DNA of 64,000 bases, taken from assembly GCA_964106645.2 (NCBI GenBank), contig OZ067040.1; one strand, written 5' to 3'. Origin of the DNA: Podarcis pityusensis. Taxonomy: Eukaryota. The notes below the pieces were generated by a model that did no database searches, was not told where the DNA came from, and was given only the letters and a program-made list of their open reading frames with translations. This document shows positions 1-64,000 of the stretch, piece after piece. How positions within the stretch are numbered: the first letter of the stretch is position 1; the number at the start of each line of letters is the position of its first letter. The translations under genes and the position numbers were made by a program.

Positions 1-196
1 AAGTAAAGACCCTACTTTCACTTTTGGTGTCGGGCCTGAAGAAACAGCCATTCTGGCTCCCACTACTTGCCAAACCTGTTGATCTAATATTCCAGTTTCC
101 TTTATATGACTTAGAGTCATCACACTGTTCATTTAAACATGGGTTTAGTTACAGCAAGGTTATGCTCAAATTGTTATGGAAGACTTGCCACATTAC

Positions 197-403
197 CTGC
201 TTGGCACGCTTCCTTGCATCATCCAAAGCTCTTCCTCTTTCCACTAAGCGCTGAACTACTTTTTCCCATCTACTCTGGACACTGATCAGCAGATTTTTAA
301 TGAGGACAACGTCCTGTTTCTGGCTGAAGTATTTCAAATGTGTTCCAGTTTTGTCCAGCTCAATAATCTGGTCACGGTGGGCATTCACTTCATTGGCAAA
401 GAC
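197..403 (-). CDS. DST: DST exon ([12 protein letters not shown]...ARKRAKQ), 207 nt, phase 0-0
   Basis: aag|GTC acceptor, CAG|gtaatg donor, spectrin-repeat peptide. Confidence 0.92.
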
Positions 404-656
404 CTTGTGAAAGAAAGAAAAAAGATAATATTTGAAAAGCTTCAGAGTCTTCTAGCACGCAGATATATACCTAAGAAGTGTTATGCACTGCTTTATTGGT
501 CAGAGACACTATAAAATGTCACTTAAAAAAACTGTAAAATGTCTTTGGATTTTAATGGTGCTGGCTTGCTTTAAACATTAATACAAGCCAGCCAGCCTGT
601 GGGTCCAAGGAACAGGAAGAAGAAAGTTGCACATCTGTTGTTGTTTCTGTACATAC

Positions 657-812
657 CTTGTGTTCATCAATTTGAAATAAGACAGTATCCAAGATAAGAC
701 TTGGCCGAGAAGCTACTGTCAAGGTTTGCTCAGCTTGAGTAAGCCAGTTGATGAAGTCCTGCAGTGAGTTGTGGAACTCCATTGCCAAATTGAGAGCTTC
801 TTCCAGTTTGAT
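657..812 (-). CDS. DST: DST exon ([24 protein letters not shown]...DEHK), 156 nt
   Basis: cag|ATC acceptor, AAG|gtatgt donor. Confidence 0.92.
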
Positions 813-2626
813 CTGTAAGAACACACCATAAATTAGCAGCAGTGGACAGTTTATACTAGAAACCATATAAACTTTATAGAGAAATAAACCAAACCATGTC
901 TGAATGTAATTTGGAAGAAGGCCACTGTTGTCCTGTTGCCTTCGCCCCCCCCCCCCCCGTTTAATACTGGTATGCTCTGAATATTTAAACGGCACACAAG
1001 GAAAGATATTTCTAAAAATATTTCAGCAGAAACTGACAAAACAGAGAACCTACAAGGACTGAGCAGGCAGAAGAGCATCCAATGCCACATACAGATTCCT
1101 GCCACTCAGTGCTAAATGATGAGCCTTACAAGTATTCAGACAGTAATCCAGGAACATCATTTCAGCTTTGATTCTGCTTGCATGAAAAGGGGATGATATG
1201 TGGTTGCATTGCATGAAGGATTAGGAAGATAAAGTTGGGAATTTGCACTATGGAGACTATCCTTTTTTGCCAAATGTAGGTCTAGTTCAGACAACTTTGG
1301 GGCTGGCAAGTCTTTGTGCAGAACAGAAGCTACCCCCCTCTCTTCCACCATACAGATTACTGCTGTTTCAGATGTTATGAGAGTGAGTCTTAAGCTCCTG
1401 TGCTCCCCACTATGGCACAGTCAGAACGAGAAATTCAGGAGGTTTCATTTTTATTTATTTATTAACTATAGCCTTTCATAGCATCCAAACTCAGGTGTTT
1501 AATTTTAACTATGGCTTGCTGAAATGAAAAAAAAAATAAGCCATAGTTTAAGAAGCTGTCTTGTTTATGCAGTTTATGGTTCAGATGCCGCGCTAAACAG
1601 TGATTTATCCAAAATGGAAGTGGAAGCTTTCGATTTTCTCCTCGGGGCTGCACTGGAGGAGAGGGGAGCGAACAAGGACTCACCTAGATTGTATATGCAA
1701 TATAACAGTATCCTACCAGATGGCGCTGTGGAGTCCCGTTTTCTCTACCTGTTTTCCCTGTTTAAATTTACAATGCACTTAACTGAAACACTTCTTTGAT
1801 GTGTCTAGAGGCTAGTCTGAGGCTAGCTGCGACTTAAGTTTTGAGGCTAGCTGCGACTTATGCTAAGCAATGGTTTAGTGATATAATGTGAACTGGGGCC
1901 CTTTCTCATAAAGCTGAAGAATATAATGTGTTGGGTGTCAACATGGTTTGTCCACAATATCATACGTAACCAGGCCAGGCCATCTAATACAATTGAAACA
2001 ATCCTTTAAATTTACATTATATGAGTATGCAAATACTCCTTTTTCCAAGAATGGCTTCATTTGTTTGTTTAATCATTTCTGTTTCTTATGAACACATTTG
2101 TATTTCAGCTGTTTCAAGATGTAATTTATAGTCTGGCTCAGAGTAAACTGTTTATCTATGTTTGGAGTATATTTTATTTTTTTACAAAAGAATGTCCACC
2201 CCCATGGAAACCCATAGCTATGAGTAAGATGCTTATCCAGGAATATGAGGTCGCCTCCCAGAGGGCACGAGAGAGGCCTCATCACTTAAAACTTTTAAGA
2301 ACTGCTATGTTCAAATGCCAGCAATAAAATTAAAGCATCAGTTCCAAGCTGACAGGATGATGGACTGGGTGGCTAGAAAGGATTTATTCATTCCTTAGGT
2401 CTGCGACCTATAGACTACAATAGGAGGTGTTTTCATTTACAAACATTGGTCTGCTGTCATGTAATTTATTGATCAGCTTTTCCAGATGAATCATGGTGTG
2501 TGACATCATTTACAGGTTTAATTGCATGGATCCCTAGCGCCTGCTAAAATGAAAATTCTGTATTTGCAATATTCTAATATCAAGACACATTTCAGAGAAT
2601 TTCCCCATGTTCGATATGCAACATAC

Positions 2627-2797
2627 TTTTCTTTCACTCAGCTTTGTTTCCACTGATTCCCATTTCTCTTTAAGATTATTTATGTCCTGCTCAACATTTG
2701 TTTCAATAGTCTCTAGGCATCTTGCAAGCATCTGTAGGCCCTTTTGCATCAGACTCTTGTATGTTTCTTCTTTAGCTTCAAAGGCAGCACAAAGTTC
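2627..2797 (-). CDS. DST: DST exon ([13 protein letters not shown]...LSERK), 171 nt
   Basis: tag|GAA acceptor, AAA|gtatgt donor. Confidence 0.9.
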
Positions 2798-3869
2798 CTA
2801 AACAAAGAGGGAAAGTATTGCAAATCGTTAATGCATAAACATTTATTCGAAAATGTTACCCCCTTAAAAGTTTCACATATTGCTTTAAACATGCTAGCTA
2901 TATTTTGGGGAGTTAATGTGAGTTGAACAAAGGAGGTGCCACTGTGCATTTCCAGACCTGGGCAGTCTGCAGCCCACAACTAATTTCCAGGGGCATGGAT
3001 ATGCCACTTCTCTCTTCCCTCTCCAGGTTCAAAAGAGAAGCTAAAAAAGGGCTGTTCAGAACACAAGAAATAGCCCAGTAAAATCTGATTTATTACTTGT
3101 GTGTGTGACAGTCATAAGCTTTGGCCTGTGTCCTTAAATTTCTGCATGAAATGAACCATCTTACCAGACCATGGTGATCAAAGCTGATCGAAAATGAAGG
3201 CATAACCACAGAAGATTGTGAAGCTGCATACAGAAAAACCCACCAGCTACGCTTTGCATCTCCGCCAAATATGTACTTATCGTCTAAGTTAGCTTTTCTA
3301 AGAAATATACACCAAGGCTGGGGTGCAAAGAAAGGCAGTTTGTGTGCCTTGTTTGCCTGGGGCTGGCTGTTTTATTTTTAAAGCTGTTTCATTTAAAAAG
3401 GAAGTAGAAAAGCTTTCTCCCACACGTGAGTGCCATTTCTTTACATTCCAGACCTTGGTTGCAATGCTGCACATGCTTGCAGCACCACTGAATGATAACC
3501 TAAATCTGAACCTAGTTGCAGTTAAGAACTTAATCTTATATTCTAAGTACAAGAGGGCAGGCAACTGTTAATGAGGTTTTAGCTCTGAACTACTTCATTC
3601 AGACACTGAAAAGAAGAATACCATTGTGCTGTCTGGTAACTTAGAGTACAGTCTTTGCCTCTGTGTACTGGTAACATGAGTTGTATTGATGAGGCAGGAA
3701 ATAATAAATGGAGAATGTTCTGCAATCATTGGCTAGCTTTTTAAAAAATGTTCTAACAAAAGCTAAGGAACAATAGAATAAGCTCTCAAATTTGAGACTG
3801 CAAGTAAATTCAAAAACAATCTGGTTTAAAGAAGAGGACATACAGAAAAGGAAAAAAGAAAAACTCAAC

Positions 3870-4036
3870 TGTCTGAGCAGTTCTCAGCATTATTTTACAG
3901 GGAAGAAAAAGACTTTAAGGGTATTCTTGATGACTCTAGTACTCAGCTAAACTTTATAGCTGAGTAACAGAGTCATCAATGATACCCTTAAAGTCTTTTT
4001 CTTCCCCGTAAAATAATGCTGAGAACTGCTCAGACA
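3870..4036. repeat. 167-bp inverted repeat (80-bp arms, 7-nt loop)
   Basis: 3870-3949 is the reverse complement of 3957-4036 at 75/80 positions. Confidence 0.95.
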
Positions 4037-4203
4037 TACACATGTACTGCTCAATCACTTTTGCTACTTAGTAAATTACCAAAAAAATAAGAGAGTGTTC
4101 TCATTAAACCTTACAGGCATTTCACTTTGCAAATGTTTCACTACAAACGGCCACAAAAGTTTAGCTTCCAAATTGGGACCATCTGCAATATTGAGATCCT
4201 TAC

Positions 4204-4332
4204 CATATGGATATTAAGCTGTTCTCTTGCAGTCTCTGGTAAACCACCAACTGGTTTCGATGCCAAAAGCTGACGCTCCGTTTCTGTCAGCCATTGTTGC
4301 AGATCTTCAACTTCACCATGGAAACCTTGGGC
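4204..4332 (-). CDS. DST: DST exon ([15 protein letters not shown]...LNIHM), 129 nt, not in ORF track
   Basis: tag|GCC acceptor, ATG|gtaagg donor, manual translation gives [14 protein letters not shown]. Confidence 0.92.
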
Positions 4333-5050
4333 CTAAGCGATACATCACCACAGCATTTCAGAACATATTTCAATAACCTAACATGCTACATCAGCTAAGG
4401 GGTTGTAAATGTTGAGCCTATGAAATCAGACTTAAGAAAAAAAAACCTCTAAAAAGAAATGCTACTAAACCAGAGATATCCTCTGGAGTAAAAACTGCAA
4501 ATTGTTGTCCGTATAATGAAACAGGGTAAAATGTGAAAGAAAGAAGGAGGAAGGAAGGAAAGAAACAAACAAAGAAAGAAAGACCCACAATCATTTCATC
4601 AATTGTATGAAACTTTTAATGGAGATATATAGATGTGGGTGTTTGCTAATTTTATTTGATATTTCAAATAATTCCAATTGGAAATGCATTTTCTAAAATC
4701 ATCCATACAGTAAACACGACTGCAAATATTAATTACAGTACAGTTAGGCACAGACAGAGAAAAACTGCTGTACAAATGGGTACTTAAGCACACAAACTCA
4801 GGCTCAGTGATAGTTATGATCTATAGCTTGATACTTCAAATTATTGCTAGTTCTCCAAGGGCACAATCCAGCCAAAGTTATCCATTTCTGAGTCCTACAA
4901 TTTCAGTGACAGAGAGCTAACTAACTGGGTTCCCAATTCTCCTGTGGAAATTAGTAGGACTGTAAAAGAACCTAACCTTGGCTGAAATGTGCTCAAATAT
5001 ATTAATTCAATGCAAGTTTATTTCCCTTTTGTTCAGTTTCTCATACACAC

Positions 5051-5248
5051 CTGGATCAAAGCACTGTCCAGCTGCAGCTTCCTCTTTTCTGTTTTTTCCA
5101 AGACATTTTGCCATCGCTGATTCAGAAGTTCCAGCTTGCTTTGCAGATTGCTCGCTTCTTCAACAGCACTTGACTGAATAAGGTCATTTCCTGCTTTCTT
5201 AACTGTTTCCACAGTGGACTGGTGAGCCAAGACATCATTTTGCAGCAC
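5051..5248 (-). CDS. DST: DST exon ([13 protein letters not shown]...SALIQ), 198 nt
   Basis: cag|GTG acceptor, CAG|gtgtgt donor. Confidence 0.92.
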
Positions 5249-5685
5249 CTGCAGTTACAAACATGTCATGCCTCGCCGTATTTTAAAAACGCTAATTTCA
5301 CTCAGTTGTACTAAAGTAGCAACATAATAATTTCAGTAAAAAACTTTGTGGCCAGTATTTAAGAATAGCACATACAGGATTCAGAGTCTGCCTAAAGGAA
5401 TGGGACTATCATTAATAGTTTACAATTATGCCTGACCTAACAGTATTATCTTTACTACCAAAAATCATGACATATTTTAGTGTGCTCTATTTGTAAAAAA
5501 AAGCTATGACCAAATGTAGTCTTTTTTCTTTACTTTCATAACTGTTTATACTCTCCTAATAGGAAAGTATTTCTTACAACATTACTGTAATGGTTGATAC
5601 AAAGGGAATCCAGACATGATAGCATCCCATTAACTTAACTAGGAGGCAAGGGCATTCACAAGAATTATTTGGGGGGGGGGCGGGC

Positions 5686-5920
5686 ATCTGGTCCAGCATC
5701 CTGTTTTCACAGTGGCCAACCAAATGCTTCTGGGAAATGCACAAGCAGGACCTGAGCATGAGAACACTCCCAATATCCTGTGCTTTCCAGCAACTGGTAT
5801 TCAGAAGCACTGATGAGTCCAATTGTGCAGGCACATTGTTCATGGTTAGCAGCAATCGATAGCCCTCTTCTCCATGCATTTTTTTCTAATCCTATTTTAA
5901 TGCCATATTGGTTGGCAGCC
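5686..5920 (-). mobile_element. CR1 3'-end fragment
   Basis: Shares tctggtccagcatcctgttttcacagtggccaacc and cagcaactggtattcagaagca with other copies in the window. Confidence 0.65.
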
Positions 5921-7126
5921 AACAATGAAGGTGGGGGAGCAGCCTAATTTTTCCCCATGTAGTAGAATACTATCCGCATATTTCGTCTCCTGTTATGCTC
6001 CTCCTATTATCCTATTCATTATAGAAACCTGCTATTTAAAAAAATGAAAGCTCTGAGTTTGAAGATTATGGTTCAGTCAAGAGAAAGGTGCAACTGCCTG
6101 TCCCCATGGATAGCTCCTCCTATTTAGGACCTCTAAGGATGGCTAAGTGGCCAAAGCATGGGGAGTGCATCAAGGCTCAAAGTATATGGGTTCAGGGTTG
6201 TTATGTAACATTCTGCTAATTTCTTCATGAAGTTATGCCAGGCTATCCAAATCTTCCTATATGCTGAACCCTATATGTGAGAATGGACATTACATCTCAG
6301 GGATGGCTGCCAAATCAAGAGAATTTTTTTTAGGGAGTTTGAAGAAAATGGTATTTAAGCCAATGGGCGAATAAAGAGAATTTGCCATATGAAAATAGCG
6401 GAAATGGATGTTTGTTGCAGGAATCGTTAAGTGGATTGATCCTATGTGTAACATTCAGATTTGGGGTAAGAGAAACAAAATTATATCACCGTAATGGTCT
6501 TCATAGTGCAGGAAAGGGAAACTTACTGTGTATGATGTGATTTAGTGAAGTGAGAACTATGTTTGAATACACACTCACTTGTGTGTTACAAGTCGAACAT
6601 GGAAAAAGATTTATTATTCATTGTTTTAAATAAATGTCCATCAATTTGAAAAAGTCAAACTTTTATTACAGAAACAGGTGCCACTTTTTCTCTCCTCCAC
6701 TCTTTAGGACAATGGCAACTGCTTGCCAAGTTCCTGGATTTTTTGATGATCAAAGAGGAAGTACTCTCTAGCATGGAAGACTTAAATGAGCAGGAAGTAC
6801 CTAAGAGTGAGTGTTTGCTGAACCCTTTCTGTACCTGCAATTCATTTATTAAGCCACGACAGGTATGTGATGCTTTGCCAAGAATACGTTGTTTTTTTTA
6901 CTAATGAGATGTTCTGAACCATCCATGACTGGGAAACGTAAAGAAGGGAGGAAACAGCAATATCTGTATGTTAGCAATTATGTTTTGTAATACAAATTTA
7001 TCTTTGGGCTTGCGTCCTTTGAAATCATGATTTGATGATGTACGAAAATGCTCTTTGCAAATGTTGCCATAAAAAGGATCCAGCTATATCTAAAAGCAGT
7101 GAATCTCAGAATTATCAGTTACGTAC

Positions 7127-7282
7127 ATGATGTTTGGCCAGCTCAATTTCAATAGCCTTGGGGTCACCACCCACGGGTTTCTGTTCATTCAGCAGGTCCT
7201 CTGTATGGGTGAGCCATGCGAGCAACTCATCCAGGGCATGTTGGAACTGCCCCAAGGCCAACAAAGCGCCTTCCAGCTTATG
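7127..7282 (-). CDS. DST: DST exon ([24 protein letters not shown]...LAKHH), 156 nt
   Basis: cag|CAT acceptor, CAT|gtacgt donor, manual translation. Confidence 0.92.
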
Positions 7283-8502
7283 CTGTAAAAAAAACCAGAA
7301 TGGAAGGAATTATTACTTTATGTTAAGGCCGCAAGCGATTTAAAATGTCCTTAGTTGCATCAAACCTCAAATGAATGATTGCAATAAGGCAAGAGTGGTC
7401 AGTGAGGAGGTGCATCACCATACCTGGCCTCCTGGCAGTGGAGTCGCTGCCAACTATTGAGAGGTGAGGCAGCCAGCAGTTTGACACTGTGCAGGTTGAA
7501 CAGCAGAGCCTATCTAGCACTCCCACCAACATGTCCACCCAACATTCAACCTCCCCACCACCTTCTCCTGCACCCTCTTGCTGAGCAGCAGCGACTCCAC
7601 TGCCAGGATGCCAGAGGCAAAGCGCCGCCCCGCCCCCTTGTCAACAGCTGCTCCTGGAGTAAGAGACGCCATCCAAATTTTATGTAATGTGCTTGAATGC
7701 AGCAACATTATCTGAAAACAATTCTAGACAGCGGCCACAAAGTTAAAAGTTCTTTTGCAATTATTTATTTTTAGAAATCCATCCCAGGGTGAGCTGTAAT
7801 AGAAAAGGCATCATTTTATCATCCAAGGAACTTGGATAGTTAGTCAAAGAGACAGAGTTGCTCAACACCAACCAGTGAGCTTCGTGTTTGGGTCAGAATT
7901 TGAAAATGGAGCCCCACCATCGAAACCCAACAATCTCTCCCCATGTACCTCATATGTCTGATGTAATATTGTGGTGCAGCAACTTACAATAAACCACTGA
8001 CCCTAAACACACTGGACTATGTCCTCCTGTCATCTGCTTGGGGCAGGGACTAGCATATTTTTTGCTAATGCACTTTGGTGAACCCATAGAAATAAATAAA
8101 AATAACTATGGTATACAGCTTCTCGCTTCATAGCTACCACAACAACAGCCTGGTTTGCAGGAAACATCTGCTGCCCGGAAGCTTATTGGAAACTGCTCCG
8201 TGTGGCAGCTGTCTCCTTGGGTCAAATTGCTCTTCTGTAGTGGCTCAATTTGTGGATCGGAAGACTTTGAACATGCTACCCTAAAATATAGCTCAATTTA
8301 AAGTTTGCATTGCATTTCCATAGCAGTGCAGAAAATCCCCTAAGCTCAGGGTTTCCAATCCCTTTTCCCCCCATGACCACTAAAAAATGTTGATGACCTT
8401 GGTGGGCCATTCCATGATTTTTCTGTCTGTTATAGCAACTGTAATGTAACGTGCTAGATGCTGTATGATTCTAAGTGATATTTTTATTGCCTTTTTATTG
8501 CT

Positions 8503-8685
8503 GTAGAGGTGGAAGGGACCCTAAGGGTCATCTAGTCCAACCTCCTGAAAATCAGGAATCTCAGCTAAAGCATCCATGACGGAGGGCCATCCAACCTCTG
8601 CTTAAAAACCTCCAAGGAAGGAGAGTCCACCACCTTCTGAGGGAGTCCGTTTCACTGTCGAACAGCTCTTACTATCAGAAAGTTA
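8503..8685 (-). mobile_element. CR1 3'-end fragment, second family
   Basis: ggaagggaccctaagggtcatctagtccaacc and ccatccaacctctgcttaaaaacctccaaggaaggagagtccaccacc are typical of reverse-complemented CR1 3' ends. Confidence 0.65.
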
Positions 8686-9017
8686 TTTCCAATGTATTGT
8701 ATTTTGCTGTATTACAATTTGCATTCCAATCAATTCAAATTGTACTACACTAAAAATACAATGCAATATGTTAACTGAAACTAATAAAAAAACTGTTAAA
8801 AAGTAATATGAGTATTTGATGCCAACCTGCCATGGATTACCTGAAAGAAAGGCCACAGTTTTGAGAACGTCTTCCCTAGGTCACGTAATAAACTTTGACA
8901 CACAATTGAGTTTCCACGTAGAAACTCTTGCTATTCAAATTTCAGAGCACGAGTGCCAGAAAACATGCATTTCATGGCAACATAAGGCAGAATATTACCC
9001 TTTCAGTTTCCATTTAC

Positions 9018-9191
9018 CTGGCGGCTAACAATTTTATCCTCCAGACTTTCCCACAACAGCTTAAGTTCAGACAAGGGGTCTTGTACGGTGTGCTTATCAC
9101 TCTCCTCTGTCACTTTCTTCAACAACAGCTCTGCTTGGTGGTTCAGCCTTTCCATTTCAATCTGCTGCTGATAGGCTTCTTTCTTAAATTG
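9018..9191 (-). CDS. DST: DST exon ([16 protein letters not shown]...IVSRQ), 174 nt
   Basis: cag|CAA acceptor, CAG|gtaaat donor. Confidence 0.92.
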
Positions 9192-11613
9192 CTGTGGAAA
9201 CCAAGGAAGACAATAATCAACAATGAATATCACCTAGAGAAGAGTGCTTAGTAGGATGCTCTGTCCTTATTTCAAAATTGCCAAATAGGTCACACCGGAT
9301 ATATCTGCCCCTGGATTTCCAATAACCAAGGCATGTGTTTTCTCCAAATGAACACAGAAGGCACACTTCACCGGAAAAGAAAACGCATCCAGCATGCAAA
9401 AGCAGGATGTTTTAAAACAAATTTAAAAATCAGTTTGTGTGTGTGCGCACGTGCATGCAGTAGCAGCTGTTGCACCTGAGAGTTTGTTTCCTGTCTTCCC
9501 AATGCCATCCATTGCTGCTGCTTACCAAGAGGGACAGTAGCAGAGCCAAGGCAACAGGTGTGGGTACAGCAGTGGGAGCATCATACTGGGTCCACCACTG
9601 CTCCTGCGCCATGTTGAGCTCTTGTTGCATTCACCCTACCCCTCTTGGTAAGCAGCATGGCATTGGAAAGAGAGGTGAGAAACATAGCTTGCTGGCTGCG
9701 ACAATGCACAGGCACACACAGAGAGATATTAATGTCTGCATTCATTGAGGGTTAGAATATAGCTTTACCTGTACAATGATATTTTGTGGCTCTCTCTTGT
9801 CCGTTGTTATATTTACCTGACTGTTGACCCAGTCTGCTCTGACCTGACTGTTGTTTTCTACAATTTTTGGTGGTGTTATTTCATGTTTTATTGGATTTAT
9901 ACTTTAAATTCTTTTAATTGTTTGACACTCCTGTGGTTATGGAGTAACTAATCAATGTAATAAATAAATTAGCTGAATCCAGAAGAGTTTACCCCTTGTA
10001 TTTTTACATGAGTCACAGTTCTGGGCATGCCTTTTGTTAACATCATTACATTTCTGAATTAGATGTAATTATAAATAAATGAAGAGATGTGGAAGAATGA
10101 CACTTCAGCAACCAATCACCAATGTGAGAATGTGCTCGAGGCTTTAGCAACATTAGTTTCCCCACCAACTGCATGACTTATGGGATACACACAATTTCTG
10201 TTGCTGGAGGAATGTTGCTAGCCTTAGAGGAAATGGCAACAGCCATTCCAGGGGTCATATCCCAGTTTCCAAATGCACACAGCAGCATGGAGCTCAAGGC
10301 AGATGGCCATGTGGACATGTCCATAATACATCCTTATTCAAAATATCCCTACAGTGTTTGCAAAAAGCATGGAGGAAGAAAAACCACCCAACGGAGAATT
10401 TTTTTCATCTGATATTAATTTTGGTTGTGAAAAAGACAAACTCTACATCATGAGTTTTGAATGTCAGTGGTTGATGTTAACAAATGCTTTCTCTTTTGTC
10501 AAAAGGCATTTCTTCAGAGCTTTAAAAACATGCTTATTGAAAAGGCTGTTAAACCTGTTTAAGTACAGGGACCCACAGACCAAGAACAGCTATGCAAAAC
10601 CAGATGAGCCAGGCACAGAAGAGGAAAGGAATCCTTTGCACACCCGAAGCTTGTTGAAGATCCAAGGAAGAAGGTTTCATAAATACCGTAACTTCTTTCT
10701 GCCCTCAGCACACTCTGCAAGTCATTGGGCAGCCAGCCAACACTCCCTGAAGCCTCCCTGCTGTGACCCATTCACAAAATCCTATTCCCTATCTAGCCTA
10801 ACATCTTTTACCAAAGATACACACTGATTCAATAAGACAGAAGTGAGAAATGTAGAAGGGCTTCCCCCTTGCCCCTGTTACTGTATACCCCTGGGTCAAG
10901 ATGATGCATCACTATCACCACTCTGCCCTGTTTTGATGATCTCTTAATCCCCACTTTCATTTTTAGAAGTAATTTCTTACCCTAATTTTCAATCTTCAAC
11001 CCCTGCTGAGAGACAGGGCTTAAATATTGGCTGTTAAATTTCCTGTTTAATTTCCCAACATATTCAAGCCCTGCTTTTCACATACAAAAACAGGGCTGGA
11101 GTGGATTCATCCAGTCTAATCCTGTGCCCTAAAACAGGATATCCTATACCATCTCTGCTTCCTGTGCAAAGCACACAGCAGCATCCAGGTATTATGAAAA
11201 GAATGAGTCATATTTCCATTCCAAATATTGCTTTTAGAGTTGGCTGGGGATTTTGCTTTATAGTCCAGTGGGCTGCAGTGGAAATGAAGAGATCTATGAA
11301 TGTTTAGGACTAATCCATGGTATGAAGAATGACAGGCTTTGCAGGAACTTGTGCACATTCTAAAAGGGAAGCTGGGTGTCATAAAAGTAATTGATGCAGT
11401 GATGAAAAAACAACCGCTTTTGGAAAAAATCCACAATTAACTTGGAGAGGAAACTGATGTCATATTACTTACAGACTCAGAAAGGCTGTAGATTTTTAAG
11501 TAACATGCCCAAACAAAAATAATTTACTTTTTGTTACAGACTGAATGCAAAGTGATTTGGAACACTAACAATAACAGAAAGATGTACATCCATAAGAAGT
11601 TACTGTTTCATAC

Positions 11614-11715
11614 CTTCATTTCTTCTGTCTGTTGTTTTACTGTTTCTAGGTCTGTTCCAACTGGTGACATCGCAGCTAATTTACTGCCAGCAATATCCAC
11701 CCAGTCAAATATGGC
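11614..11715 (-). CDS. DST: DST exon ([34 protein letters not shown]), 102 nt
   Basis: cag|GCC acceptor, AAG|gtatga donor, manual translation. Confidence 0.9.
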
Positions 11716-13594
11716 CTGTAAACATATTGAATAAGAATAAGAAAATCAGGTAAAATAGCAGTCCAAGTAATGCTATAGCATAGCCTCATAGTAGGTGCAA
11801 CATAATAATAATTGATCTGTGAATGCTACTAAGTACTGTATAATTGCTGCTACTGAATAAAACTGTATTACAGACAATAACTGTTTCATGCTTGTCCAAT
11901 ATGTGCATAACTGTGAACATGCGCATCACCACAACCTGGAAATGGTCTGAAGGGGGGGGGCAGAGGCATAATGGGGCAGAGTGGGCTTATGCACACTCCA
12001 CTGATGTGCACGGGGGTCAGGAACATAACCCCCACACAAAACAGTTGTTGCCTGCTCAAAGAATTTAGAATTTTCTGCTGGTTTTTTCCACTTTGACAAC
12101 TTTTTGTGCACTTCTCCATTTCTGAATATAAGAGTTGTCAAATATTTTTATCCCCAGAAAACCTACAATTGGAACATCAATGGAGAATCTTGTGGCGCCT
12201 TAAGAACTAACCCAATTATTGTCACGTATTTGTTGCAATCCTCTAATACCTACCTGCGAATAAGTTTCATTGGGTCATGCCTAGTATTGAACTGTTAGTC
12301 TTTAAAGTGCCACAGATCTCTTTGTTGTTTTTGAGGTAACAGATAGTGTGATCTGGCTATCCTTCTGGAATGTATGAGTTAAATCATTTATTAAAATTCT
12401 CAAGATATCTGAAGGTCTTTAGAGGAAGCTCAGAGGGTGATATTCAAACACTCTTCCAGGGCCATATCTATGACTCAAGATGGGTATAAATGCAGCAGAG
12501 GGAGCCAGATTTTCATAACATTCAAGGACATTGCATAACATTGGATAGCAAAGGCCACTTCACTCCCCATTAATGAGGTATGAACTACTACCAGGGATCA
12601 TGCATCAGCTATACCTGAGCAGTTGTGTTCACACTTCACCTCCAACTTGGCAGCAGGTATTCCATTTAAGAGCATGCATACATGTGCATGCCAATACATC
12701 AAAGAGCACCTCTCCTACCCCAATAAAATCTAGGAACTAGCCTGCTTAGTTCCATTTGGCGGGAAATATCCACATCTTTTTGGAGTGTGCACTGCTTCTG
12801 CAAGTGTCTTCCAGACATAATGTCATACTGGAGACAATGCAGGATAAAGACTAAGAAACTGGTGGCTTTTAGGTTAGGAATTAAAGCCAAGTAATGAAAG
12901 CTGAAATATAGAAATAAGCATGTTGCTGGGACCCTCTGGTCAAATACAGTCTTTTTAAATAAAAACAACAACACAGAGTCTAAAAAGTAATTGGGCATGA
13001 TGTTACAATGTTGTCCTGCCTCTAAACATTTTACCACGGTCCAACGTGCAATGCAGTTTCTAATGCAGAGATGGGGAACCCTTTTTCCAGACTGTAGTCC
13101 ACAATAGTGAGCAAGCCCAGAGGCAAAGTGGGTAAAGCAACTAATGTAGTTTACCTTCATATAGCAGGCTTGATTCTACACACACTTAACACACTCCACT
13201 CCATACTCTCATCCAGGATACTAAGTGGTACTATCAGAGTTCAAGAACACAATCCAGCCAGACAAAAACACTCAAAGTGGGTATAAAGTAAGATTGATTG
13301 TGACCTAGGGGAAAGGGGGTGCAGTTGAAGGTGGGTGTCCTGGGGAGAGTGCAAAGGGCCAGGCAGAGAGGGTCCTCATTCTTGTTCCAACAGGTAGTTA
13401 GTTATTCTATCTTTACAAACAATGCATGTGATCCAAAGCAGTGAAACGGGAACCTCATTTACAATTTACAAATGATCCAAAGATCTGTTGAGCAGATAAA
13501 ATTTAGCAAGGCCAGTCATGAAATATGATAATTTTGGAATATGTGGGATGTTGTTCACTGAATAGAATCAAATCACCATCAGATAAGTTATGGA

Positions 13595-13894
13595 TGGCAA
13601 CATGAGAACAGGCCTTCTCTGCAGTGGCACCCCGTCTGTGGAATGCTCTCCCCAGGGAGGTTCACCTGGCACCTTCATTATACACATTTTAGGTGCCAGG
13701 CAGAAACGTTCCTTTTTAACCAGACCTTTGGTTGATTTAATTAACATCCTATGCCCTTTTAAAACGTGGTTCTTTTTGGGGGGGGGTATTGGGTTGTTGT
13801 TTTTATTTTGATTATATATTTTGTGGTTTTATATTTTGATTTTGTTCTGTGAACTGCCCTGAGATCCACAGGTATGGGGCGGTACATAAATTCT

Positions 13895-13932
<38 letters not shown>
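13595..13932 (+). mobile_element. L2-like LINE 3' fragment ending in an (AAC)n tail
   Basis: tgtggaatgctctcccc...tgtgaactgccctgag...gggcggtacataaat followed by (AAC)12. An inverted partial copy lies at ~48810-48930. Confidence 0.6.
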
Positions 13933-15098
13933 ATCAATAGGAATATGTTCAGATTAAAACCTGGTTATAGGATCAGTTACAATCACATAGGTAAATGCTA
14001 TAAAATTGACCTTCAAACCTTGTGATATGGAAAAGATATCTTTATTGAAATAAGCTATTAGTAATCTTTCTAGAATTGATCTGTTGATCAAAAACGGACA
14101 TGTAATGCTTATATTGTACAGTGGCGAGGAAAAAAAGAGATGTTAAAAATTTAGATAAACTACTTTTAACATTTCTGTTCCTAGCACTGTTTAACCACTT
14201 TTCTTTTAAAAAATGCTCTTGAAAAATCATCAGCTAATTTTAGCACTCCTATTACACACCCAGTGTACCTGAACTATAACCTGAACCTTATCAATAGATG
14301 GTTAGGAAGCTAGCAGCCATAAAATGTGAAGATATTCAATTATAGACATGCTTCTATTGGAGACAAATTTCATGTCAACCACCATGACATACCAGCAAAT
14401 TAAAATGTATAGAATCTACCAAGTGAATCTTTTGTCCAAACTACAAAGGACCTTGCCAAAAAAAGCTTAGCCCCCCCCCCTTTGGTTTGAATGTCACCAT
14501 CTCACATTTTGTCTGAGCTAAATGTATCATAGTGACCAAACTCTTTCAGCAGAGGTTCTCTTGATCTACTGATGCATCCTCATTTTACTGGCATATAGGT
14601 CTTGAACATATGCAACAAAAAGTCATGGTTTTTCATTATGTGAATGACCAGCAGCAAGTCTCAGGATCATGTGCTCCTCGCCTCCTTTCCCCCACTTCAA
14701 ACGTGAAGTGGTAGAAATGTGAAGCTTTCATTACCGGTTTGTAACAAACCATGGTTTCCTGTTCCATCAAAATCTGAGCACGTGAGGCATCCAAACCAGC
14801 ATTTGATAATTTGCGCTAACCCGTTTATTACAAACCACAACTAAAGCTTTACATTTGTTCCTTAAATGCATAAAGCGGAGGGAAATGGAAAGAGGGGAAA
14901 ACATGTGAGTCTGATGACTGCCCTGGTTTGTACACGTAACAGCAAACCAAGATTTGTCACTACATCTGAACTAGTCACAAGGAAAAATACCTATGCATAG
15001 GTCAGTATCGTGCCCATATGATTTTCCTTCTACAGCAGCTCAGGGTGGAAAGAAAAAAGGGCAGGGGGGTTTAATTTTAAAAATGCCCCCTGTGCTGT

Positions 15099-15100
<2 letters not shown>

Positions 15101-15161
<61 letters not shown>
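15101..15161. repeat. Compound microsatellite (CT)20(CA)10
   Basis: Direct reading. Confidence 0.95.
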
Positions 15162-15327
15162 CCTTTTAGGAGAAGAATAATATGCTAGGAGATCCAATCA
15201 CACATCTCCAATGTAGCACATTGCATGACCCATAACATGCATTTAACTCTGGATGATTCATGCCCTAATATACATATTTATTAATTGTTCATTTAGAAAT
15301 TTAGCTGCCCCACCCTGTGTTTTAGGG

Positions 15328-15468
15328 CAGAGATGGAGAACCTGGGGCCCTCCAGGTGTTGCTGGGACTACAGTTCTCATAATCCTTGAGTGTTGGCTGT
15401 GTGGGCTGGCACTGGTGAGAACTGAAGTTCAACAACATCTGGAGGACCACAGGTTCCCCCAACCTCTG
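15328..15468. mobile_element. hAT-type MITE
   Basis: Imperfect TIRs cagagatggagaacct / aggttcccccaacctctg, perfect 8-bp TSD ttttaggg on both sides. Confidence 0.85.
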
Positions 15469-15923
15469 TTTTAGGGGAATGCAACACTATTATAAAATCA
15501 GGATCAGTAAAACCAACAGAATATCCACTAATATCAAATTAAAATACCCAATTCCACCAAAAGCCAGCCCGAACAACCAGGTTGTCTTGTGCTGCCAGAA
15601 AGAAGAACATAGGCTTGCATTTTGCCTGAGAATTCCTCATCATACAAACTTGGTATAGTAATAGAAAAATTTGGGGTGCTGTTCCCAAGCAAATTCAAAA
15701 GTCGACGATCTAAGAACTTGCAGGAGGATGAAGATGAGGTCATAATAGTATACAACCATTAAGTGCTTTATAGGTTAAATGAAAACCAACATTTTCAATT
15801 GTTCTGAACCAACAATTCGGAATCAAATCAGGGGTCTCTGGCTGATTAAAAATGTTACTCTTAAAAAAGAAAAGAATGATATTAGATAATGCTTGTAAAT
15901 TTTAAAGATTAAAATAACCTTAC

Positions 15924-16025
15924 CTGCAATCCATCTTGATACTGAACAGCCGCTTGCATTGCTTCCTCAAGCTTGTCAACACGTTCTTTCCATGCTTTAT
16001 TTAAAGCATCCCAAGCAGAATTTAG
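15924..16025 (-). CDS. DST: DST exon ([34 protein letters not shown]), 102 nt
   Basis: cag|CTA acceptor, CAG|gtaagg donor. Confidence 0.9.
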
Positions 16026-16532
16026 CTGCATTTTAAATGGAGATTCAGTTGAATAAAAAACTGGAAGGCAATGTCTATAACCTATATATTAAAACTTAGG
16101 ATTGACATTAGATTAAGGTTTCTGTATCTGCAATATAAAAATTATGCAAGAGCTTCCCTAATACTATAATAAGAGCAAGGAACATCACTAAATCTAGGTG
16201 GATATGTCTCTATCAAGGACCAGGATTCCATCCACCCAAGTTTTGGGTGGCTTATTACCATACCATAGTTAAATATGTGGATGGTTCCACTTAACAGTGC
16301 AAGTTAAACTATAAGCTTCATAGGTTTATTTCAGTTCTGCAAAGTGCCTTGAAGCTTTCAAAATCAAACCAGAAGCCAGTGTGGTGAATTTTACTTTTGA
16401 CTCCCCAAAGAACCCTGTTTGTTTGCCAAGTATTTAAATTAGGCACCATACATCAATTTTAAAAAAGAAACACCTTTCTATTCTATCCATTTCATATGGG
16501 CATAAAATGCCAAACAATTACATGACTCATAC

Positions 16533-16655
16533 CTCATCGATGCTCTTGTTGACTAATGGTTTGTCAGGTTCTCCACATGCTGCTATCAGTTCAGAGCCAA
16601 GGCTTACCACTACATCTAAGTCTTCTTGTAACCCATCTATCTCTTCTTTAATAGT
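16533..16655 (-). CDS. DST: DST exon ([14 protein letters not shown]...NKSIDE), 123 nt
   Basis: tag|ACT acceptor, GAG|gtatga donor. Confidence 0.9.
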
Positions 16656-17729
16656 CTAAAAAAGAGAAACAAAATGTTAAACTTTCCATAATATTAAATT
16701 TATTATTTAAGATTCATTCAGAGTGGCAAACATTATTTGCTATTCATTAGTGTTTAACTAGCATAGCATAAGGCTATGCTGACCTTAAATTTTAAAAATA
16801 TATTGATTTATAAAGAAGATGACAACATGAAGGAGGGAGTTTAAGAGTAGGTTTTTCTTCACCCATTGGGGCAGATGGTTGTTGTGGCAGGGGCTTAACA
16901 ATTCCTCTGTATCCAGAACATTACAGGGACTGACATATCCACCTGCTTAGAAAAACAGCTTTCAAATTCAATAAGCTAACATTGTAGCCATACAGTGTGG
17001 GAAAATTACACCATAATGCTAAGGAAATAAGGTGAATACTAGCCTCCTTTTAAACAAATTAGTAGGTCTTGCTTCTGAATATTATCAAATAAAAAATACA
17101 ATGTCTCAATGTCACATGGTCCCAGGCTGCTATTATTTCCCTGTAATGAATGTTTATGACTTTTGTGAATAAAGGTTGGAAACCAGAGCTGTTTTAGGCA
17201 TGTCCAATGGCAGTGAGATTATTTTATTCCCTCTCTTCCACTTTACCCCACACACATCCTACCACAGCAAATCACAAACGGCTTAGGAAAGTCCTCTCAC
17301 TTCAACAGGCAATACTGGGGAGGGGAGTGGCTATCAGAAACGTAAACCAAAAGACCAAACTTGTGCAGTCATTTGAATACCAAGTTGGGAGGCAGATTGC
17401 TCTGGGTGAGAACGGATGGTGTTTTAAGGGTGATTAATGCATGAATTTCCCCCACTCAATGGGTGGAATTCAACATCACACTATGCCAATATTCCATCAG
17501 CAAAGGCATTTCTGCTTGTCAGATGCAACTATCTCCCTTTTCCTCCCTCTCCATGCTGTTCTGGGGGTTCCCCTGACCCTCCAGAGGTGAAGGGGGAGAA
17601 GAGGGGTGAATCTCTATTGAGCTAGTAGAAGTTCTTGTGCTGGCTTCCATTAGCAAACTGGGTTAACTGAATCCAGCCCCATGCTTGAATCATCATTAGA
17701 TGGCTTATAAGGGCACAACAGTCATCAGA

Positions 17730-17905
17730 AAGAACGTTGAGTCCTGCTGGGTTGAGGCCAAAGGCTTATCTAGTTCTGCATCATGTTCTCACAGTATTCA
17801 ACCAGATGCCCACAAGGACCTGTGCACAACAGCACTTAGGATTCCCAGGAGCTGATATTCAGAGGCAAACTGCCTTTGACATTTGGAGGTAGAACACAGC
17901 CATCA
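17730..17905 (-). mobile_element. CR1 3'-end fragment
   Basis: Same family motifs (atctagttctgcatcatgttctcacagt, gatattcagaggca). Confidence 0.55.
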
Positions 17906-18409
17906 CCTTTCATTATTACTTCAAATGCATTTTCCCCCATGCAAGTCTTTTCCTTTAGCAGTGCATAGACTCTGAAGAGAAAAAAGGGCATTACTGACTA
18001 GTGCAGGAAGGCAAAAAAAAAAAATGCAGGCCATGATTACCTGTAGTTATGCATTTGTTACACACAGGGATTTTTGTTTCTTAAAGAAGCAAAATAAATC
18101 CACACAGATGGTGCTGGACTCTATATCCAGTCCTGTCCATATATAATGGGTAATTAGGAGTCCCACAATGTGAATGAGCTGTGGAGAACCTTGCACTGGA
18201 GACGGGAGGAGGCGGCTCAGTGTGGCTCATTCACAGAGCTGGAAACAATGGTTTTCTATTATATCTGAACCAGCCATGATTTGTAAAGGAATTTCTACTA
18301 AACATAGCATAACAATATAGTCCAAACCACTAACACGCTTATACACGATTGCTAAGAAATATATGGGAGCAGGACAGTAGTCTAAACCCAACAGTTACAT
18401 TTCACCTAC

Positions 18410-18636
18410 CTCTGCTGCTTCTTGCTGTTGCTTTACCACTGAAGGATCAATTCCAGCTCCTTCTAGTTCTCTGATAAAATCCTGAGTATCCTTAATAGTG
18501 GCTATGAGAGCCATGTGATCACACCAGAACTTCTCTGCTAATTCCATTGCATCAAGCAATTTGGCCTCCCTTTCCTCAGCCAGGGTATGGATGTCTTCCC
18601 ACATAAAGACCATTTGATCCAACTTATCCTGAACCA
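18410..18636 (-). CDS. DST: DST exon ([13 protein letters not shown]...QQQEAAE), 227 nt, phase 1-0
   Basis: tag|TG acceptor, GAG|gtaggt donor. Confidence 0.92.
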
Positions 18637-18745
18637 CTAGGAAGCAAAATATACACGGGCAGGTATATAAAGTTCTGCTTCTTAATAGGTGCTTGTGGAA
18701 ACTTGTTCATGCATTTATTTTGAAATGTAAAATTTTGAAGTCTAC

Positions 18746-18977
18746 CTTTAGCAGATATGTCCTTATCAGCGCCTTCTGAACGGGCAATCATCTCTTCCCC
18801 ACGCTGCTTGAGGGTTTCATAGACTGGCTGAAGTTTTTCAAGGTCGACAGACACGTTCTTATTTTCACCGATCTGTTCTTTAATCTTTTCAACCTCAGCT
18901 GAGATGGAAGGTGGTTGCCTCAAACGTTCAACAATGCGTTCTAGGCTCTCAGTGGTCGAATCTATCTTGTCATGGAA
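18746..18977 (-). CDS. DST: DST exon ([29 protein letters not shown]...DISAK), 232 nt, phase 0-1
   Basis: tag|TTC acceptor, AAAG|gtagac donor, followed by a 109-nt intron. Confidence 0.92.
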
Positions 18978-20014
18978 CTATGCAGACAAATGGGGAGGAG
19001 GGAGAGAAGACTGGGTGAGTGACAGATTAGCAACATTTAAAAGGAACTGGGTCAAACCAGAAAAAAACCCAGTTATAGCTGAATGAACATGCTTAAAGCA
19101 TCCTTAACTATTTTTGTGACATTTTTTGTCTTTCTCAACAGACTTATGATCTTAGTTTAAGCAAAATTTATGCTTCCCAATCAAGGTGTCCAAATCATAT
19201 CTGCTTGTTAGTGAACTAGGCAGCTTTACAGTACAGACCAATTGTTAACTGTCTCATCATCACCATGTATTAATACCATGTATTAACAGTTTCCTGAACA
19301 TGGTTTTATAACACAGAGGGAATAACACATTTTTTCTTTCACCTATCCTTAGCCACAATGTGTTATGTCATTTAAAAAATGTCAGCAATTCACATTATTA
19401 ATAAGTTTTTTCTAATAAATATCCTACTGCATTGGTTAATTACTGTTAACATTATGTGGCAGTGATTAATAGACATGGTATGAACGTAAGCATCTACCTC
19501 CTAGGTAGGTCGGGTCAGAAAACCATAATGCAGTAGCATTACATTGGAAAGTTGGAAGTTGCTTCATGCCAAGTCTGACCGACAGTCAGTCACTGTCCCA
19601 CCACCACTATTTTTGGCAAAGACACCAGGAGAAACCCTGGGCTGTCTTGACACCAATTAGCCTCTTTGATTGTGTGCATGCATGAACAAATCACTATTAT
19701 GTAGGATACTGGCCTTATTATTCAGGGAAAAACAATTTTGTAATTCCCAAATAGGATAAGAATATTTCCATTTTTTAATCATGCCTTTCCTTCAAGGAAC
19801 TTGATGGCACACGGGGAAGGTTTGATTCACGAAAATACAGTGCCCTTAATTCTTTAACAGATAGGAAGAGCAAATTTATGTGCAATGATGGGCGTATTCA
19901 CATATTTGGTGACGTAGTGTCTTGGCAAGTCCACTATGTACCTAAAGTCTATTGATTTAAGATAACAACATCCTGCAGTTGGAATCTAATTGCTCTTCTA
20001 ATAAATAATGTTAC

Positions 20015-20218
20015 CTGGGTAGACTGAGAAATGGCTTCGTCCAGTGCCTGAGCTCGCTTTTTGACATCTTCTTTAATTTGACTATAAAGGGCATCAGCTG
20101 CTACATACTTCTCTTGGATTGAAAAACCTTCTCGCGGGCTCAGCTCCAGAAGCTGAGGTCCAGTTTTATTCATCTTATCTATATGAGGCTTGTGTTCAGC
20201 AATCAACTCTCGCAGTTG
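20015..20218 (-). CDS. DST: DST exon ([18 protein letters not shown]...SQSTQ), 204 nt
   Basis: tag|CAA acceptor, CAG|gtaaca donor. Confidence 0.92.
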
Positions 20219-21722
20219 CTATAGCAAAGCAAAACACTTATCAGTATCTAACCCTTACATCGCCACATTCCAGCTGTCTGTGCGTCCAACACGTTCAGCT
20301 GGCAAGGTGGTCTAAATAAACAATCCCATCTGCATGCTAAGACAAAGTATAACTCATACTGGATATATCCATTTAGCCTTATTGTTGTGTTTTCAGCTCT
20401 AAGCATATAATGTTTCCTTTATACTAGGAAAAACAGCATTTTAGTCAACCAAGATATTTAAAAGAACAGAATCTGGGAAGCAAAACAATATAACTAGTCA
20501 AAAGTATTCAGCCAGTTGTCCGGCACTCTAAATGATTTATTAAGTAATGGCATTCCAGAAGATGCCAAATTGTTTAAATATGATTATAAATAGCTCGCTA
20601 GTGCTGGAGTGCTGGAGTGCTGTAACAAAAGCAAGCAAATCAAACCTCCAAGGTTACATCAAGGAATCATATTAAGATCATCCAATATTTTTGAGACTTG
20701 CAGAAAATGCTGTGCTTTAAAATGGAAGCAACACACTGTTGCACTTTGTTCAGCTCCTTTTAAAGCATAACTTAATGGAACAAACTGTTATAGTTTTAAA
20801 GTTCACTTTTAGAAGGTGCTTCCGGGTACTTTTTCTTTTGTTTGCCTCCAGTTTCTGTTGTATTCAGTGTGCCTTCACTACTACTCAATGAGGCTTTAGC
20901 TGATTTTTCTACCCAGAACACTCTCTATAATTAATCTCCAACTTTGCTAATATGAAGACAGCCATGTTTCTCTTTATTGCTGCACTCTGCCTAATCAGGA
21001 ACCTCTGTCTTTTGTTAAGGCTGGAGGCAGAACTGAGTAACTGCTGGACTTATGTTTCCAAAATTGGGGGTCAGCCATCACTTCTTTCCCCAAATTCCTG
21101 GGTACAAACTGAGTCTGCAGCACCTAATCCAATTCAGCCTGCAATCTCTCTTAAAACTGAATCTAAATGCAGATGTAGTGGCCACAACCATTTTTGTTTT
21201 TTGTTGCTGTCCCCCAACCCCTTTTCCCTATCCTCTGCTTTGCATAACATCCTGACTGATTAAGAGTTCTGGAGAACTCAAAAGATTGTGATATTTTGGC
21301 TGGTCCAAAACTGTGGTGTTTCCCAACTGTGGATTTTTGATTTTTTTTTTCTTAGGGAACACCACAGCTTGCTTTGCATTCCAGCTATTTTGGATACTGT
21401 TGAACATTTTCATTCCTTTTAAAAAATGCAAATAAATAAATAAATAAATAAATGAATGAATTAATTAGTGAATTAATTCACTAATCCGCTTTTCACAATG
21501 ACTGCTCTGCCTTGAGAATAGTTTTAAACTTGTGGTTATATTAAAATAGTAAGATTTTGTTTCGTAAAAAAATGGATTTTGGGTTGTTGTTGTTAACAGA
21601 GAGTAAAAAATATGTAAAATCTGATATTGGTTGGTTTGGTGAATGTGACATGCTAAAGAGAGGGCTGCACTTCTGTTGACCTTTGGAATTAACAGCATTT
21701 TGTAAGACGACTGCAAACTTAC

Positions 21723-21941
21723 CCGGTGCTCTTCTTGTTGTTGCTTTAGGGTTTCATATTCAAGAGCTGGTGCTGGAAGCTGTGATATTACTGTTTTTGT
21801 TTCCGTTAGCCATGGCCAAATCTCTTCATAAGTCTCCCAGAACTGACTGGCTAGAGACTGAGCTCTTTCTAGCTGCAGGTTCCTCTTAGAGTTCATTTGA
21901 CAGAGTGTATTATACTTCTGCAAGAGGTCTTCCAGCTTCTT
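21723..21941 (-). CDS. DST: DST exon ([10 protein letters not shown]...QQQEEHR), 219 nt
   Basis: tag|AAG acceptor, CGG|gtaagt donor. Confidence 0.9.
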
Positions 21942-22234
21942 CTATTAAAGAAATTACCAACAAACACCAGCATTTGGTTGGAGAAATTTACATTGTGGCA
22001 GGTGACTAGTCTTGCTATATAACAGGGTGGGCAATCTTTCAGCTCCTTAGGGGGCAAGTAGGTAGGTGCTTGGGGAAGGCATATCCACCAAGGAGTCGTG
22101 GATTCAGCATTCTGGGTCCAATTCTATGGAACTCCTTACTGGTTGATATCAGGAAGGCCCTCTTTCCTGTTGAATTTCGAGTGTCTACTGAAGGCCTTTT
22201 TAAATTTCAACAGGCATTTCAAGTAAATTTTAAG

Positions 22235-22520
22235 AAGATAAGATGAACCTGCTGGATCAGGCCAATGGTCCATCTAGTCACCCATCCTGTTCTCACAATG
22301 ACTTGTGGAAAACCAGCATGCAAGATTCAAGCACAAGAGCACTTTCCCCTCCTCTGGTTTCCAGCAACTGGTATTCAGAAGCATCACTGCCTCCAACTGC
22401 GCAGAGCACAGCCATTATGGCTAATAGCCATTGAGAGCTTTATCCTCTATGAATTTGTCTAATCCTCTTTTGAAGCCATGCAAGTTAGAGGCCATCACTG
22501 CCTCCTGCAAGTTCCACAGT
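22235..22520 (-). mobile_element. CR1 3'-end fragment
   Basis: Same family as 5686-5920 and 35865-36545. Confidence 0.65.
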
Positions 22521-22675
22521 TTAACCAAGCGCGGCATGATGCAGCCAACTTGAGGCAGCTTAAGCTTTCAAGGCACATTTCAGCCCCCCCTTACATAATC
22601 TTAGTGGGCTCCAGCAACATGGCTTGGGAATCCCTTACGCATGCAGATTTTCAAGTGCAAATCATGCTCCATTAC

Positions 22676-22783
22676 CTTCATGGTTTGTTTGTCCTCTTCT
22701 GTGCATGTCTTCATAATCTCATCCCCAGATGCAACAAGCTCTTCTATTGTATCCTTGTGTTTCAAAATCTCCATGGTAAATGC
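22676..22783 (-). CDS. DST: DST exon ([17 protein letters not shown]...KQTMK), 108 nt
   Basis: tag|GCA acceptor, AAG|gtaatg donor. Confidence 0.9.
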
Positions 22784-22928
22784 CTAATTACATAATACAA
22801 TATTCTGGTATTAGGAATATGAGGACACAGAGCAAAAGCCTGCACTATAATGGTTTGAAAATTAAATCATGGCAGAAAAAGTAATGGCCATTAATTATTG
22901 CATTACAGATGGAATCACATTTGTTCAC

Positions 22929-23048
22929 CTTTTGAACTTGTAGCTGAGCAATGGTCTGGTCACGTTCAAGCCTAATGTCACCCAGAGACATCAGTTTATT
23001 TTCTGTTTCCTCAACCCAGGCTAATTCAGTGTCGGCTGCTTGATCAAA
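22929..23048 (-). CDS. DST: DST exon ([16 protein letters not shown]...LQVQK), 120 nt
   Basis: tag|TTT acceptor, AAG|gtgaac donor. Confidence 0.9.
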
Positions 23049-26000
23049 CTAAAGAAAGCACAGAAAAAATAAAATAGCAATTCATAAAAAAAACTCCAAC
23101 TGGATGGGTAGAGGGTTTAAAATGGAAAAGATATTTCAGAAAAGACATTTGATAAGATTGAGAGGTGGGGATCATAGCTCAGTGGAAAGACTGCACTGGT
23201 TACATTTACACAGCCCCAAGTTTATCAGAACCTGTTTATATTTTGGATATCAGAACCAGTAAAACCCTAAATTGCAAAGCTGCCTCTAGGCCAGTTCTAG
23301 AATGGTGGGTATTTTAAGCTGCAATGCTAAGGGAGTTGCACATAGCTAAGAAAGTGTCTTGCAACACCTTTAGGAGGGGATAGAGGATGAAGCGATCAAG
23401 GTGTCAATGGCAACAAGATAGTGCCTGTAAACTTCCTTGCTAGACCATAAGCTTTCCACAGTTTGTGCATTTAGACCTGGCAGAGGAGATGTGGCCTCTT
23501 CACTTAAGAGATATGATGGAGGATGAGAGAAATCTGGGTATTCTTAAAGGGACAGGTAAGGCAAGGCAGAATAGTGCAACATGCTTCGGTGGCATTTGTC
23601 AAACATACAGAGTCAGAAAGGTAAAGATTGTAAGCAGTGGGCCAAATATCATTGAACAGCAAGTGTGATGTCTCTGTGCAAAGCTCAAAAGTATACGAAA
23701 TAAACACAGTGATCATTCACAACAGCACTAATTTGCAACGATATAATTTTCCTCCCTTTGCTGTGATGAGAGAAAAAAACTTTGCCTTGCATGAAATTGA
23801 AACAAGTAGCTTCAAGCTTGCTGATGAATTTTTGTTCAGCAGCTGCTGGCTAAAGTTTCCCTTTGAAGTTATTTTGTTGAAGAATAATGACTTTCAGGTC
23901 AGCAGCACAGTATCCTGGAATCAGTGCTAGTAGTTAAGAGTGTGAGGCTAGGTGGCTCGTTGCTGTGATTGAATATAATGCAGCTTCTTATAATACCCAC
24001 ACAGTTTATTCTTATTTTAATAAATTCTAGGGCTCTCTGTGACACTGAGGAGTATATCAAAATCAGCTTATTTCAGAAGTGTTACAAAGAGGAAGCAGGA
24101 AATGTCAGAGCCACATTATACTTTATACTTCAACCGGAATTCTCTGTCAAAATTCTCACAAACATCAAAGGTAATATTAATACTTGCTTTTCTTTAAACA
24201 TCTTTTGCTCTTGTCCATCTTTAAGATTATTTCCCTGCCTCAATAGAGAGATTATTTTTTAGTTAGGCTAGATCAATGGCATTAAAATCAATGGGCAGCA
24301 AAATAGGAATTGCTTCTTGGTAGAAGTTGACAGTCCAGTTGTGCGAACGCAAGTCATGAGTATCTATAGCATACACATATTTCCCCCCCCCCCGAAAATC
24401 TTATCCTTTCAGAGACCACTAGTGGATTTCTTTCAAATGTCATTTTCCAAACATGGAGAAGAGAGCAAGTTCGTGCCCACTGAGCTTCCTCCCACCATGA
24501 CAATACTACTGGTGGTACCCTGACTTCCACACTCTGGGGGAAGGTTCTAAAGAAGGGAGAGCCCGCTGTATGAACCTAGATTAGCACCCTGATCACAAAG
24601 GGTTCTGACAGAGGCAGAGCCTACACATAAAGCAGACTCCTCATTTGAGACCTTCCCCTTCAACATGCGGATGGCGCAGGGGAAGGGAAGCCAGGGTCTG
24701 TTATCCCACTAGGCACTGCTGTCATATGCAAATGTTCCATCCTCAACTTTGTTTCTTCGCTTGGGCTCACCAGACCAGTTCTCAACTGAACTTTGAGAGC
24801 CTTGGAGAACTTTGAGAGCCTTCCCCATCCTGGTTCTTTCCAAATGCTCTGAAATACAGTTTCCATCACTGGCCATACTGACTAGGGCTGCTGTGATCTA
24901 GAGTCCAAATTATATTGAGGGCACCAAGTTGGAGAAGGCTACTGTAGAGCAATTGGTATGCTCGTGAAGCACAATACTTGAATGGTCTAGTTTAAGCAGA
25001 CAAATAAATATACACAACAAGTTTCAACGTGAATCATGTTCCTAAAAGAAAGAGGTAGAGAAACTGATAAGGTGGATAACTTTCACTGGACCCAATCATG
25101 ATGGTGGGAGCACATGCGACCTTTAGAGGTCATCAAAATTCTTCATTATGTCTGATGCTTTCAACATATGCTGGTTGAAGAAGAAATAATCCTATTAAGC
25201 TGCTTGAGAAAGTTGATAATTTACATGTTTGTGGTAACAGAGTCACTTCCAACTGAAGGTGAAATTTAATGGATAAGCTGTCATATCTTATTCTTTAATT
25301 ATGAATCATGACTGAAAAGCAAGTTACGTGGGCTGAGGTTTCTCCATGTTTTTCATGAGTAATTCTTTATCACACTGTTTAATCTATTTGAAACAAGCCA
25401 CAAACATTTGCTGTCATCTCACATTTATAATCAGAGAAGGTACTTTTGGCCTGAACATTCTGTTTTGAAAGAGAGGCATATAAACTGAGTCATACTAAAT
25501 TAAAGGGCCAACAAATTAGAAGCTCTAAAAAAGAAAAAGAAAACCTTCGAACAAAACACTGATGTTTAAATTAAGACCATTTTAATACTGCCCACAACTG
25601 CAAATAATGTTTATATTTCCTGCAAAGCTGCATCCAGTGGCTACTGTACACATCTTTACTTCAACCATTCATTTACACAAGCTGATATATGACCTACATA
25701 GCAGCATAAATAATAAGTTACAGGGTTTGAGTTTACAATTCTTTCTGTACTGAAATTCCCACTGAGATCACTGCATGATGCTACTCGTAATGCCTCTCAG
25801 TATGAGACCGATCTGTAATTTCTGTGTCAACTAGAAGACAGATGGCTACAACAATGACTGGATTTGCTTTGGTCTAGGACTCATGTCTGACAACTATGAC
25901 CAAGCTCTTTTCAAGTTTGGCCCCAGTTCTTGCAAAGACTTAGCATGCATGTGCCAATAATATGAACAGCAGCCTTTTCTTTTGGTAGGGATTCCCAGAT

Positions 26001-26091
26001 ACACACCTGGATGTATTCCTAGAACAGATAAATATACATATTTTTTTCCCTATCACGCATAGACTGAAATGAGAATTATGGTCATTTTTAC

Positions 26092-26298
26092 CTGCTGCGA
26101 TCTGAAAATGGCAGCATCAATTTCTTCCACTTTCTGAGTTATAGTGTCGCTCACTAATCTGTACCGTTCGTTGTCTTCTGTGATCATTTTGTCTATCCCT
26201 TCCCTTGCTCTCCATGGCACCAGTTCAAGCAAAGCACTGCTGACTTCGTTAAGAGTGTCCAGTAAACTTTTATTATCTTTTGCTTCTTTTTTCAGTGC
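26092..26298 (-). CDS. DST: DST exon ([14 protein letters not shown]...FRSQQ), 207 nt
   Basis: tag|GCA acceptor, CAG|gtaaaa donor, [12 protein letters not shown] motif. Confidence 0.92.
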
Positions 26299-26889
26299 CT
26301 AAAAAGGAATATTTAAGGTAAACAAATTAAAAATAACACATTGGCGCAGAAACAAAATCTGCACAGCTCAAAGGTTCCACCCATGGGGCTTTTTTGGTTT
26401 TCTCCTTCTCCCATCTTCAGTTTTTTTTATTGAGTTTAAGAGTACATAGCTGAAATGCTACAGCTGCAAGCCAAAGCTATAAATATTGCTCTTTTCAACT
26501 TGGCTACCTTTGCTTTTGTTACAAGCATGCTTGGGACCCCCTAACCTCTCACACTATCAATATAAATAAATAAATAAACAAAGGACCTACCTACATGATG
26601 CTGACACAAACCTCTAAACTAATAAAAGATGATAGTGCAAAAGAACAATACCCCATCTCTCTCTCTCCACCTCCCTCCCCTACTCTGAAATGCATTCTTG
26701 AAATACGATAACGCTTCTTGCTTAGCCGGATGAAAGGATGTGCATGAGGTGTGAATATATGCAAAAACGTCCCAACTTCTGTGTAGCTGTACAAAGGGAA
26801 GTGTCACGCCTGTTGCTCCACCCACTTTTGCTGCTGGCATGTGGCCCCCGGAACGCTGTCCACAAGCAAACACAGCATTTTACGCTCAC

Positions 26890-27131
26890 CTTTTGTCTTT
26901 CTTGCGCTTGACTTAACTCTTCACCTTTGGGGACCTGCGCTTCGTACGACTGTAATTCCACCTCAACTTTATCCAGCCAAGTGCAGAGTTTCTCATGAGC
27001 TGACAGAAGCTGATCGGAAAGCTGTAGAGCCTGTTCTAAAGTCTTGGACACATCAGAACTCAGCTTCGTTATGTCCTTGTACCTTGTTTTAATGCCTTCC
27101 AATTTATCTTGAATTATGACAACTTCATCAC
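26890..27131 (-). CDS. DST: DST exon ([15 protein letters not shown]...QERQK), 242 nt, phase 1-0
   Basis: cag|GT acceptor, AAG|gtgagc donor. Confidence 0.92.
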
Positions 27132-27379
27132 CTGCAATGCGAAAGGGGTATTTAACACACTAATCATCTAAAGCGACCAGTATGTTTTTAGTGTTTAAAT
27201 CCACAGGTGAAAATAGAACAAATATTTCATCCTGATCAAGCTAGTTTTTCTTCTAAGCATGGAAGCTTCACTGTGCACATGCAACTTTAGCCCACCCCAC
27301 CCCATCCCTGTCTTATTTTAGATTGGGCTCCACCAAAATAAATCTAGGTCAAGCCTCAGCCAATCAGGATTCTCTAGGT

Positions 27380-27499
27380 CAGGGACGAGGAACCTATGGT
27401 CATCCAGATGTTGCTGGACTACAACTCCCATCTTTGCATGATTATTGGCCGGCTCTGATGGGAGATGGAGTCCAACAACATCTGGACTCCCTATCCCTG
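27380..27499. mobile_element. hAT-type MITE, related to 15328-15468
   Basis: CAGGG...CCCTG ends, internal palindrome ccagatgttgctggact / agtccaacaacatctgg. Confidence 0.7.
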
Positions 27500-28509
27500 T
27501 TCTATGCACTGGCTCACACCAATTAAATCATCAGTACAAGCTGGGAGCCCTAATGATTTCTGAGTAGGTGACAGGCAGTATGGTAGGCAGAGCTCAGTAT
27601 TCATGGCTCAGGGTTTTGCCTGCTCTGAAGTTCAGAATCAGTCTCTCTGAATATGGGAATAACATGATAGCATTCCAAGCTAAGGAGCAGATGGATGGCC
27701 TTTCCTTCTACCGCATGGCAACTTTATTTGACTATATCTTTAAAAAAACAACCAACTATGTCTTTTCTCCAATATACATGAAATTACACAAATATTGAGA
27801 TTTTGTGGTATGTACAGTAATTAAATTTAATCCATTAAAATAAGGCAGGTAATGAATCAACTGACAGAGCTAATTACAATTAAGAACATTTTCCTCTTTG
27901 AGTGGCTATGTCCATGCAATTGCCGTTATACAGAGAGTAAAAGTCAGAATTGAAACTGCACTGTTCGTTATACTATATGTTTACCTTTCAGTGAACAATT
28001 CAGGTTCTAATTCTGTAATTCTTCTCCTTCTCTCCTCCCTCCCTTCTTCCCAGCCCCAAACTATGTATATCTTGGAGAGTTCATGGAGTTAGAGACTGGA
28101 AAATTTAGAAGATGTTGGTCTACAAGCCAGACATGCTGTGTGCAATTGGAATGCAACTTTCCCACAGTACTAGGTCCACTGTGGGGGAAGCAGCCTCTCT
28201 CACAGCAATAGGTAGATTAATTACTCAGTCCATTTTTTAAAAAACTCTTTTTTTAACATTTACTACAACATTCTTCTATATAGCTGTTTAAGCAGTCTAT
28301 TTACTCCTTCCTTACATCTATTGGCTGAGATCCAAATGGACATGCATCATGATACCACACATTACAAACTGCTTTAAAATGCTGAAGTGCTACTCAAAAA
28401 TCATAAAATAAGGAACTATTCAAACTATAATCAAATTCTTCCAGAACCATGAATATTCAAGTTAGGGGTGAGTGATCATACTCTTGTTTTCAAGAGTTTC
28501 AACTGAATA

Positions 28510-28863
28510 GGTAAAGGTAAAGGGACCCCTGACCATTAGGTCCAGTCGTGACCGACTCTGGGGTTGCGGCGCTCATCTTGCTTTATTGGCCAAGGGAGCC
28601 GGCATACAGCTTCCGGGTCACGTGGCCAGCATGACTAGGCCGCTTCTGGCGAACCAGAGCAGCACGAGGAAACGCTGTTTACCTTCCCGCCAGAGTGGTA
28701 CCTATTTATCTACTTGCACTTTGATGTGCTTTCGAACTGCTAGGTTGGCAGGAGCAGGGATCGAGCAATGGGAGCTCACCCTGTCACAGGGATTCGAACC
28801 GCCGACCTTCTGATCAGCAAGTCCTAGGCTCTGTGGTTTAACCCACAGCGCCATCCACGTCCC
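28510..28863 (-). mobile_element. Full-length Sauria SINE
   Basis: Minus-strand tRNA-like head with A box (tggcgctgtgg) and B box (ggttcgaatcc), (ACCTTT)n tail, 12-bp TSD ttcaactgaata at 28498-28509 and 28864-28875. Confidence 0.92.
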
Positions 28864-30114
28864 TTCAACTGAATACTGTACTATAAAAAAGTCTCAAGCC
28901 ACTTTTAGTGTTAAGTTCAAAATTTTAAGAAGCTTCTTTTACAAATCCCTGTACTTCATTTACAAATCCCTGAACCCTAAGACTCCCCAAAATTTGGGGG
29001 TCATGTCCCTAGCAGAACAACATTTTGTGATGAGACCTGGAATGTGAATAAGAGAAATAATTTCCAGAGGCAAAGAAATGATCTATATGCTATTTCCATA
29101 AAGGATAAGGCCTTCCCTCTCCCTGACAGAAACGACACATGGAAAGTTAGTTTCCTGTCAGGCATTCTGGGATTTGTAGTCACTATTTTCAGCAGGAAAA
29201 TTTGCTCTGTCAAGGGCTGGTAGCATTTTTTCACTGTCTCTCCCTTTCCCAAATTGAAGTTTCTGTTCTATGGGACAACAACTCTTACCTTCGCTGCGGG
29301 TTCACCAGCCATAGTCCTGAGCTCATGCCAAGAAACACTGGGTCAGTACCTGAAGCACTGCCCCGGGAATTTGAATACGCTCCACTCCAGAACAGTAGCA
29401 GCTAACCACTTGTGCTGGCTCATAACATCACCTTACCCCATGGCCTCTCGGCTGATCAAGGAAGCAATGGACTAAGAGAGGAGAATGGGAAGGAGCAGAG
29501 GCCAAGTCTATTGCTCCCCACAACAATATTAAAACTGGATCCAGTGTGTGCTCAAAATCCAAAGAGGATGAAATCTGGAAGGCTATTTCACCATATATTC
29601 CCCAGCAGTAGAGTGAAATTCTCCAACTGTTCAAACATATGTTAAGAAATTCTCTTCTGAGAAATTTCCTATCAGCCCTAAATTTTCCCAATAGCTCTGC
29701 ACAGTAGACCAGTAGAATATTACAGCAGGAAGGCTGAGGCTGAGTTAATGGTTTGCCTAATGTCACCTAGGAAGTTCATGGCTGTGGTTAAATTTGAACT
29801 GAAGACTCCCAGCTCATGCTCTCAACCACTATGCTACACCAACTCTCATTACTGCTTTCTTTTCACATACCTGGGAGTAAGCTCTGCTGAGCTCAGTCAT
29901 GCTTACCTCTGAGCGGACAGGTATAGTATTACACTGTGAAACTTTATTACACACTGCACCCATAATTTTAAACTTATCCCATTACTTATGAACAAAAAAG
30001 TTTTTTTTAAATGAGCTTTAAAAAGGTTCCAGTAGGAGTCAATGAGCCCCCAAAAGTTTCTACTTTACTTGTCTTCATTGTCATAAATCATTAATTTCCT
30101 CATGGCTTTCTCAC

Positions 30115-30199
30115 CTGTTGTTTGTTTGAGAAGCTCCAAACCATTTTGTATAGCCTGATCAACATTTTGCTTTCTGAGCAGAATCTCTTCTTGCAGAGC
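30115..30199 (-). CDS. DST: DST exon ([28 protein letters not shown]), 85 nt, phase 0-1
   Basis: tag|GCT acceptor, ACAG|gtgaga donor. Confidence 0.9.
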
Positions 30200-30447
30200 C
30201 TAGAAAATTTTAGAATGCTTTTATCATCAGAGAAGTCATCATTTAAAATCTATAAAGCTGAAAGTCTATAAGCAGCCACTTATTCTCTCAGAGTGAGAAT
30301 TGGAGCAGGGTGCGGGGAGGATAAAGGCTTAAAAATAAATGATCAGGATACAGAATTAAAGGACTATTACAATAAAAAAATGAGAAGTAATATGAAATAG
30401 TGCTTAAAATGGTAAAATAAAATCAACAGAAAAAAAAATGGAAATAC

Positions 30448-30774
30448 CAGCATTTCAGTTTGTTGTTTCACAAGCAAGTCAGTATTGTAGTCTTGGACTG
30501 CCAGTTTGCTCAGTTTCTCATGTACTTCATTCAGCCAATTCATCAATTCAACTTCATCCTCTCCAAAAATCTGAGCATTGCAATAGGCTTGCTGTAGAAG
30601 CTGAGCCCTACTGCCACTTTTCTCTCGAATCTCAGTGTATTGGGCTTCTGAAGAATCTAGTTTCTCCTGCACCATTTCCTTGTCTTCCTTGGAGCTCAAT
30701 GCCTTTAAAGCCTGACCAATATTAATAGCTTGCTCCAAATTTTTGTTGCGAGTGGCGATGTCTTCCTCAAAGGC
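30448..30774 (-). CDS. DST: DST exon (AFEEDIATRNKNL...QQTEML), 327 nt, phase 0-0
   Basis: tag|GCC acceptor, CTG|gtattt donor. Confidence 0.9.
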
Positions 30775-31005
30775 CTAAATGAAGTTTTCAAAGTAGTAAG
30801 AAAAAGAAAAGAAAAACAAGCAAACAAAAAAACCCCCATAAAACCAAATATGAAAACAACTCAAGAACAACCAAAAGAATATAATTTTGATGGTAAAAGA
30901 AGCATATAAACAAAGTAATAAAAAAATGTGTTGGGGGGAATACTCCACTTTTGATTTACAAATCATAAAATAATTGCCGCAATGAAAGGCACATTAAGAT
31001 CTTAC

Positions 31006-31165
31006 TTTATGTTGAGAAATCTGCTGTTGTAGTTTGGAAGCCTGTGTTCCAATGGGTTCTGAATTTGAAAGCCTCTTTTCAGTGATGGTTAGCCACTCAA
31101 CCAGTGGTTCTAAAGTTTCATGGAATTGCTGTGCTACAGCTGAGATACCTTCCAACTGACGATTC
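31006..31165 (-). CDS. DST: DST exon ([18 protein letters not shown]...SQHK), 160 nt, phase 2-0
   Basis: tag|G acceptor, AAA|gtaaga donor. Confidence 0.92.
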
Positions 31166-31578
31166 CTACAATATGTGAAAACAAAGCACATTTTGCGGGA
31201 TGAGGGATGTATGAAATACTAAAAAGTTAAAATCAGCGCTTGGAAAGAACTACTTCGGTTTAATTATGTTCACTGAATTACTTCGAAAATCTCTGAACTA
31301 CACCTAAAAGTAGTTCCCATAATTGGAAGATTATGGGAGACATCCACTTTACTACAAGAATGGGTGATTATGTGATACTGATTTCCCCATATTATTTCAC
31401 TGAAATTTCTAAAAATAAAACTTGCAATATACTCAGAGCCATTTTCTCATTTAGCTTCAAATGCGAATCTTACAGTTAACTGGATGAAAATGTTGCTATA
31501 GTTTCAAATTAGTTTCTAATGCTGTATCAAGGAGTACACCCTACTGTACCCCTAAGTGAATGCAAACATTTCAGGTAC

Positions 31579-31745
31579 CTTGTTTCTGCTTTATCAAGCA
31601 GTGCATCCCATCTGCTATCCAGGAGGCTCAGCTGTTTCAAGATCTTCTCTTTATCAGCGGGCTCTGCTGACTCTGCAATTTTCTCCCCTTCACGCTTGAT
31701 TAGTTCAACAGTGGGTCTGCGGTCATCCAGCAATCTCTGGAGAAG
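31579..31745 (-). CDS. DST: DST exon ([15 protein letters not shown]...KAETR), 167 nt, phase 0-2
   Basis: cag|CTT acceptor, AG|gtacct donor. Confidence 0.92.
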
Positions 31746-34197
31746 CTGGAGACAAAATAATCAAAAATCAAATTGCCAGGAAATGACTGTTCACTACAAG
31801 GCTGTAAAAAGATTAAGAAGCAGATTCTTCAAGCTCTTGTTTACTGGCAAAAAGAGGCAGGCTTAAGGGAACAATTTTCTGAGATGGCAGGAAATTGTGA
31901 GGGTGCCAGCAGTCTTACAATGCAAGTGCCATAAATTGCATAAATAAGTAATTTCATTATGAGAGCGAGCAAACTGTGCCAATCTTAGCATCGGTTGTAA
32001 AGGTCTAGCATCCTTCCAAATGTTTTCATTCAGATTTCTTTTCAATGCTATCCTGGAAGCCTCTGGAAGGGCTACAGATATATATGCCTTATATGAGGTA
32101 TGATGTTGACATGTGCAGGAAAAGGGGGGAATCACAGTGGGACATTTTATAACACATGACAGTGCAGGGAACTTTTGGGGAAGCTTTTCCATTTTGGAAA
32201 AAGAAAGGATAGGAAATTTTCCGCTTCACATAAGAACCCTCCCCATCTTTTCAATACACTGTTGATGTTTGCAACTATCCACTGCAATCCAGAGAAATAT
32301 CTGTTTGTTTATATAGTGCTCACCTTTCAAAACACTTGTGGCCGCATTCAATAAGATGAACACAATTCAGGGCTTAATGATGTTCCTAAGACCAAATTAT
32401 TTTAATGGGGAATCAAACATGTTATAACTTTCTCTGGATTGTGTCCCAAATTTTCAGTACAAACATATGATCATTTCGGAGATTATTATGTTGCGAGCAG
32501 CTGCAACTTTGGATACTCACTTTGGCCAGACAACCTGAGGACTTGATTCACTAAGCTTCATGCAGTGCTCTTCCCTGAGGGTTGCCTTCTACGTTTCAGC
32601 CAAAAATCCCCCCTCCTCTCTCCTACTGCCTTTTGTTAAGACTGCTCAGAGAGCACAACTTCTCTCTGATGCTGTGCATGCTGTGACCTGCTCTTTCCTT
32701 GCTCATACATTTATTTTGAACAGGAAAGTAATTATGGATCTGGTTACAGAGTTTGATGTGCTGTATTTACTCCACAACTGCCAATTCAATATTTAATATG
32801 AACCTTCTTTCCCCACCCCTTTTAAGTGAGGGTCTAACAATCCATCAGCAACTGTGTTATAAACAATTGTTGAACAATCTGAAGCAGGGGTGTTTGACAT
32901 TATTAACTGAAGATACAGGCACAACAAGATGTTACCCTAAATCAAAACAGACTCTACAAAACTCTATAGAGACAGAAGTCAGGAAGTAAGGGGTGGAGCA
33001 GAAGCTGACACCAGGCACAGATTTCATCCCTTACTAACCCATATGTATAGGCAACTCGTATATGTCCACACTGAATGGCATATATGGGAAAAAGAGATTA
33101 ACTGAGAAGGGGTGGGGTGGAGGGTTGTCAAAATGATGAAGGAGGATTGAAGCCCTGACAAAATTTTGAACTTTATTTCAACTTAAGGGAGTAGCTCTAC
33201 AATGTTCTTCCCCCTGCCCCTTTTCACAATATCAGTGATGTCTTTTCAAACATCAGATTGCTTTTGATCCTCAAAATAATTGTTTTTGATGTGCATCCAG
33301 TGAAATGTACACGTGCATGAAATGATGCCAAGAACCAGCACAGATATTCCAGAGTTTTCCTTGCAATATATACAGAAAGCTGGTCCAATGAAATGATTGT
33401 TTACTCTGTGCTATACATGGCCTCTGTCCCCCCCAGTCTGCACCAGCTCCCCACATTTCCCAAAGAAGTGAAGAAAACCACATTTCCCCGGACAAAGGAT
33501 GCAATCAATGCCTGGATGGGAGGCTGCCTGGGAACTCCATTGAGTTCCATGGTGAAAGAAGAGATGGATATAAATGAGATACCAACTATTTGTTATATTT
33601 CTTGGTCACTTTTCTCATTGAATGAACCAAAGCAATTTAGGGCTCATCCCACACTTCCGCTTGCCTAGCCACTTTCCCCCAGGAAAACCCGCTGTCTACC
33701 GCTGAATCTGAGCCATACAAGTAAAAGGCAGGACTAATAGATCCTGTGCCACTAATATGCTACAGTCTGGATGCCTCTGTTAAAATGAGGGGAGAATTCC
33801 AAAATGAAAGTAGGAAAGGGCAAATCTTTAAAGAGAATTTCACAGATTGGGTTGAGAAAATTTGCCCTTCCCCTGAAAAAAGCCAAACACATCCCCTCAC
33901 AGGAGCATCCATGACAACCATCCTAAGTGATGGGATCACAGAGACTATGGAGATGTATTTTTTTCAAGTTCTTTTGCAACTGCACCTCTTATAGCGCATG
34001 TCTAATACATACTCAGCCACACTGTTATCCAGGCCACCACATGTTATTACTGTTATTAATTACCCACTATTCATCCTAAGGCCCCGGGTGGGTTACAACA
34101 TTAAAACACAGCTTTAAAAACAGTTTAAAATATCCCACTGAGCAGGTGACAGAGAAAATATAATTAATCTAAAGATAGATAAATAACTTCCACTCAC

Positions 34198-34368
34198 TTT
34201 CTGTTCCTGTATTTGGGCCTTCACAACTTTGAACTCAGCAGATGGAGGCTTCTGATTAGCCACAAGGTCTTCTGTGTCAATAAGCCAGCTAAGGATAGAT
34301 TCGACAGCATCTTGAAACCTCCCACAGTGGAGCAGTGCCTCTTGCAACTGAGCTGCTCTTTGAGCAAC
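34198..34368 (-). CDS. DST: DST exon ([20 protein letters not shown]...IQEQK), 171 nt
   Basis: tag|GTT acceptor, AAA|gtgagt donor. Confidence 0.92.
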
Positions 34369-35182
34369 CTAACAAACAAACGAAAAAACATTGTAAATAT
34401 TATCCTCTTCCCACAATACCTCTTTCCATCTTTCCAGTCAATCAAACAACCCCTAGGGAAAATAAGAACAATTTAAGGCTCCTAAACTATGAAGCTCTTC
34501 ACTGACTTGAGTGACATTCTGTGCACTTCAGCAAATATTTAAAATTGTCTTAATACAGGTATGAACAATACAACATTTTGTACCAGCAGGTCATAGGTGC
34601 ACAAAGTGTGAGGTAGACCTGCCTAGGGATAATCCCCAGGGAAGCCTAAGTACTTCATGTGCCTCTTGAATGCACGCATCTTTATTTGGACATTAATATA
34701 ATATAATAATAATTTTTTTATTTATACCCCGCCCATCTGGCTGGGTTTCCCCAGCCACTCTGGGCAGCTCCCAACAAAAGATTGAAAATACATTAAAGCA
34801 TCAGTTATTAAAAACTTCCCTAAATAGGGCTGAAGACAGTTGAGTAGGCATTTTGCTTCAATCAGCATGACACAGAAAGCACCATGAATTATGTTTTGCA
34901 ATCCTCTGTTTCCTTTAGGCTTTTGACTTTCTACAGGTTTCTTTCCATGCACATTAAAATGACAGGGTACCCATGTGACAAAGGGTAGTCTGCTTCTGTA
35001 GGAGCTCTACATAAGCACCAGAGCACACATGGAGTTCTGGACTGGGGATTTTGTGCATTTTATTATGCAGTCTACTACAATAATGTGTAGTACTACTTTG
35101 TAGTGAAAATCAGAAATAAGAGCAAAACAAAAACAACAGCAGACTAGAAAGGTAAACAACAGTGCAAACACAACTAACGTAC

Positions 35183-35344
35183 CTTTTTGTTGAGAGTTTT
35201 CCATCTTGTGTTAACATCCTCAAGATCACGCTCAAGGTTATCAGTACTAGCATTTTTAGCAGCACTCTGAATAAGGCCTTGACCCAACCAATTTACCTCC
35301 TGTTGCTTAACCTGCAGTGGTTCAATCTTTTCCTTCTCGAATAC
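35183..35344 (-). CDS. DST: DST exon ([11 protein letters not shown]...TLNKK), 162 nt, phase 0-0; acceptor shared by canonical and putative internal isoform
   Basis: aag|GTA acceptor after a pyrimidine tract, AAG|gtacgt donor. Confidence 0.92.
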
Positions 35345-35864
35345 CTTCAGATCAAAAGGAAAAGAAAGAAAGAAAGAAAGGCAAAGGCACATTTAGATTA
35401 TTAAGTCTGGAACATGCTGAGCATAAGTGCCGACCAGAGCAGGTATCAGTAGTAAAATCACACAGCATGTCATGAACATAGTGTGGAAAGACAGTATTTA
35501 GCTACAGAGTGTACATGTCAAATTGCTCTTAATGTTGTAAACACAAAACAACTCAGAGTAAATTATATACACATTAACCCAAACAGGAGTTAAGAAACTG
35601 CTATTACATAAAAAAACAAACACTGTATTTAAAAGGAAGAGACAAACATAGTGCTCCATACTGAATCTTCCTAATATAGATGCTCAAACAATATTTAAAG
35701 CAAAAGGTACACGTTGTGGACACCTATGTCAAACTGAAGAGGATGACATATTGTGGATAGTAATTGTTCAGATATCTGTTCACAATAGCCCATTCTTCTT
35801 GGGGCCATGCAACTCTGTGCAAACAGTTATCCTTTGCATATGGCCAGCAGACACAAGTAGCCCA

Positions 35865-36545
35865 TAAAAACATAAGAGCCCTGATGGATCATGCCAAATG
35901 CCCATCTAGACCAACATCTTGTTCTCACAGTGGCCAACCAGATGCCTGTGGGAAGCTTGAAAGCAGGACTTGAGTGCAAAAAGGACTTGTGACTCTGGCG
36001 TACAGAAGCATACTTCTTCCAACAGAGAGAGCATAGCCATCATAGCTAGCAGCCATTGACAGCTCTATCTTCAATCAATTTGTCTAATTCTTTTTTGAAG
36101 CCAATCACAGTAATGGTCACCACTACTTCTTTGTCAAAGTTCACTGCATGAAGAAATTCTTTCTTAAGTTCTGTCCTGAATCTTCCAACATTTAGCTTCA
36201 TACTATGGTCCTGGGTTCTAGTGTGATTCAGCCAATTTGGATAGATCACTTTGGATCTCCTTGCAATCTCTTTTTGTTTTAACCACCCTGAACAACTTGG
36301 TACCATCAGCAACCTCAGCTACTATATTGCTCACTTTTATAATTTATAATCAAGTTTAAAAGCCCATGTCCCAATGCTGATTTCTTAATTGGGAGAACTG
36401 CCTATTTATTCCTACTGTCTGCTTCCTGTTCCTTAATTAGTTGCAGAACTGTAGGAGGACCTCTCCTTTTATTCCTTGATTAAGCTTACTAAGGAGTCTT
36501 TGGTGAAGTACTTTGTCAAACTCTTTCTGAAAGACCAAATACACA
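35865..36545 (-). mobile_element. Degraded CR1 LINE 3' fragment
   Basis: Minus frame TRTQDHSMKLNVGRFRTELKKEF resembles the CR1 ORF2 C-terminus. The 3'UTR is shared with copies near 5690, 17735 and 22240. Boundaries approximate. Confidence 0.75.
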
Positions 36546-38034
36546 GTGCCCAGAGTCTATATAGTAGAGTTTGAAAGTACGAGTAGTAACGGTGGACAAG
36601 GGAAATGCTTAAAGTCTGGTGAGGAAATTAATCAATTGTCTGAATATTGCTCAGCATATGTTTCTGCGGTGCATAATGATTTGCATAGTCATTTAAAAAT
36701 GATGCAGTGCTCTTAATTCGAATGGGAGGAGCTGGTGTTGGACAGTGTGGCTCCTACAGACCAAGTGAGCAGTGAGATGCTGGGCACATGCAGGAAGGGA
36801 CCTGCCCCAGTCCTAACTGCACAGTGGAGAAATGCAAGCGCTATCCAACGATTTGGGGGCCACTATATGGTGAGCCTGGACCTCAGGAATGGCCTGGGAG
36901 AATGAGCTGATCATATGACTAAGGAACTACACCAGCATTCACCTTCTAGATAAGACTAGTAATGGTTATATTGTTTTAGAAGATACTGAAAAACAGTGGG
37001 GACCATGTCCCTTTATTTCCCAGGTGGTCTTCATTGGCAAGAAATTCAAGCATGCTTCACACAATGATATCATAATGCAGATTAACTCAACCCACCAACC
37101 TAAAGTGATGTTCATTTGAGAACTTGCAAAGGCTAGTGACAGAAAATATTCCACAGGCATCAAATGCTGTTGGTGGGTTATGAACCCAGGCTATACAAAC
37201 TGTGGTCTTAAAGCTTCTTACCTTTTAAGTACTCCCTCCCCTCCCCCCCCAAAAAAATCTTCTTTTTCTTCTTCTACTGCTACTACAGACACTGTCCCTT
37301 GGCAGCAATTTCACTATAGTCAGCAAAATATTGTGAAGCCATTGTACTGCAATACTGTACTGAGCTTTATTATTATAGCTTTACTAGCAAATATGGCTCA
37401 CATCCTGAATATCTATTTCAGCTGCCACTAGTAACATCATTCCCTTAATACAAGCAATGTTATGGGGATACTACAAGTGTACCTCAGTATAGCTAAAGTT
37501 ATTCCTCAGAACCTAGGAGCTAGATACTCAAGTAGCCCAGGACACCCAAATTCCTGTAACAGTCTGAAAATAAAGCATGTTTATAGTTGATGTACCTCAA
37601 TATCAGCCCTAAGTAATTTTTATGCTCACATAATTGAAAACAAAAATGATAAGAAGCCTCTCCAAGATGGGATACATAAATTGTACACCAAAATGGCCAA
37701 GCACAACACTAGTAGGAAAAAAGAAACTTGCTATGCACATTGTGTAAGAAACCCAGATTTTCTAGGATAGTCTGCAAACAGCACATTTTCACACCTAGGT
37801 TTACGTCATAACAGCAGCCAGCACTTCAACACACAGCAAGCACATTTGACACACAGGACAGTGTGTGACCCATCTCTCCTTGAGGCCTTAAATCCACACG
37901 AATAACCGGGAGAAGGGGGTTTTGCAGAGGCAGTGAGGAACTTAAGTCCGAACATGGACAGCTCACACACGTTTGAGACTACATGCAATAATCCTGACAC
38001 TGTGGTGTGTTACATAGTAGCAACCAGGAATACA

Positions 38035-38038
<4 letters not shown>

Positions 38039-38065
<27 letters not shown>
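38039..38065. repeat. (CA)n microsatellite
   Basis: Direct reading. Confidence 0.9.
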
Positions 38066-39448
38066 GTATAATGCTGTTTTTGCTGCACTCAATAGCACTA
38101 CCTATTTGCAGGACATTGTGGGATTTGTTAAGGGGGGGGGCATTATAAAGCAGAGTTCTGAGGAACCAAGTAGTTGAAAACAGCAAACAGGTCTTACCTT
38201 TCCCACAAAATAATATATAATATGGGCAAGTTCTCTTTACTTTAGAGAAATAAACAAGGGCTGGGATGCAAAAGCTAATTTACACATACCCAAGTGTTAG
38301 CTCAGTAGTATCTTTGGCAATCGAACAGGCAGGCACATGTACACACCCCAGGTTCCATAAACTACTTTTGAAATTCCCCTCTCTTTCAAAAGAAGCTTCC
38401 TGTGTTTGAGGTTGCTGTGTGAGAAACACAAGTCCTGCTCCAGTTTAGGCCCATGGAACTAGTAACGCAGTCCTTCAATCCAACTCTCTATTTCAGATGT
38501 TCATATATTTTTAAGACAATTCCATAGCAATCCAAACCGAGTTGTTCCCCTTGATTTGTTGTTTAGATACACATACCCACTCACAAAAGTAGGAATTGAG
38601 GCTAGAGTTTGCCAGAACAGCTTAGCAACAAGTCCTAAAATAACTCAAGACACAACCAGATCAGAGTGACCAAAAACAAAAAGAACAAAATTAAATTAAA
38701 GACTTCACAAGCTCCCCATGCTTATTACAAAGCTGTTTTCTACTTCCTTACTTCATTCACCGCTCAGTAAATGTTACAAGATCTCTTGTAAAAAATCCCC
38801 TACAACTTTAGGACTACTTTTTGGCATGAAGATGCAAGGAAATAATTTCAGTACGTGCAACAAGCCTTTAATCTGTGTACTTTGGAAACCGCAGCAATCT
38901 GAGCGTCGTTGTGTATACCTTTATGATGAACAGTGCAATCCTATACTTGTCAGCTCAGAAGAAGCATGCCCATTGGGTTTAATGGGCCTTACTCCCATGA
39001 AAGTGTGTACAGTATATGGCTGCAGCTGAAATCTGGTTAAATCTGAATAGGGAAGGCCTATCTGCCCTTGAATGGCACTGACTGCTTGAAACATAATTTG
39101 AGGAGAGGGGAGGAGGGGGTGCTGAACATCAATGCCTAGTGGAAGCATTCCAAATAAAGGGTAACAGGCACCATCTGGACAATAAATAGCCATGCAACCA
39201 AACAGCTGGAAGCAATCAACCCTGTCACAAACTGCCCTTAATCAATTTACTGAAGTGACCATCTCGCCAATTTCTGCCTTCTAATAACTTGTTGGGCAAA
39301 TGATTCTAAAGGAGCTCTTTGGGTAGATTAGCAAAATCTAAACATAAGCATTCATGATGCAATTACAGAAGAAAAAATAAATAAAATAAAAAAATAAAAA
39401 ATAACCCACCCTGCAGCATGAAAAGAATGCATTTAAGTTTGGAATTAC

Positions 39449-40735
39449 CTTATAAGACAACATGCCATTGCACACTGTATCCAAGGTTTGTTCTATTTGC
39501 ATGCCTGTAGTCCAAAAGCTGAATTCAGCGCTGATTGGATTTGCTTTTTGACAGCATGTGGTATTATTAGCCTCTAAAGCCTGACAGGACAATTCTATTG
39601 CACTTGTATGGGCCATATTACTTTCCTCAGTTTCATGCAAAATCACATATTTTACTAAGTCCATATCACTAGCATGTAAAGCTGCATCATCATCATAAAT
39701 ATCTATATCCTGAGTTGAAATATCCAGGAGGTCCTTTTCAATCATCTTGTCTTGGGTGTCTAATGGCTCATTAACTTCAGCGCTGTTCCTCACTTCCTCT
39801 TTGTCTAAAGTGAAATCATGTTCCCTCTCACCATCCTGGAGCCATTGGGGATGTGCTAAGAGGTCTTCTTTCAAATATGTCAGTGGACTGCAATGTCCAT
39901 CTCCTTCCCCTTGGTTGCCCTCATAGTTCCAGAAAGGTTCTTGCTCTATATGTGAAGCATTCTGCAATTTTACTCGACAGTGTCCACTGGTAGGGGCACT
40001 TCTGGAGGTAAGCAATGAAATTTGATGTTCACTACTAGAAATGGTAGGAGAAAATGATCCAAATTTACCCACAAACTGATTATCGTCTATGGAAGATATG
40101 CTCCTAAATTGAGTTTGTTCCCCTTCTAGCACATCTTGTTTTTCTTCTCTTTCTGCTGGAGGACTGCACAGACCAGAGTCATCTTCTTCGGAAGTTAGAG
40201 AACTAGTCCCACATTTGACCTGGCCTGTTGCTGCTAAGTCGGACACATCAACAGTCCCATCAAGTGAGCACTCACTTTTATTTGCATAGTCTGCAAAATT
40301 TGGTGGGACAAGCATCCTCCAGGATCTCCTATGTTCTTTCTTTTCTGTGTGATACTTTGCTTTGGGCAAGCCAGCTGTTCGAATGATGTCACTGTTCAGC
40401 TTAAGGGCATCAAAGATCATTTTTTCATCTAGCTTATTGGCTTCCCGTCCTCTGAGTTCAAAGACACTAGAGGAGGAGAGGGCACCATTGGAGCACAATG
40501 TACTAAGGTCCAGTGTTCTATGACTATACGGCAAAGTCCGATCTGAGAAATGCCTGGAGGAGAGGCTGCCTTTAGAACCTGAGTCAATCTGTTCATTCAG
40601 CCGCACTGTGTCATAGATTGACCTCTGGGGAACATAACAGTCCTCAATATTTATATCCTCTTCTTCTTCATCACCTTTTCCTACACAAGGAGGATTCTGG
40701 CGCAAACAGTCTGGCCTGCTCAGCGGCTTCCCCAT
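39449..40735 (-). CDS. DST: Putative alternative first coding exon of DST (KIAA0754-like, 429 aa, MGKPLSRPDCLRQNP...MLSYK)
   Basis: 1,287-nt open frame, ATG in good Kozak context (gcagaaATGG), in-frame stop upstream, AAG|gtaatt phase-0 donor matching the phase-0 acceptor at 35344. The N-terminus resembles human KIAA0754 inside MACF1 (recalled). Confidence 0.8.
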
Positions 40736-41279
40736 TTCTGCAGGAATTAACAGATCTAGCACTGCTGCGAGGCTACCTTATTGGAGACACGCAACACACA
40801 TAAAGTAAAAATTAAAATAAAGTAATAGAAAAGCAGTTTTTAAAAAGTACAGTAAACTTGCCCTCAGCAGAAAGATGCTTACATACTAAAACACAGGAAA
40901 TAATTTATGAGGCGGTTAAGGTCGTAATCAGTGCATCTGTGTAAGTTTACCTGGCTGTGATTTAAAACATTTCTCCCCCTGCCCCTAAAATATAAAGTGC
41001 TTGAGCTGAAGGGGGTGGGTGGGGAGAGGGGAAACAAAAAACCCCCCACACCTTTTAATATTTTAAAATACTAACTCAACGCACAAAGACACCAACAAAA
41101 TGTACAAACCCCCCAAACCCCAGGAAAATCTTTAAGTGGCTCAAAAGACTCAGAACTTCCCACATAGCATTTCATTTCGATTTTTAGGTCAAAATGTGTG
41201 TCTTAAATCTCCAGATTAAGTCTTCAAAATGAATCAGCATTATAGCAGGCAGCACGCTATATTCAGGAGGTGACAGATT

Positions 41280-42350
41280 AACTGTAATCCATTTAAATGG
41301 CTTGCAGAATTCCATCTCCTTTATAAATAAGCCATGTTGTGGACGCTTTTGAAGAAAAACAAACCAGAAGAGCTGTGGACTGTGGAGACCAAGGCACAGA
41401 GAAAGGCTTCAGGAAAAACAAAGGTACATCCAGAGTTGTAATAATAATAATAATAATAAAAGAAGAAGCTTTCCCCCTTTTTTGGCAGCAGCTATAAATA
41501 ACCTCGATTCAAAAGGCAGTTTATTCCTTGCTTCCTTAAAGCTTCTCTGTGGTGAGTTCAGAAGTTCCATGGGAAACACAACAGTTTTCTGAGGAGCCAG
41601 ACCAATGAAATAATAATAATAATACAAAAAAGCAACGGAACAGAATTAGTAGAAAAAGAAACTTTCCCCCCAGTTTCTCTCGCAGAACACATTCCTTGAA
41701 AGTTGTTGTCCTGTTTTAAGGCAACACAGCAGGAAACTAGAGCATTTCTTCCTCCACTCCGGCACAAAGGCACAACAGATTCACATTCTGTTTAAATTCA
41801 GCAGGACTTTTTTTTTTGCATAAACGGTGGCTACAAGAGCATGGTCACTGTTTTCATCTCCGTCTTGAAGCGCAGCTGTAGCGAAGAAGGCATTAAAAAG
41901 AGCTCACAACAATAAACGCTCACATGTCCTGCCCAGCGCAGCTGATAAGCTTTCCGGCTCTCCCTGGTTTCTTATGGTCTGACAGGCATCCCTCCCAATA
42001 GTGAGCTTAAAAGAAACGCCCTTTGCTATTCTTTAGGCAACATCTGCTCCTATCGCATTCGCTCCCTGAGTATTATTCCAACCGAGCATTAGGAGGTGCC
42101 TGACCTCTTAGCTCTTCCCCCTTACGCTTCCTGCCCCACATGACTTTACTTAGCCATCTTTCACTTTTACTGTTTGTCTTGTCTCTGAATGAGGCTGAGC
42201 CTTTTCAGGGGGAGGTGCACAAAGGAGCAAGTTCCTGTCTGCAGCACTCCTGCATATCGGAGTCTGTGCTCTGTAATTCTGGAGGAAAAGAGGGTGGGTG
42301 GGTGGGTGGTGGCTCACAAGCAGAATGGAAAAACCGGTGCTAATTAGTTC
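41280..42350 (-). promoter_or_regulatory. Candidate internal promoter/enhancer upstream of the KIAA0754-like exon
   Basis: No repeat recognised here; locally more CpG. MEF2-consensus sites at 41321-41330 and 41492-41501, MCAT cattcct near 41690, E-boxes cagctg at 41873 and 41939, tgataa at 41943. Confidence 0.35.
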
Positions 42351-45194
42351 AAAATGTCAAAAATTTACTACATATTGCTTAACCGGGTAACCTGACACCA
42401 TACAAATATGGACCAGACTACCCAGGACCCTTCTAAAACACTGACAAACTGCACTTATTCTGCTTCATAACAAAAATAATAATCCAGTACTTACAAATTA
42501 TGCAGATTAACAGGAATCTGAATATAGTGGATGGTCACTTTTAATGGTATGTAGCATTATAAACTAAACTAACCAGCTGTATAATAAGAATTCAATCAAA
42601 TTGAATTACTTTCCACCATCACCATAAATCAATTTTAATTAACAGCCAGATCTTACTTCTGAGCAAGCCCCATGAAAAATCTCCATAGGATTGCATCCTT
42701 TGCTCTATATTTGTAACACATGTACATTATATTCTATAATTAGGGATTTAGCCGGCAAATTGGTCTCTCTGAATGACTACAGAATGCATTCTTCATTCAC
42801 AATCCAGTTAATCCAATGAAAAGGGATTTGCTTGATATTTTTTTACACTTCCTGGCTCTCAGACAACTGCAAATCCCAACACGCAAAGAAGTGCTGCAAC
42901 TTTTCAAAAATCTCACCCAGTACAGTACTCCTAAAAACCACACTATATTGAGGTAATAGCATGAGTAGTTTTACTTATTTGTTTCTGGATCTATTTAGAT
43001 GGAAGGCATATTATATTTTTAATAAAATAAATAGCTAAAGCACTAAAGAGAGTAAAAATAATACAGAGCAAGGAGAGCAGCTCATTTCTAAAGGCTGGTG
43101 GATTGTTAATTTATTTGCCATATGTATACCAGCATATCTACATATAAAAATGCCCACGTTGTTAACAACAATCATGTCCCACTAAAAAGACAATGTTTCA
43201 TACCACAAGCTGCAGTCACAACAAACCATATACAAAAACTACAGCAGAAAAAGCTCCCCTCCCTTGGGAAGGCAGCACTATAAGAAGGGATAGTTGCAGA
43301 CAGGAATGAAATTTCTGGCAGTCCATTGCCATACATATTCACTACTCCAAACTAAATCTTATTGTGTGCCACAAAGGATATTCCCAAATAAAGTGCAGCA
43401 AGTGTTTTCAAAACAGTGGCCCTGGATGGGGGGGCAGGAGACACTATTTGGGCTCTGCTTCAAGCAGCAAAATGGGTCAGTACTGGAATGACAATGAATC
43501 TTAAGACCCTCGCTTTGAAGGAAGTCTGTCACTCCCAACCCAGAATGTATTTATAGTCAGCTGAGCATGGATTTGTTGAACAGGCACTGTACATGTCCAA
43601 GGCAGCACCTGAACTGACACACGCAGCTACTCCTTCCATTTAAATGAATGGGGAAGACCATCTGTAAAGGAGCTCCATGTGAGCATTAGAATATACAGAG
43701 GGCTCTGGACAAAGGATAAGGTCTGTATGCAGGTAGCCACCCCAAATGTATGTTGAGTTTTTTTCTTTAATGTAGTGATAATAAATTATTATTCTTTTTT
43801 TCATTTTATATTTAAGCTGCAAAACAGATGCAAATATTGAAGTTGATGCAGCAACAAAATATAATTTTACTTTTGAAGGCGCCTCTGAAAAGAAACCATG
43901 TACTTCAGGGAAGAGTTAACACACTGCACTGATTCAATCAACAAGGTAAGAGGCCACCATCTACGACACCGACCTAAACCAATTTAAATATTAGTTCAAG
44001 CTCATCAACTGGAATATTCATCCGGGCCCAGATCTCCTATGAAGCGCAATTAGAAGGCACCTCTTGACATATATCTGAACACTGGAAATATACTGAAACG
44101 ACCCTTTCCGCATCTAGTAATGGTCTAAATGGGGGAGGGGATTTAATGAGCCATTCAGTGATAGAAACTGACATAAATCCATGTGCTTTAATAAATAAAA
44201 GAATAAATAAAAAGTGTGGCAGGTTTATGGCTGAAATATTTTGCAGACATTTCAAGGATTGTAATTACGTGGCAGAGATTGAACGCTGCTTCCCCACAAC
44301 CCCACCCTAGCATGAAGTAGCTCATTACAATGTTCAGCAAAATACAAACTAAACAAGGGCTTTTGTTTTTCAGGATCATCATAGCTGGTTGGCTCTTTGT
44401 GAGGAAATGGGCATGGTGTAACCCAAGTAAAGCAAGTTCATCTGCTGAATTTTTCTTTTGCCCACGTTCATTCAATGCGTACTTTCTTTAAAGCACAAAG
44501 GTCTACAATAAAACTGAATGAAAGTGAGAGAATGAAAGAGAAACACCATGAAATACAATATGCCAGCTACTGTAACTAACTGAAAATGGAGCTTTGATTG
44601 GAAACACTGGAAGATTTGTTCTTGGGTAGGATTTCTGAACACAAAACAAAATCCTCTTTTCTCTATGTAAATACCGATAGATAAGATATAAGAACCACAA
44701 GCAGACAATCTTCTTCTCAGCTACCCAAAAGCAATACTCGTTAAAAGTGGACTGACTACTGTTAATTGTAAAAATATATGCCTATGGACCATCGTTCTTG
44801 GTAATGATTTCAAAGGAGAGTCACTAGTCGCAATTCCAATTTGCTATTCCCTTCCTCCAATGAGCTTGGGACTACCACTTGAACTTTATTACTTTACTAT
44901 TACTTAGTGGTCTGCTTTGCACGTCATGTATATTCGTTTGTTTATTTCACAACATTTATATACCGTTGATTATAATAAAACCTCAAAGCGGTTTACAAAA
45001 AGAATAATCCAGTAACAATAACAGTAAAAAAATCACTAAAAATAAGTATTTATAACATTCAAAACAAGTAAAAACATCAATAAGCTAAAAACTGGGTCCA
45101 GACACTGTTCCAAGGCATGCACAATTGCTCCTAATTCAGATGTTATGGCTGAGTGACACCAGCATACTGATGGTACCTGGCCGCAAAACTTCTA

Positions 45195-47827
45195 TTTTTT
45201 TTTTTTTAAAGCAATTTATTGGGTTTTACAATAAGAGTAAACATAATAAACAATATAACATTTATCTTAACATAGTTTCACATTTTCTTTGGACTTCCTC
45301 ACACCTCCCGCTCCCACTTTCATCGTTATAACATTTTGTCAGCAATTTATCATCTTATTTAAATTCTTATATCCCTTCTATATTTCATAATCTTATAATT
45401 CTCAGAGGGAGCTAAATTTTCACAGTCTTACTTATTTTCTTAAAAACTTCTAAATTTAGTGGTGCTCAGTTGTTTTAGTCTAGCATCTTATTTAGCATTC
45501 ACTCAAATTACAATGCTTTTGTAAATAGTTCTTAAATTTCTTCCAATCCTCCTCAATCCTCTCTTCTCCCAGGTCACGAATTCTGCCGGTCATTTCAGCC
45601 AGTTCCATGTAGTCTATCAGTTGCATCTGCCATTCTTCCAGTGTGGGTAGATCTTGAGTTTTCCAGTGTTTTGCGAGAAGTATCCTTGCTGCTGTTGTTG
45701 CATACATAAAAAATGTCTGGTCCTTCTTTGCCACCCCTTGGCCGACAATACCCAAAAGGAAAGCCTCTGGTTTCTTAGTGAAGGTATATTTAAATACCTT
45801 TTTCAATTCATTATAAATCATTTCCCAGAACGCCTTCACTTTAGGGCAAGTCCACCAGAGGTGGAAGAACGTTCCCTCGCACTCTTTACATTTCCAACAC
45901 TTATTATCAGACAGGTGGTAAATTTTGGCAAGTTTGACTGGGGTCATATACCATCTATAAATCATTTTCATTACATTTTCTTTCAGAGCGTTACATGCAG
46001 TAAATTTCAATCCATTACTCCACAACCTCTCCCAGTCCTCAAACATGATATTATGCCCAATGTCCTGTGCCCACCTTATCATAGCCGATTTAACCGTTTC
46101 ATCTTGTGTATTCCATTTCAACAGCAAGTTATACATCCTTGAAAATACCTTAATCTTTGGTTCTAACAATTCTGTTTCTAGTTTCGATTTCTCCACCTGG
46201 AACCCTAGTTTCTTATCATTTTTAAAAACTTCTTTAATCTGAGCGTAATGTAACCAATCTCGCACTTTGTCTTTCATTTTCTCCAAACTCTGCAATTTCC
46301 AATTGTCTCCATCCTTTTCTAGTATTTCCCAATATTTTGGCCATTTAGCCTCCATATTGGGTCTTTTTCGGGCCTTAGCTTCCAGAGGTGAAAGCCACCT
46401 TGGTGTTTTATTTTCCAGCAAGTCTTTATATTTTGTCCAGACATTAAACAGTGATTTTCTGACAATATGGTTCTTAAAGGCCTTATTTGCTTTAACCTTG
46501 TCATACCATAAATATGCATGCCAACCAAAAGCGTTGTTAAACCCTTCCAAATCCAACACATCAGTGTCTTCAAGAAGTAGCCAGTCTTTTAGCCAGCAGA
46601 ACGCTGCGGCTTCATAATACAACTTTAAGTCTGGCAGGGCAAAGCCCCCTCTTTGTTTTGCATCGGTTAATATCTTAAACTTAATTCTGGGCTTTTTGCC
46701 CTGCCAGACAAACTTAGAAATGTCTCTCTGCCACTTCTGAAAGCACTCCGTTTTGTCCAAAACCTGAAGTGTTTGAAATAAAAACAACATCCTTGGCAAT
46801 ACGTTCATCTTGATAGCAGCAATTCGGCCTAACAAAGAAAGTTTCAATTTTGACCAACTATCTAAGTCTCTCTTAATTTCTGTCCAGCATTTTTCATAAT
46901 TATCCTTAAATAGACTTAGATTTTTTACTGTTATGTTTACCCCTAGGTATTTTACTTTTTTAACCACATTGAGTTCCGTCTCATTCTGAAACCGTTCTGA
47001 CTCTGTGTCAGTCAAATTTTTCCCCAAAACCTTAGTTTTCTGTTTATTTAGTTTAAATCCAGCCACCCGACCAAAGTCATTAATCAGTTGTAATACTCTT
47101 TTCGTACTGGGCTCTGGCTTCTGCAAGGTCAAGACCAAGTCATCTGCGAAAGCTTTTAATTTATATTGTTTCTGACCGACCTGAATTCCTTCCACCAACC
47201 GATCCCCTCTAATCATGTTCAATAGCACTTCCAGAACCGAAATAAATAACAAAGGGGAAATAGGGCAACCTTGTCGTGTCCCTTTTTCAATTTTGAACTC
47301 TTCTGTAACCACATTATTAACTATCAATTTAGCTTTCTGTTCTGAATATATCGCCTCAATCCCATTCTCAAAACCCCGTCCCACTCCCATCTCTTTTAAA
47401 TTTCCCATCATAAATTTCCAGGAGATATTGTCAAAGGCCTTCTCCGCGTCTATAAAAATTAAAACTGCTTTTGTATTTATATCTGTTTGCAAAAGTTCCA
47501 AGATGTCAATAATGTTCCTTGTATTAGCAAACAGATGTCTACCTGGGAGAAAGCCAGCCTGGTCCTTGTGAATTACTTCATTTAAAACTTTTTTAAATCT
47601 ATTTGCCAAAATGTCTGCAAATATTTTGTAATCCACATTTAAAAGAGAGATGGGACGGTAGTTCTTAAGTTGTGTCTTTTCAGTTTCTGACTTTGGTATT
47701 AATGTGATGAACGCTTCCTTCCACGACTCCGGTGCCCTCTTCCCCTCCATAATTTCATTGCTGACCTCCATCAAGGGTTGTATCAAATAGTCTTTTAATG
47801 TCTTATAGTACTTGGAGGTCAGCCCAT
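45195..47827 (-). mobile_element. 5'-truncated L1-clade LINE retrotransposon with poly(A) tail and 18-bp TSD
   Basis: TSD ctggccgcaaaacttcta at 45177-45194 and 47828-47845. T13 at 45195-45207 is poly(A) on the minus strand. AATAAA (minus) at 45215-45220. Confidence 0.95.
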
Positions 47828-47837
47828 CTGGCCGCAA
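45492..47837 (-). CDS. L1 ORF2 fragment: reverse transcriptase plus C-terminal Cys/His knuckle, endonuclease missing
   Basis: Motifs PDG, YRPISLLNVDYKI, DAEKAFD, GTRQGCPISPLLF, FADD, KYLG, CWKC-x8-H-x4-C. The nominal start codon lies in the TSD, so this is probably not translated. Confidence 0.9.
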   Translation of the reverse strand: MRPDGLTSKYYKTLKDYLIQPLMEVSNEIMEGKRAPESWKEAFITLIPKSETEKTQLKNYRPISLLNVDYKIFADILANRFKKVLNEVIHKDQAGFLPGRHLFANTRNIIDILELLQTDINTKAVLIFIDAEKAFDNISWKFMMGNLKEMGVGRGFENGIEAIYSEQKAKLIVNNVVTEEFKIEKGTRQGCPISPLLFISVLEVLLNMIRGDRLVEGIQVGQKQYKLKAFADDLVLTLQKPEPSTKRVLQLINDFGRVAGFKLNKQKTKVLGKNLTDTESERFQNETELNVVKKVKYLGVNITVKNLSLFKDNYEKCWTEIKRDLDSWSKLKLSLLGRIAAIKMNVLPRMLFLFQTLQVLDKTECFQKWQRDISKFVWQGKKPRIKFKILTDAKQRGGFALPDLKLYYEAAAFCWLKDWLLLEDTDVLDLEGFNNAFGWHAYLWYDKVKANKAFKNHIVRKSLFNVWTKYKDLLENKTPRWLSPLEAKARKRPNMEAKWPKYWEILEKDGDNWKLQSLEKMKDKVRDWLHYAQIKEVFKNDKKLGFQVEKSKLETELLEPKIKVFSRMYNLLLKWNTQDETVKSAMIRWAQDIGHNIMFEDWERLWSNGLKFTACNALKENVMKMIYRWYMTPVKLAKIYHLSDNKCWKCKECEGTFFHLWWTCPKVKAFWEMIYNELKKVFKYTFTKKPEAFLLGIVGQGVAKKDQTFFMYATTAARILLAKHWKTQDLPTLEEWQMQLIDYMELAEMTGRIRDLGEERIEEDWKKFKNYLQKHCNLSEC

Positions 47838-49659
47838 AACTTCTAATGGCAGCTCCCAGTCAGGAAATTGTTGCTACCAATCTAAACTATACCATGTAAT
47901 GATTGGACCATGACAAAGCAGTGCACTTCCACACCCAACCTCAGTCCATCCCTCATGTCATTTGGGGCAAAGACTACATCAAGGGTGTCTCCTAAATGAT
48001 GTGTTGGACCAATGACTATTTGAGAGAGCTGTATGGTTGTAATGAAGGCCTTAAGTCTTGAGCTCAGCCAATACAGTGGCAGCCTCTAATGGATATTGAA
48101 ATAGTCCAGAGACTACCCTGACCAGCTTGATCAAGCATGCTGCTGGGCAACAGGGTAATTGATAGACCAGCAGCATCCCCAGTCTGCTTCTTTGGCCAAG
48201 CACCAGGTACAGACCCTCTGATAGCCTGTCCCAGGATCAAGAGATTTGCTAGTAAAGGAGATGGTGCAGTTATGGACAATAGCAACACACATACCCTCAA
48301 CCCCTCACCGTAGCTTACTGCTAAAACAAGGAACGGAGACCAAAAAGCTAGGTCTCTGCCTCAAATGGTGGTCGTCCACAGGAAACACCTTGGTTACAGA
48401 TCATGATTATGGTGGAGAGAGACATGCCACAAGCCCAAGTTAAGATGACAGGCTAAGTCAAACCATGGCTTAGCTCAGTCTGGTGTAGCAGCAAAACAAC
48501 TGAGGAGCAGCAAGATGACCATTATCTCCTCTCTGGGAGCAGCACACTTGCACTAAGAGATGGTTTGTCTTAGTGTGGCATGAAAACCAGGTCACTGTCT
48601 GAAAGAAGCCCACACCATCATCTCAAAAGGCATATACTGTGAGGAAAAATTTACAATTTTGCGGTTGACTGTTGACTTATTATTGGATAAAGTGGATAAT
48701 GCGAACCACTTTTCATATTCCTATTTGTAAATGAAGCATGGTTTAAAATGCATTTACATATATAAAAACAGATAATACGGATTATCAGGAATAATATAAT
48801 TTAATTAATTAATTAATATACCGCCTTATACCCACAGGTCTTAGGGCGGTTAACAGGATAAAATCACAATATAAAAACACAAAATACATAATCAAAATAA
48901 ACACAAGAACAACCCGCTAACACCCCCCACAAATAATCAGAGAGGGAAAACAAAATTTAAAACACACAGTATTTGTAATAAAACATATAAAAATACCCAT
49001 CAGGTATCATCAAGGAGCAGATTAAAAGATCAATTTAACTATCTTTCAAATCAAAACATTTTAGCCATTGGTTCCCACCCCCACCCAATTGTAACCATTC
49101 ATAGAATGGTTCATAGAAATAATAATACAAAGCTCTGTTTTTCTTCTTATTGCAAACATAGGTGTATATCTTCAAGAAAAAGAGAGGTCCTTCCGAAAGG
49201 ACCTTCAGAAGTGTGCTATTAAACCCATTCAAGTTGCCCTCACATAACCTGAATTGGATGCTAAAGACAAAGAAAGAGACTAATCTTTGTAGTCCAACAA
49301 CAGGGATTTGTGAAGCTTTGTGTGCGACTGTTGCCAAAATGCATTGTTGCATGTGATGAACACATTCTGCCAAGCAAATTGGATCCAGACTTAGTTGTGC
49401 TTAGAGTAGATCCATTGAAATCAACAGGGCTTTAGAAATGATTTAAGTCCTGTTCATTTCCAGTGGGTCTACTCTAAGCATGACTAAGTGAATACAAGAA
49501 GAAGAAGAAGAGTTTGGATTTGATATCCCGCCTTTCACTCCCCTTCAGGAGTCTCAAAGCGGCTAACATTCTCCTTTCCCTTACAACCCAAAGATGTTCT
49601 AGATAAAATGTACATGGAATGAACATGCTGAATGTTTTCATAAATAAACAAATAAATCA

Positions 49660-49862
49660 GAGTGTCATGCTAGGACATGGGAGAACAAGCTTCAAATCCC
49701 CACTTGGTCATGAAGCTCACTGGGTGACCATGGGCTAGTCACCAATTCTCAGCCTAGCCTATGGGGCTGTTGTGAGGGTAATGGAGAGGGGGGAAGCTTT
49801 ATGCTGCCTTGATCTCTTTGGAGGCAAGGTGGGATATACAATGTAATAAATAATAAATAAAT
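49660..49862 (+). mobile_element. Degraded tRNA-derived SINE (MIR/Squam3-like) with (TAAA)n tail
   Basis: B-box-like gcttcaaatccc, catgaagctcactgggtgacc core, A-rich tail. Confidence 0.55.
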
Positions 49863-52704
49863 ATACAGTACCCCAATACACACGAACGTATTGAAACACC
49901 AGCTCTCCAAGTCAGACGTTCCCAAAACACAATCAGACAAAGAAAGAGTTTGTTGCAGTCTAAACCAAAAAAGTGCAGCTTTTACTTGCGAAATTAATAA
50001 AAAATTGTGAAAACTGTCATAGAGAAAGAAGGCTTAACTTAACACAAACTGGATTTATTTTAATTAAATTCATAGTTTTATTTTAAAAAGAACATGTAAA
50101 AACACAAGCTCTAAGACCCTTAACACCATCTGAAAAATTATTAAGCACAATGGGTAGAGGGGAGAAAGGATTAGTTTCTAAACTGTACTCTACATTGCTC
50201 AATGTAACTTATGGATCTATGCCACCCCTTAAAAAGATATGGGAACTGGATACTGGCACACAAATTATTCCCAAGGACTGGAATAAAACTTGGGCATCAT
50301 GACCCTAAAAATCTGTTTCTGGTTTCCTTAGGGAAAACTTAAAAATGTTACACAGATGGTGTTGCAAGCCTTTGCAAATGTCAAAAATATTTTGTTCTAT
50401 ATCACCTGACTGTTAGAGGGTTTGCAATAAACTTGGCACATATTATCATTTATAGCGGGAATGTCAGTTGGTGCAAAATTTAATTTAATTTTGAGAGAAA
50501 TGATAAATATCACTAAAGAAAATATTGTTTGTTGTCCAAAATTAATGTTACTGAATATTTTTGATGATACCAATGTAAATATATATTGTCAAAAGAACTA
50601 GTCTTATATATGATCTTGACAGCATGAATAGTAATTGCAACTCAATAGAAAACAGCCCAAATCTTACACTTTTGATACGATTTGGCATTGCTTTATGACA
50701 TATACAGCGGCACCATAATTTTCAAGACAACCTTTGTCACATCCCTGGCAAATCTGCAACTATAGATGATCTGGTAAAGTTGAAAGTCTTTACTTTGTTA
50801 TTTTAACTCATTCTACATTCCTATTTTATAGTTTTGTTTTTCATCCTTTTATTTTTTGTCTCTTGTTCTAACTGTTCCATATACATTATAAAATGAAGTA
50901 ATAATTACAAATACAGAATTACAAATTACAGAATTGTTCCAATTCTTACTGCAAATTACAAAAAGAAAGCCTGAACAGGCCAGTAGATTGCACAGACTAC
51001 AGCTCCTCAGGGATATAATTGATCCCCTTTCAAGGATGTGGTGGAGAAAGACAGAGGAAATTCTCAAACGTCTGTTCATCCCATATTTATCTGGGGGATA
51101 CCTTGCATTGTTATATGGCAAGGAAAGCCTGTCACATTTCTTTTAAAAAAGAAAAGCCAGTAAAACAATACAGAAAAACAAATGGTAGTAGCACAACCAC
51201 TATCATCACAGTAGCAGAGAGATCTGCTAACAGCCATCAGCTACCCTCAGTCAAAGGGTTTGCAAAAGAGCTCTTAAAGAGCTTGTGAAATGTACACAAT
51301 GGTGGGTCCAGACATGCTTTCCTGGGGAGGGCAGTCCAGAGCACTGGTGCCTTAACTGATATTGCCCTGTTCATTGTTCTCACCCACCGCATATGTGCTG
51401 TTGGGGAGATGCAAAGCAAGACCTCTGACGCTGATTGATCACTGAAGGAAATACATAGGAGAAAGCAATCCTTTAAGTACTTTTTATGACTTTCAAGTTT
51501 AAAAAACCCATCTTGGAAGCAAGTGTACCTTAAAAAGTGGTTGCTTCCACTGCCCACTGTTATATCTCTTCAGGTACTATTGTCTGATAACCTGAAACAG
51601 GGCTTTTTCATCAGGGGAGCCCTATCTTTGGTTCAGAAGGGCTCCTTCTGTTATTTTTTGTATGCCAGGTAAAGAATGTTTCATTTGCTCAGGCCTTTAT
51701 ATGCCTTTACTCTACTGATTCTGGTGTTTAGCAGGCAAGGGGACCTAGTGGTGTGCTTCCCTTCTGTGCCATCTTAGGAGATGAAAGTTCATTATGGAAT
51801 GGAAGTTAGCACCTAGTGCCCAAGCAGGATTGTTTCTTTTGCTTTCAGCCACTGAGTTTATCTTAGGCACACTGGATATTAAAATAAATTCTGCCAGACA
51901 GCTTTCTTGGATGAGGGCCGGGGTTACAAGACAGAAACCAGAACTATGCTTCAGGAGAACAAATGCACAGCCAATGGCCTGTTGCCTTTGCCTTAGCTCA
52001 CCTCCACACTTCTTTGTTTTGCCCTGACTGATTGATCAGTACTTTTCTTGATCCTGAGAACCAGGTTTGGATGAAACCTCTTGGCTGCATAATGCCTGGC
52101 ATGATCCCATGTCATGACTCTTGGGACAATCCCCAGGAATGAAAGCTAATCTCAGCCTTTTTGGACCTCGCCCAGGACTCTGTTTGACCTCACCTTCACT
52201 CTGTCACAGGAGGGCTGGCTCTTCATATGGTGCACGTAGTAAATGAAATAAATATCTGCCGCAAATACATATATAAGCACCAGCTGTCAGAGAGGACAGT
52301 TGAATTGCAGCTTCTTCAGTTCCTCTCCCCATTGTCTTTTATTTGGAATTGTTTGATATGAACACACTACTCAGAGCAGGATCTATTTCTTCCTGCATGC
52401 CTGTGCAATGCCTCTGGGGCGTGGGATGCTGGAGGCTGTGTTCATTGTGCTTTGTCTTGCTCTCAGGGAAAGATTATGGCTATATTCTGAATGGGTGTGG
52501 AGGTGGGGAAAGTTCAGGGCTGCTTCTGCCCTCATTCTATCCCATCATTCAGCAATCTGTTCATGAGAAGGCTCTCTTGCCACAGAAGCACTGAGCCTTC
52601 TCAGCCAGGCAGTATAGTAACAATGGGAAGCAAAGGAAATGTAAAGATTCTTAAAGAATCCCAACTTTTTTAGTAAATTGAACTGTGTTAGTTAAGCTCT
52701 AGGG

Positions 52705-52840
52705 CAGTGTTTCCCAAACTTGGGTCTCTAGCTGTTGTTGGACTATAATTCCCATCATCTCTAGCTAGCAGGATTGGTGGTCAGGGATGATAGGAATTGT
52801 AGTTTAACAATAGCTGGAGATCCAAGTTTGTAAAAGTTTG
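52705..52840. mobile_element. hAT-type MITE, related family
   Basis: cagtgtttcccaaacttgg ... ccaagtttg ends, palindromic interior ggactataattcccatcatc / gatgataggaattgtagt. Confidence 0.7.
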
Positions 52841-53658
52841 CTCTGAATAACAAAAGCTGCAGTTGACAACCCTTCTGCATGCTTGAATGGAAGCATGATT
52901 TAGTGTATTTGCACTAAATTACCATTTAAAAATTACCATTAATCATGACAGCTGTGGGAGAGGAGAGGAGAGGAGAACCCAAGAAGCTCAACTTTGCTGG
53001 AGATCTTCAAAGCAAAATGCAGGACATTCTGTTTTAAAACAACTTAAGAATGCTTCTCTAATAACTTTTGACCAAAGAGAAGACCATCTTCTCAGTTTCT
53101 AAATTGCTTCATGAGAACACCGAGCTGAGAACACTTCATACAACTTCAGACCACAACCCTCAAATTACTTGTAAATTCCAAGGACCCCCAAACCAAAGGA
53201 GCATGTGATATCACTTCCTGTTGGACAACTCAAGTCTTATTCATTACAAGGCAAATAAAAATGTTATGATGTAACTATTTTGCAGCAATTACGTTTCTCC
53301 GTTGAAATTAGAGGAAGCATTTGAATTCATAAACAAACAAACAAAACTTGCTTATTAATAAAGCTTTAGATCTCAAGACGGGAATGCATTGGGTGGGATG
53401 TATGTTATGTTAGATCTCACTCATTTTAAAATAGGCAAAAAGCACCCTCTGTTGGGAAACATGAAAAATGACTTTGAACGCAATTCTTAAGAAACTGACT
53501 GGCTTACAACACATGATCTATAAGCTGAAAAAGGAGGGCCAACCCAATCACTTTTCCTTGGGGGTCTAGACTACTAAGGAGCTCACGTCACAATATTCTT
53601 ACGGTTAGTTTTCATTTTACAATACAGAATTCTAAAAACTCAGAAAGGTCCTTCTTAC

Positions 53659-55133
53659 CTTAAATACGTTCAGCTGCTGATTTATCATCTCAATTTCCAT
53701 TCCAACAGAACCCTGTGACTCTTCATGCTCTTCAACTTCCCCAAGCAGTTTAGAAAACCCCTTTAGTTTACTGTAGAACTCTTCAACGCGGCTAATAGTC
53801 CCTTCAATCTGTTCATCTCTGGCTTTTGCTCTGTCTAGCAACTTGTTGCACTGCTTATTTAAAGCCTCCAAGTCCCTTTTTATACCTGCAAGATCTGGAG
53901 AAGCTTCAGCTTCATTTGCTAGCATCATTTTGCAGGTATTATTTGCATTTTCATTACTGGTTATGAGTTCCTCCAACTTTTTCAGGAAAGTTTTTATATC
54001 CTTTCGCTGTGACTGCAGTGTGACAAGATCCCTACCCACAGAATCCATGCTGTCCAATTCATCGTCGAACTCTGCAAACTGAGAAAACATCTCTCGGATG
54101 CTGTTTTGGAAATGGCCAATTCCCTGGAGTTTAGTCTCCAGAAATGAACATTTATCTTCAACCTGCTGACTGATGGTGCTGAATTCTTCTTCTAACGTTT
54201 CTGCCTGCAACAAGAGGTCAGAGACACCTGATGAATCTGAAGCATCTGCCACCAGTTCTTGGGCAAGCTTTTTTGTAAGGTCCACTTGAGCCTTCACGGC
54301 CTGGAGTGTTTTCTGCTGAGCCTGCATAATCGTCAAGTGTTTGTTACTGTAAGTCTGGGGTTTGAGAGAATCGTGTGTTTCCAGCTGTTCTCTGGCATTC
54401 TTCAGCTGCTCTTCAACATCCTTTGATGACTCTTGAAACTCTTTCAGTCTCTGAGACATCTTTTCCAGACAATCTCTCTTAGCATGCAGTTGTTCTGTGA
54501 CTATATCCATGTTCTGGATCAGCAGTGTCTTCTCCTCTTCAATAATGTCTTTGTCTGTCTGACAGGCACTGAGTAATGTCTCAGCTGCATTACTTAATAG
54601 CTCCACCAACCCTTGGTGTTTGTCTAGGTCCTTCTGCCAGCTCTTCACCTGAGCGATGGAATTCTCTAGCCGAGCAGGATCTATGCTCATTTCTATTTGA
54701 GAGATATTGCTTTGGCATTTCGCTATCCAGGGTTGTAGGTTTTCTACATGCTCTCTGTATCTAAGGGCTTTTTCCAAACAATCATTTAATTTATCTTGCC
54801 TTTCTTTAACTTGCTTGTTCATTTCATCCCAGTTACCTCTGAGCAAGTTCAGCTGGGCCTGCAGCTCAGCCTTCTCTGCTCCCTGAGTCTTTTGGAGTAA
54901 ACTTTCGCCTTCTGTGATGATTTTTTCATAAGAACCAGTCTGGTCAGACAAGACAGCCTTGAACTCTTTCTGATCATCAATTAATGTCCACAGAGACTCC
55001 AGCTTGGTAGAGATGGGACACGGCTGATTCTGTTCTTCCTTCTTTTTGTCCAGCCAGGCCTGAAAGTCCTTAGACATTTGCTGGAACTGATGAGAACTAA
55101 CATAAGTTGACTGAAGTTGCTCAATGTGATTGC
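53659..55133 (-). CDS. DST: DST large rod exon ([10 protein letters not shown]...QQLNVFK), 1,475 nt, phase 1-0
   Basis: cag|GC acceptor, AAG|gtaaga donor, 491 codons of spectrin repeats. Confidence 0.94.
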
Positions 55134-55654
55134 CTGCAGAAGACAAACAAACAAACAAACAAACAAAAGTTATTAAAATCCGTGTCTTTGAGTGGCTTCT
55201 AACTAGGATTTTGGTTGATGTTATTTCAATCAAGGAGAAACATTATGTTATAGGAAAATGCACCCTATTGCAATTTGAGATGTTTTATTAAACATTATTC
55301 TTCATTGGAGCTTGTTAGCTGATGGGTTTATTGAAGACCACCAGCTTGGAAAATAATAGTATTGCAGCCTAAAATAATAACCCCTTGATAATAATAATAA
55401 TCCCTTGACAACAAGAGATTCTTGAGGGTGGGGAACTAAACAGGTAACCAGGATAGTATGATCACTAGCGCCACTATAAACATCACAAACATAAACGACA
55501 TGCACTATGAAAAGTAAAGCTTGCAGTAATCCCTCAACAGTCATTGAGATAAAATGCTTCCAAATATCACTGCCAGTCCTGTTACAACTTTACAGAACTC
55601 CTGTTGGGACTCCCTTGTTGAGTCTGAAACAACGCCCCCCCCCCCCCCAAGTAA

Positions 55655-55910
55655 GGGCTCATCCATACTTGTCCTGTGCCTAGAAAGCACGGGTCCAAGC
55701 AGTTTTCTGCTTGCCTAGCTAATTCAGTTTCCATGCCTGGAAAGCATGGATCCAAGCAGCTTTGCCCTGTCACTTTCCCCTGGAAAACCCGCCCTTTAGT
55801 GCTAAACGGAACAAATGGCAATCAGGTTTTGCCGTTTGTTCTGTTTCAGCGCTAAACCGCCAATTTCTCCAGGGGAAAGCAGCAGGGCATATAGAAGTGT
55901 GGATGAACCC
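55655..55910. mobile_element. PIF/Harbinger-type MITE
   Basis: TIRs gggctcatccatactt / aagtgtggatgaaccc, TAA on both flanks. A related partial copy lies near 33640-33710. Confidence 0.8.
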
Positions 55911-56288
55911 TAAGCCTGTCTGAAACTGTGGCACGGTCAAGAAAAATACACAAAGGTTGGAGAAATATATGTATTTTCCCTACATAAATTTCACACAGAA
56001 GCATTAATTTACAATGTGTGAATCACTCACTGGTAAACACATATACAATCTACTGTCAATCACATGGCATTTGATATCTTAAAAAATTCAAATAACTGGC
56101 ATAGTCTATAAATATGCAGCTATTCTCACCCACCCATTCATAGAATCTAGGCCCTCAATATCATCTTATCTCATTTGATGTGGTTTATTTATTGTTTATG
56201 ACTTTTGTAATTATGTAAATCTTGTCATGCTGTAAGCCACCTTGAGCATTGGTTTTTTAACTGTGGAAAGGTGGCATACAAATAAAAA

Positions 56289-56321
<33 letters not shown>
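56289..56321. repeat. (ATG)11 microsatellite, probable tail of an L2/SINE 3' end
   Basis: Direct reading; preceded by tgtaagccaccttgag...gaaaggtggcatacaaat. Confidence 0.85.
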
Positions 56322-56330
56322 TTAACGAAC

Positions 56331-56826
56331 CTGCTTTTTGTTCCATATCGTGAAAGGGTTTTAAGATGCCATCCAATTGCCTAGCTAGTTCAGCTTTCAA
56401 GTAATCTTCTGCCACCAGTGCGGACAATTCCTCGCACAGAACTTGAGCAGCCTTTCTCTTTGGCATTTCCCGTTCAATTTCTTCTTTCACTTCTCTGGCC
56501 ACTTCCAGTTGCCGTTTCACAGAATCAGGGTCTGTACTTATAGCCAGGCTGCTGTTGAGTTTATCATCCAAGACACTAAGCTTCTCAGAAAGGCTTTTCA
56601 GGCAGCTTTGATATTCTGTGCTTTTGACAATGGCTTGGTCGATTCGGTTGCATCGGTCACTCAGCTGTCCGGTTAAGCCATCCCATTTCTGCGCCACAGC
56701 GGCCAGTTGCTGCTTCACCATTTCGTGAGACGGTGGGTGTTCACCTGGTCTCTTCATTATCCCTTGTCCTGCTGTATTCAGCTGCTCATATTGGGGTTTT
56801 CGAGTGTCAAACTCATTGAGCAGAAT
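56331..56826 (-). CDS. DST: DST exon ([16 protein letters not shown]...MEQKA), 496 nt, phase 0-1
   Basis: cag|ATT acceptor, GCAG|gttcgt donor. Confidence 0.92.
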
Positions 56827-58182
56827 CTGATGAGAGAAAGTAATTTCAGGAAAGTGTAAGGAAAAAACAGATATCACAAACTGTACTAGCCGTTTACCTA
56901 GTGTAGCATCCTAGGCTGATGAGTACATGAAATAGCTCTTGGTCGTAAAAATAAAAGGCATTCTGCCAGTATCGCTTTAAGGTAGGTTAATATATTCATA
57001 TTTATCCCTTACGTCTGGTTCAGACAACCTGCTGATCCAGTACTGCAACCCATGATGTGGAAGAGCAGGTGCACCCTGTGTCAACTCCACCATGCATATA
57101 CTATCACTAAGGATAAAGAGGCACCTTGGAAAACATCTGATTTGCATGACCTAATCTCCTGCTTTGAGACACATGTTAAATCAATCAACCTGAGCATTGA
57201 CACGTGTGGATGAAGCAGTCTCCACAGATCAAATACCGTGGTTTTTATCACATCAGACATCATCTCAAACAATACTTCTCAATTAAAGTGCACATGTTCA
57301 TTTCACTGCAGTTTGTGGAACCATGAATGTTGAGAGCCAAACAAGCCCCTACAGCCCACTGCTCCAAGGTTTTACTATGTCTAGTCATTAGCTTTCCCGC
57401 TTGACTTCTAAAAGCAGAAGAAAACTTCTTAGAAGACAGTTCTAAGAGCAGAAGACCATCAAATGAGTGCTTCCAGTTGCATATCTGTCAAAATAATGGG
57501 AAGTGGGTAGGGGTGGGTACTTGGTGGGGAGGAGTGGTGGGTAGGGGTGCTCAACCTCTCCCACATGTCCTCATTCTCCCCTGCAAAAACCAAACAAATC
57601 CAGGTTGTTTTTCCCCCCCAGTCAAAGCTCACACCTGATTTTGGAAGCCTGTGTGTGTGCTGAAGGGGGAAATTATATGTGGGAGTATTTGGAAGGAAGA
57701 ATCAGTGAGTGGGCAAAAGATTAAGCACCTCCTACTGCACTTCCAAGTGTCATCACATACCATGCAACAACATTAGGAAGAAAAGACAACAGTGAGACCC
57801 CATATTTCCTTTCCAATATCTATACTGGTCGTGAGTGTGGAATATTTTGCAATTCACGTGTGATTAATACTTGCTTATATATGCACAGGGTCATAGAAGA
57901 AAGGTGCTGCCATTCATTTCCCCCTGCTAAAAACTTTAACCTCTAGCTGCACTTCTCTCACCACACAGAAGCCCTTTTTTGTCATTATTAACATTATTAG
58001 TTCCATATTTTTTTGTTTAGAAAACTGATTCTTGTTTGGTGCCTTCATATTTGTTTTCAGAACTACACTCCGCCAAAAAAAGGATAAACCAAACTGGTGA
58101 TGGGTCCACAATAGCAGTGTTTTCAATCCAGGAAGCACAAGCATCTTTCTACAAATAATATGCAATGGGACCAAATGCTCAC

Positions 58183-58382
58183 CTGAACTTGCTGCTTCTG
58201 CGTGTTCAACATATTTGGGTCAATTGACAGTGGTCCAAGCACGCTGACCATTAATTCTTTTTCTACCAGCCACTGTTTTAACTGAGCCTCGGTTGCCTGG
58301 AACTGGGTCAGGTAATTTGATGACTCTTCCAGTTTTTTCTGTCTATCAGTTGTTACCTGGCTGAGTTCCCTCCATTTGGAAT
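58183..58382 (-). CDS. DST: DST exon (SKWRELSQV...[19 protein letters not shown]), 200 nt, phase 1-0
   Basis: cag|AT acceptor, CAG|gtgagc donor. Confidence 0.92.
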
Positions 58383-59132
58383 CTGTGAAAAAATGAATGG
58401 AATATTTTGTAAAACTGCATGATAATCGTAGTAATTTCATATGAAATAGTCAAACAAATAAAGAATGGCAGTGCTTTGCTGTAGACATGCAGATGGTTCC
58501 CGCTATACTTCTCTACTAGAACAAGGGGGAGGAACAAACCATGATCCCTGGGCTTAGCTTTACACCCAACCTGGGGGTCTTGGTTTGGTTTGCTCACATA
58601 GGCCACAATCAAGAAACCAAGAACAAGCTTTGGCAAACAAACAGCAGAGCTTTTTTTCAAATGCCAAGCTGGGGATTCTGATTTCGCAAGTGGGAGGAAC
58701 AAACCACAAGCCCTGGCTTAATATTATATAAAAACCAGGGATGGTGCGTTTGTTTCAGTCCAAACAAACCACAATGAAAAGCCAAGGTTTATGCTTGACT
58801 TCCGAATTGTGGTTTGTTTGAGTTAAGCAAACCAAAATCCCTGGGTTGGATGCAACGTTAAGCCATGGATGATAGTTCCCATGAGCTGTTTTATCCTGAC
58901 ATGTGGCTGTGGCCAATGCCTTTTAAAATATAAGATCTGATAGGATAGACCAAACCTCATAATCCAGTAGTCATGTATGAACAAAAGCATGTCCAGAAGA
59001 GTTTTCTAGTATGTCATGTGGATGAGGTGCAATCCTTCTCTCCAAAGCTCACAGACATTCAATCTATGGTTTGTTTTGCCAAATGTTAGATCATTGACCC
59101 TCTCCTACACTGCAAAATAAAACCTGCCATAC

Positions 59133-59262
59133 CTATTTTATCCAACATCTGTTTCCATTTCGGTGCCTCATGAGAGTCTGGGTTCTTCTCCAATAGCTCT
59201 GTCACTCTATCCTTCAGTTCTTGCACTTTATTCTCATTCTGTTTCAATTCTGTTTCAAATAG
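59133..59262 (-). CDS. DST: DST exon ([16 protein letters not shown]...MLDKI), 130 nt, phase 0-1
   Basis: tag|CTA acceptor, ATAG|gtatgg donor. Confidence 0.9.
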
Positions 59263-59589
59263 CTATGAAGAATGAACATGTTAGACTTGAGAATACATAA
59301 AAAACAAAGTTTTTGGCAGAAGCAGTGTTTCATTGAGATGATCTCTTAATCTGTTTAGGCAGCTCTGATACATTTTATCCCAGGTATGCAATCTGACTTC
59401 TGATCCTATGCCTGATAAGACGTTTTTTATTGTATTTCCATAAGGCGTCAGTACAAAGTGCTAATATATGGTTGCACTGTTACATACATTATTAAACAGA
59501 CCCTGTCCATTAATATGAACAGGAAGCTCATTTTAAAAATTAATTATGCTTAATTGATAGTTTTGAACAGAGGGGGAGACAGAAACTAC

Positions 59590-59825
59590 CTTGTGTTGAT
59601 CGACTTGCTCTTTAACAGCCTCACTGTCAATAAGAGTTGCTTCCCATTTGGCTGCAGCAGTGTCCATATTCTGTAACCATTCCATCATTGAATTTGATTC
59701 TCTTTGAATGTTTTGCATATTTGAAAGAGTGGATTCCAGTTCTGATCTTTTTTCCTTCAGTACAGCTCCCAAATCATCATAACTATGGCTTACAGTTGAC
59801 ATGTTGTGTTGGACAGTGGTCACTT
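59590..59825 (-). CDS. DST: DST exon (VTTVQHNMSTV...VDQHK), 236 nt, phase 1-0
   Basis: cag|AA acceptor, AAG|gtagtt donor. Confidence 0.88.
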
Positions 59826-61103
59826 CTGCAAGAGAGGTGGACATACATTATTATTTTGATTCTAGTCATGACAGCAAGAAAAGATGCAAATATTATACAT
59901 TAAAAGTTTTTAATCCTTCCATGAAATAATAACTAGAATAATTGGTTACAGTCATTTCTTTCCTACAAAGTTGACACCCCAATATTAGTAGATTAAGAAA
60001 GAATGAACCAGTCACCAGGCTGATGACAGTGGATTTATTTATTTTTTTTGTACAGAAATACAGTATTGTATAAGGACTTCTGAAAGAAAATCCTGCATGA
60101 AGACAAGCATTATTTTGGTTTCTAATTTACAGGTTTTGGAACACAGCTAGTTATCACCATCCTAATTTCAACATCTGATTTCTTAGAAAAACTGAGGTGT
60201 TCCAGAGCCTGTTATAGTACGATGTGTGCATGTTAATTTTTATTAAAACACACCTTAAAAACCATGCCTGTTAATTTTAAATATATACTTCCGTTGTTTT
60301 CTGTTAACACATGCAAAAGATTCAAGAATGAGGCTCAGGATAATAACAGCTAGGCAAGCCAAACACAATAATATAAGAGGTTAGTCTGTCTGGGGCCTTT
60401 CTGAATTCCACCCCTATTTGGATGGTTCCCATGTTCTAACTCAAGGCCAAAGTAGAGGCAAAATGGGAGATACATGGAGTGTCTTCTAATTTTATTTTCC
60501 CCTTAAGGGCAACTGTGGAACTCCAAATTGGACTGGAATAGTTAGTGGGAAAAGGGGGATCTGTCTTTTTTCAATTAACATCACCCCCCGCTGCCCCAGT
60601 TGCTTCCCTCCTCCCTTTTAGATGAAGTAAAGTTCAAATGAATGGTGTGAGAGACTCCACATATCTCCAATGTCACATCTACTTTGGCTCTCCAGTATAA
60701 GCAGCTTCTTATATTCATATGTTATCTTGGGTCACTTGATAGTCAAGTCACTTCTTAAAAACAGTGAACTCCACCTACTAGAGATAACAACCTTGCTACT
60801 GTTGCTACTCATGATTACTTCTTAATGGATTAAAAAGCCAGGAAATAACTCCTTATCTTGTCTTGGCTCTCAATTAACCACAATCATTGGTTCACCCACT
60901 GAAACCAGACAGAAGTTGAATTAACCAGATGCATGCATATACATATACATCAACATCGACATCGACATGTCAAAGTGTAGAAGACCCCAGCTAAATAGGG
61001 GGTCTTGACTGTTACTTAGAAAATTCTATTAAAATGGGACAAATTATAAACATCTTATGCTTGCTTATAAGATTTATGTATTAAGTGAGCCATTATTAGT
61101 CAC

Positions 61104-61172
61104 CTTTGTTTGTTAGGAATCCCTGGGTACCTGTAGCTGCTCCTTCACCATTTAATACTGTTCCACTTACAG
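61104..61172 (-). CDS. DST: Small DST linker exon (VSGTVLNGEGAATGTQGFLTNK), 69 nt, phase 1-1
   Basis: ctctctctttcag|CT acceptor, AAAG|gtgact donor, phase matches the next exon. Confidence 0.75.
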
Positions 61173-63217
61173 CTGAAAGAGAGAGATTAGAGATTTAGAG
61201 CAGGATTCAACTAATGAATTCAGTCAGCAGAAGCCCTGAGCAAGGACTTCCATTTGTACTATGGAGTCTCCCCCACACATGTTCCCCAACTAGCTCAGGG
61301 CAGTTCAAGAGAACCCCTGGAACAGTAAGCAGGGGAGAGGAGGGATCATTCCATCTGGCAAGCTTGCCCTGATGGAACAATCACCATAATGCAATGTTGG
61401 GTTCTTCTGTCATTGTTCAGACACTATGGAAGTATTTGATCCCTTTTCAAACCAATTTAAGGGCCAAACTAGATGTGGCATAGGCAGGTGAAAAGCTCTT
61501 CCATTGCATTTTAGAAGAACAGCCTCGGAGATGTGTGTGTCTGACTGGAATCATGGTGCTAGGAAGTAATGGTTTAACCCTTTCTCCAGTGCCATTTCCC
61601 CCATGAAAATCACCCCCATCGAAGCTGCTATTTGCTCCATGTGGGGTAATGTTCAGATACCATCACCCATAGTTAATGCTAAATGTTTAGGTCCAGACAA
61701 TACAATAAATTGTGGGGAAAGGGGAGCATGTGAGAACAAGGCTCACCTAGGCTCATTTATGTTATGGTAAATTATGGTTTAGTGTGACATGTGAATGCAG
61801 TCATAGCATGACTTGCCTAAAGCACCCAGTGAGTCAATGGATGAGCAGTGTGTTGAAGCCAATTCTTTCTTTTATTTTTATTTATAAAAATATTTGTATA
61901 CTGCATATTTGTGTGTGAGTGAGAGAGGGAGATTTACAACAATAAAAACGTAAAACCAAGGTCTAAGACTGTCATGTGTGTCACACTGGTCTTAGTGGTT
62001 TAAGAGTAGACTAGTTGTAAGTGGGATCTTCGTAACAACAAAATTTTTAGGATATTTTTACAAAATCAGTCCCAAATCAGCTCAACCGAAGTGCTGTCAT
62101 AACTGTAAACATAAAGATACATGCTAATATCATCATGACATTATAACTTTGGCAGAAATACTTGTGTACAAAGCCTTTTGTGAGAAGCTGCCCTAAGCAT
62201 AAAATAACACTGCTGCAGACTAATTGTGAAAGGCACATGTATCCATTATTAGCAGCTTGGAATTTGGAGCCCAATCACTCTCTGATTGCAGATTGCCCGT
62301 TCTAAACATTTTAAAGCAAAATATAATACATATTTGTGCCCAGCATAACTGAATTGGTATAAACAGAACTTGTTCTGAGCTGTTATCAGTAGCCATGTCT
62401 AAAATCTTGAATGAAACGTGCCTTAAGTCAGCAGTTCACAATATTTCATGTAGTTGCAGTTCTGTGATTCCATGCATTGTGGAACAAGGACCCCAAAACA
62501 TTTGTGGTACACTGATTTAGAACAGACAAAATGCAGAATGAGAGGGTTTCCAAAGTTAAATTTTGGTGTAAAACTTTGTTTTCTGTTTACAGATTTTCCA
62601 CACTGTGAAATTAACTTCAGAAACCCTGCCCCCCTTTTAGCTGTTCCACAGGCAATTTCATGATTACCCATTATTTATGAAGGGAATAAGAGCGCTAAGT
62701 AGAATCTACTGTATGTCTATGTAAGTAGAGAGCCTGAAGATGATTACTTAATGGAGTAGAATTAATGGTTGCCTTGGAGAAGGCCAAGCATTCACCCCTC
62801 ACCACCAGCTGGAAAGTGAGTGCTAGCCTAATGGCAGCTGGGAAATGGTGAGAGCAAGTAAGTCAGCCAAGTAAGTGAGATGGTCACATACTAAGATATC
62901 GAGACTTTTCTATATTTCCCATGAGGGAAACATTTATCATTGGCACAAAACTCAGGGTACTTGCACTCACTCATAACGAACTCAATAAAGAAATGATTAA
63001 CACATTTAGTAAGCAAGTTCTTAACATTATTTCAAGTACACAAAGTTCTGTTGGTACAAATACTAAAAATTACTGACTGCAGCTTAACAACTTGGGACCA
63101 ATATACTTAAAGAATTGCCCTACCCCAAATGTGCCTATTTGCTTACTTCACATTTACAAGTGCCACACAATGTTCATTCGACATTTAAGAGAAATCATTC
63201 CTTTAGCATAGCAGCAC

Positions 63218-63282
63218 CTGTCTTCTGAAACTCCCTGTCTGTTGGCATTAAGCAGGTTCCTTCACAATACTGTTTTATATAC
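63218..63282 (-). CDS. DST: Tentative small DST exon (YIKQYCEGTCLMPTDREFQKT), 65 nt, phase 2-1
   Basis: ttttcagtag|G acceptor, ACAG|gtgctg (weak) donor, open frame, phase compatible with the 61172 exon. Confidence 0.5.
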
Positions 63283-64000
63283 CTACTGAAAACTTTTGTT
63301 GTAGCAAAGCTCTCCAGACACATGATTTGATTTTTGATTTTTCTGAACAAGCAGCATATAAATTTTCTAAATTAGAGCAATACTTTCTCTGAAGTTACTT
63401 GCCTTTTACTGCTGGATTCATTAGCCCATACTAAAAAATGGAAATTGCTCTGATTTAGGAGGATAAGCTACACTTCTTTTTGAAAAAGAGGATCTGATCT
63501 CCAAAGTGCACACAAACCGAGGTTTTCAGTCTATGCTGTTCCGATAACCCATACAGCTAGCAGGAAGTGGCACAACCTGCATGGGTCATATGGTACTCAT
63601 GCTACCTGCGTTTTCACAGCACACTGCTTGAACTCTGAACTGTGCATTGAGACCTGAGTCAGGAGCATGGAAAGCTAGCATCTGGGAACACTCTAAAATG
63701 GGACTGGAGGCAGAATTTTCATCATAAGATGAAGAGGTTTGGAAATTCTCAGCCAGATGAGCAAGTACAGTGGCTGCAGACCTCAGAACACACTGAGGTG
63801 GTAGTAGAAGGTACAGCGTACAAAACAATTCATGCTCCTCCCCAAAGAAGGGAGAGATGTGTGGTGGTAGCAGGTGACTTTCTACAGAGGACAGAGGCAG
63901 TAGTGTGCCGGAAAATGACTCATGGTTTCAGTTGTCTCTATACAAATGCACAGAGTACAGGAAACAAGCAAGAAAAACTTGAGCTCTGAATACAGGATGG

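Follow-up and report, generated by a model that had tools for sequence, protein, structure and literature searches.

Reviews of the spectraplakins DST (dystonin) and MACF1 describe an isoform diversity that lies mainly in N-termini around the actin-binding domain and, in the portions of these texts available to us, confine forms without that domain to epidermal DST (PMC6975176, PMC3352950, 10.1101/122010). The same portions credit a myristoylation motif to the type-3 N-terminus alone, and a legend among them points to an extra exon that is conserved in both DST and MACF1 and may be an isoform of its own or may provide an alternative start. The type-3 N-terminus, found in dystonin-a3/b3, is like the one described here an alternative DST N-terminus, and the myristoylation motif that an initial annotation of this DNA had ascribed to it is given, in the available review text, as a putative one (PMC6975176, PMC3352950). 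It precedes CH2 and keeps the plakin domain and the whole rod, whereas the short form described here starts within the rod; the type-3 motif stands directly before a single CH domain, and spectrin repeats follow our exon.

The nearest homologue belongs to MACF1, whose isoforms 6/7 (KIAA0754; UniProt O94854, 3,514 aa, PE=2) contain a homologous exon whose first 170 aa are 51-56% identical to those of the DST exon. They share with the DST exon the 12-residue start and the junction into the spectrin rod, and differ from it in length (about 1,000-1,400 aa for the MACF1 exon, about 430 aa for that of DST). The extra exon of the review legend is probably the exon of this KIAA0754 family. Orthologous DST exons starting MGKPLSRPDCLR exist in human (FLJ26213, Q6ZP91), chimpanzee ("DST isoform 17") and pig (A0A480IYE4), as database records only.

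MACF1 has also been described, in the part of the report available, as myristoylated after caspase cleavage at G5087 (PMC4200515). The G5087 peptide aligns to residue 302 of the 493 encoded by the exon just upstream of ours (41% over 29 aa), about 190 aa before the exon junction, and the aligned DST residue is Ser. The caspase-made C-terminal fragment would thus carry its myristate on nearly the same C-terminal part; its modification is post-translational and apoptotic, whereas the DST start is gene-encoded. Among N-myristoyltransferase (NMT) substrates that begin with Gly-Lys, the NCS1/HPCA family, ARF6 and TMEM106A/B have, like the DST start, G2-K3, S6 and a hydrophobic residue 5; the DST start differs in R7 for K7, in P4 and in the two cysteines that come after.

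The exon is known to databases, and the lipid-anchor reading is absent from the literature searched: a search of openly available papers and supplements returned no acylation or function for this exon in DST or MACF1. Here we analyze the locus in a 64-kb stretch of the Podarcis pityusensis genome ("the window") and propose, with a probability of roughly 0.55, that the first 17 residues of the exon are the dually acylated start of a short DST, by which a microtubule rod would be hung on the membrane without actin.

A probable alternative-start exon within the DST spectrin rod

On its minus strand the window carries exons for the spectrin repeats of dystonin, and the initial assignment of the gene to DST holds. 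An exon of 429 codons sits in an 18-kb intron, between the exon ending at 53659 and the exon starting at 35344. The features discussed below are, in the order of transcription:

53659..55137, minus strand: upstream DST spectrin exon, absent from the short form (3' end 53659, phase 0; 5' limit approximate)
40736..42035, minus strand: candidate 5' leader and internal promoter zone, from RNA-like contigs
39449..40735, minus strand: coding portion of the internal DST exon that supplies the alternative start (429 codons, phase-0 donor AAG/GTAATT)
40700..40735, minus strand: codons 1-12, MGKPLSRPDCLR, the near-invariant N-terminus, with a predicted NMT site at G2 (GKXXS, L5, basic residue 7) and C10
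40685..40687, minus strand: C17, second candidate S-acylation site (Cys at 16-18 in listed relatives)
40637..40675, minus strand: acidic linker, residues 21-33, with 8 D/E and no K/R, ending in C33
40583..40648, minus strand: second conserved block, residues 30-51 (Y34, Y41; predicted helix 40-52), from conservation and structure prediction
39338..39448, minus strand: read-through beyond the donor, 36 further codons to a stop (possible stand-alone product)
35186..35344, minus strand: next DST exon (FQKE exon), predicted splice partner (phase 0; 3' limit approximate)

Translation of the 17 minus-strand codons from 40735 to 40685 gives MGKPLSRPDCLRQNPPC (M1 G2 K3 P4 L5 S6 R7 P8 D9 C10 L11 R12 Q13 N14 P15 P16 C17), and so confirms the opening M-G-K-P-L-S followed by R7, C10, R12 and C17. 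The ATG at 40735 is held in an open frame running from 40777 to 39338 (minus strand), in the context GAA-ATG-G (G at -3 and at +4), and the nearest in-frame stop lies 15 codons upstream. A start of the form MGxxx[S/T] with a Cys within 20 open codons is found at 3 of the 2,649 ATGs of the 64-kb window, two of the three lying outside the exons mapped in it; such a start is therefore not rare by chance, and conservation is what raises this one above chance.

No phase-0 acceptor was found within 130 nt of the ATG, all seven candidates there requiring phase 1 or 2, so that the exon can only be a new start, in agreement with its initial description as a new N-terminus. The possibility of an in-frame cassette exon was rejected, since the acceptors have the wrong phase and joining the upstream phase-0 exon at the two best of them leads to a stop within 7 codons. 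One acceptor-like AG after a pyrimidine-rich run lies at 40777 (minus strand), 41 nt before the ATG, and contigs of two runs cross it unspliced. At the other end, records from gecko, turkey, pig, chimpanzee and mole-rat share the predicted 39449-to-35344 junction, and a phase-0 donor marks this junction in records that range over gecko, bird, mammal, fish, shark and hagfish. The exon thus lies in the same rod intron, and makes the same phase-0 join to the FQKE exon, as the KIAA0754 / MACF1 isoform 6/7 family. The same intron also contains a non-LTR retrotransposon, 4.8 kb upstream of the ATG, whose 793-aa open frame (45492-47873, minus strand) encodes the reverse transcriptase domain RVT_1 (E 1.5e-38).

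The exon is predicted to be mostly unstructured, and is acidic after residue 150. An AlphaFold model of residues 1-150 has low confidence (pLDDT 56.7, pTM 0.16), and searches with the exon gave no family in Pfam, nothing among PDB sequences and nothing in the ESM Atlas (best score 0.76).

Conservation of the N-terminus in DST and MACF1

Homologue searches returned 216 longer and 194 similar-length matches (410), of which the best 120 of each were compared, giving 240 homologues that divide into 123 DST-type and 117 MACF1-type records. The DST-type records include the human cDNA FLJ26213, lizards, snakes, birds, turtles, opossum, sturgeon, catfish and whale shark, and the MACF1-type relatives carry the names KIAA0754 or MACF1 isoforms 6/7; this genome holds one copy of each type. 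With a homologous N-terminal 150 aa starting MGKPLSRPDCLR, the DST exon is a paralogue of the KIAA0754 / MACF1 isoform 6/7 exon, and is hence an annotated exon and not a new one, a family membership that the initial annotation had missed.

Residues 1-12 are identical in 238 of the 240 listed homologues (122/123 DST-type, 116/117 MACF1-type), a figure biased toward conserved starts by the ranking of the list on score. C10 is present in all 240, a Cys at position 16-18 occurs in 123/123 and 117/117 of the two types, and C33 is found in all 240 and is replaced by G in divergent fish copies. The check proposed initially, for conservation of G2, S6 and C10 across DST and MACF1, therefore gave a positive answer and a second conserved Cys besides. 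Past residue 149, identity drops to 0.2-0.4 across most of the exon. Short blocks common to DST and MACF1 (residues 101-115 and 136-144, about 40300-40435, minus strand) occur in this otherwise divergent exon; residues 104-111 are predicted to form a helix, and an RRSW...P motif is also present in these blocks.

Between the DST and MACF1 copies of this genome, 6 of the first 12 codons differ, all silently, which indicates that the constraint acts on the protein. Conservation at the DNA level was rejected on the same silent differences, and on the upstream DNA of the paralogues, which matches over at most 15 nt. In-frame upstream extensions of 5-98 aa precede the motif in 40 of the 123 DST-type and 1 of the 117 MACF1-type frames, and the commonest of these (38 aa, 16 records) is 69% alike, as compared to 99.7% for the 38 aa that start at MGK. 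Judged from these alignments, the conservation boundary falls at the Met.

More distant relatives came from a word-free HMMER search of 1.84 billion representatives, which gave 50 matches. MGKPLS is present in 43 of the 50, and positions 1-6 are thus fixed by choice among these 43. Beyond them, position 7 carries R in 40 and, in the other 3, K, the residue that NMT prefers; P8 and C10 are present in 43/43, and D9 is altered in 8, in copies that add cysteines. Every one of the 43 has at least two Cys in its first 22 aa, with 3 in seven proteins and 5 in one. P4 and P8 are invariant, and L11 and R12 nearly so. The matches include a hagfish model in which the motif is fused to spectrin repeats, and no named invertebrate, though many of the 50 matches are unnamed. 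The seven matches without MGKPLS comprise two chance-like ones, two fragments and three gene models with another lead sequence. Fourteen short matches were kept out of the counts; among the seven inspected, six have the 12-mer, and the deviating one (P0311) has changes resembling those of a C-to-T converted library.

A divergent teleost group (P0266-P0270, P0273, P0275 and P0276, one of which is si:ch73-305o9.3) keeps MGKPLSRP and has extra cysteines. Scans of 7 of its 8 models showed no spectrin repeat in any of them, and the group is possibly a stand-alone offshoot of the exon. Two DST-type frames, P0310 and P0198 (one from Peromyscus californicus), stop early, at 190 and 297 aa, which may reflect decay of the exon in some lineages or sequence error.

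The block of residues 30-51 equals the N-terminus in conservation, and strong conservation in this exon is therefore not peculiar to the lipid motif. With its two tyrosines after an acidic run, this block resembles tyrosine-kinase/SH2 docking sites, and it is possibly a docking site for a protein or for phosphotyrosine binding.

Predicted myristoylation of Gly2

The classical NMT pattern requires a small uncharged residue at position 3, and the DST start fails it at K3. The start does carry the GK-class motif G2-K3-x-x-S6, taking the inferred N-terminus as the true one, and of the accompanying features of that class, a hydrophobic residue 5 and/or K7, it has L5, residue 7 being R. GK-starting human peptides are myristoylated on the glycine under the rule GKXXSX, and the accessible part of that study reports that K3 is less favorable than small residues, that this disadvantage is offset by K7 or by a hydrophobic residue 5, that S6K7 weighs more in the K3 context and that a basic residue 7 helps GK starts (bioRxiv 10.1101/2021.06.22.449375). 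A positive residue 7 is further described, in the accessible part of a second study, as favoring the closed NMT loop (PMC7048800), and TMEM106B, a GK start without K7, is reported in the available text to be myristoylated and to be acylated on both G2 and K3 (PMC12268641). The accessible parts of the published NMT rules searched contain no statement on Pro4 (10.1101/2021.06.22.449375, PMC7048800). The initially claimed fit of G2 and S6 to the NMT consensus thus stands for the GKXXS rule, but the fit is that of a marginal GK-class start and not of the classical pattern. Overall, these features suggest that Gly2 is probably myristoylated.

The N-terminus is missing from the available myristoyl-proteomics supplements of PMC4200515, PMC6593224 and PMC10696250, and the available part of the PMC12955691 supplement lists O94854 with 0 unique peptides and no ratios. 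These absences are weak negatives, because they hinge on expression and on database content.

The alternative that survives best, although we regard it as unlikely, is that the 12-mer, bearing hardly any lipid or none, is conserved as a motif for protein binding or as an N-terminal glycine degron, and that a partner protein positions the isoform. GK starts are recognized by the Gly/N-degron pathway. The invariant P4 and P8 and the near-invariant residues 11-12 exceed what the NMT pockets need, neither K3 nor P4 is optimal for NMT, the equally conserved block 30-51 is not a lipid signal, and the N-terminus is absent from the myristoyl-proteomics supplements searched. Three observations among the relatives are, by contrast, what an acylation signal predicts: the sole change at position 7 among the 43 is R to K, the divergent fish copies lose D9 and gain cysteines, and conservation opens exactly at Met-Gly.

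Candidate second anchor at C10 and C17

An anchor combining myristate with nearby basic residues, which the initial annotation had allowed for, finds no support here, since there are 4 K/R in residues 1-20 followed by 8 D/E in residues 21-33. A polybasic anchor of the Src/MARCKS type was accordingly rejected, as there is no basic cluster and an acidic run follows. In the absence of a polybasic patch, palmitate on C10/C17 would have to serve as the second anchor. Conserved cysteines near Gly2, as expected of a dually acylated protein, are present at C10 and at 16-18 in 240/240 listed homologues, and their position and conservation tip the balance modestly toward palmitoylation of C10/C17. No palmitoylation report on this exon was found in the literature search.

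It is rather improbable that Gly2 is myristoylated and the cysteines are not acylated, which would leave a weak, reversible membrane contact or binding to a lipid carrier. Most Src-family and G-alpha cysteines lie nearer Gly2 than C10 and C17 do, and this greater distance, the acidic run that directly follows and the silence of the literature searched on palmitoylation are consistent with a single lipid. Against it stand at least two Cys within the first 22 aa in 43/43 divergent matches and the extra Cys in 8 of them, and eNOS, in which a distal palmitoylation follows myristoylation, provides a precedent for the spacing.

Architecture of the short isoform

Records P0408 and P0415, from other animals, contain unbroken frames of 2,689 aa that run from MGK through GAR to the C-terminus on contigs of less than 10 kb, and 37 pieces matching them stretch over more than 57 kb in this genome; given this difference in span, the two contigs most simply represent spliced mRNA. 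Mammalian records likewise join the exon via spectrin repeats to EF-hand and GAR, at about 2,690 aa (2,680 aa in pig P0324). In the turtle model P0004, Pfam identifies spectrin repeats, EF-hands and GAR, which makes it a spectraplakin isoform, and no actin-binding CH or plakin domain; it is thus not a canonical actin-microtubule cross-linker. The initial proposal of a short isoform without an actin-binding domain is upheld by this model, in which the plakin domain, left unmentioned there, is missing too. In the present genome the exons encoding the EF-hands and the first half of the GAR domain map 16-17 kb past the left end of the window, and the claim that the isoform reaches GAR outside the window is supported by the spliced homologue records. 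The exon therefore likely begins a short dystonin that lacks the actin-binding end; in this species, the spliced joint between exon and rod is predicted from homologue records.

The exon may also give a stand-alone protein without GAR, a product that the initial annotation did not consider. We find it quite improbable that this is its main product, in which case donor read-through would yield a lipid-anchored unstructured protein and uncouple the anchor from microtubules. Consistent with such a product, mouse isoform 7 / KIAA0754 is annotated at 1,115 aa with no Pfam family, most listed homologues are single-exon frames, and the frame here continues to a stop at 39338. However, single-exon frames are also expected of DNA contigs, the phase-0 donor occurs at the same junction from gecko to hagfish, spliced full-length frames exist, and the two products can coexist.

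Transcription and translation start

Contigs of two runs that we guessed to be RNA cover the region from 40705 to about 41,900-42,035 with no credible joint, and thus run some 1.2-1.3 kb unspliced upstream of MGK, with zero depth over 42145-44880 in both. Coverage ending near 42.0 kb followed by zero depth is the pattern expected of a local transcription start, although the runs may stem from a related species and a start cannot be placed exactly from contigs. In the roughly 12% examined of each of two raw RNA runs, no read was found at 40705-40992. The 1.3-kb candidate leader contains 22 upstream ATGs, and no frame opened by them extends to the main ATG, so that this ATG would be translated efficiently only with a start closer to it or with splicing of the leader.

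At 41901, one contig of run X1 has a loose end of 29 bases without a match anywhere in the window; these bases may belong to an upstream exon or an allele, or be artefactual. CpG observed/expected is 0.48 at 41501-42000, where the far end of the RNA-like coverage lies, and so mildly exceeds the median of the window (0.19; maximum 0.68). Two MEF2-like sites, at 41321 and 41492, were discounted as evidence, as there are 22 such matches across the window.

A main start elsewhere, with upstream ATGs or an upstream exon giving a longer N-terminus in which Gly2 is internal, is very improbable: the upstream Met of 40/123 DST-type frames would bury Gly2 if used, and the leader has its 22 ATGs and several phase-1/2 AG acceptors just before the start, but here an in-frame stop precedes the ATG by 15 codons, the extensions are poorly conserved and occur in one MACF1-type frame, and the contigs of two runs span the candidate acceptors without a joint.

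Discussion

Our analysis leaves the initial reading of this locus standing in its new start and its reach to GAR, and weakens it in the strength of the NMT fit and in the basic-residue route. The dually acylated start that we favor would operate as follows. An internal promoter just upstream, to which the RNA-like contigs ending near 42.0 kb point, would drive a transcript translated from the ATG at 40735, as conservation beginning exactly at the Met suggests. The Met would be removed and NMT would, with good likelihood, act on GKPLSR; S-acylation of C10/C17, predicted with lesser confidence, would supply the second anchor. The first roughly 430 aa would form an unstructured, acidic spacer that leads into spectrin repeats, EF-hands and GAR, as in homologue records and as predicted for this species, and the protein may thereby tether membrane to microtubules. 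We consider a full membrane-to-microtubule linker evenly balanced between right and wrong. Somewhat below even odds, we tentatively suggest that from hagfish to human both genes produce actin-independent isoforms, of about 2,700 aa from DST and about 3,500 aa from MACF1, with a near-invariant N-terminus that is myristoylated and palmitoylated, each a membrane-anchored rod-EF-GAR protein whose tyrosine block would serve as a regulated docking site.

The short spectraplakin form without the actin-binding domain is real and under-studied. The interpretation of mutations and knockouts of DST and MACF1 would be affected as well: lesions upstream of the exon would be expected to spare this form, and downstream ones to hit it. 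If our reading is true, an acylation-controlled, direct microtubule-membrane route would exist vertebrate-wide, in which a lipid anchor replaces the actin-binding domain.

What the first reader, a model, noticed from the sequence alone, without database searches (positions are those of the whole stretch)
39449..40735. Hidden KIAA0754-like first exon predicts an internal, headless short dystonin isoform
Seen: a 429-codon non-spectrin, non-transposon open frame inside the largest DST intron, on the DST strand. It has a good-Kozak ATG, an upstream in-frame stop, and a phase-0 donor (TATAAG|gtaatt) that joins the phase-0 exon [10 protein letters not shown] at 35344, the same acceptor used by the canonical exon ending LNVFK. 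The two candidate acceptors just upstream of the ATG are out of phase with the canonical upstream donor, so it cannot be a simple in-frame cassette. Recalled knowledge: human KIAA0754, nested in a MACF1 intron, begins with a very similar block (MGKPLSRPDCLR...IEDCYVPQRSIYDT.R.NEQID, KKLDE..IFDALKL, RRSW...PPNF). Inference: both vertebrate spectraplakins keep an ancient internal start. It would give a protein with a new N-terminus, the distal spectrin repeats (1,383 aa in this window) and presumably the EF-hand/GAR tail, but no actin-binding or plakin domain. I do not know of a functional description for DST, though automated annotations may already list it.
Basis: partly seen in the sequence, partly recalled or inferred. 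Interest (0 to 1): 0.9.

Follow-up and report, generated by a model that had tools for sequence, protein, structure and literature searches.

The report
Alternative first exon of short dystonin
A conserved 429-codon exon inside a dystonin intron starts a shorter dystonin that lacks the actin-binding head; it is real, but gene catalogues of many vertebrates already list it, although I found no study of what it does.

Summary
On the minus strand there is an ATG at 40735, 429 codons, a phase-0 donor after 39449 and an in-frame stop 45 nt upstream.

The frame is under purifying selection. dN/dS is 0.04-0.12 over codons 1-160 and 0.35-0.59 over the rest.

Seventeen catalogued or assembled proteins carry exactly the predicted junction. 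They include ~2,430-2,690-aa "dystonin" models from lizard, snake, bird and mammals. Three ~10-kb mRNA contigs from separate runs of a non-human mammal carry the full 2,690-aa reading frame. Their private 1.05-kb leader holds no upstream DST exon.

Similarity to KIAA0754 is real (E 4e-41). That protein is now named "MACF1, isoforms 6/7". A hagfish protein has the same head joined to spectrin repeats.

It is not new. Many annotations hold it, and a 2017 review mentions a conserved extra exon that is probably this one. I found no functional study.

The same scan noted the MACF1 paralogue elsewhere in this genome (s1-729617).

Verdict: already known, moderately low interest.

The parts
41936..42235 (-). 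Conserved non-coding block, proposed promoter and transcription start region of the short isoform (inferred)
   Evidence: Identity to three other lizards is 85-92%, against 45-70% further upstream. It holds the highest local G+C and CpG o/e of the intron: 0.47 and 0.66 at 41800-42099. Extrapolating the mammalian leader alignment puts position 1 of the mRNA at about 41.95-42.05 kb.
40736..41935 (-). Proposed 5' leader, contiguous with the coding part (inferred)
   Evidence: Positions 363-708 of the mammalian mRNA leader align to window 41576-41210 (E 4e-17), collinear with the ATG. Identity among lizards is 70-96%. There are 23 upstream ATGs in 42050-40736, against 14 in the mammalian leader.
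41186..41335 (-). Most conserved element of the leader
   Evidence: Identity among four lizards is 90-96%, and it is alignable to the mammalian mRNA leader. No Rfam family matches.
39449..40735 (-). Coding part of the alternative first exon, 429 codons from ATG to phase-0 donor
   Evidence: Identity is 81% to Elgaria LOC134397954 and 75% to the head of the Phrynosoma short dystonin.
40256..40735 (-). Conserved N-terminal module (codons 1-160), shared with KIAA0754 / MACF1 isoforms 6/7 and with hagfish
   Evidence: dN/dS is 0.04-0.12. Invariant residues in 30 sequences from both paralogues include M1-S6, P8, C10, C17, Y34, P36-T43, L102-E104 and S138-W139. AlphaFold2 gives a mostly disordered model with two short helices at 40-51 and 104-111, mean pLDDT 56.
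40163..40180 (-). DSGLCS motif (residues 186-191), specific to the dystonin paralogue
   Evidence: DSGxxS is present in 164 of 170 DST-type heads and 0 of 173 MACF1-type heads. The likeness to the beta-TrCP degron consensus is from memory and was not tested.
39443..39448 (-). Donor gtaatt after the last codon
   Evidence: AAG|GTAATTC is conserved in four lizards. Other species' proteins switch to the next exon at the same point.
35183..35344 (-). First shared spectrin exon (54 codons), the acceptor used by both starts
   Evidence: for both boundaries.
197..34368 (-). Chain of 23 further spectrin-repeat exons of the short isoform found in the window
   Evidence: Collinear local tblastn of the Phrynosoma, Pseudonaja and Haliaeetus short dystonins, at 60-99% identity.
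53659..55233 (-). Canonical upstream dystonin exon (ends LNVFK, phase 0). The short isoform skips it.
   Evidence: No such sequence is present in the mammalian mRNA leader.

Best explanation
Window 40735-39449 (minus strand) is the coding part of an alternative first exon of dystonin, transcribed from its own promoter inside the 18.3-kb intron. I infer a start near 42.0 kb, followed by a leader of about 1.2 kb that is contiguous with the coding part. After 429 codons the exon splices in phase 0 to the spectrin exon at 35344.

The product is about 2,600-2,700 aa. It has a private, largely disordered head, roughly the distal half of the spectrin rod, and (beyond the window, by homology) the EF-hands and the GAS2/GAR microtubule-binding tail. 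It has no calponin-homology or plakin domain.

It is the dystonin counterpart of the KIAA0754 exon of MACF1 (now 'MACF1 isoforms 6/7'). It dates back at least to the common ancestor of hagfish and jawed vertebrates.

Shown here: the open frame, the splice signals, selection, homology, and the junction in other species' models and mRNA contigs.

Inferred: use of the junction in this species, the start site, and the function. The proposed function is a microtubule-binding rod held somewhere by its head. The invariant MGKPLS, C10 and C17 fit N-myristoylation plus palmitoylation, so the anchor may be a membrane.
For: - Frame and signals.
- Homologues: 47 representative homologues, nearly all matching from their residue 1.
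- Nesting: nested on the same strand in genes whose products of 7,902 and 7,883 aa carry CH, plakin, plectin and spectrin domains in Elgaria and Pogona.
- Exact junction: 17 proteins, including Phrynosoma 2,428 aa, Gekko 1,055 aa, Pseudonaja 2,613 aa, Laticauda, Haliaeetus 2,687 aa, bat, whale and pig.
- Transcripts: three runs each hold a ~10-kb contig with an uninterrupted 2,690-aa frame (Spectrin, EF-hand, GAS2). Over the stretch they share, their ~1.05-kb leaders are identical, and no upstream DST exon is visible in any of them.
- Leader: it aligns to window 41576-41210.
- Selection: dN/dS is 0.04-0.12 for codons 1-160 and 0.24-0.40 overall. The donor is conserved.
- Collinearity: short dystonins map collinearly onto the window down to position 197.
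- Paralogue and age.
- Literature.
Against:
- RefSeq models the ORF in Elgaria and Pogona as a stand-alone 487-aa protein that reads through the donor.
- About 0.8 kb after the donor is also conserved among lizards. That could be the 3' end of such an unspliced transcript.
- The leader is long and rich in upstream ATGs, which is awkward for scanning ribosomes.
- There is no CpG island in the lizard intron.
- The start site is only extrapolated.
- Several of the models with the junction are automated predictions, and not all are independent of each other.
Confidence: 0.85

Rival explanations
1. The exon mainly makes a stand-alone protein of about 465 aa from an unspliced transcript. This transcript reads through the donor and ends in the intron. 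It would be the dystonin analogue of MACF1 'isoform 7' / the original KIAA0754 cDNA. It may also coexist with the long form.
For: RefSeq LOC134397954 (Elgaria) and LOC140708235 (Pogona) are contiguous 487-aa read-through frames. Many 430-540-aa read-through products are in the protein collection, and a human cDNA product of 424 aa is listed. Sequence after the donor is 72-88% conserved among lizards down to about 38.6 kb, and ATTAAA signals lie at 38983 and 38872.
Against: The read-through tails differ in length and sequence between species, so they are not under coding constraint. The donor, its phase and the exon end are conserved. Most short products come from genomic contigs, where an ORF caller must read through; L004 is collinear with the window on both sides. 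Full-length spliced mRNA contigs exist.
Confidence: 0.12
2. It is an internal 'poison' cassette of full-length dystonin. It would be spliced in through the cag| acceptor 2 nt before the ATG, and it would break the frame.
For: The acceptor-like cctgcag| is at 40738. Inclusion after the phase-0 upstream donor gives a stop after 5 codons.
Against: That AG is missing in Elgaria and Pogona. The mammalian mRNA contigs carry a private leader with no spectrin sequence. A poison exon needs no 429 conserved codons, nor dN/dS of 0.04-0.12.
Confidence: 0.02
3. It is a chance or decayed open frame without function.
For: There is no Pfam domain, and the predicted structure is mostly disordered.
Against: It is conserved from hagfish to mammals with invariant motifs. 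It is under purifying selection. The chance expectation is about 1e-8 by my estimate.
Confidence: 0.01

Closest known systems
Short 'dystonin' models and transcripts that start MGKPLSRPDCLR. Examples: Phrynosoma platyrhinos JD844_023976 (2,428 aa), Pseudonaja textilis A0A670YVC8 (2,613 aa), Haliaeetus albicilla 'dystonin-like' (2,687 aa), Rhinolophus dystonin (2,689 aa), and mRNA contigs L001-L003.
   Same: The head is orthologous (75% identity to Phrynosoma). The junction to the VFEK/VFQK exon is the same. The downstream exon chain is the same, mapped in the window. The listed domains are Spectrin, EF-hand and GAS2.
   Different: Nothing of substance. In this species the junction and the C-terminal third (outside the window) were not seen.
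[quoted passage not shown]
   Same: The first ~160 residues are homologous at 44-57% identity (E about 1e-39 to 1e-41), with identical motifs. It is also a start nested inside the rod region of a spectraplakin gene. Long forms run on into spectrin repeats, EF-hands and GAS2.
   Different: It is a paralogue in a different gene. The MACF1 exon is about 1,000-1,400 codons with a long low-complexity extension, against 429 here. The DSGxxS motif is found only in the dystonin type.
Other headless or head-reduced spectraplakin isoforms in the literature: BPAG1e/DST-e, MACF1c, MACF1-4, and Shot C and D types
   Same: They also lack part or all of the actin-binding domain, through an alternative start (PMC4914211; bioRxiv 10.1101/122010).
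   Different: MACF1c, MACF1-4 and DST-e keep the plakin domain or carry plakin/plectin repeats. This isoform starts deep in the spectrin rod and has a private head. The MACF1 isoform review and a recent dystonin isoform paper do not describe it. Only the figure legend in Voelzmann et al. 2017 mentions 'an additional exon ... conserved between dystonin and MACF1'.

Membership tests
First exon of the short dystonin isoform (orthologues) | Head homologous over its whole length to annotated short dystonins | tested here: met
   Identity over 429 aa is 75% to Phrynosoma, 81% to Elgaria, 59-61% to snake and eagle, and 51-55% to mammals.
First exon of the short dystonin isoform (orthologues) | Lies on the gene's strand in the intron between the ...LNVFK exon and the VFEK... 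exon of dystonin | tested here: met
   The same nesting is seen in Elgaria and Pogona inside 7,902- and 7,883-aa CH/plakin/plectin/spectrin genes.
First exon of the short dystonin isoform (orthologues) | Phase-0 GT donor at the conserved exon end, compatible with the next exon | tested here: met
   AAG|GTAATT is present in four lizards. The proteins switch exon at that point.
First exon of the short dystonin isoform (orthologues) | The junction is used in RNA of this species | not testable with these tools
The junction is seen in mRNA contigs of a non-human mammal and in models of other squamates.
First exon of the short dystonin isoform (orthologues) | Product continues into EF-hands and the GAS2/GAR tail | not testable with these tools
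   The window ends within the rod, at residue ~1812 of 2,687. Orthologues list EF-hand and GAS2.
KIAA0754 / MACF1 isoforms 6/7 head | Conserved N-terminal ~160-residue module with its motifs | tested here: met
KIAA0754 / MACF1 isoforms 6/7 head | Encoded inside MACF1, with a ~1,000-codon extension | tested here: not met
   The host gene is dystonin and the exon is 429 codons. It is a paralogue, not a member.
N-myristoylated (dually acylated) proteins | Met-Gly start with Ser/Thr at position 6, plus nearby Cys | tested here: met
   MGKPLS, C10 and C17 are invariant in 30 sequences from both paralogues and hagfish. The motif rule comes from general knowledge of NMT substrates.
N-myristoylated (dually acylated) proteins | Lipid actually attached | not testable with these tools
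   No paper links KIAA0754 with myristoylation in the library searched.

The most novel reading that the evidence does not exclude
The short isoform is a lipid-anchored (myristoyl-Gly2 plus palmitoyl-Cys) microtubule linker that is independent of actin. Its head has been conserved since the vertebrate ancestor. Its abundance is set by a dystonin-specific DSGxxS phosphodegron and by a leader that is deeply conserved and rich in upstream ATGs. It would then be a fourth functional class of dystonin, beside a, b and e. It would be hit only by DST mutations distal to this intron, which could explain part of the genotype-phenotype spread in DST disease.
Probability: 0.25. Interest if true: 0.6.

Novelty: already known. 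Interest (0 to 1): 0.3.

Why it matters
Work on dystonin is framed around isoforms a, b and e with N-termini 1, 2 and 3. In the papers I could search, I found no functional study of a rod-plus-tail isoform with its own promoter and a head conserved from hagfish to mammals. Mutations, knock-outs and antibodies aimed at the 5' half of DST would leave this product intact, whereas 3' lesions would remove it. For this scan the result is mainly a calibration point.

Tried and rejected
- **Read laying.** No read evidence was obtained. I sent none of those letters to any search afterwards, and local alignments used the window cut beside them. The query was the Phrynosoma protein 1-1200 by reference, with words and scoring limited to residues 1-429.
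- **Joined model.** The joined spliced model of this window was never built or searched. Exons were handled by reference, one at a time.
- **Pfam.** Nothing was found on the 429 aa.
- **Rfam.** Nothing was found on 38400-42600.
- **AlphaFold2.** The model of residues 1-175 gave no fold (pLDDT 56, pTM 0.18), so no fold search was made.
- **Lizard contig L004.** It proved to be genomic, collinear with the window, and says nothing on splicing.
- **CpG island.** None was found in 40.7-53.6 kb.
- **Mammalian leader.** Only its middle part aligns to the window. Its G+C-rich 5' end does not.
- **Literature.** Searches for a described short dystonin, or a KIAA0754-MACF1 isoform paper, gave only the one figure legend.
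- **Human entries.** A human cDNA product and a human MACF1 fragment appeared in hit lists. The cDNA product was used once, locally, to show that L001-L003 are not human (80% identity). Nothing else was done with either.
- **Small runs.** The 80-150-million-letter runs that hold 55-76% of the exon's words could be RNA or capture libraries. This stayed unresolved.

Full report
**Observation**

The minus strand holds an open frame at 39338-40762. Reading the sequence gives these features:
- ATG at 40735, with G at -3 and G at +4.
- An in-frame TAA at 40780-40778.
- 429 codons, then TATAAG|gtaatt. The last exon base is 39449 and the donor is phase 0.
- If the donor is read through, the frame ends 36 codons later.

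The next spectrin exon begins at 35344 behind ctgaag| in phase 0 and runs to 35183. The canonical upstream exon ends LNVFK|gtaaga at 53659 in phase 0. Pfam finds nothing in the 429 aa. By my own estimate from base composition, the chance expectation of such a frame in this window is about 1e-8.

**Is it a gene part?**

A search of 1.84 billion representative proteins gave 47 homologues, 43 of them below E 1e-10. Nearly all match from their own residue 1. The best is Elgaria LOC134397954, at 81% identity over all 429 residues. Others come from whale shark, sturgeon, carp, vole, coelacanth and hagfish. No hit outside vertebrates was seen.

A word-indexed search added orthologues from lizards, snakes, turtles, birds, a marsupial, elephant and naked mole-rat. 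In Elgaria and Pogona the ORF lies on the same strand inside genes whose products of 7,902 and 7,883 aa carry CH, plakin, plectin and spectrin domains. That gene is dystonin.

Against three other lizards, dN/dS is 0.04-0.12 for codons 1-160, 0.35-0.59 for the remainder, and 0.24-0.40 overall. The donor AAG|GTAATTC is identical in all four. The frame is therefore translated and constrained, most strongly in its first 160 codons.

**Is it spliced to the rod?**

From then on I worked beside those places. I never built the joined model and handled exons one by one by reference.

Homology answers the question indirectly but consistently. Seventeen proteins switch from the exon end directly to the VFEK/VFQK exon (examples):
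- Phrynosoma, 2,428 aa
- Gekko, 1,055 aa
- Pseudonaja, 2,613 aa
- Laticauda
- Haliaeetus, RefSeq 'dystonin-like', 2,687 aa
- naked mole-rat, vole, bat, meerkat, whale, pig and titi monkey

Their listed domains are Spectrin, EF-hand and GAS2, without CH or plakin.

The strongest evidence is three contigs of 9.9-10.1 kb from three separate sequencing runs. Each carries an uninterrupted 2,690-aa frame with this head, about 1.05 kb of leader and 0.8-1.0 kb of trailer. These can only be spliced mRNA. The three leaders are identical over the stretch they share. They begin G+C-rich and are closed in all frames, and I saw no upstream dystonin exon in them. The transcript therefore starts at its own promoter. 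These contigs are not human: their head is 80% identical to the human cDNA product and 83-84% identical to rodent-like sequences.

The Phrynosoma, Pseudonaja and Haliaeetus proteins map collinearly on the window from 40735 down to 197. For the eagle protein this reaches residue 1812, which is 1,381 aa of rod after the exon.

**Start site and leader**

The cag| acceptor 2 nt before the ATG is absent in Elgaria and Pogona, so it is unlikely to be used.

Among four lizards, the 1.7 kb upstream of the ATG is conserved at 70-96%. There are peaks at 42235-41936 (85-92%) and 41335-41186 (90-96%), whereas sequence beyond 42.5 kb falls to 45-70%.

Positions 363-708 of the mammalian mRNA leader align to window 41576-41210 (E 4e-17), collinear with the ATG. 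I infer a single first exon of about 2.5 kb. Its start extrapolates to roughly 41.95-42.05 kb, at the edge of the conserved block. That block also has the highest local G+C and CpG content of the intron, though it is no CpG island.

The leader carries many upstream ATGs, 14 in the mammal and 23 in the window. This complicates simple scanning. No Rfam family matches.

**The head**

An alignment of 30 heads from both paralogues and hagfish shows these invariant residues: M1-G2-K3-P4-L5-S6, P8, C10, C17, Y34, P36-T43, N47-E48, I50-D51, L102-D103-E104, D109, L111-K112 and S138-W139.

AlphaFold2 predicts disorder with two short helices, at 40-51 and 104-111 (pLDDT 56). The head looks like a string of short binding motifs, not a folded domain.

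MGKPLS with nearby cysteines fits the N-myristoylation and palmitoylation pattern. That rule is general knowledge, and the same idea appears in sibling note s1-733768. It was not tested.

Residues 186-191, DSGLCS, occur in 164 of 170 dystonin-type heads and in none of 173 MACF1-type heads. This resembles the beta-TrCP degron consensus, recalled from memory and not tested.

**Comparison with what is known**

The likeness to KIAA0754 is confirmed (hyena homologue E 4e-41; many more). [quoted passage not shown] Long MACF1 forms of 3,100-3,400 aa that begin with it carry spectrin repeats, EF-hands and GAS2.

A hagfish protein of 1,899 aa has the head followed by spectrin repeats. The internal start is therefore at least as old as the vertebrates.

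In the literature I found one mention, a figure legend in Voelzmann et al. [quoted passage not shown] I cannot see the figure, so identity with this exon is probable, not proven.

The MACF1 isoform review PMC4914211 lists six isoforms without it. The dystonin paper PMC9365387 works with a, b and e only. No paper links KIAA0754 with MACF1 isoforms or with myristoylation.

**Rivals**

- **Stand-alone read-through protein.** This is how RefSeq models the ORF in Elgaria and Pogona. About 0.8 kb after the donor is conserved among lizards, with two ATTAAA signals. However, the read-through tails are not conserved as protein. I give it 0.12 as the main product. It may well coexist with the long form.
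- **Poison cassette or chance frame.** These are excluded.

**Verdict**

The thing is already catalogued widely, though I found no functional study of it. Novelty is 'already known' and interest is 0.3. The same scan noted the MACF1 counterpart elsewhere in this genome (s1-729617), which I did not check.

Noticed in passing
window 45492-47837 (-): An uninterrupted 781-aa open frame with a reverse-transcriptase domain (RVT_1, E 1e-38). It lies in the same intron and on the same strand as dystonin, and looks like a young LINE copy.
   Followed up: partly
window 41186-41335 (-): A 150-nt element in the proposed leader is 90-96% identical among four lizards and still alignable to a mammalian mRNA leader. 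No Rfam match. Function unknown.
   Followed up: partly
window 41936-42235 (-): A 300-nt block is 85-92% identical among lizards and lies where the mRNA start extrapolates. It is a candidate promoter.
   Followed up: partly
window 40163-40180 (-): The DSGLCS motif is conserved in 164 of 170 dystonin-type heads and absent from 173 MACF1-type heads. It resembles a beta-TrCP phosphodegron.
   Followed up: partly
window 38640-39448 (-): The intron just after the donor is 72-88% conserved among lizards, then conservation drops. ATTAAA lies at 38983 and 38872. It could be splicing control, or the 3' end of an unspliced transcript.
   Followed up: partly
window about 38050-38100: A (CA)n microsatellite, seen as THTHTH / CVCVCV in the ORF translations.
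   Followed up: no
runs X1-X14: Very small runs (80-150 million letters) from five studies hold 55-76% of the exon's words. That is too little data for whole-genome assembly, so they are RNA or capture libraries.
   Followed up: no
L001-L003, first ~150 nt; vole model P0009 residues 1-38: The G+C-rich 5' end of the mammalian mRNA leader translates to the same peptide that a vole gene model uses as its start. The 5' end of the leader is therefore conserved between two rodent-like species.
   Followed up: partly
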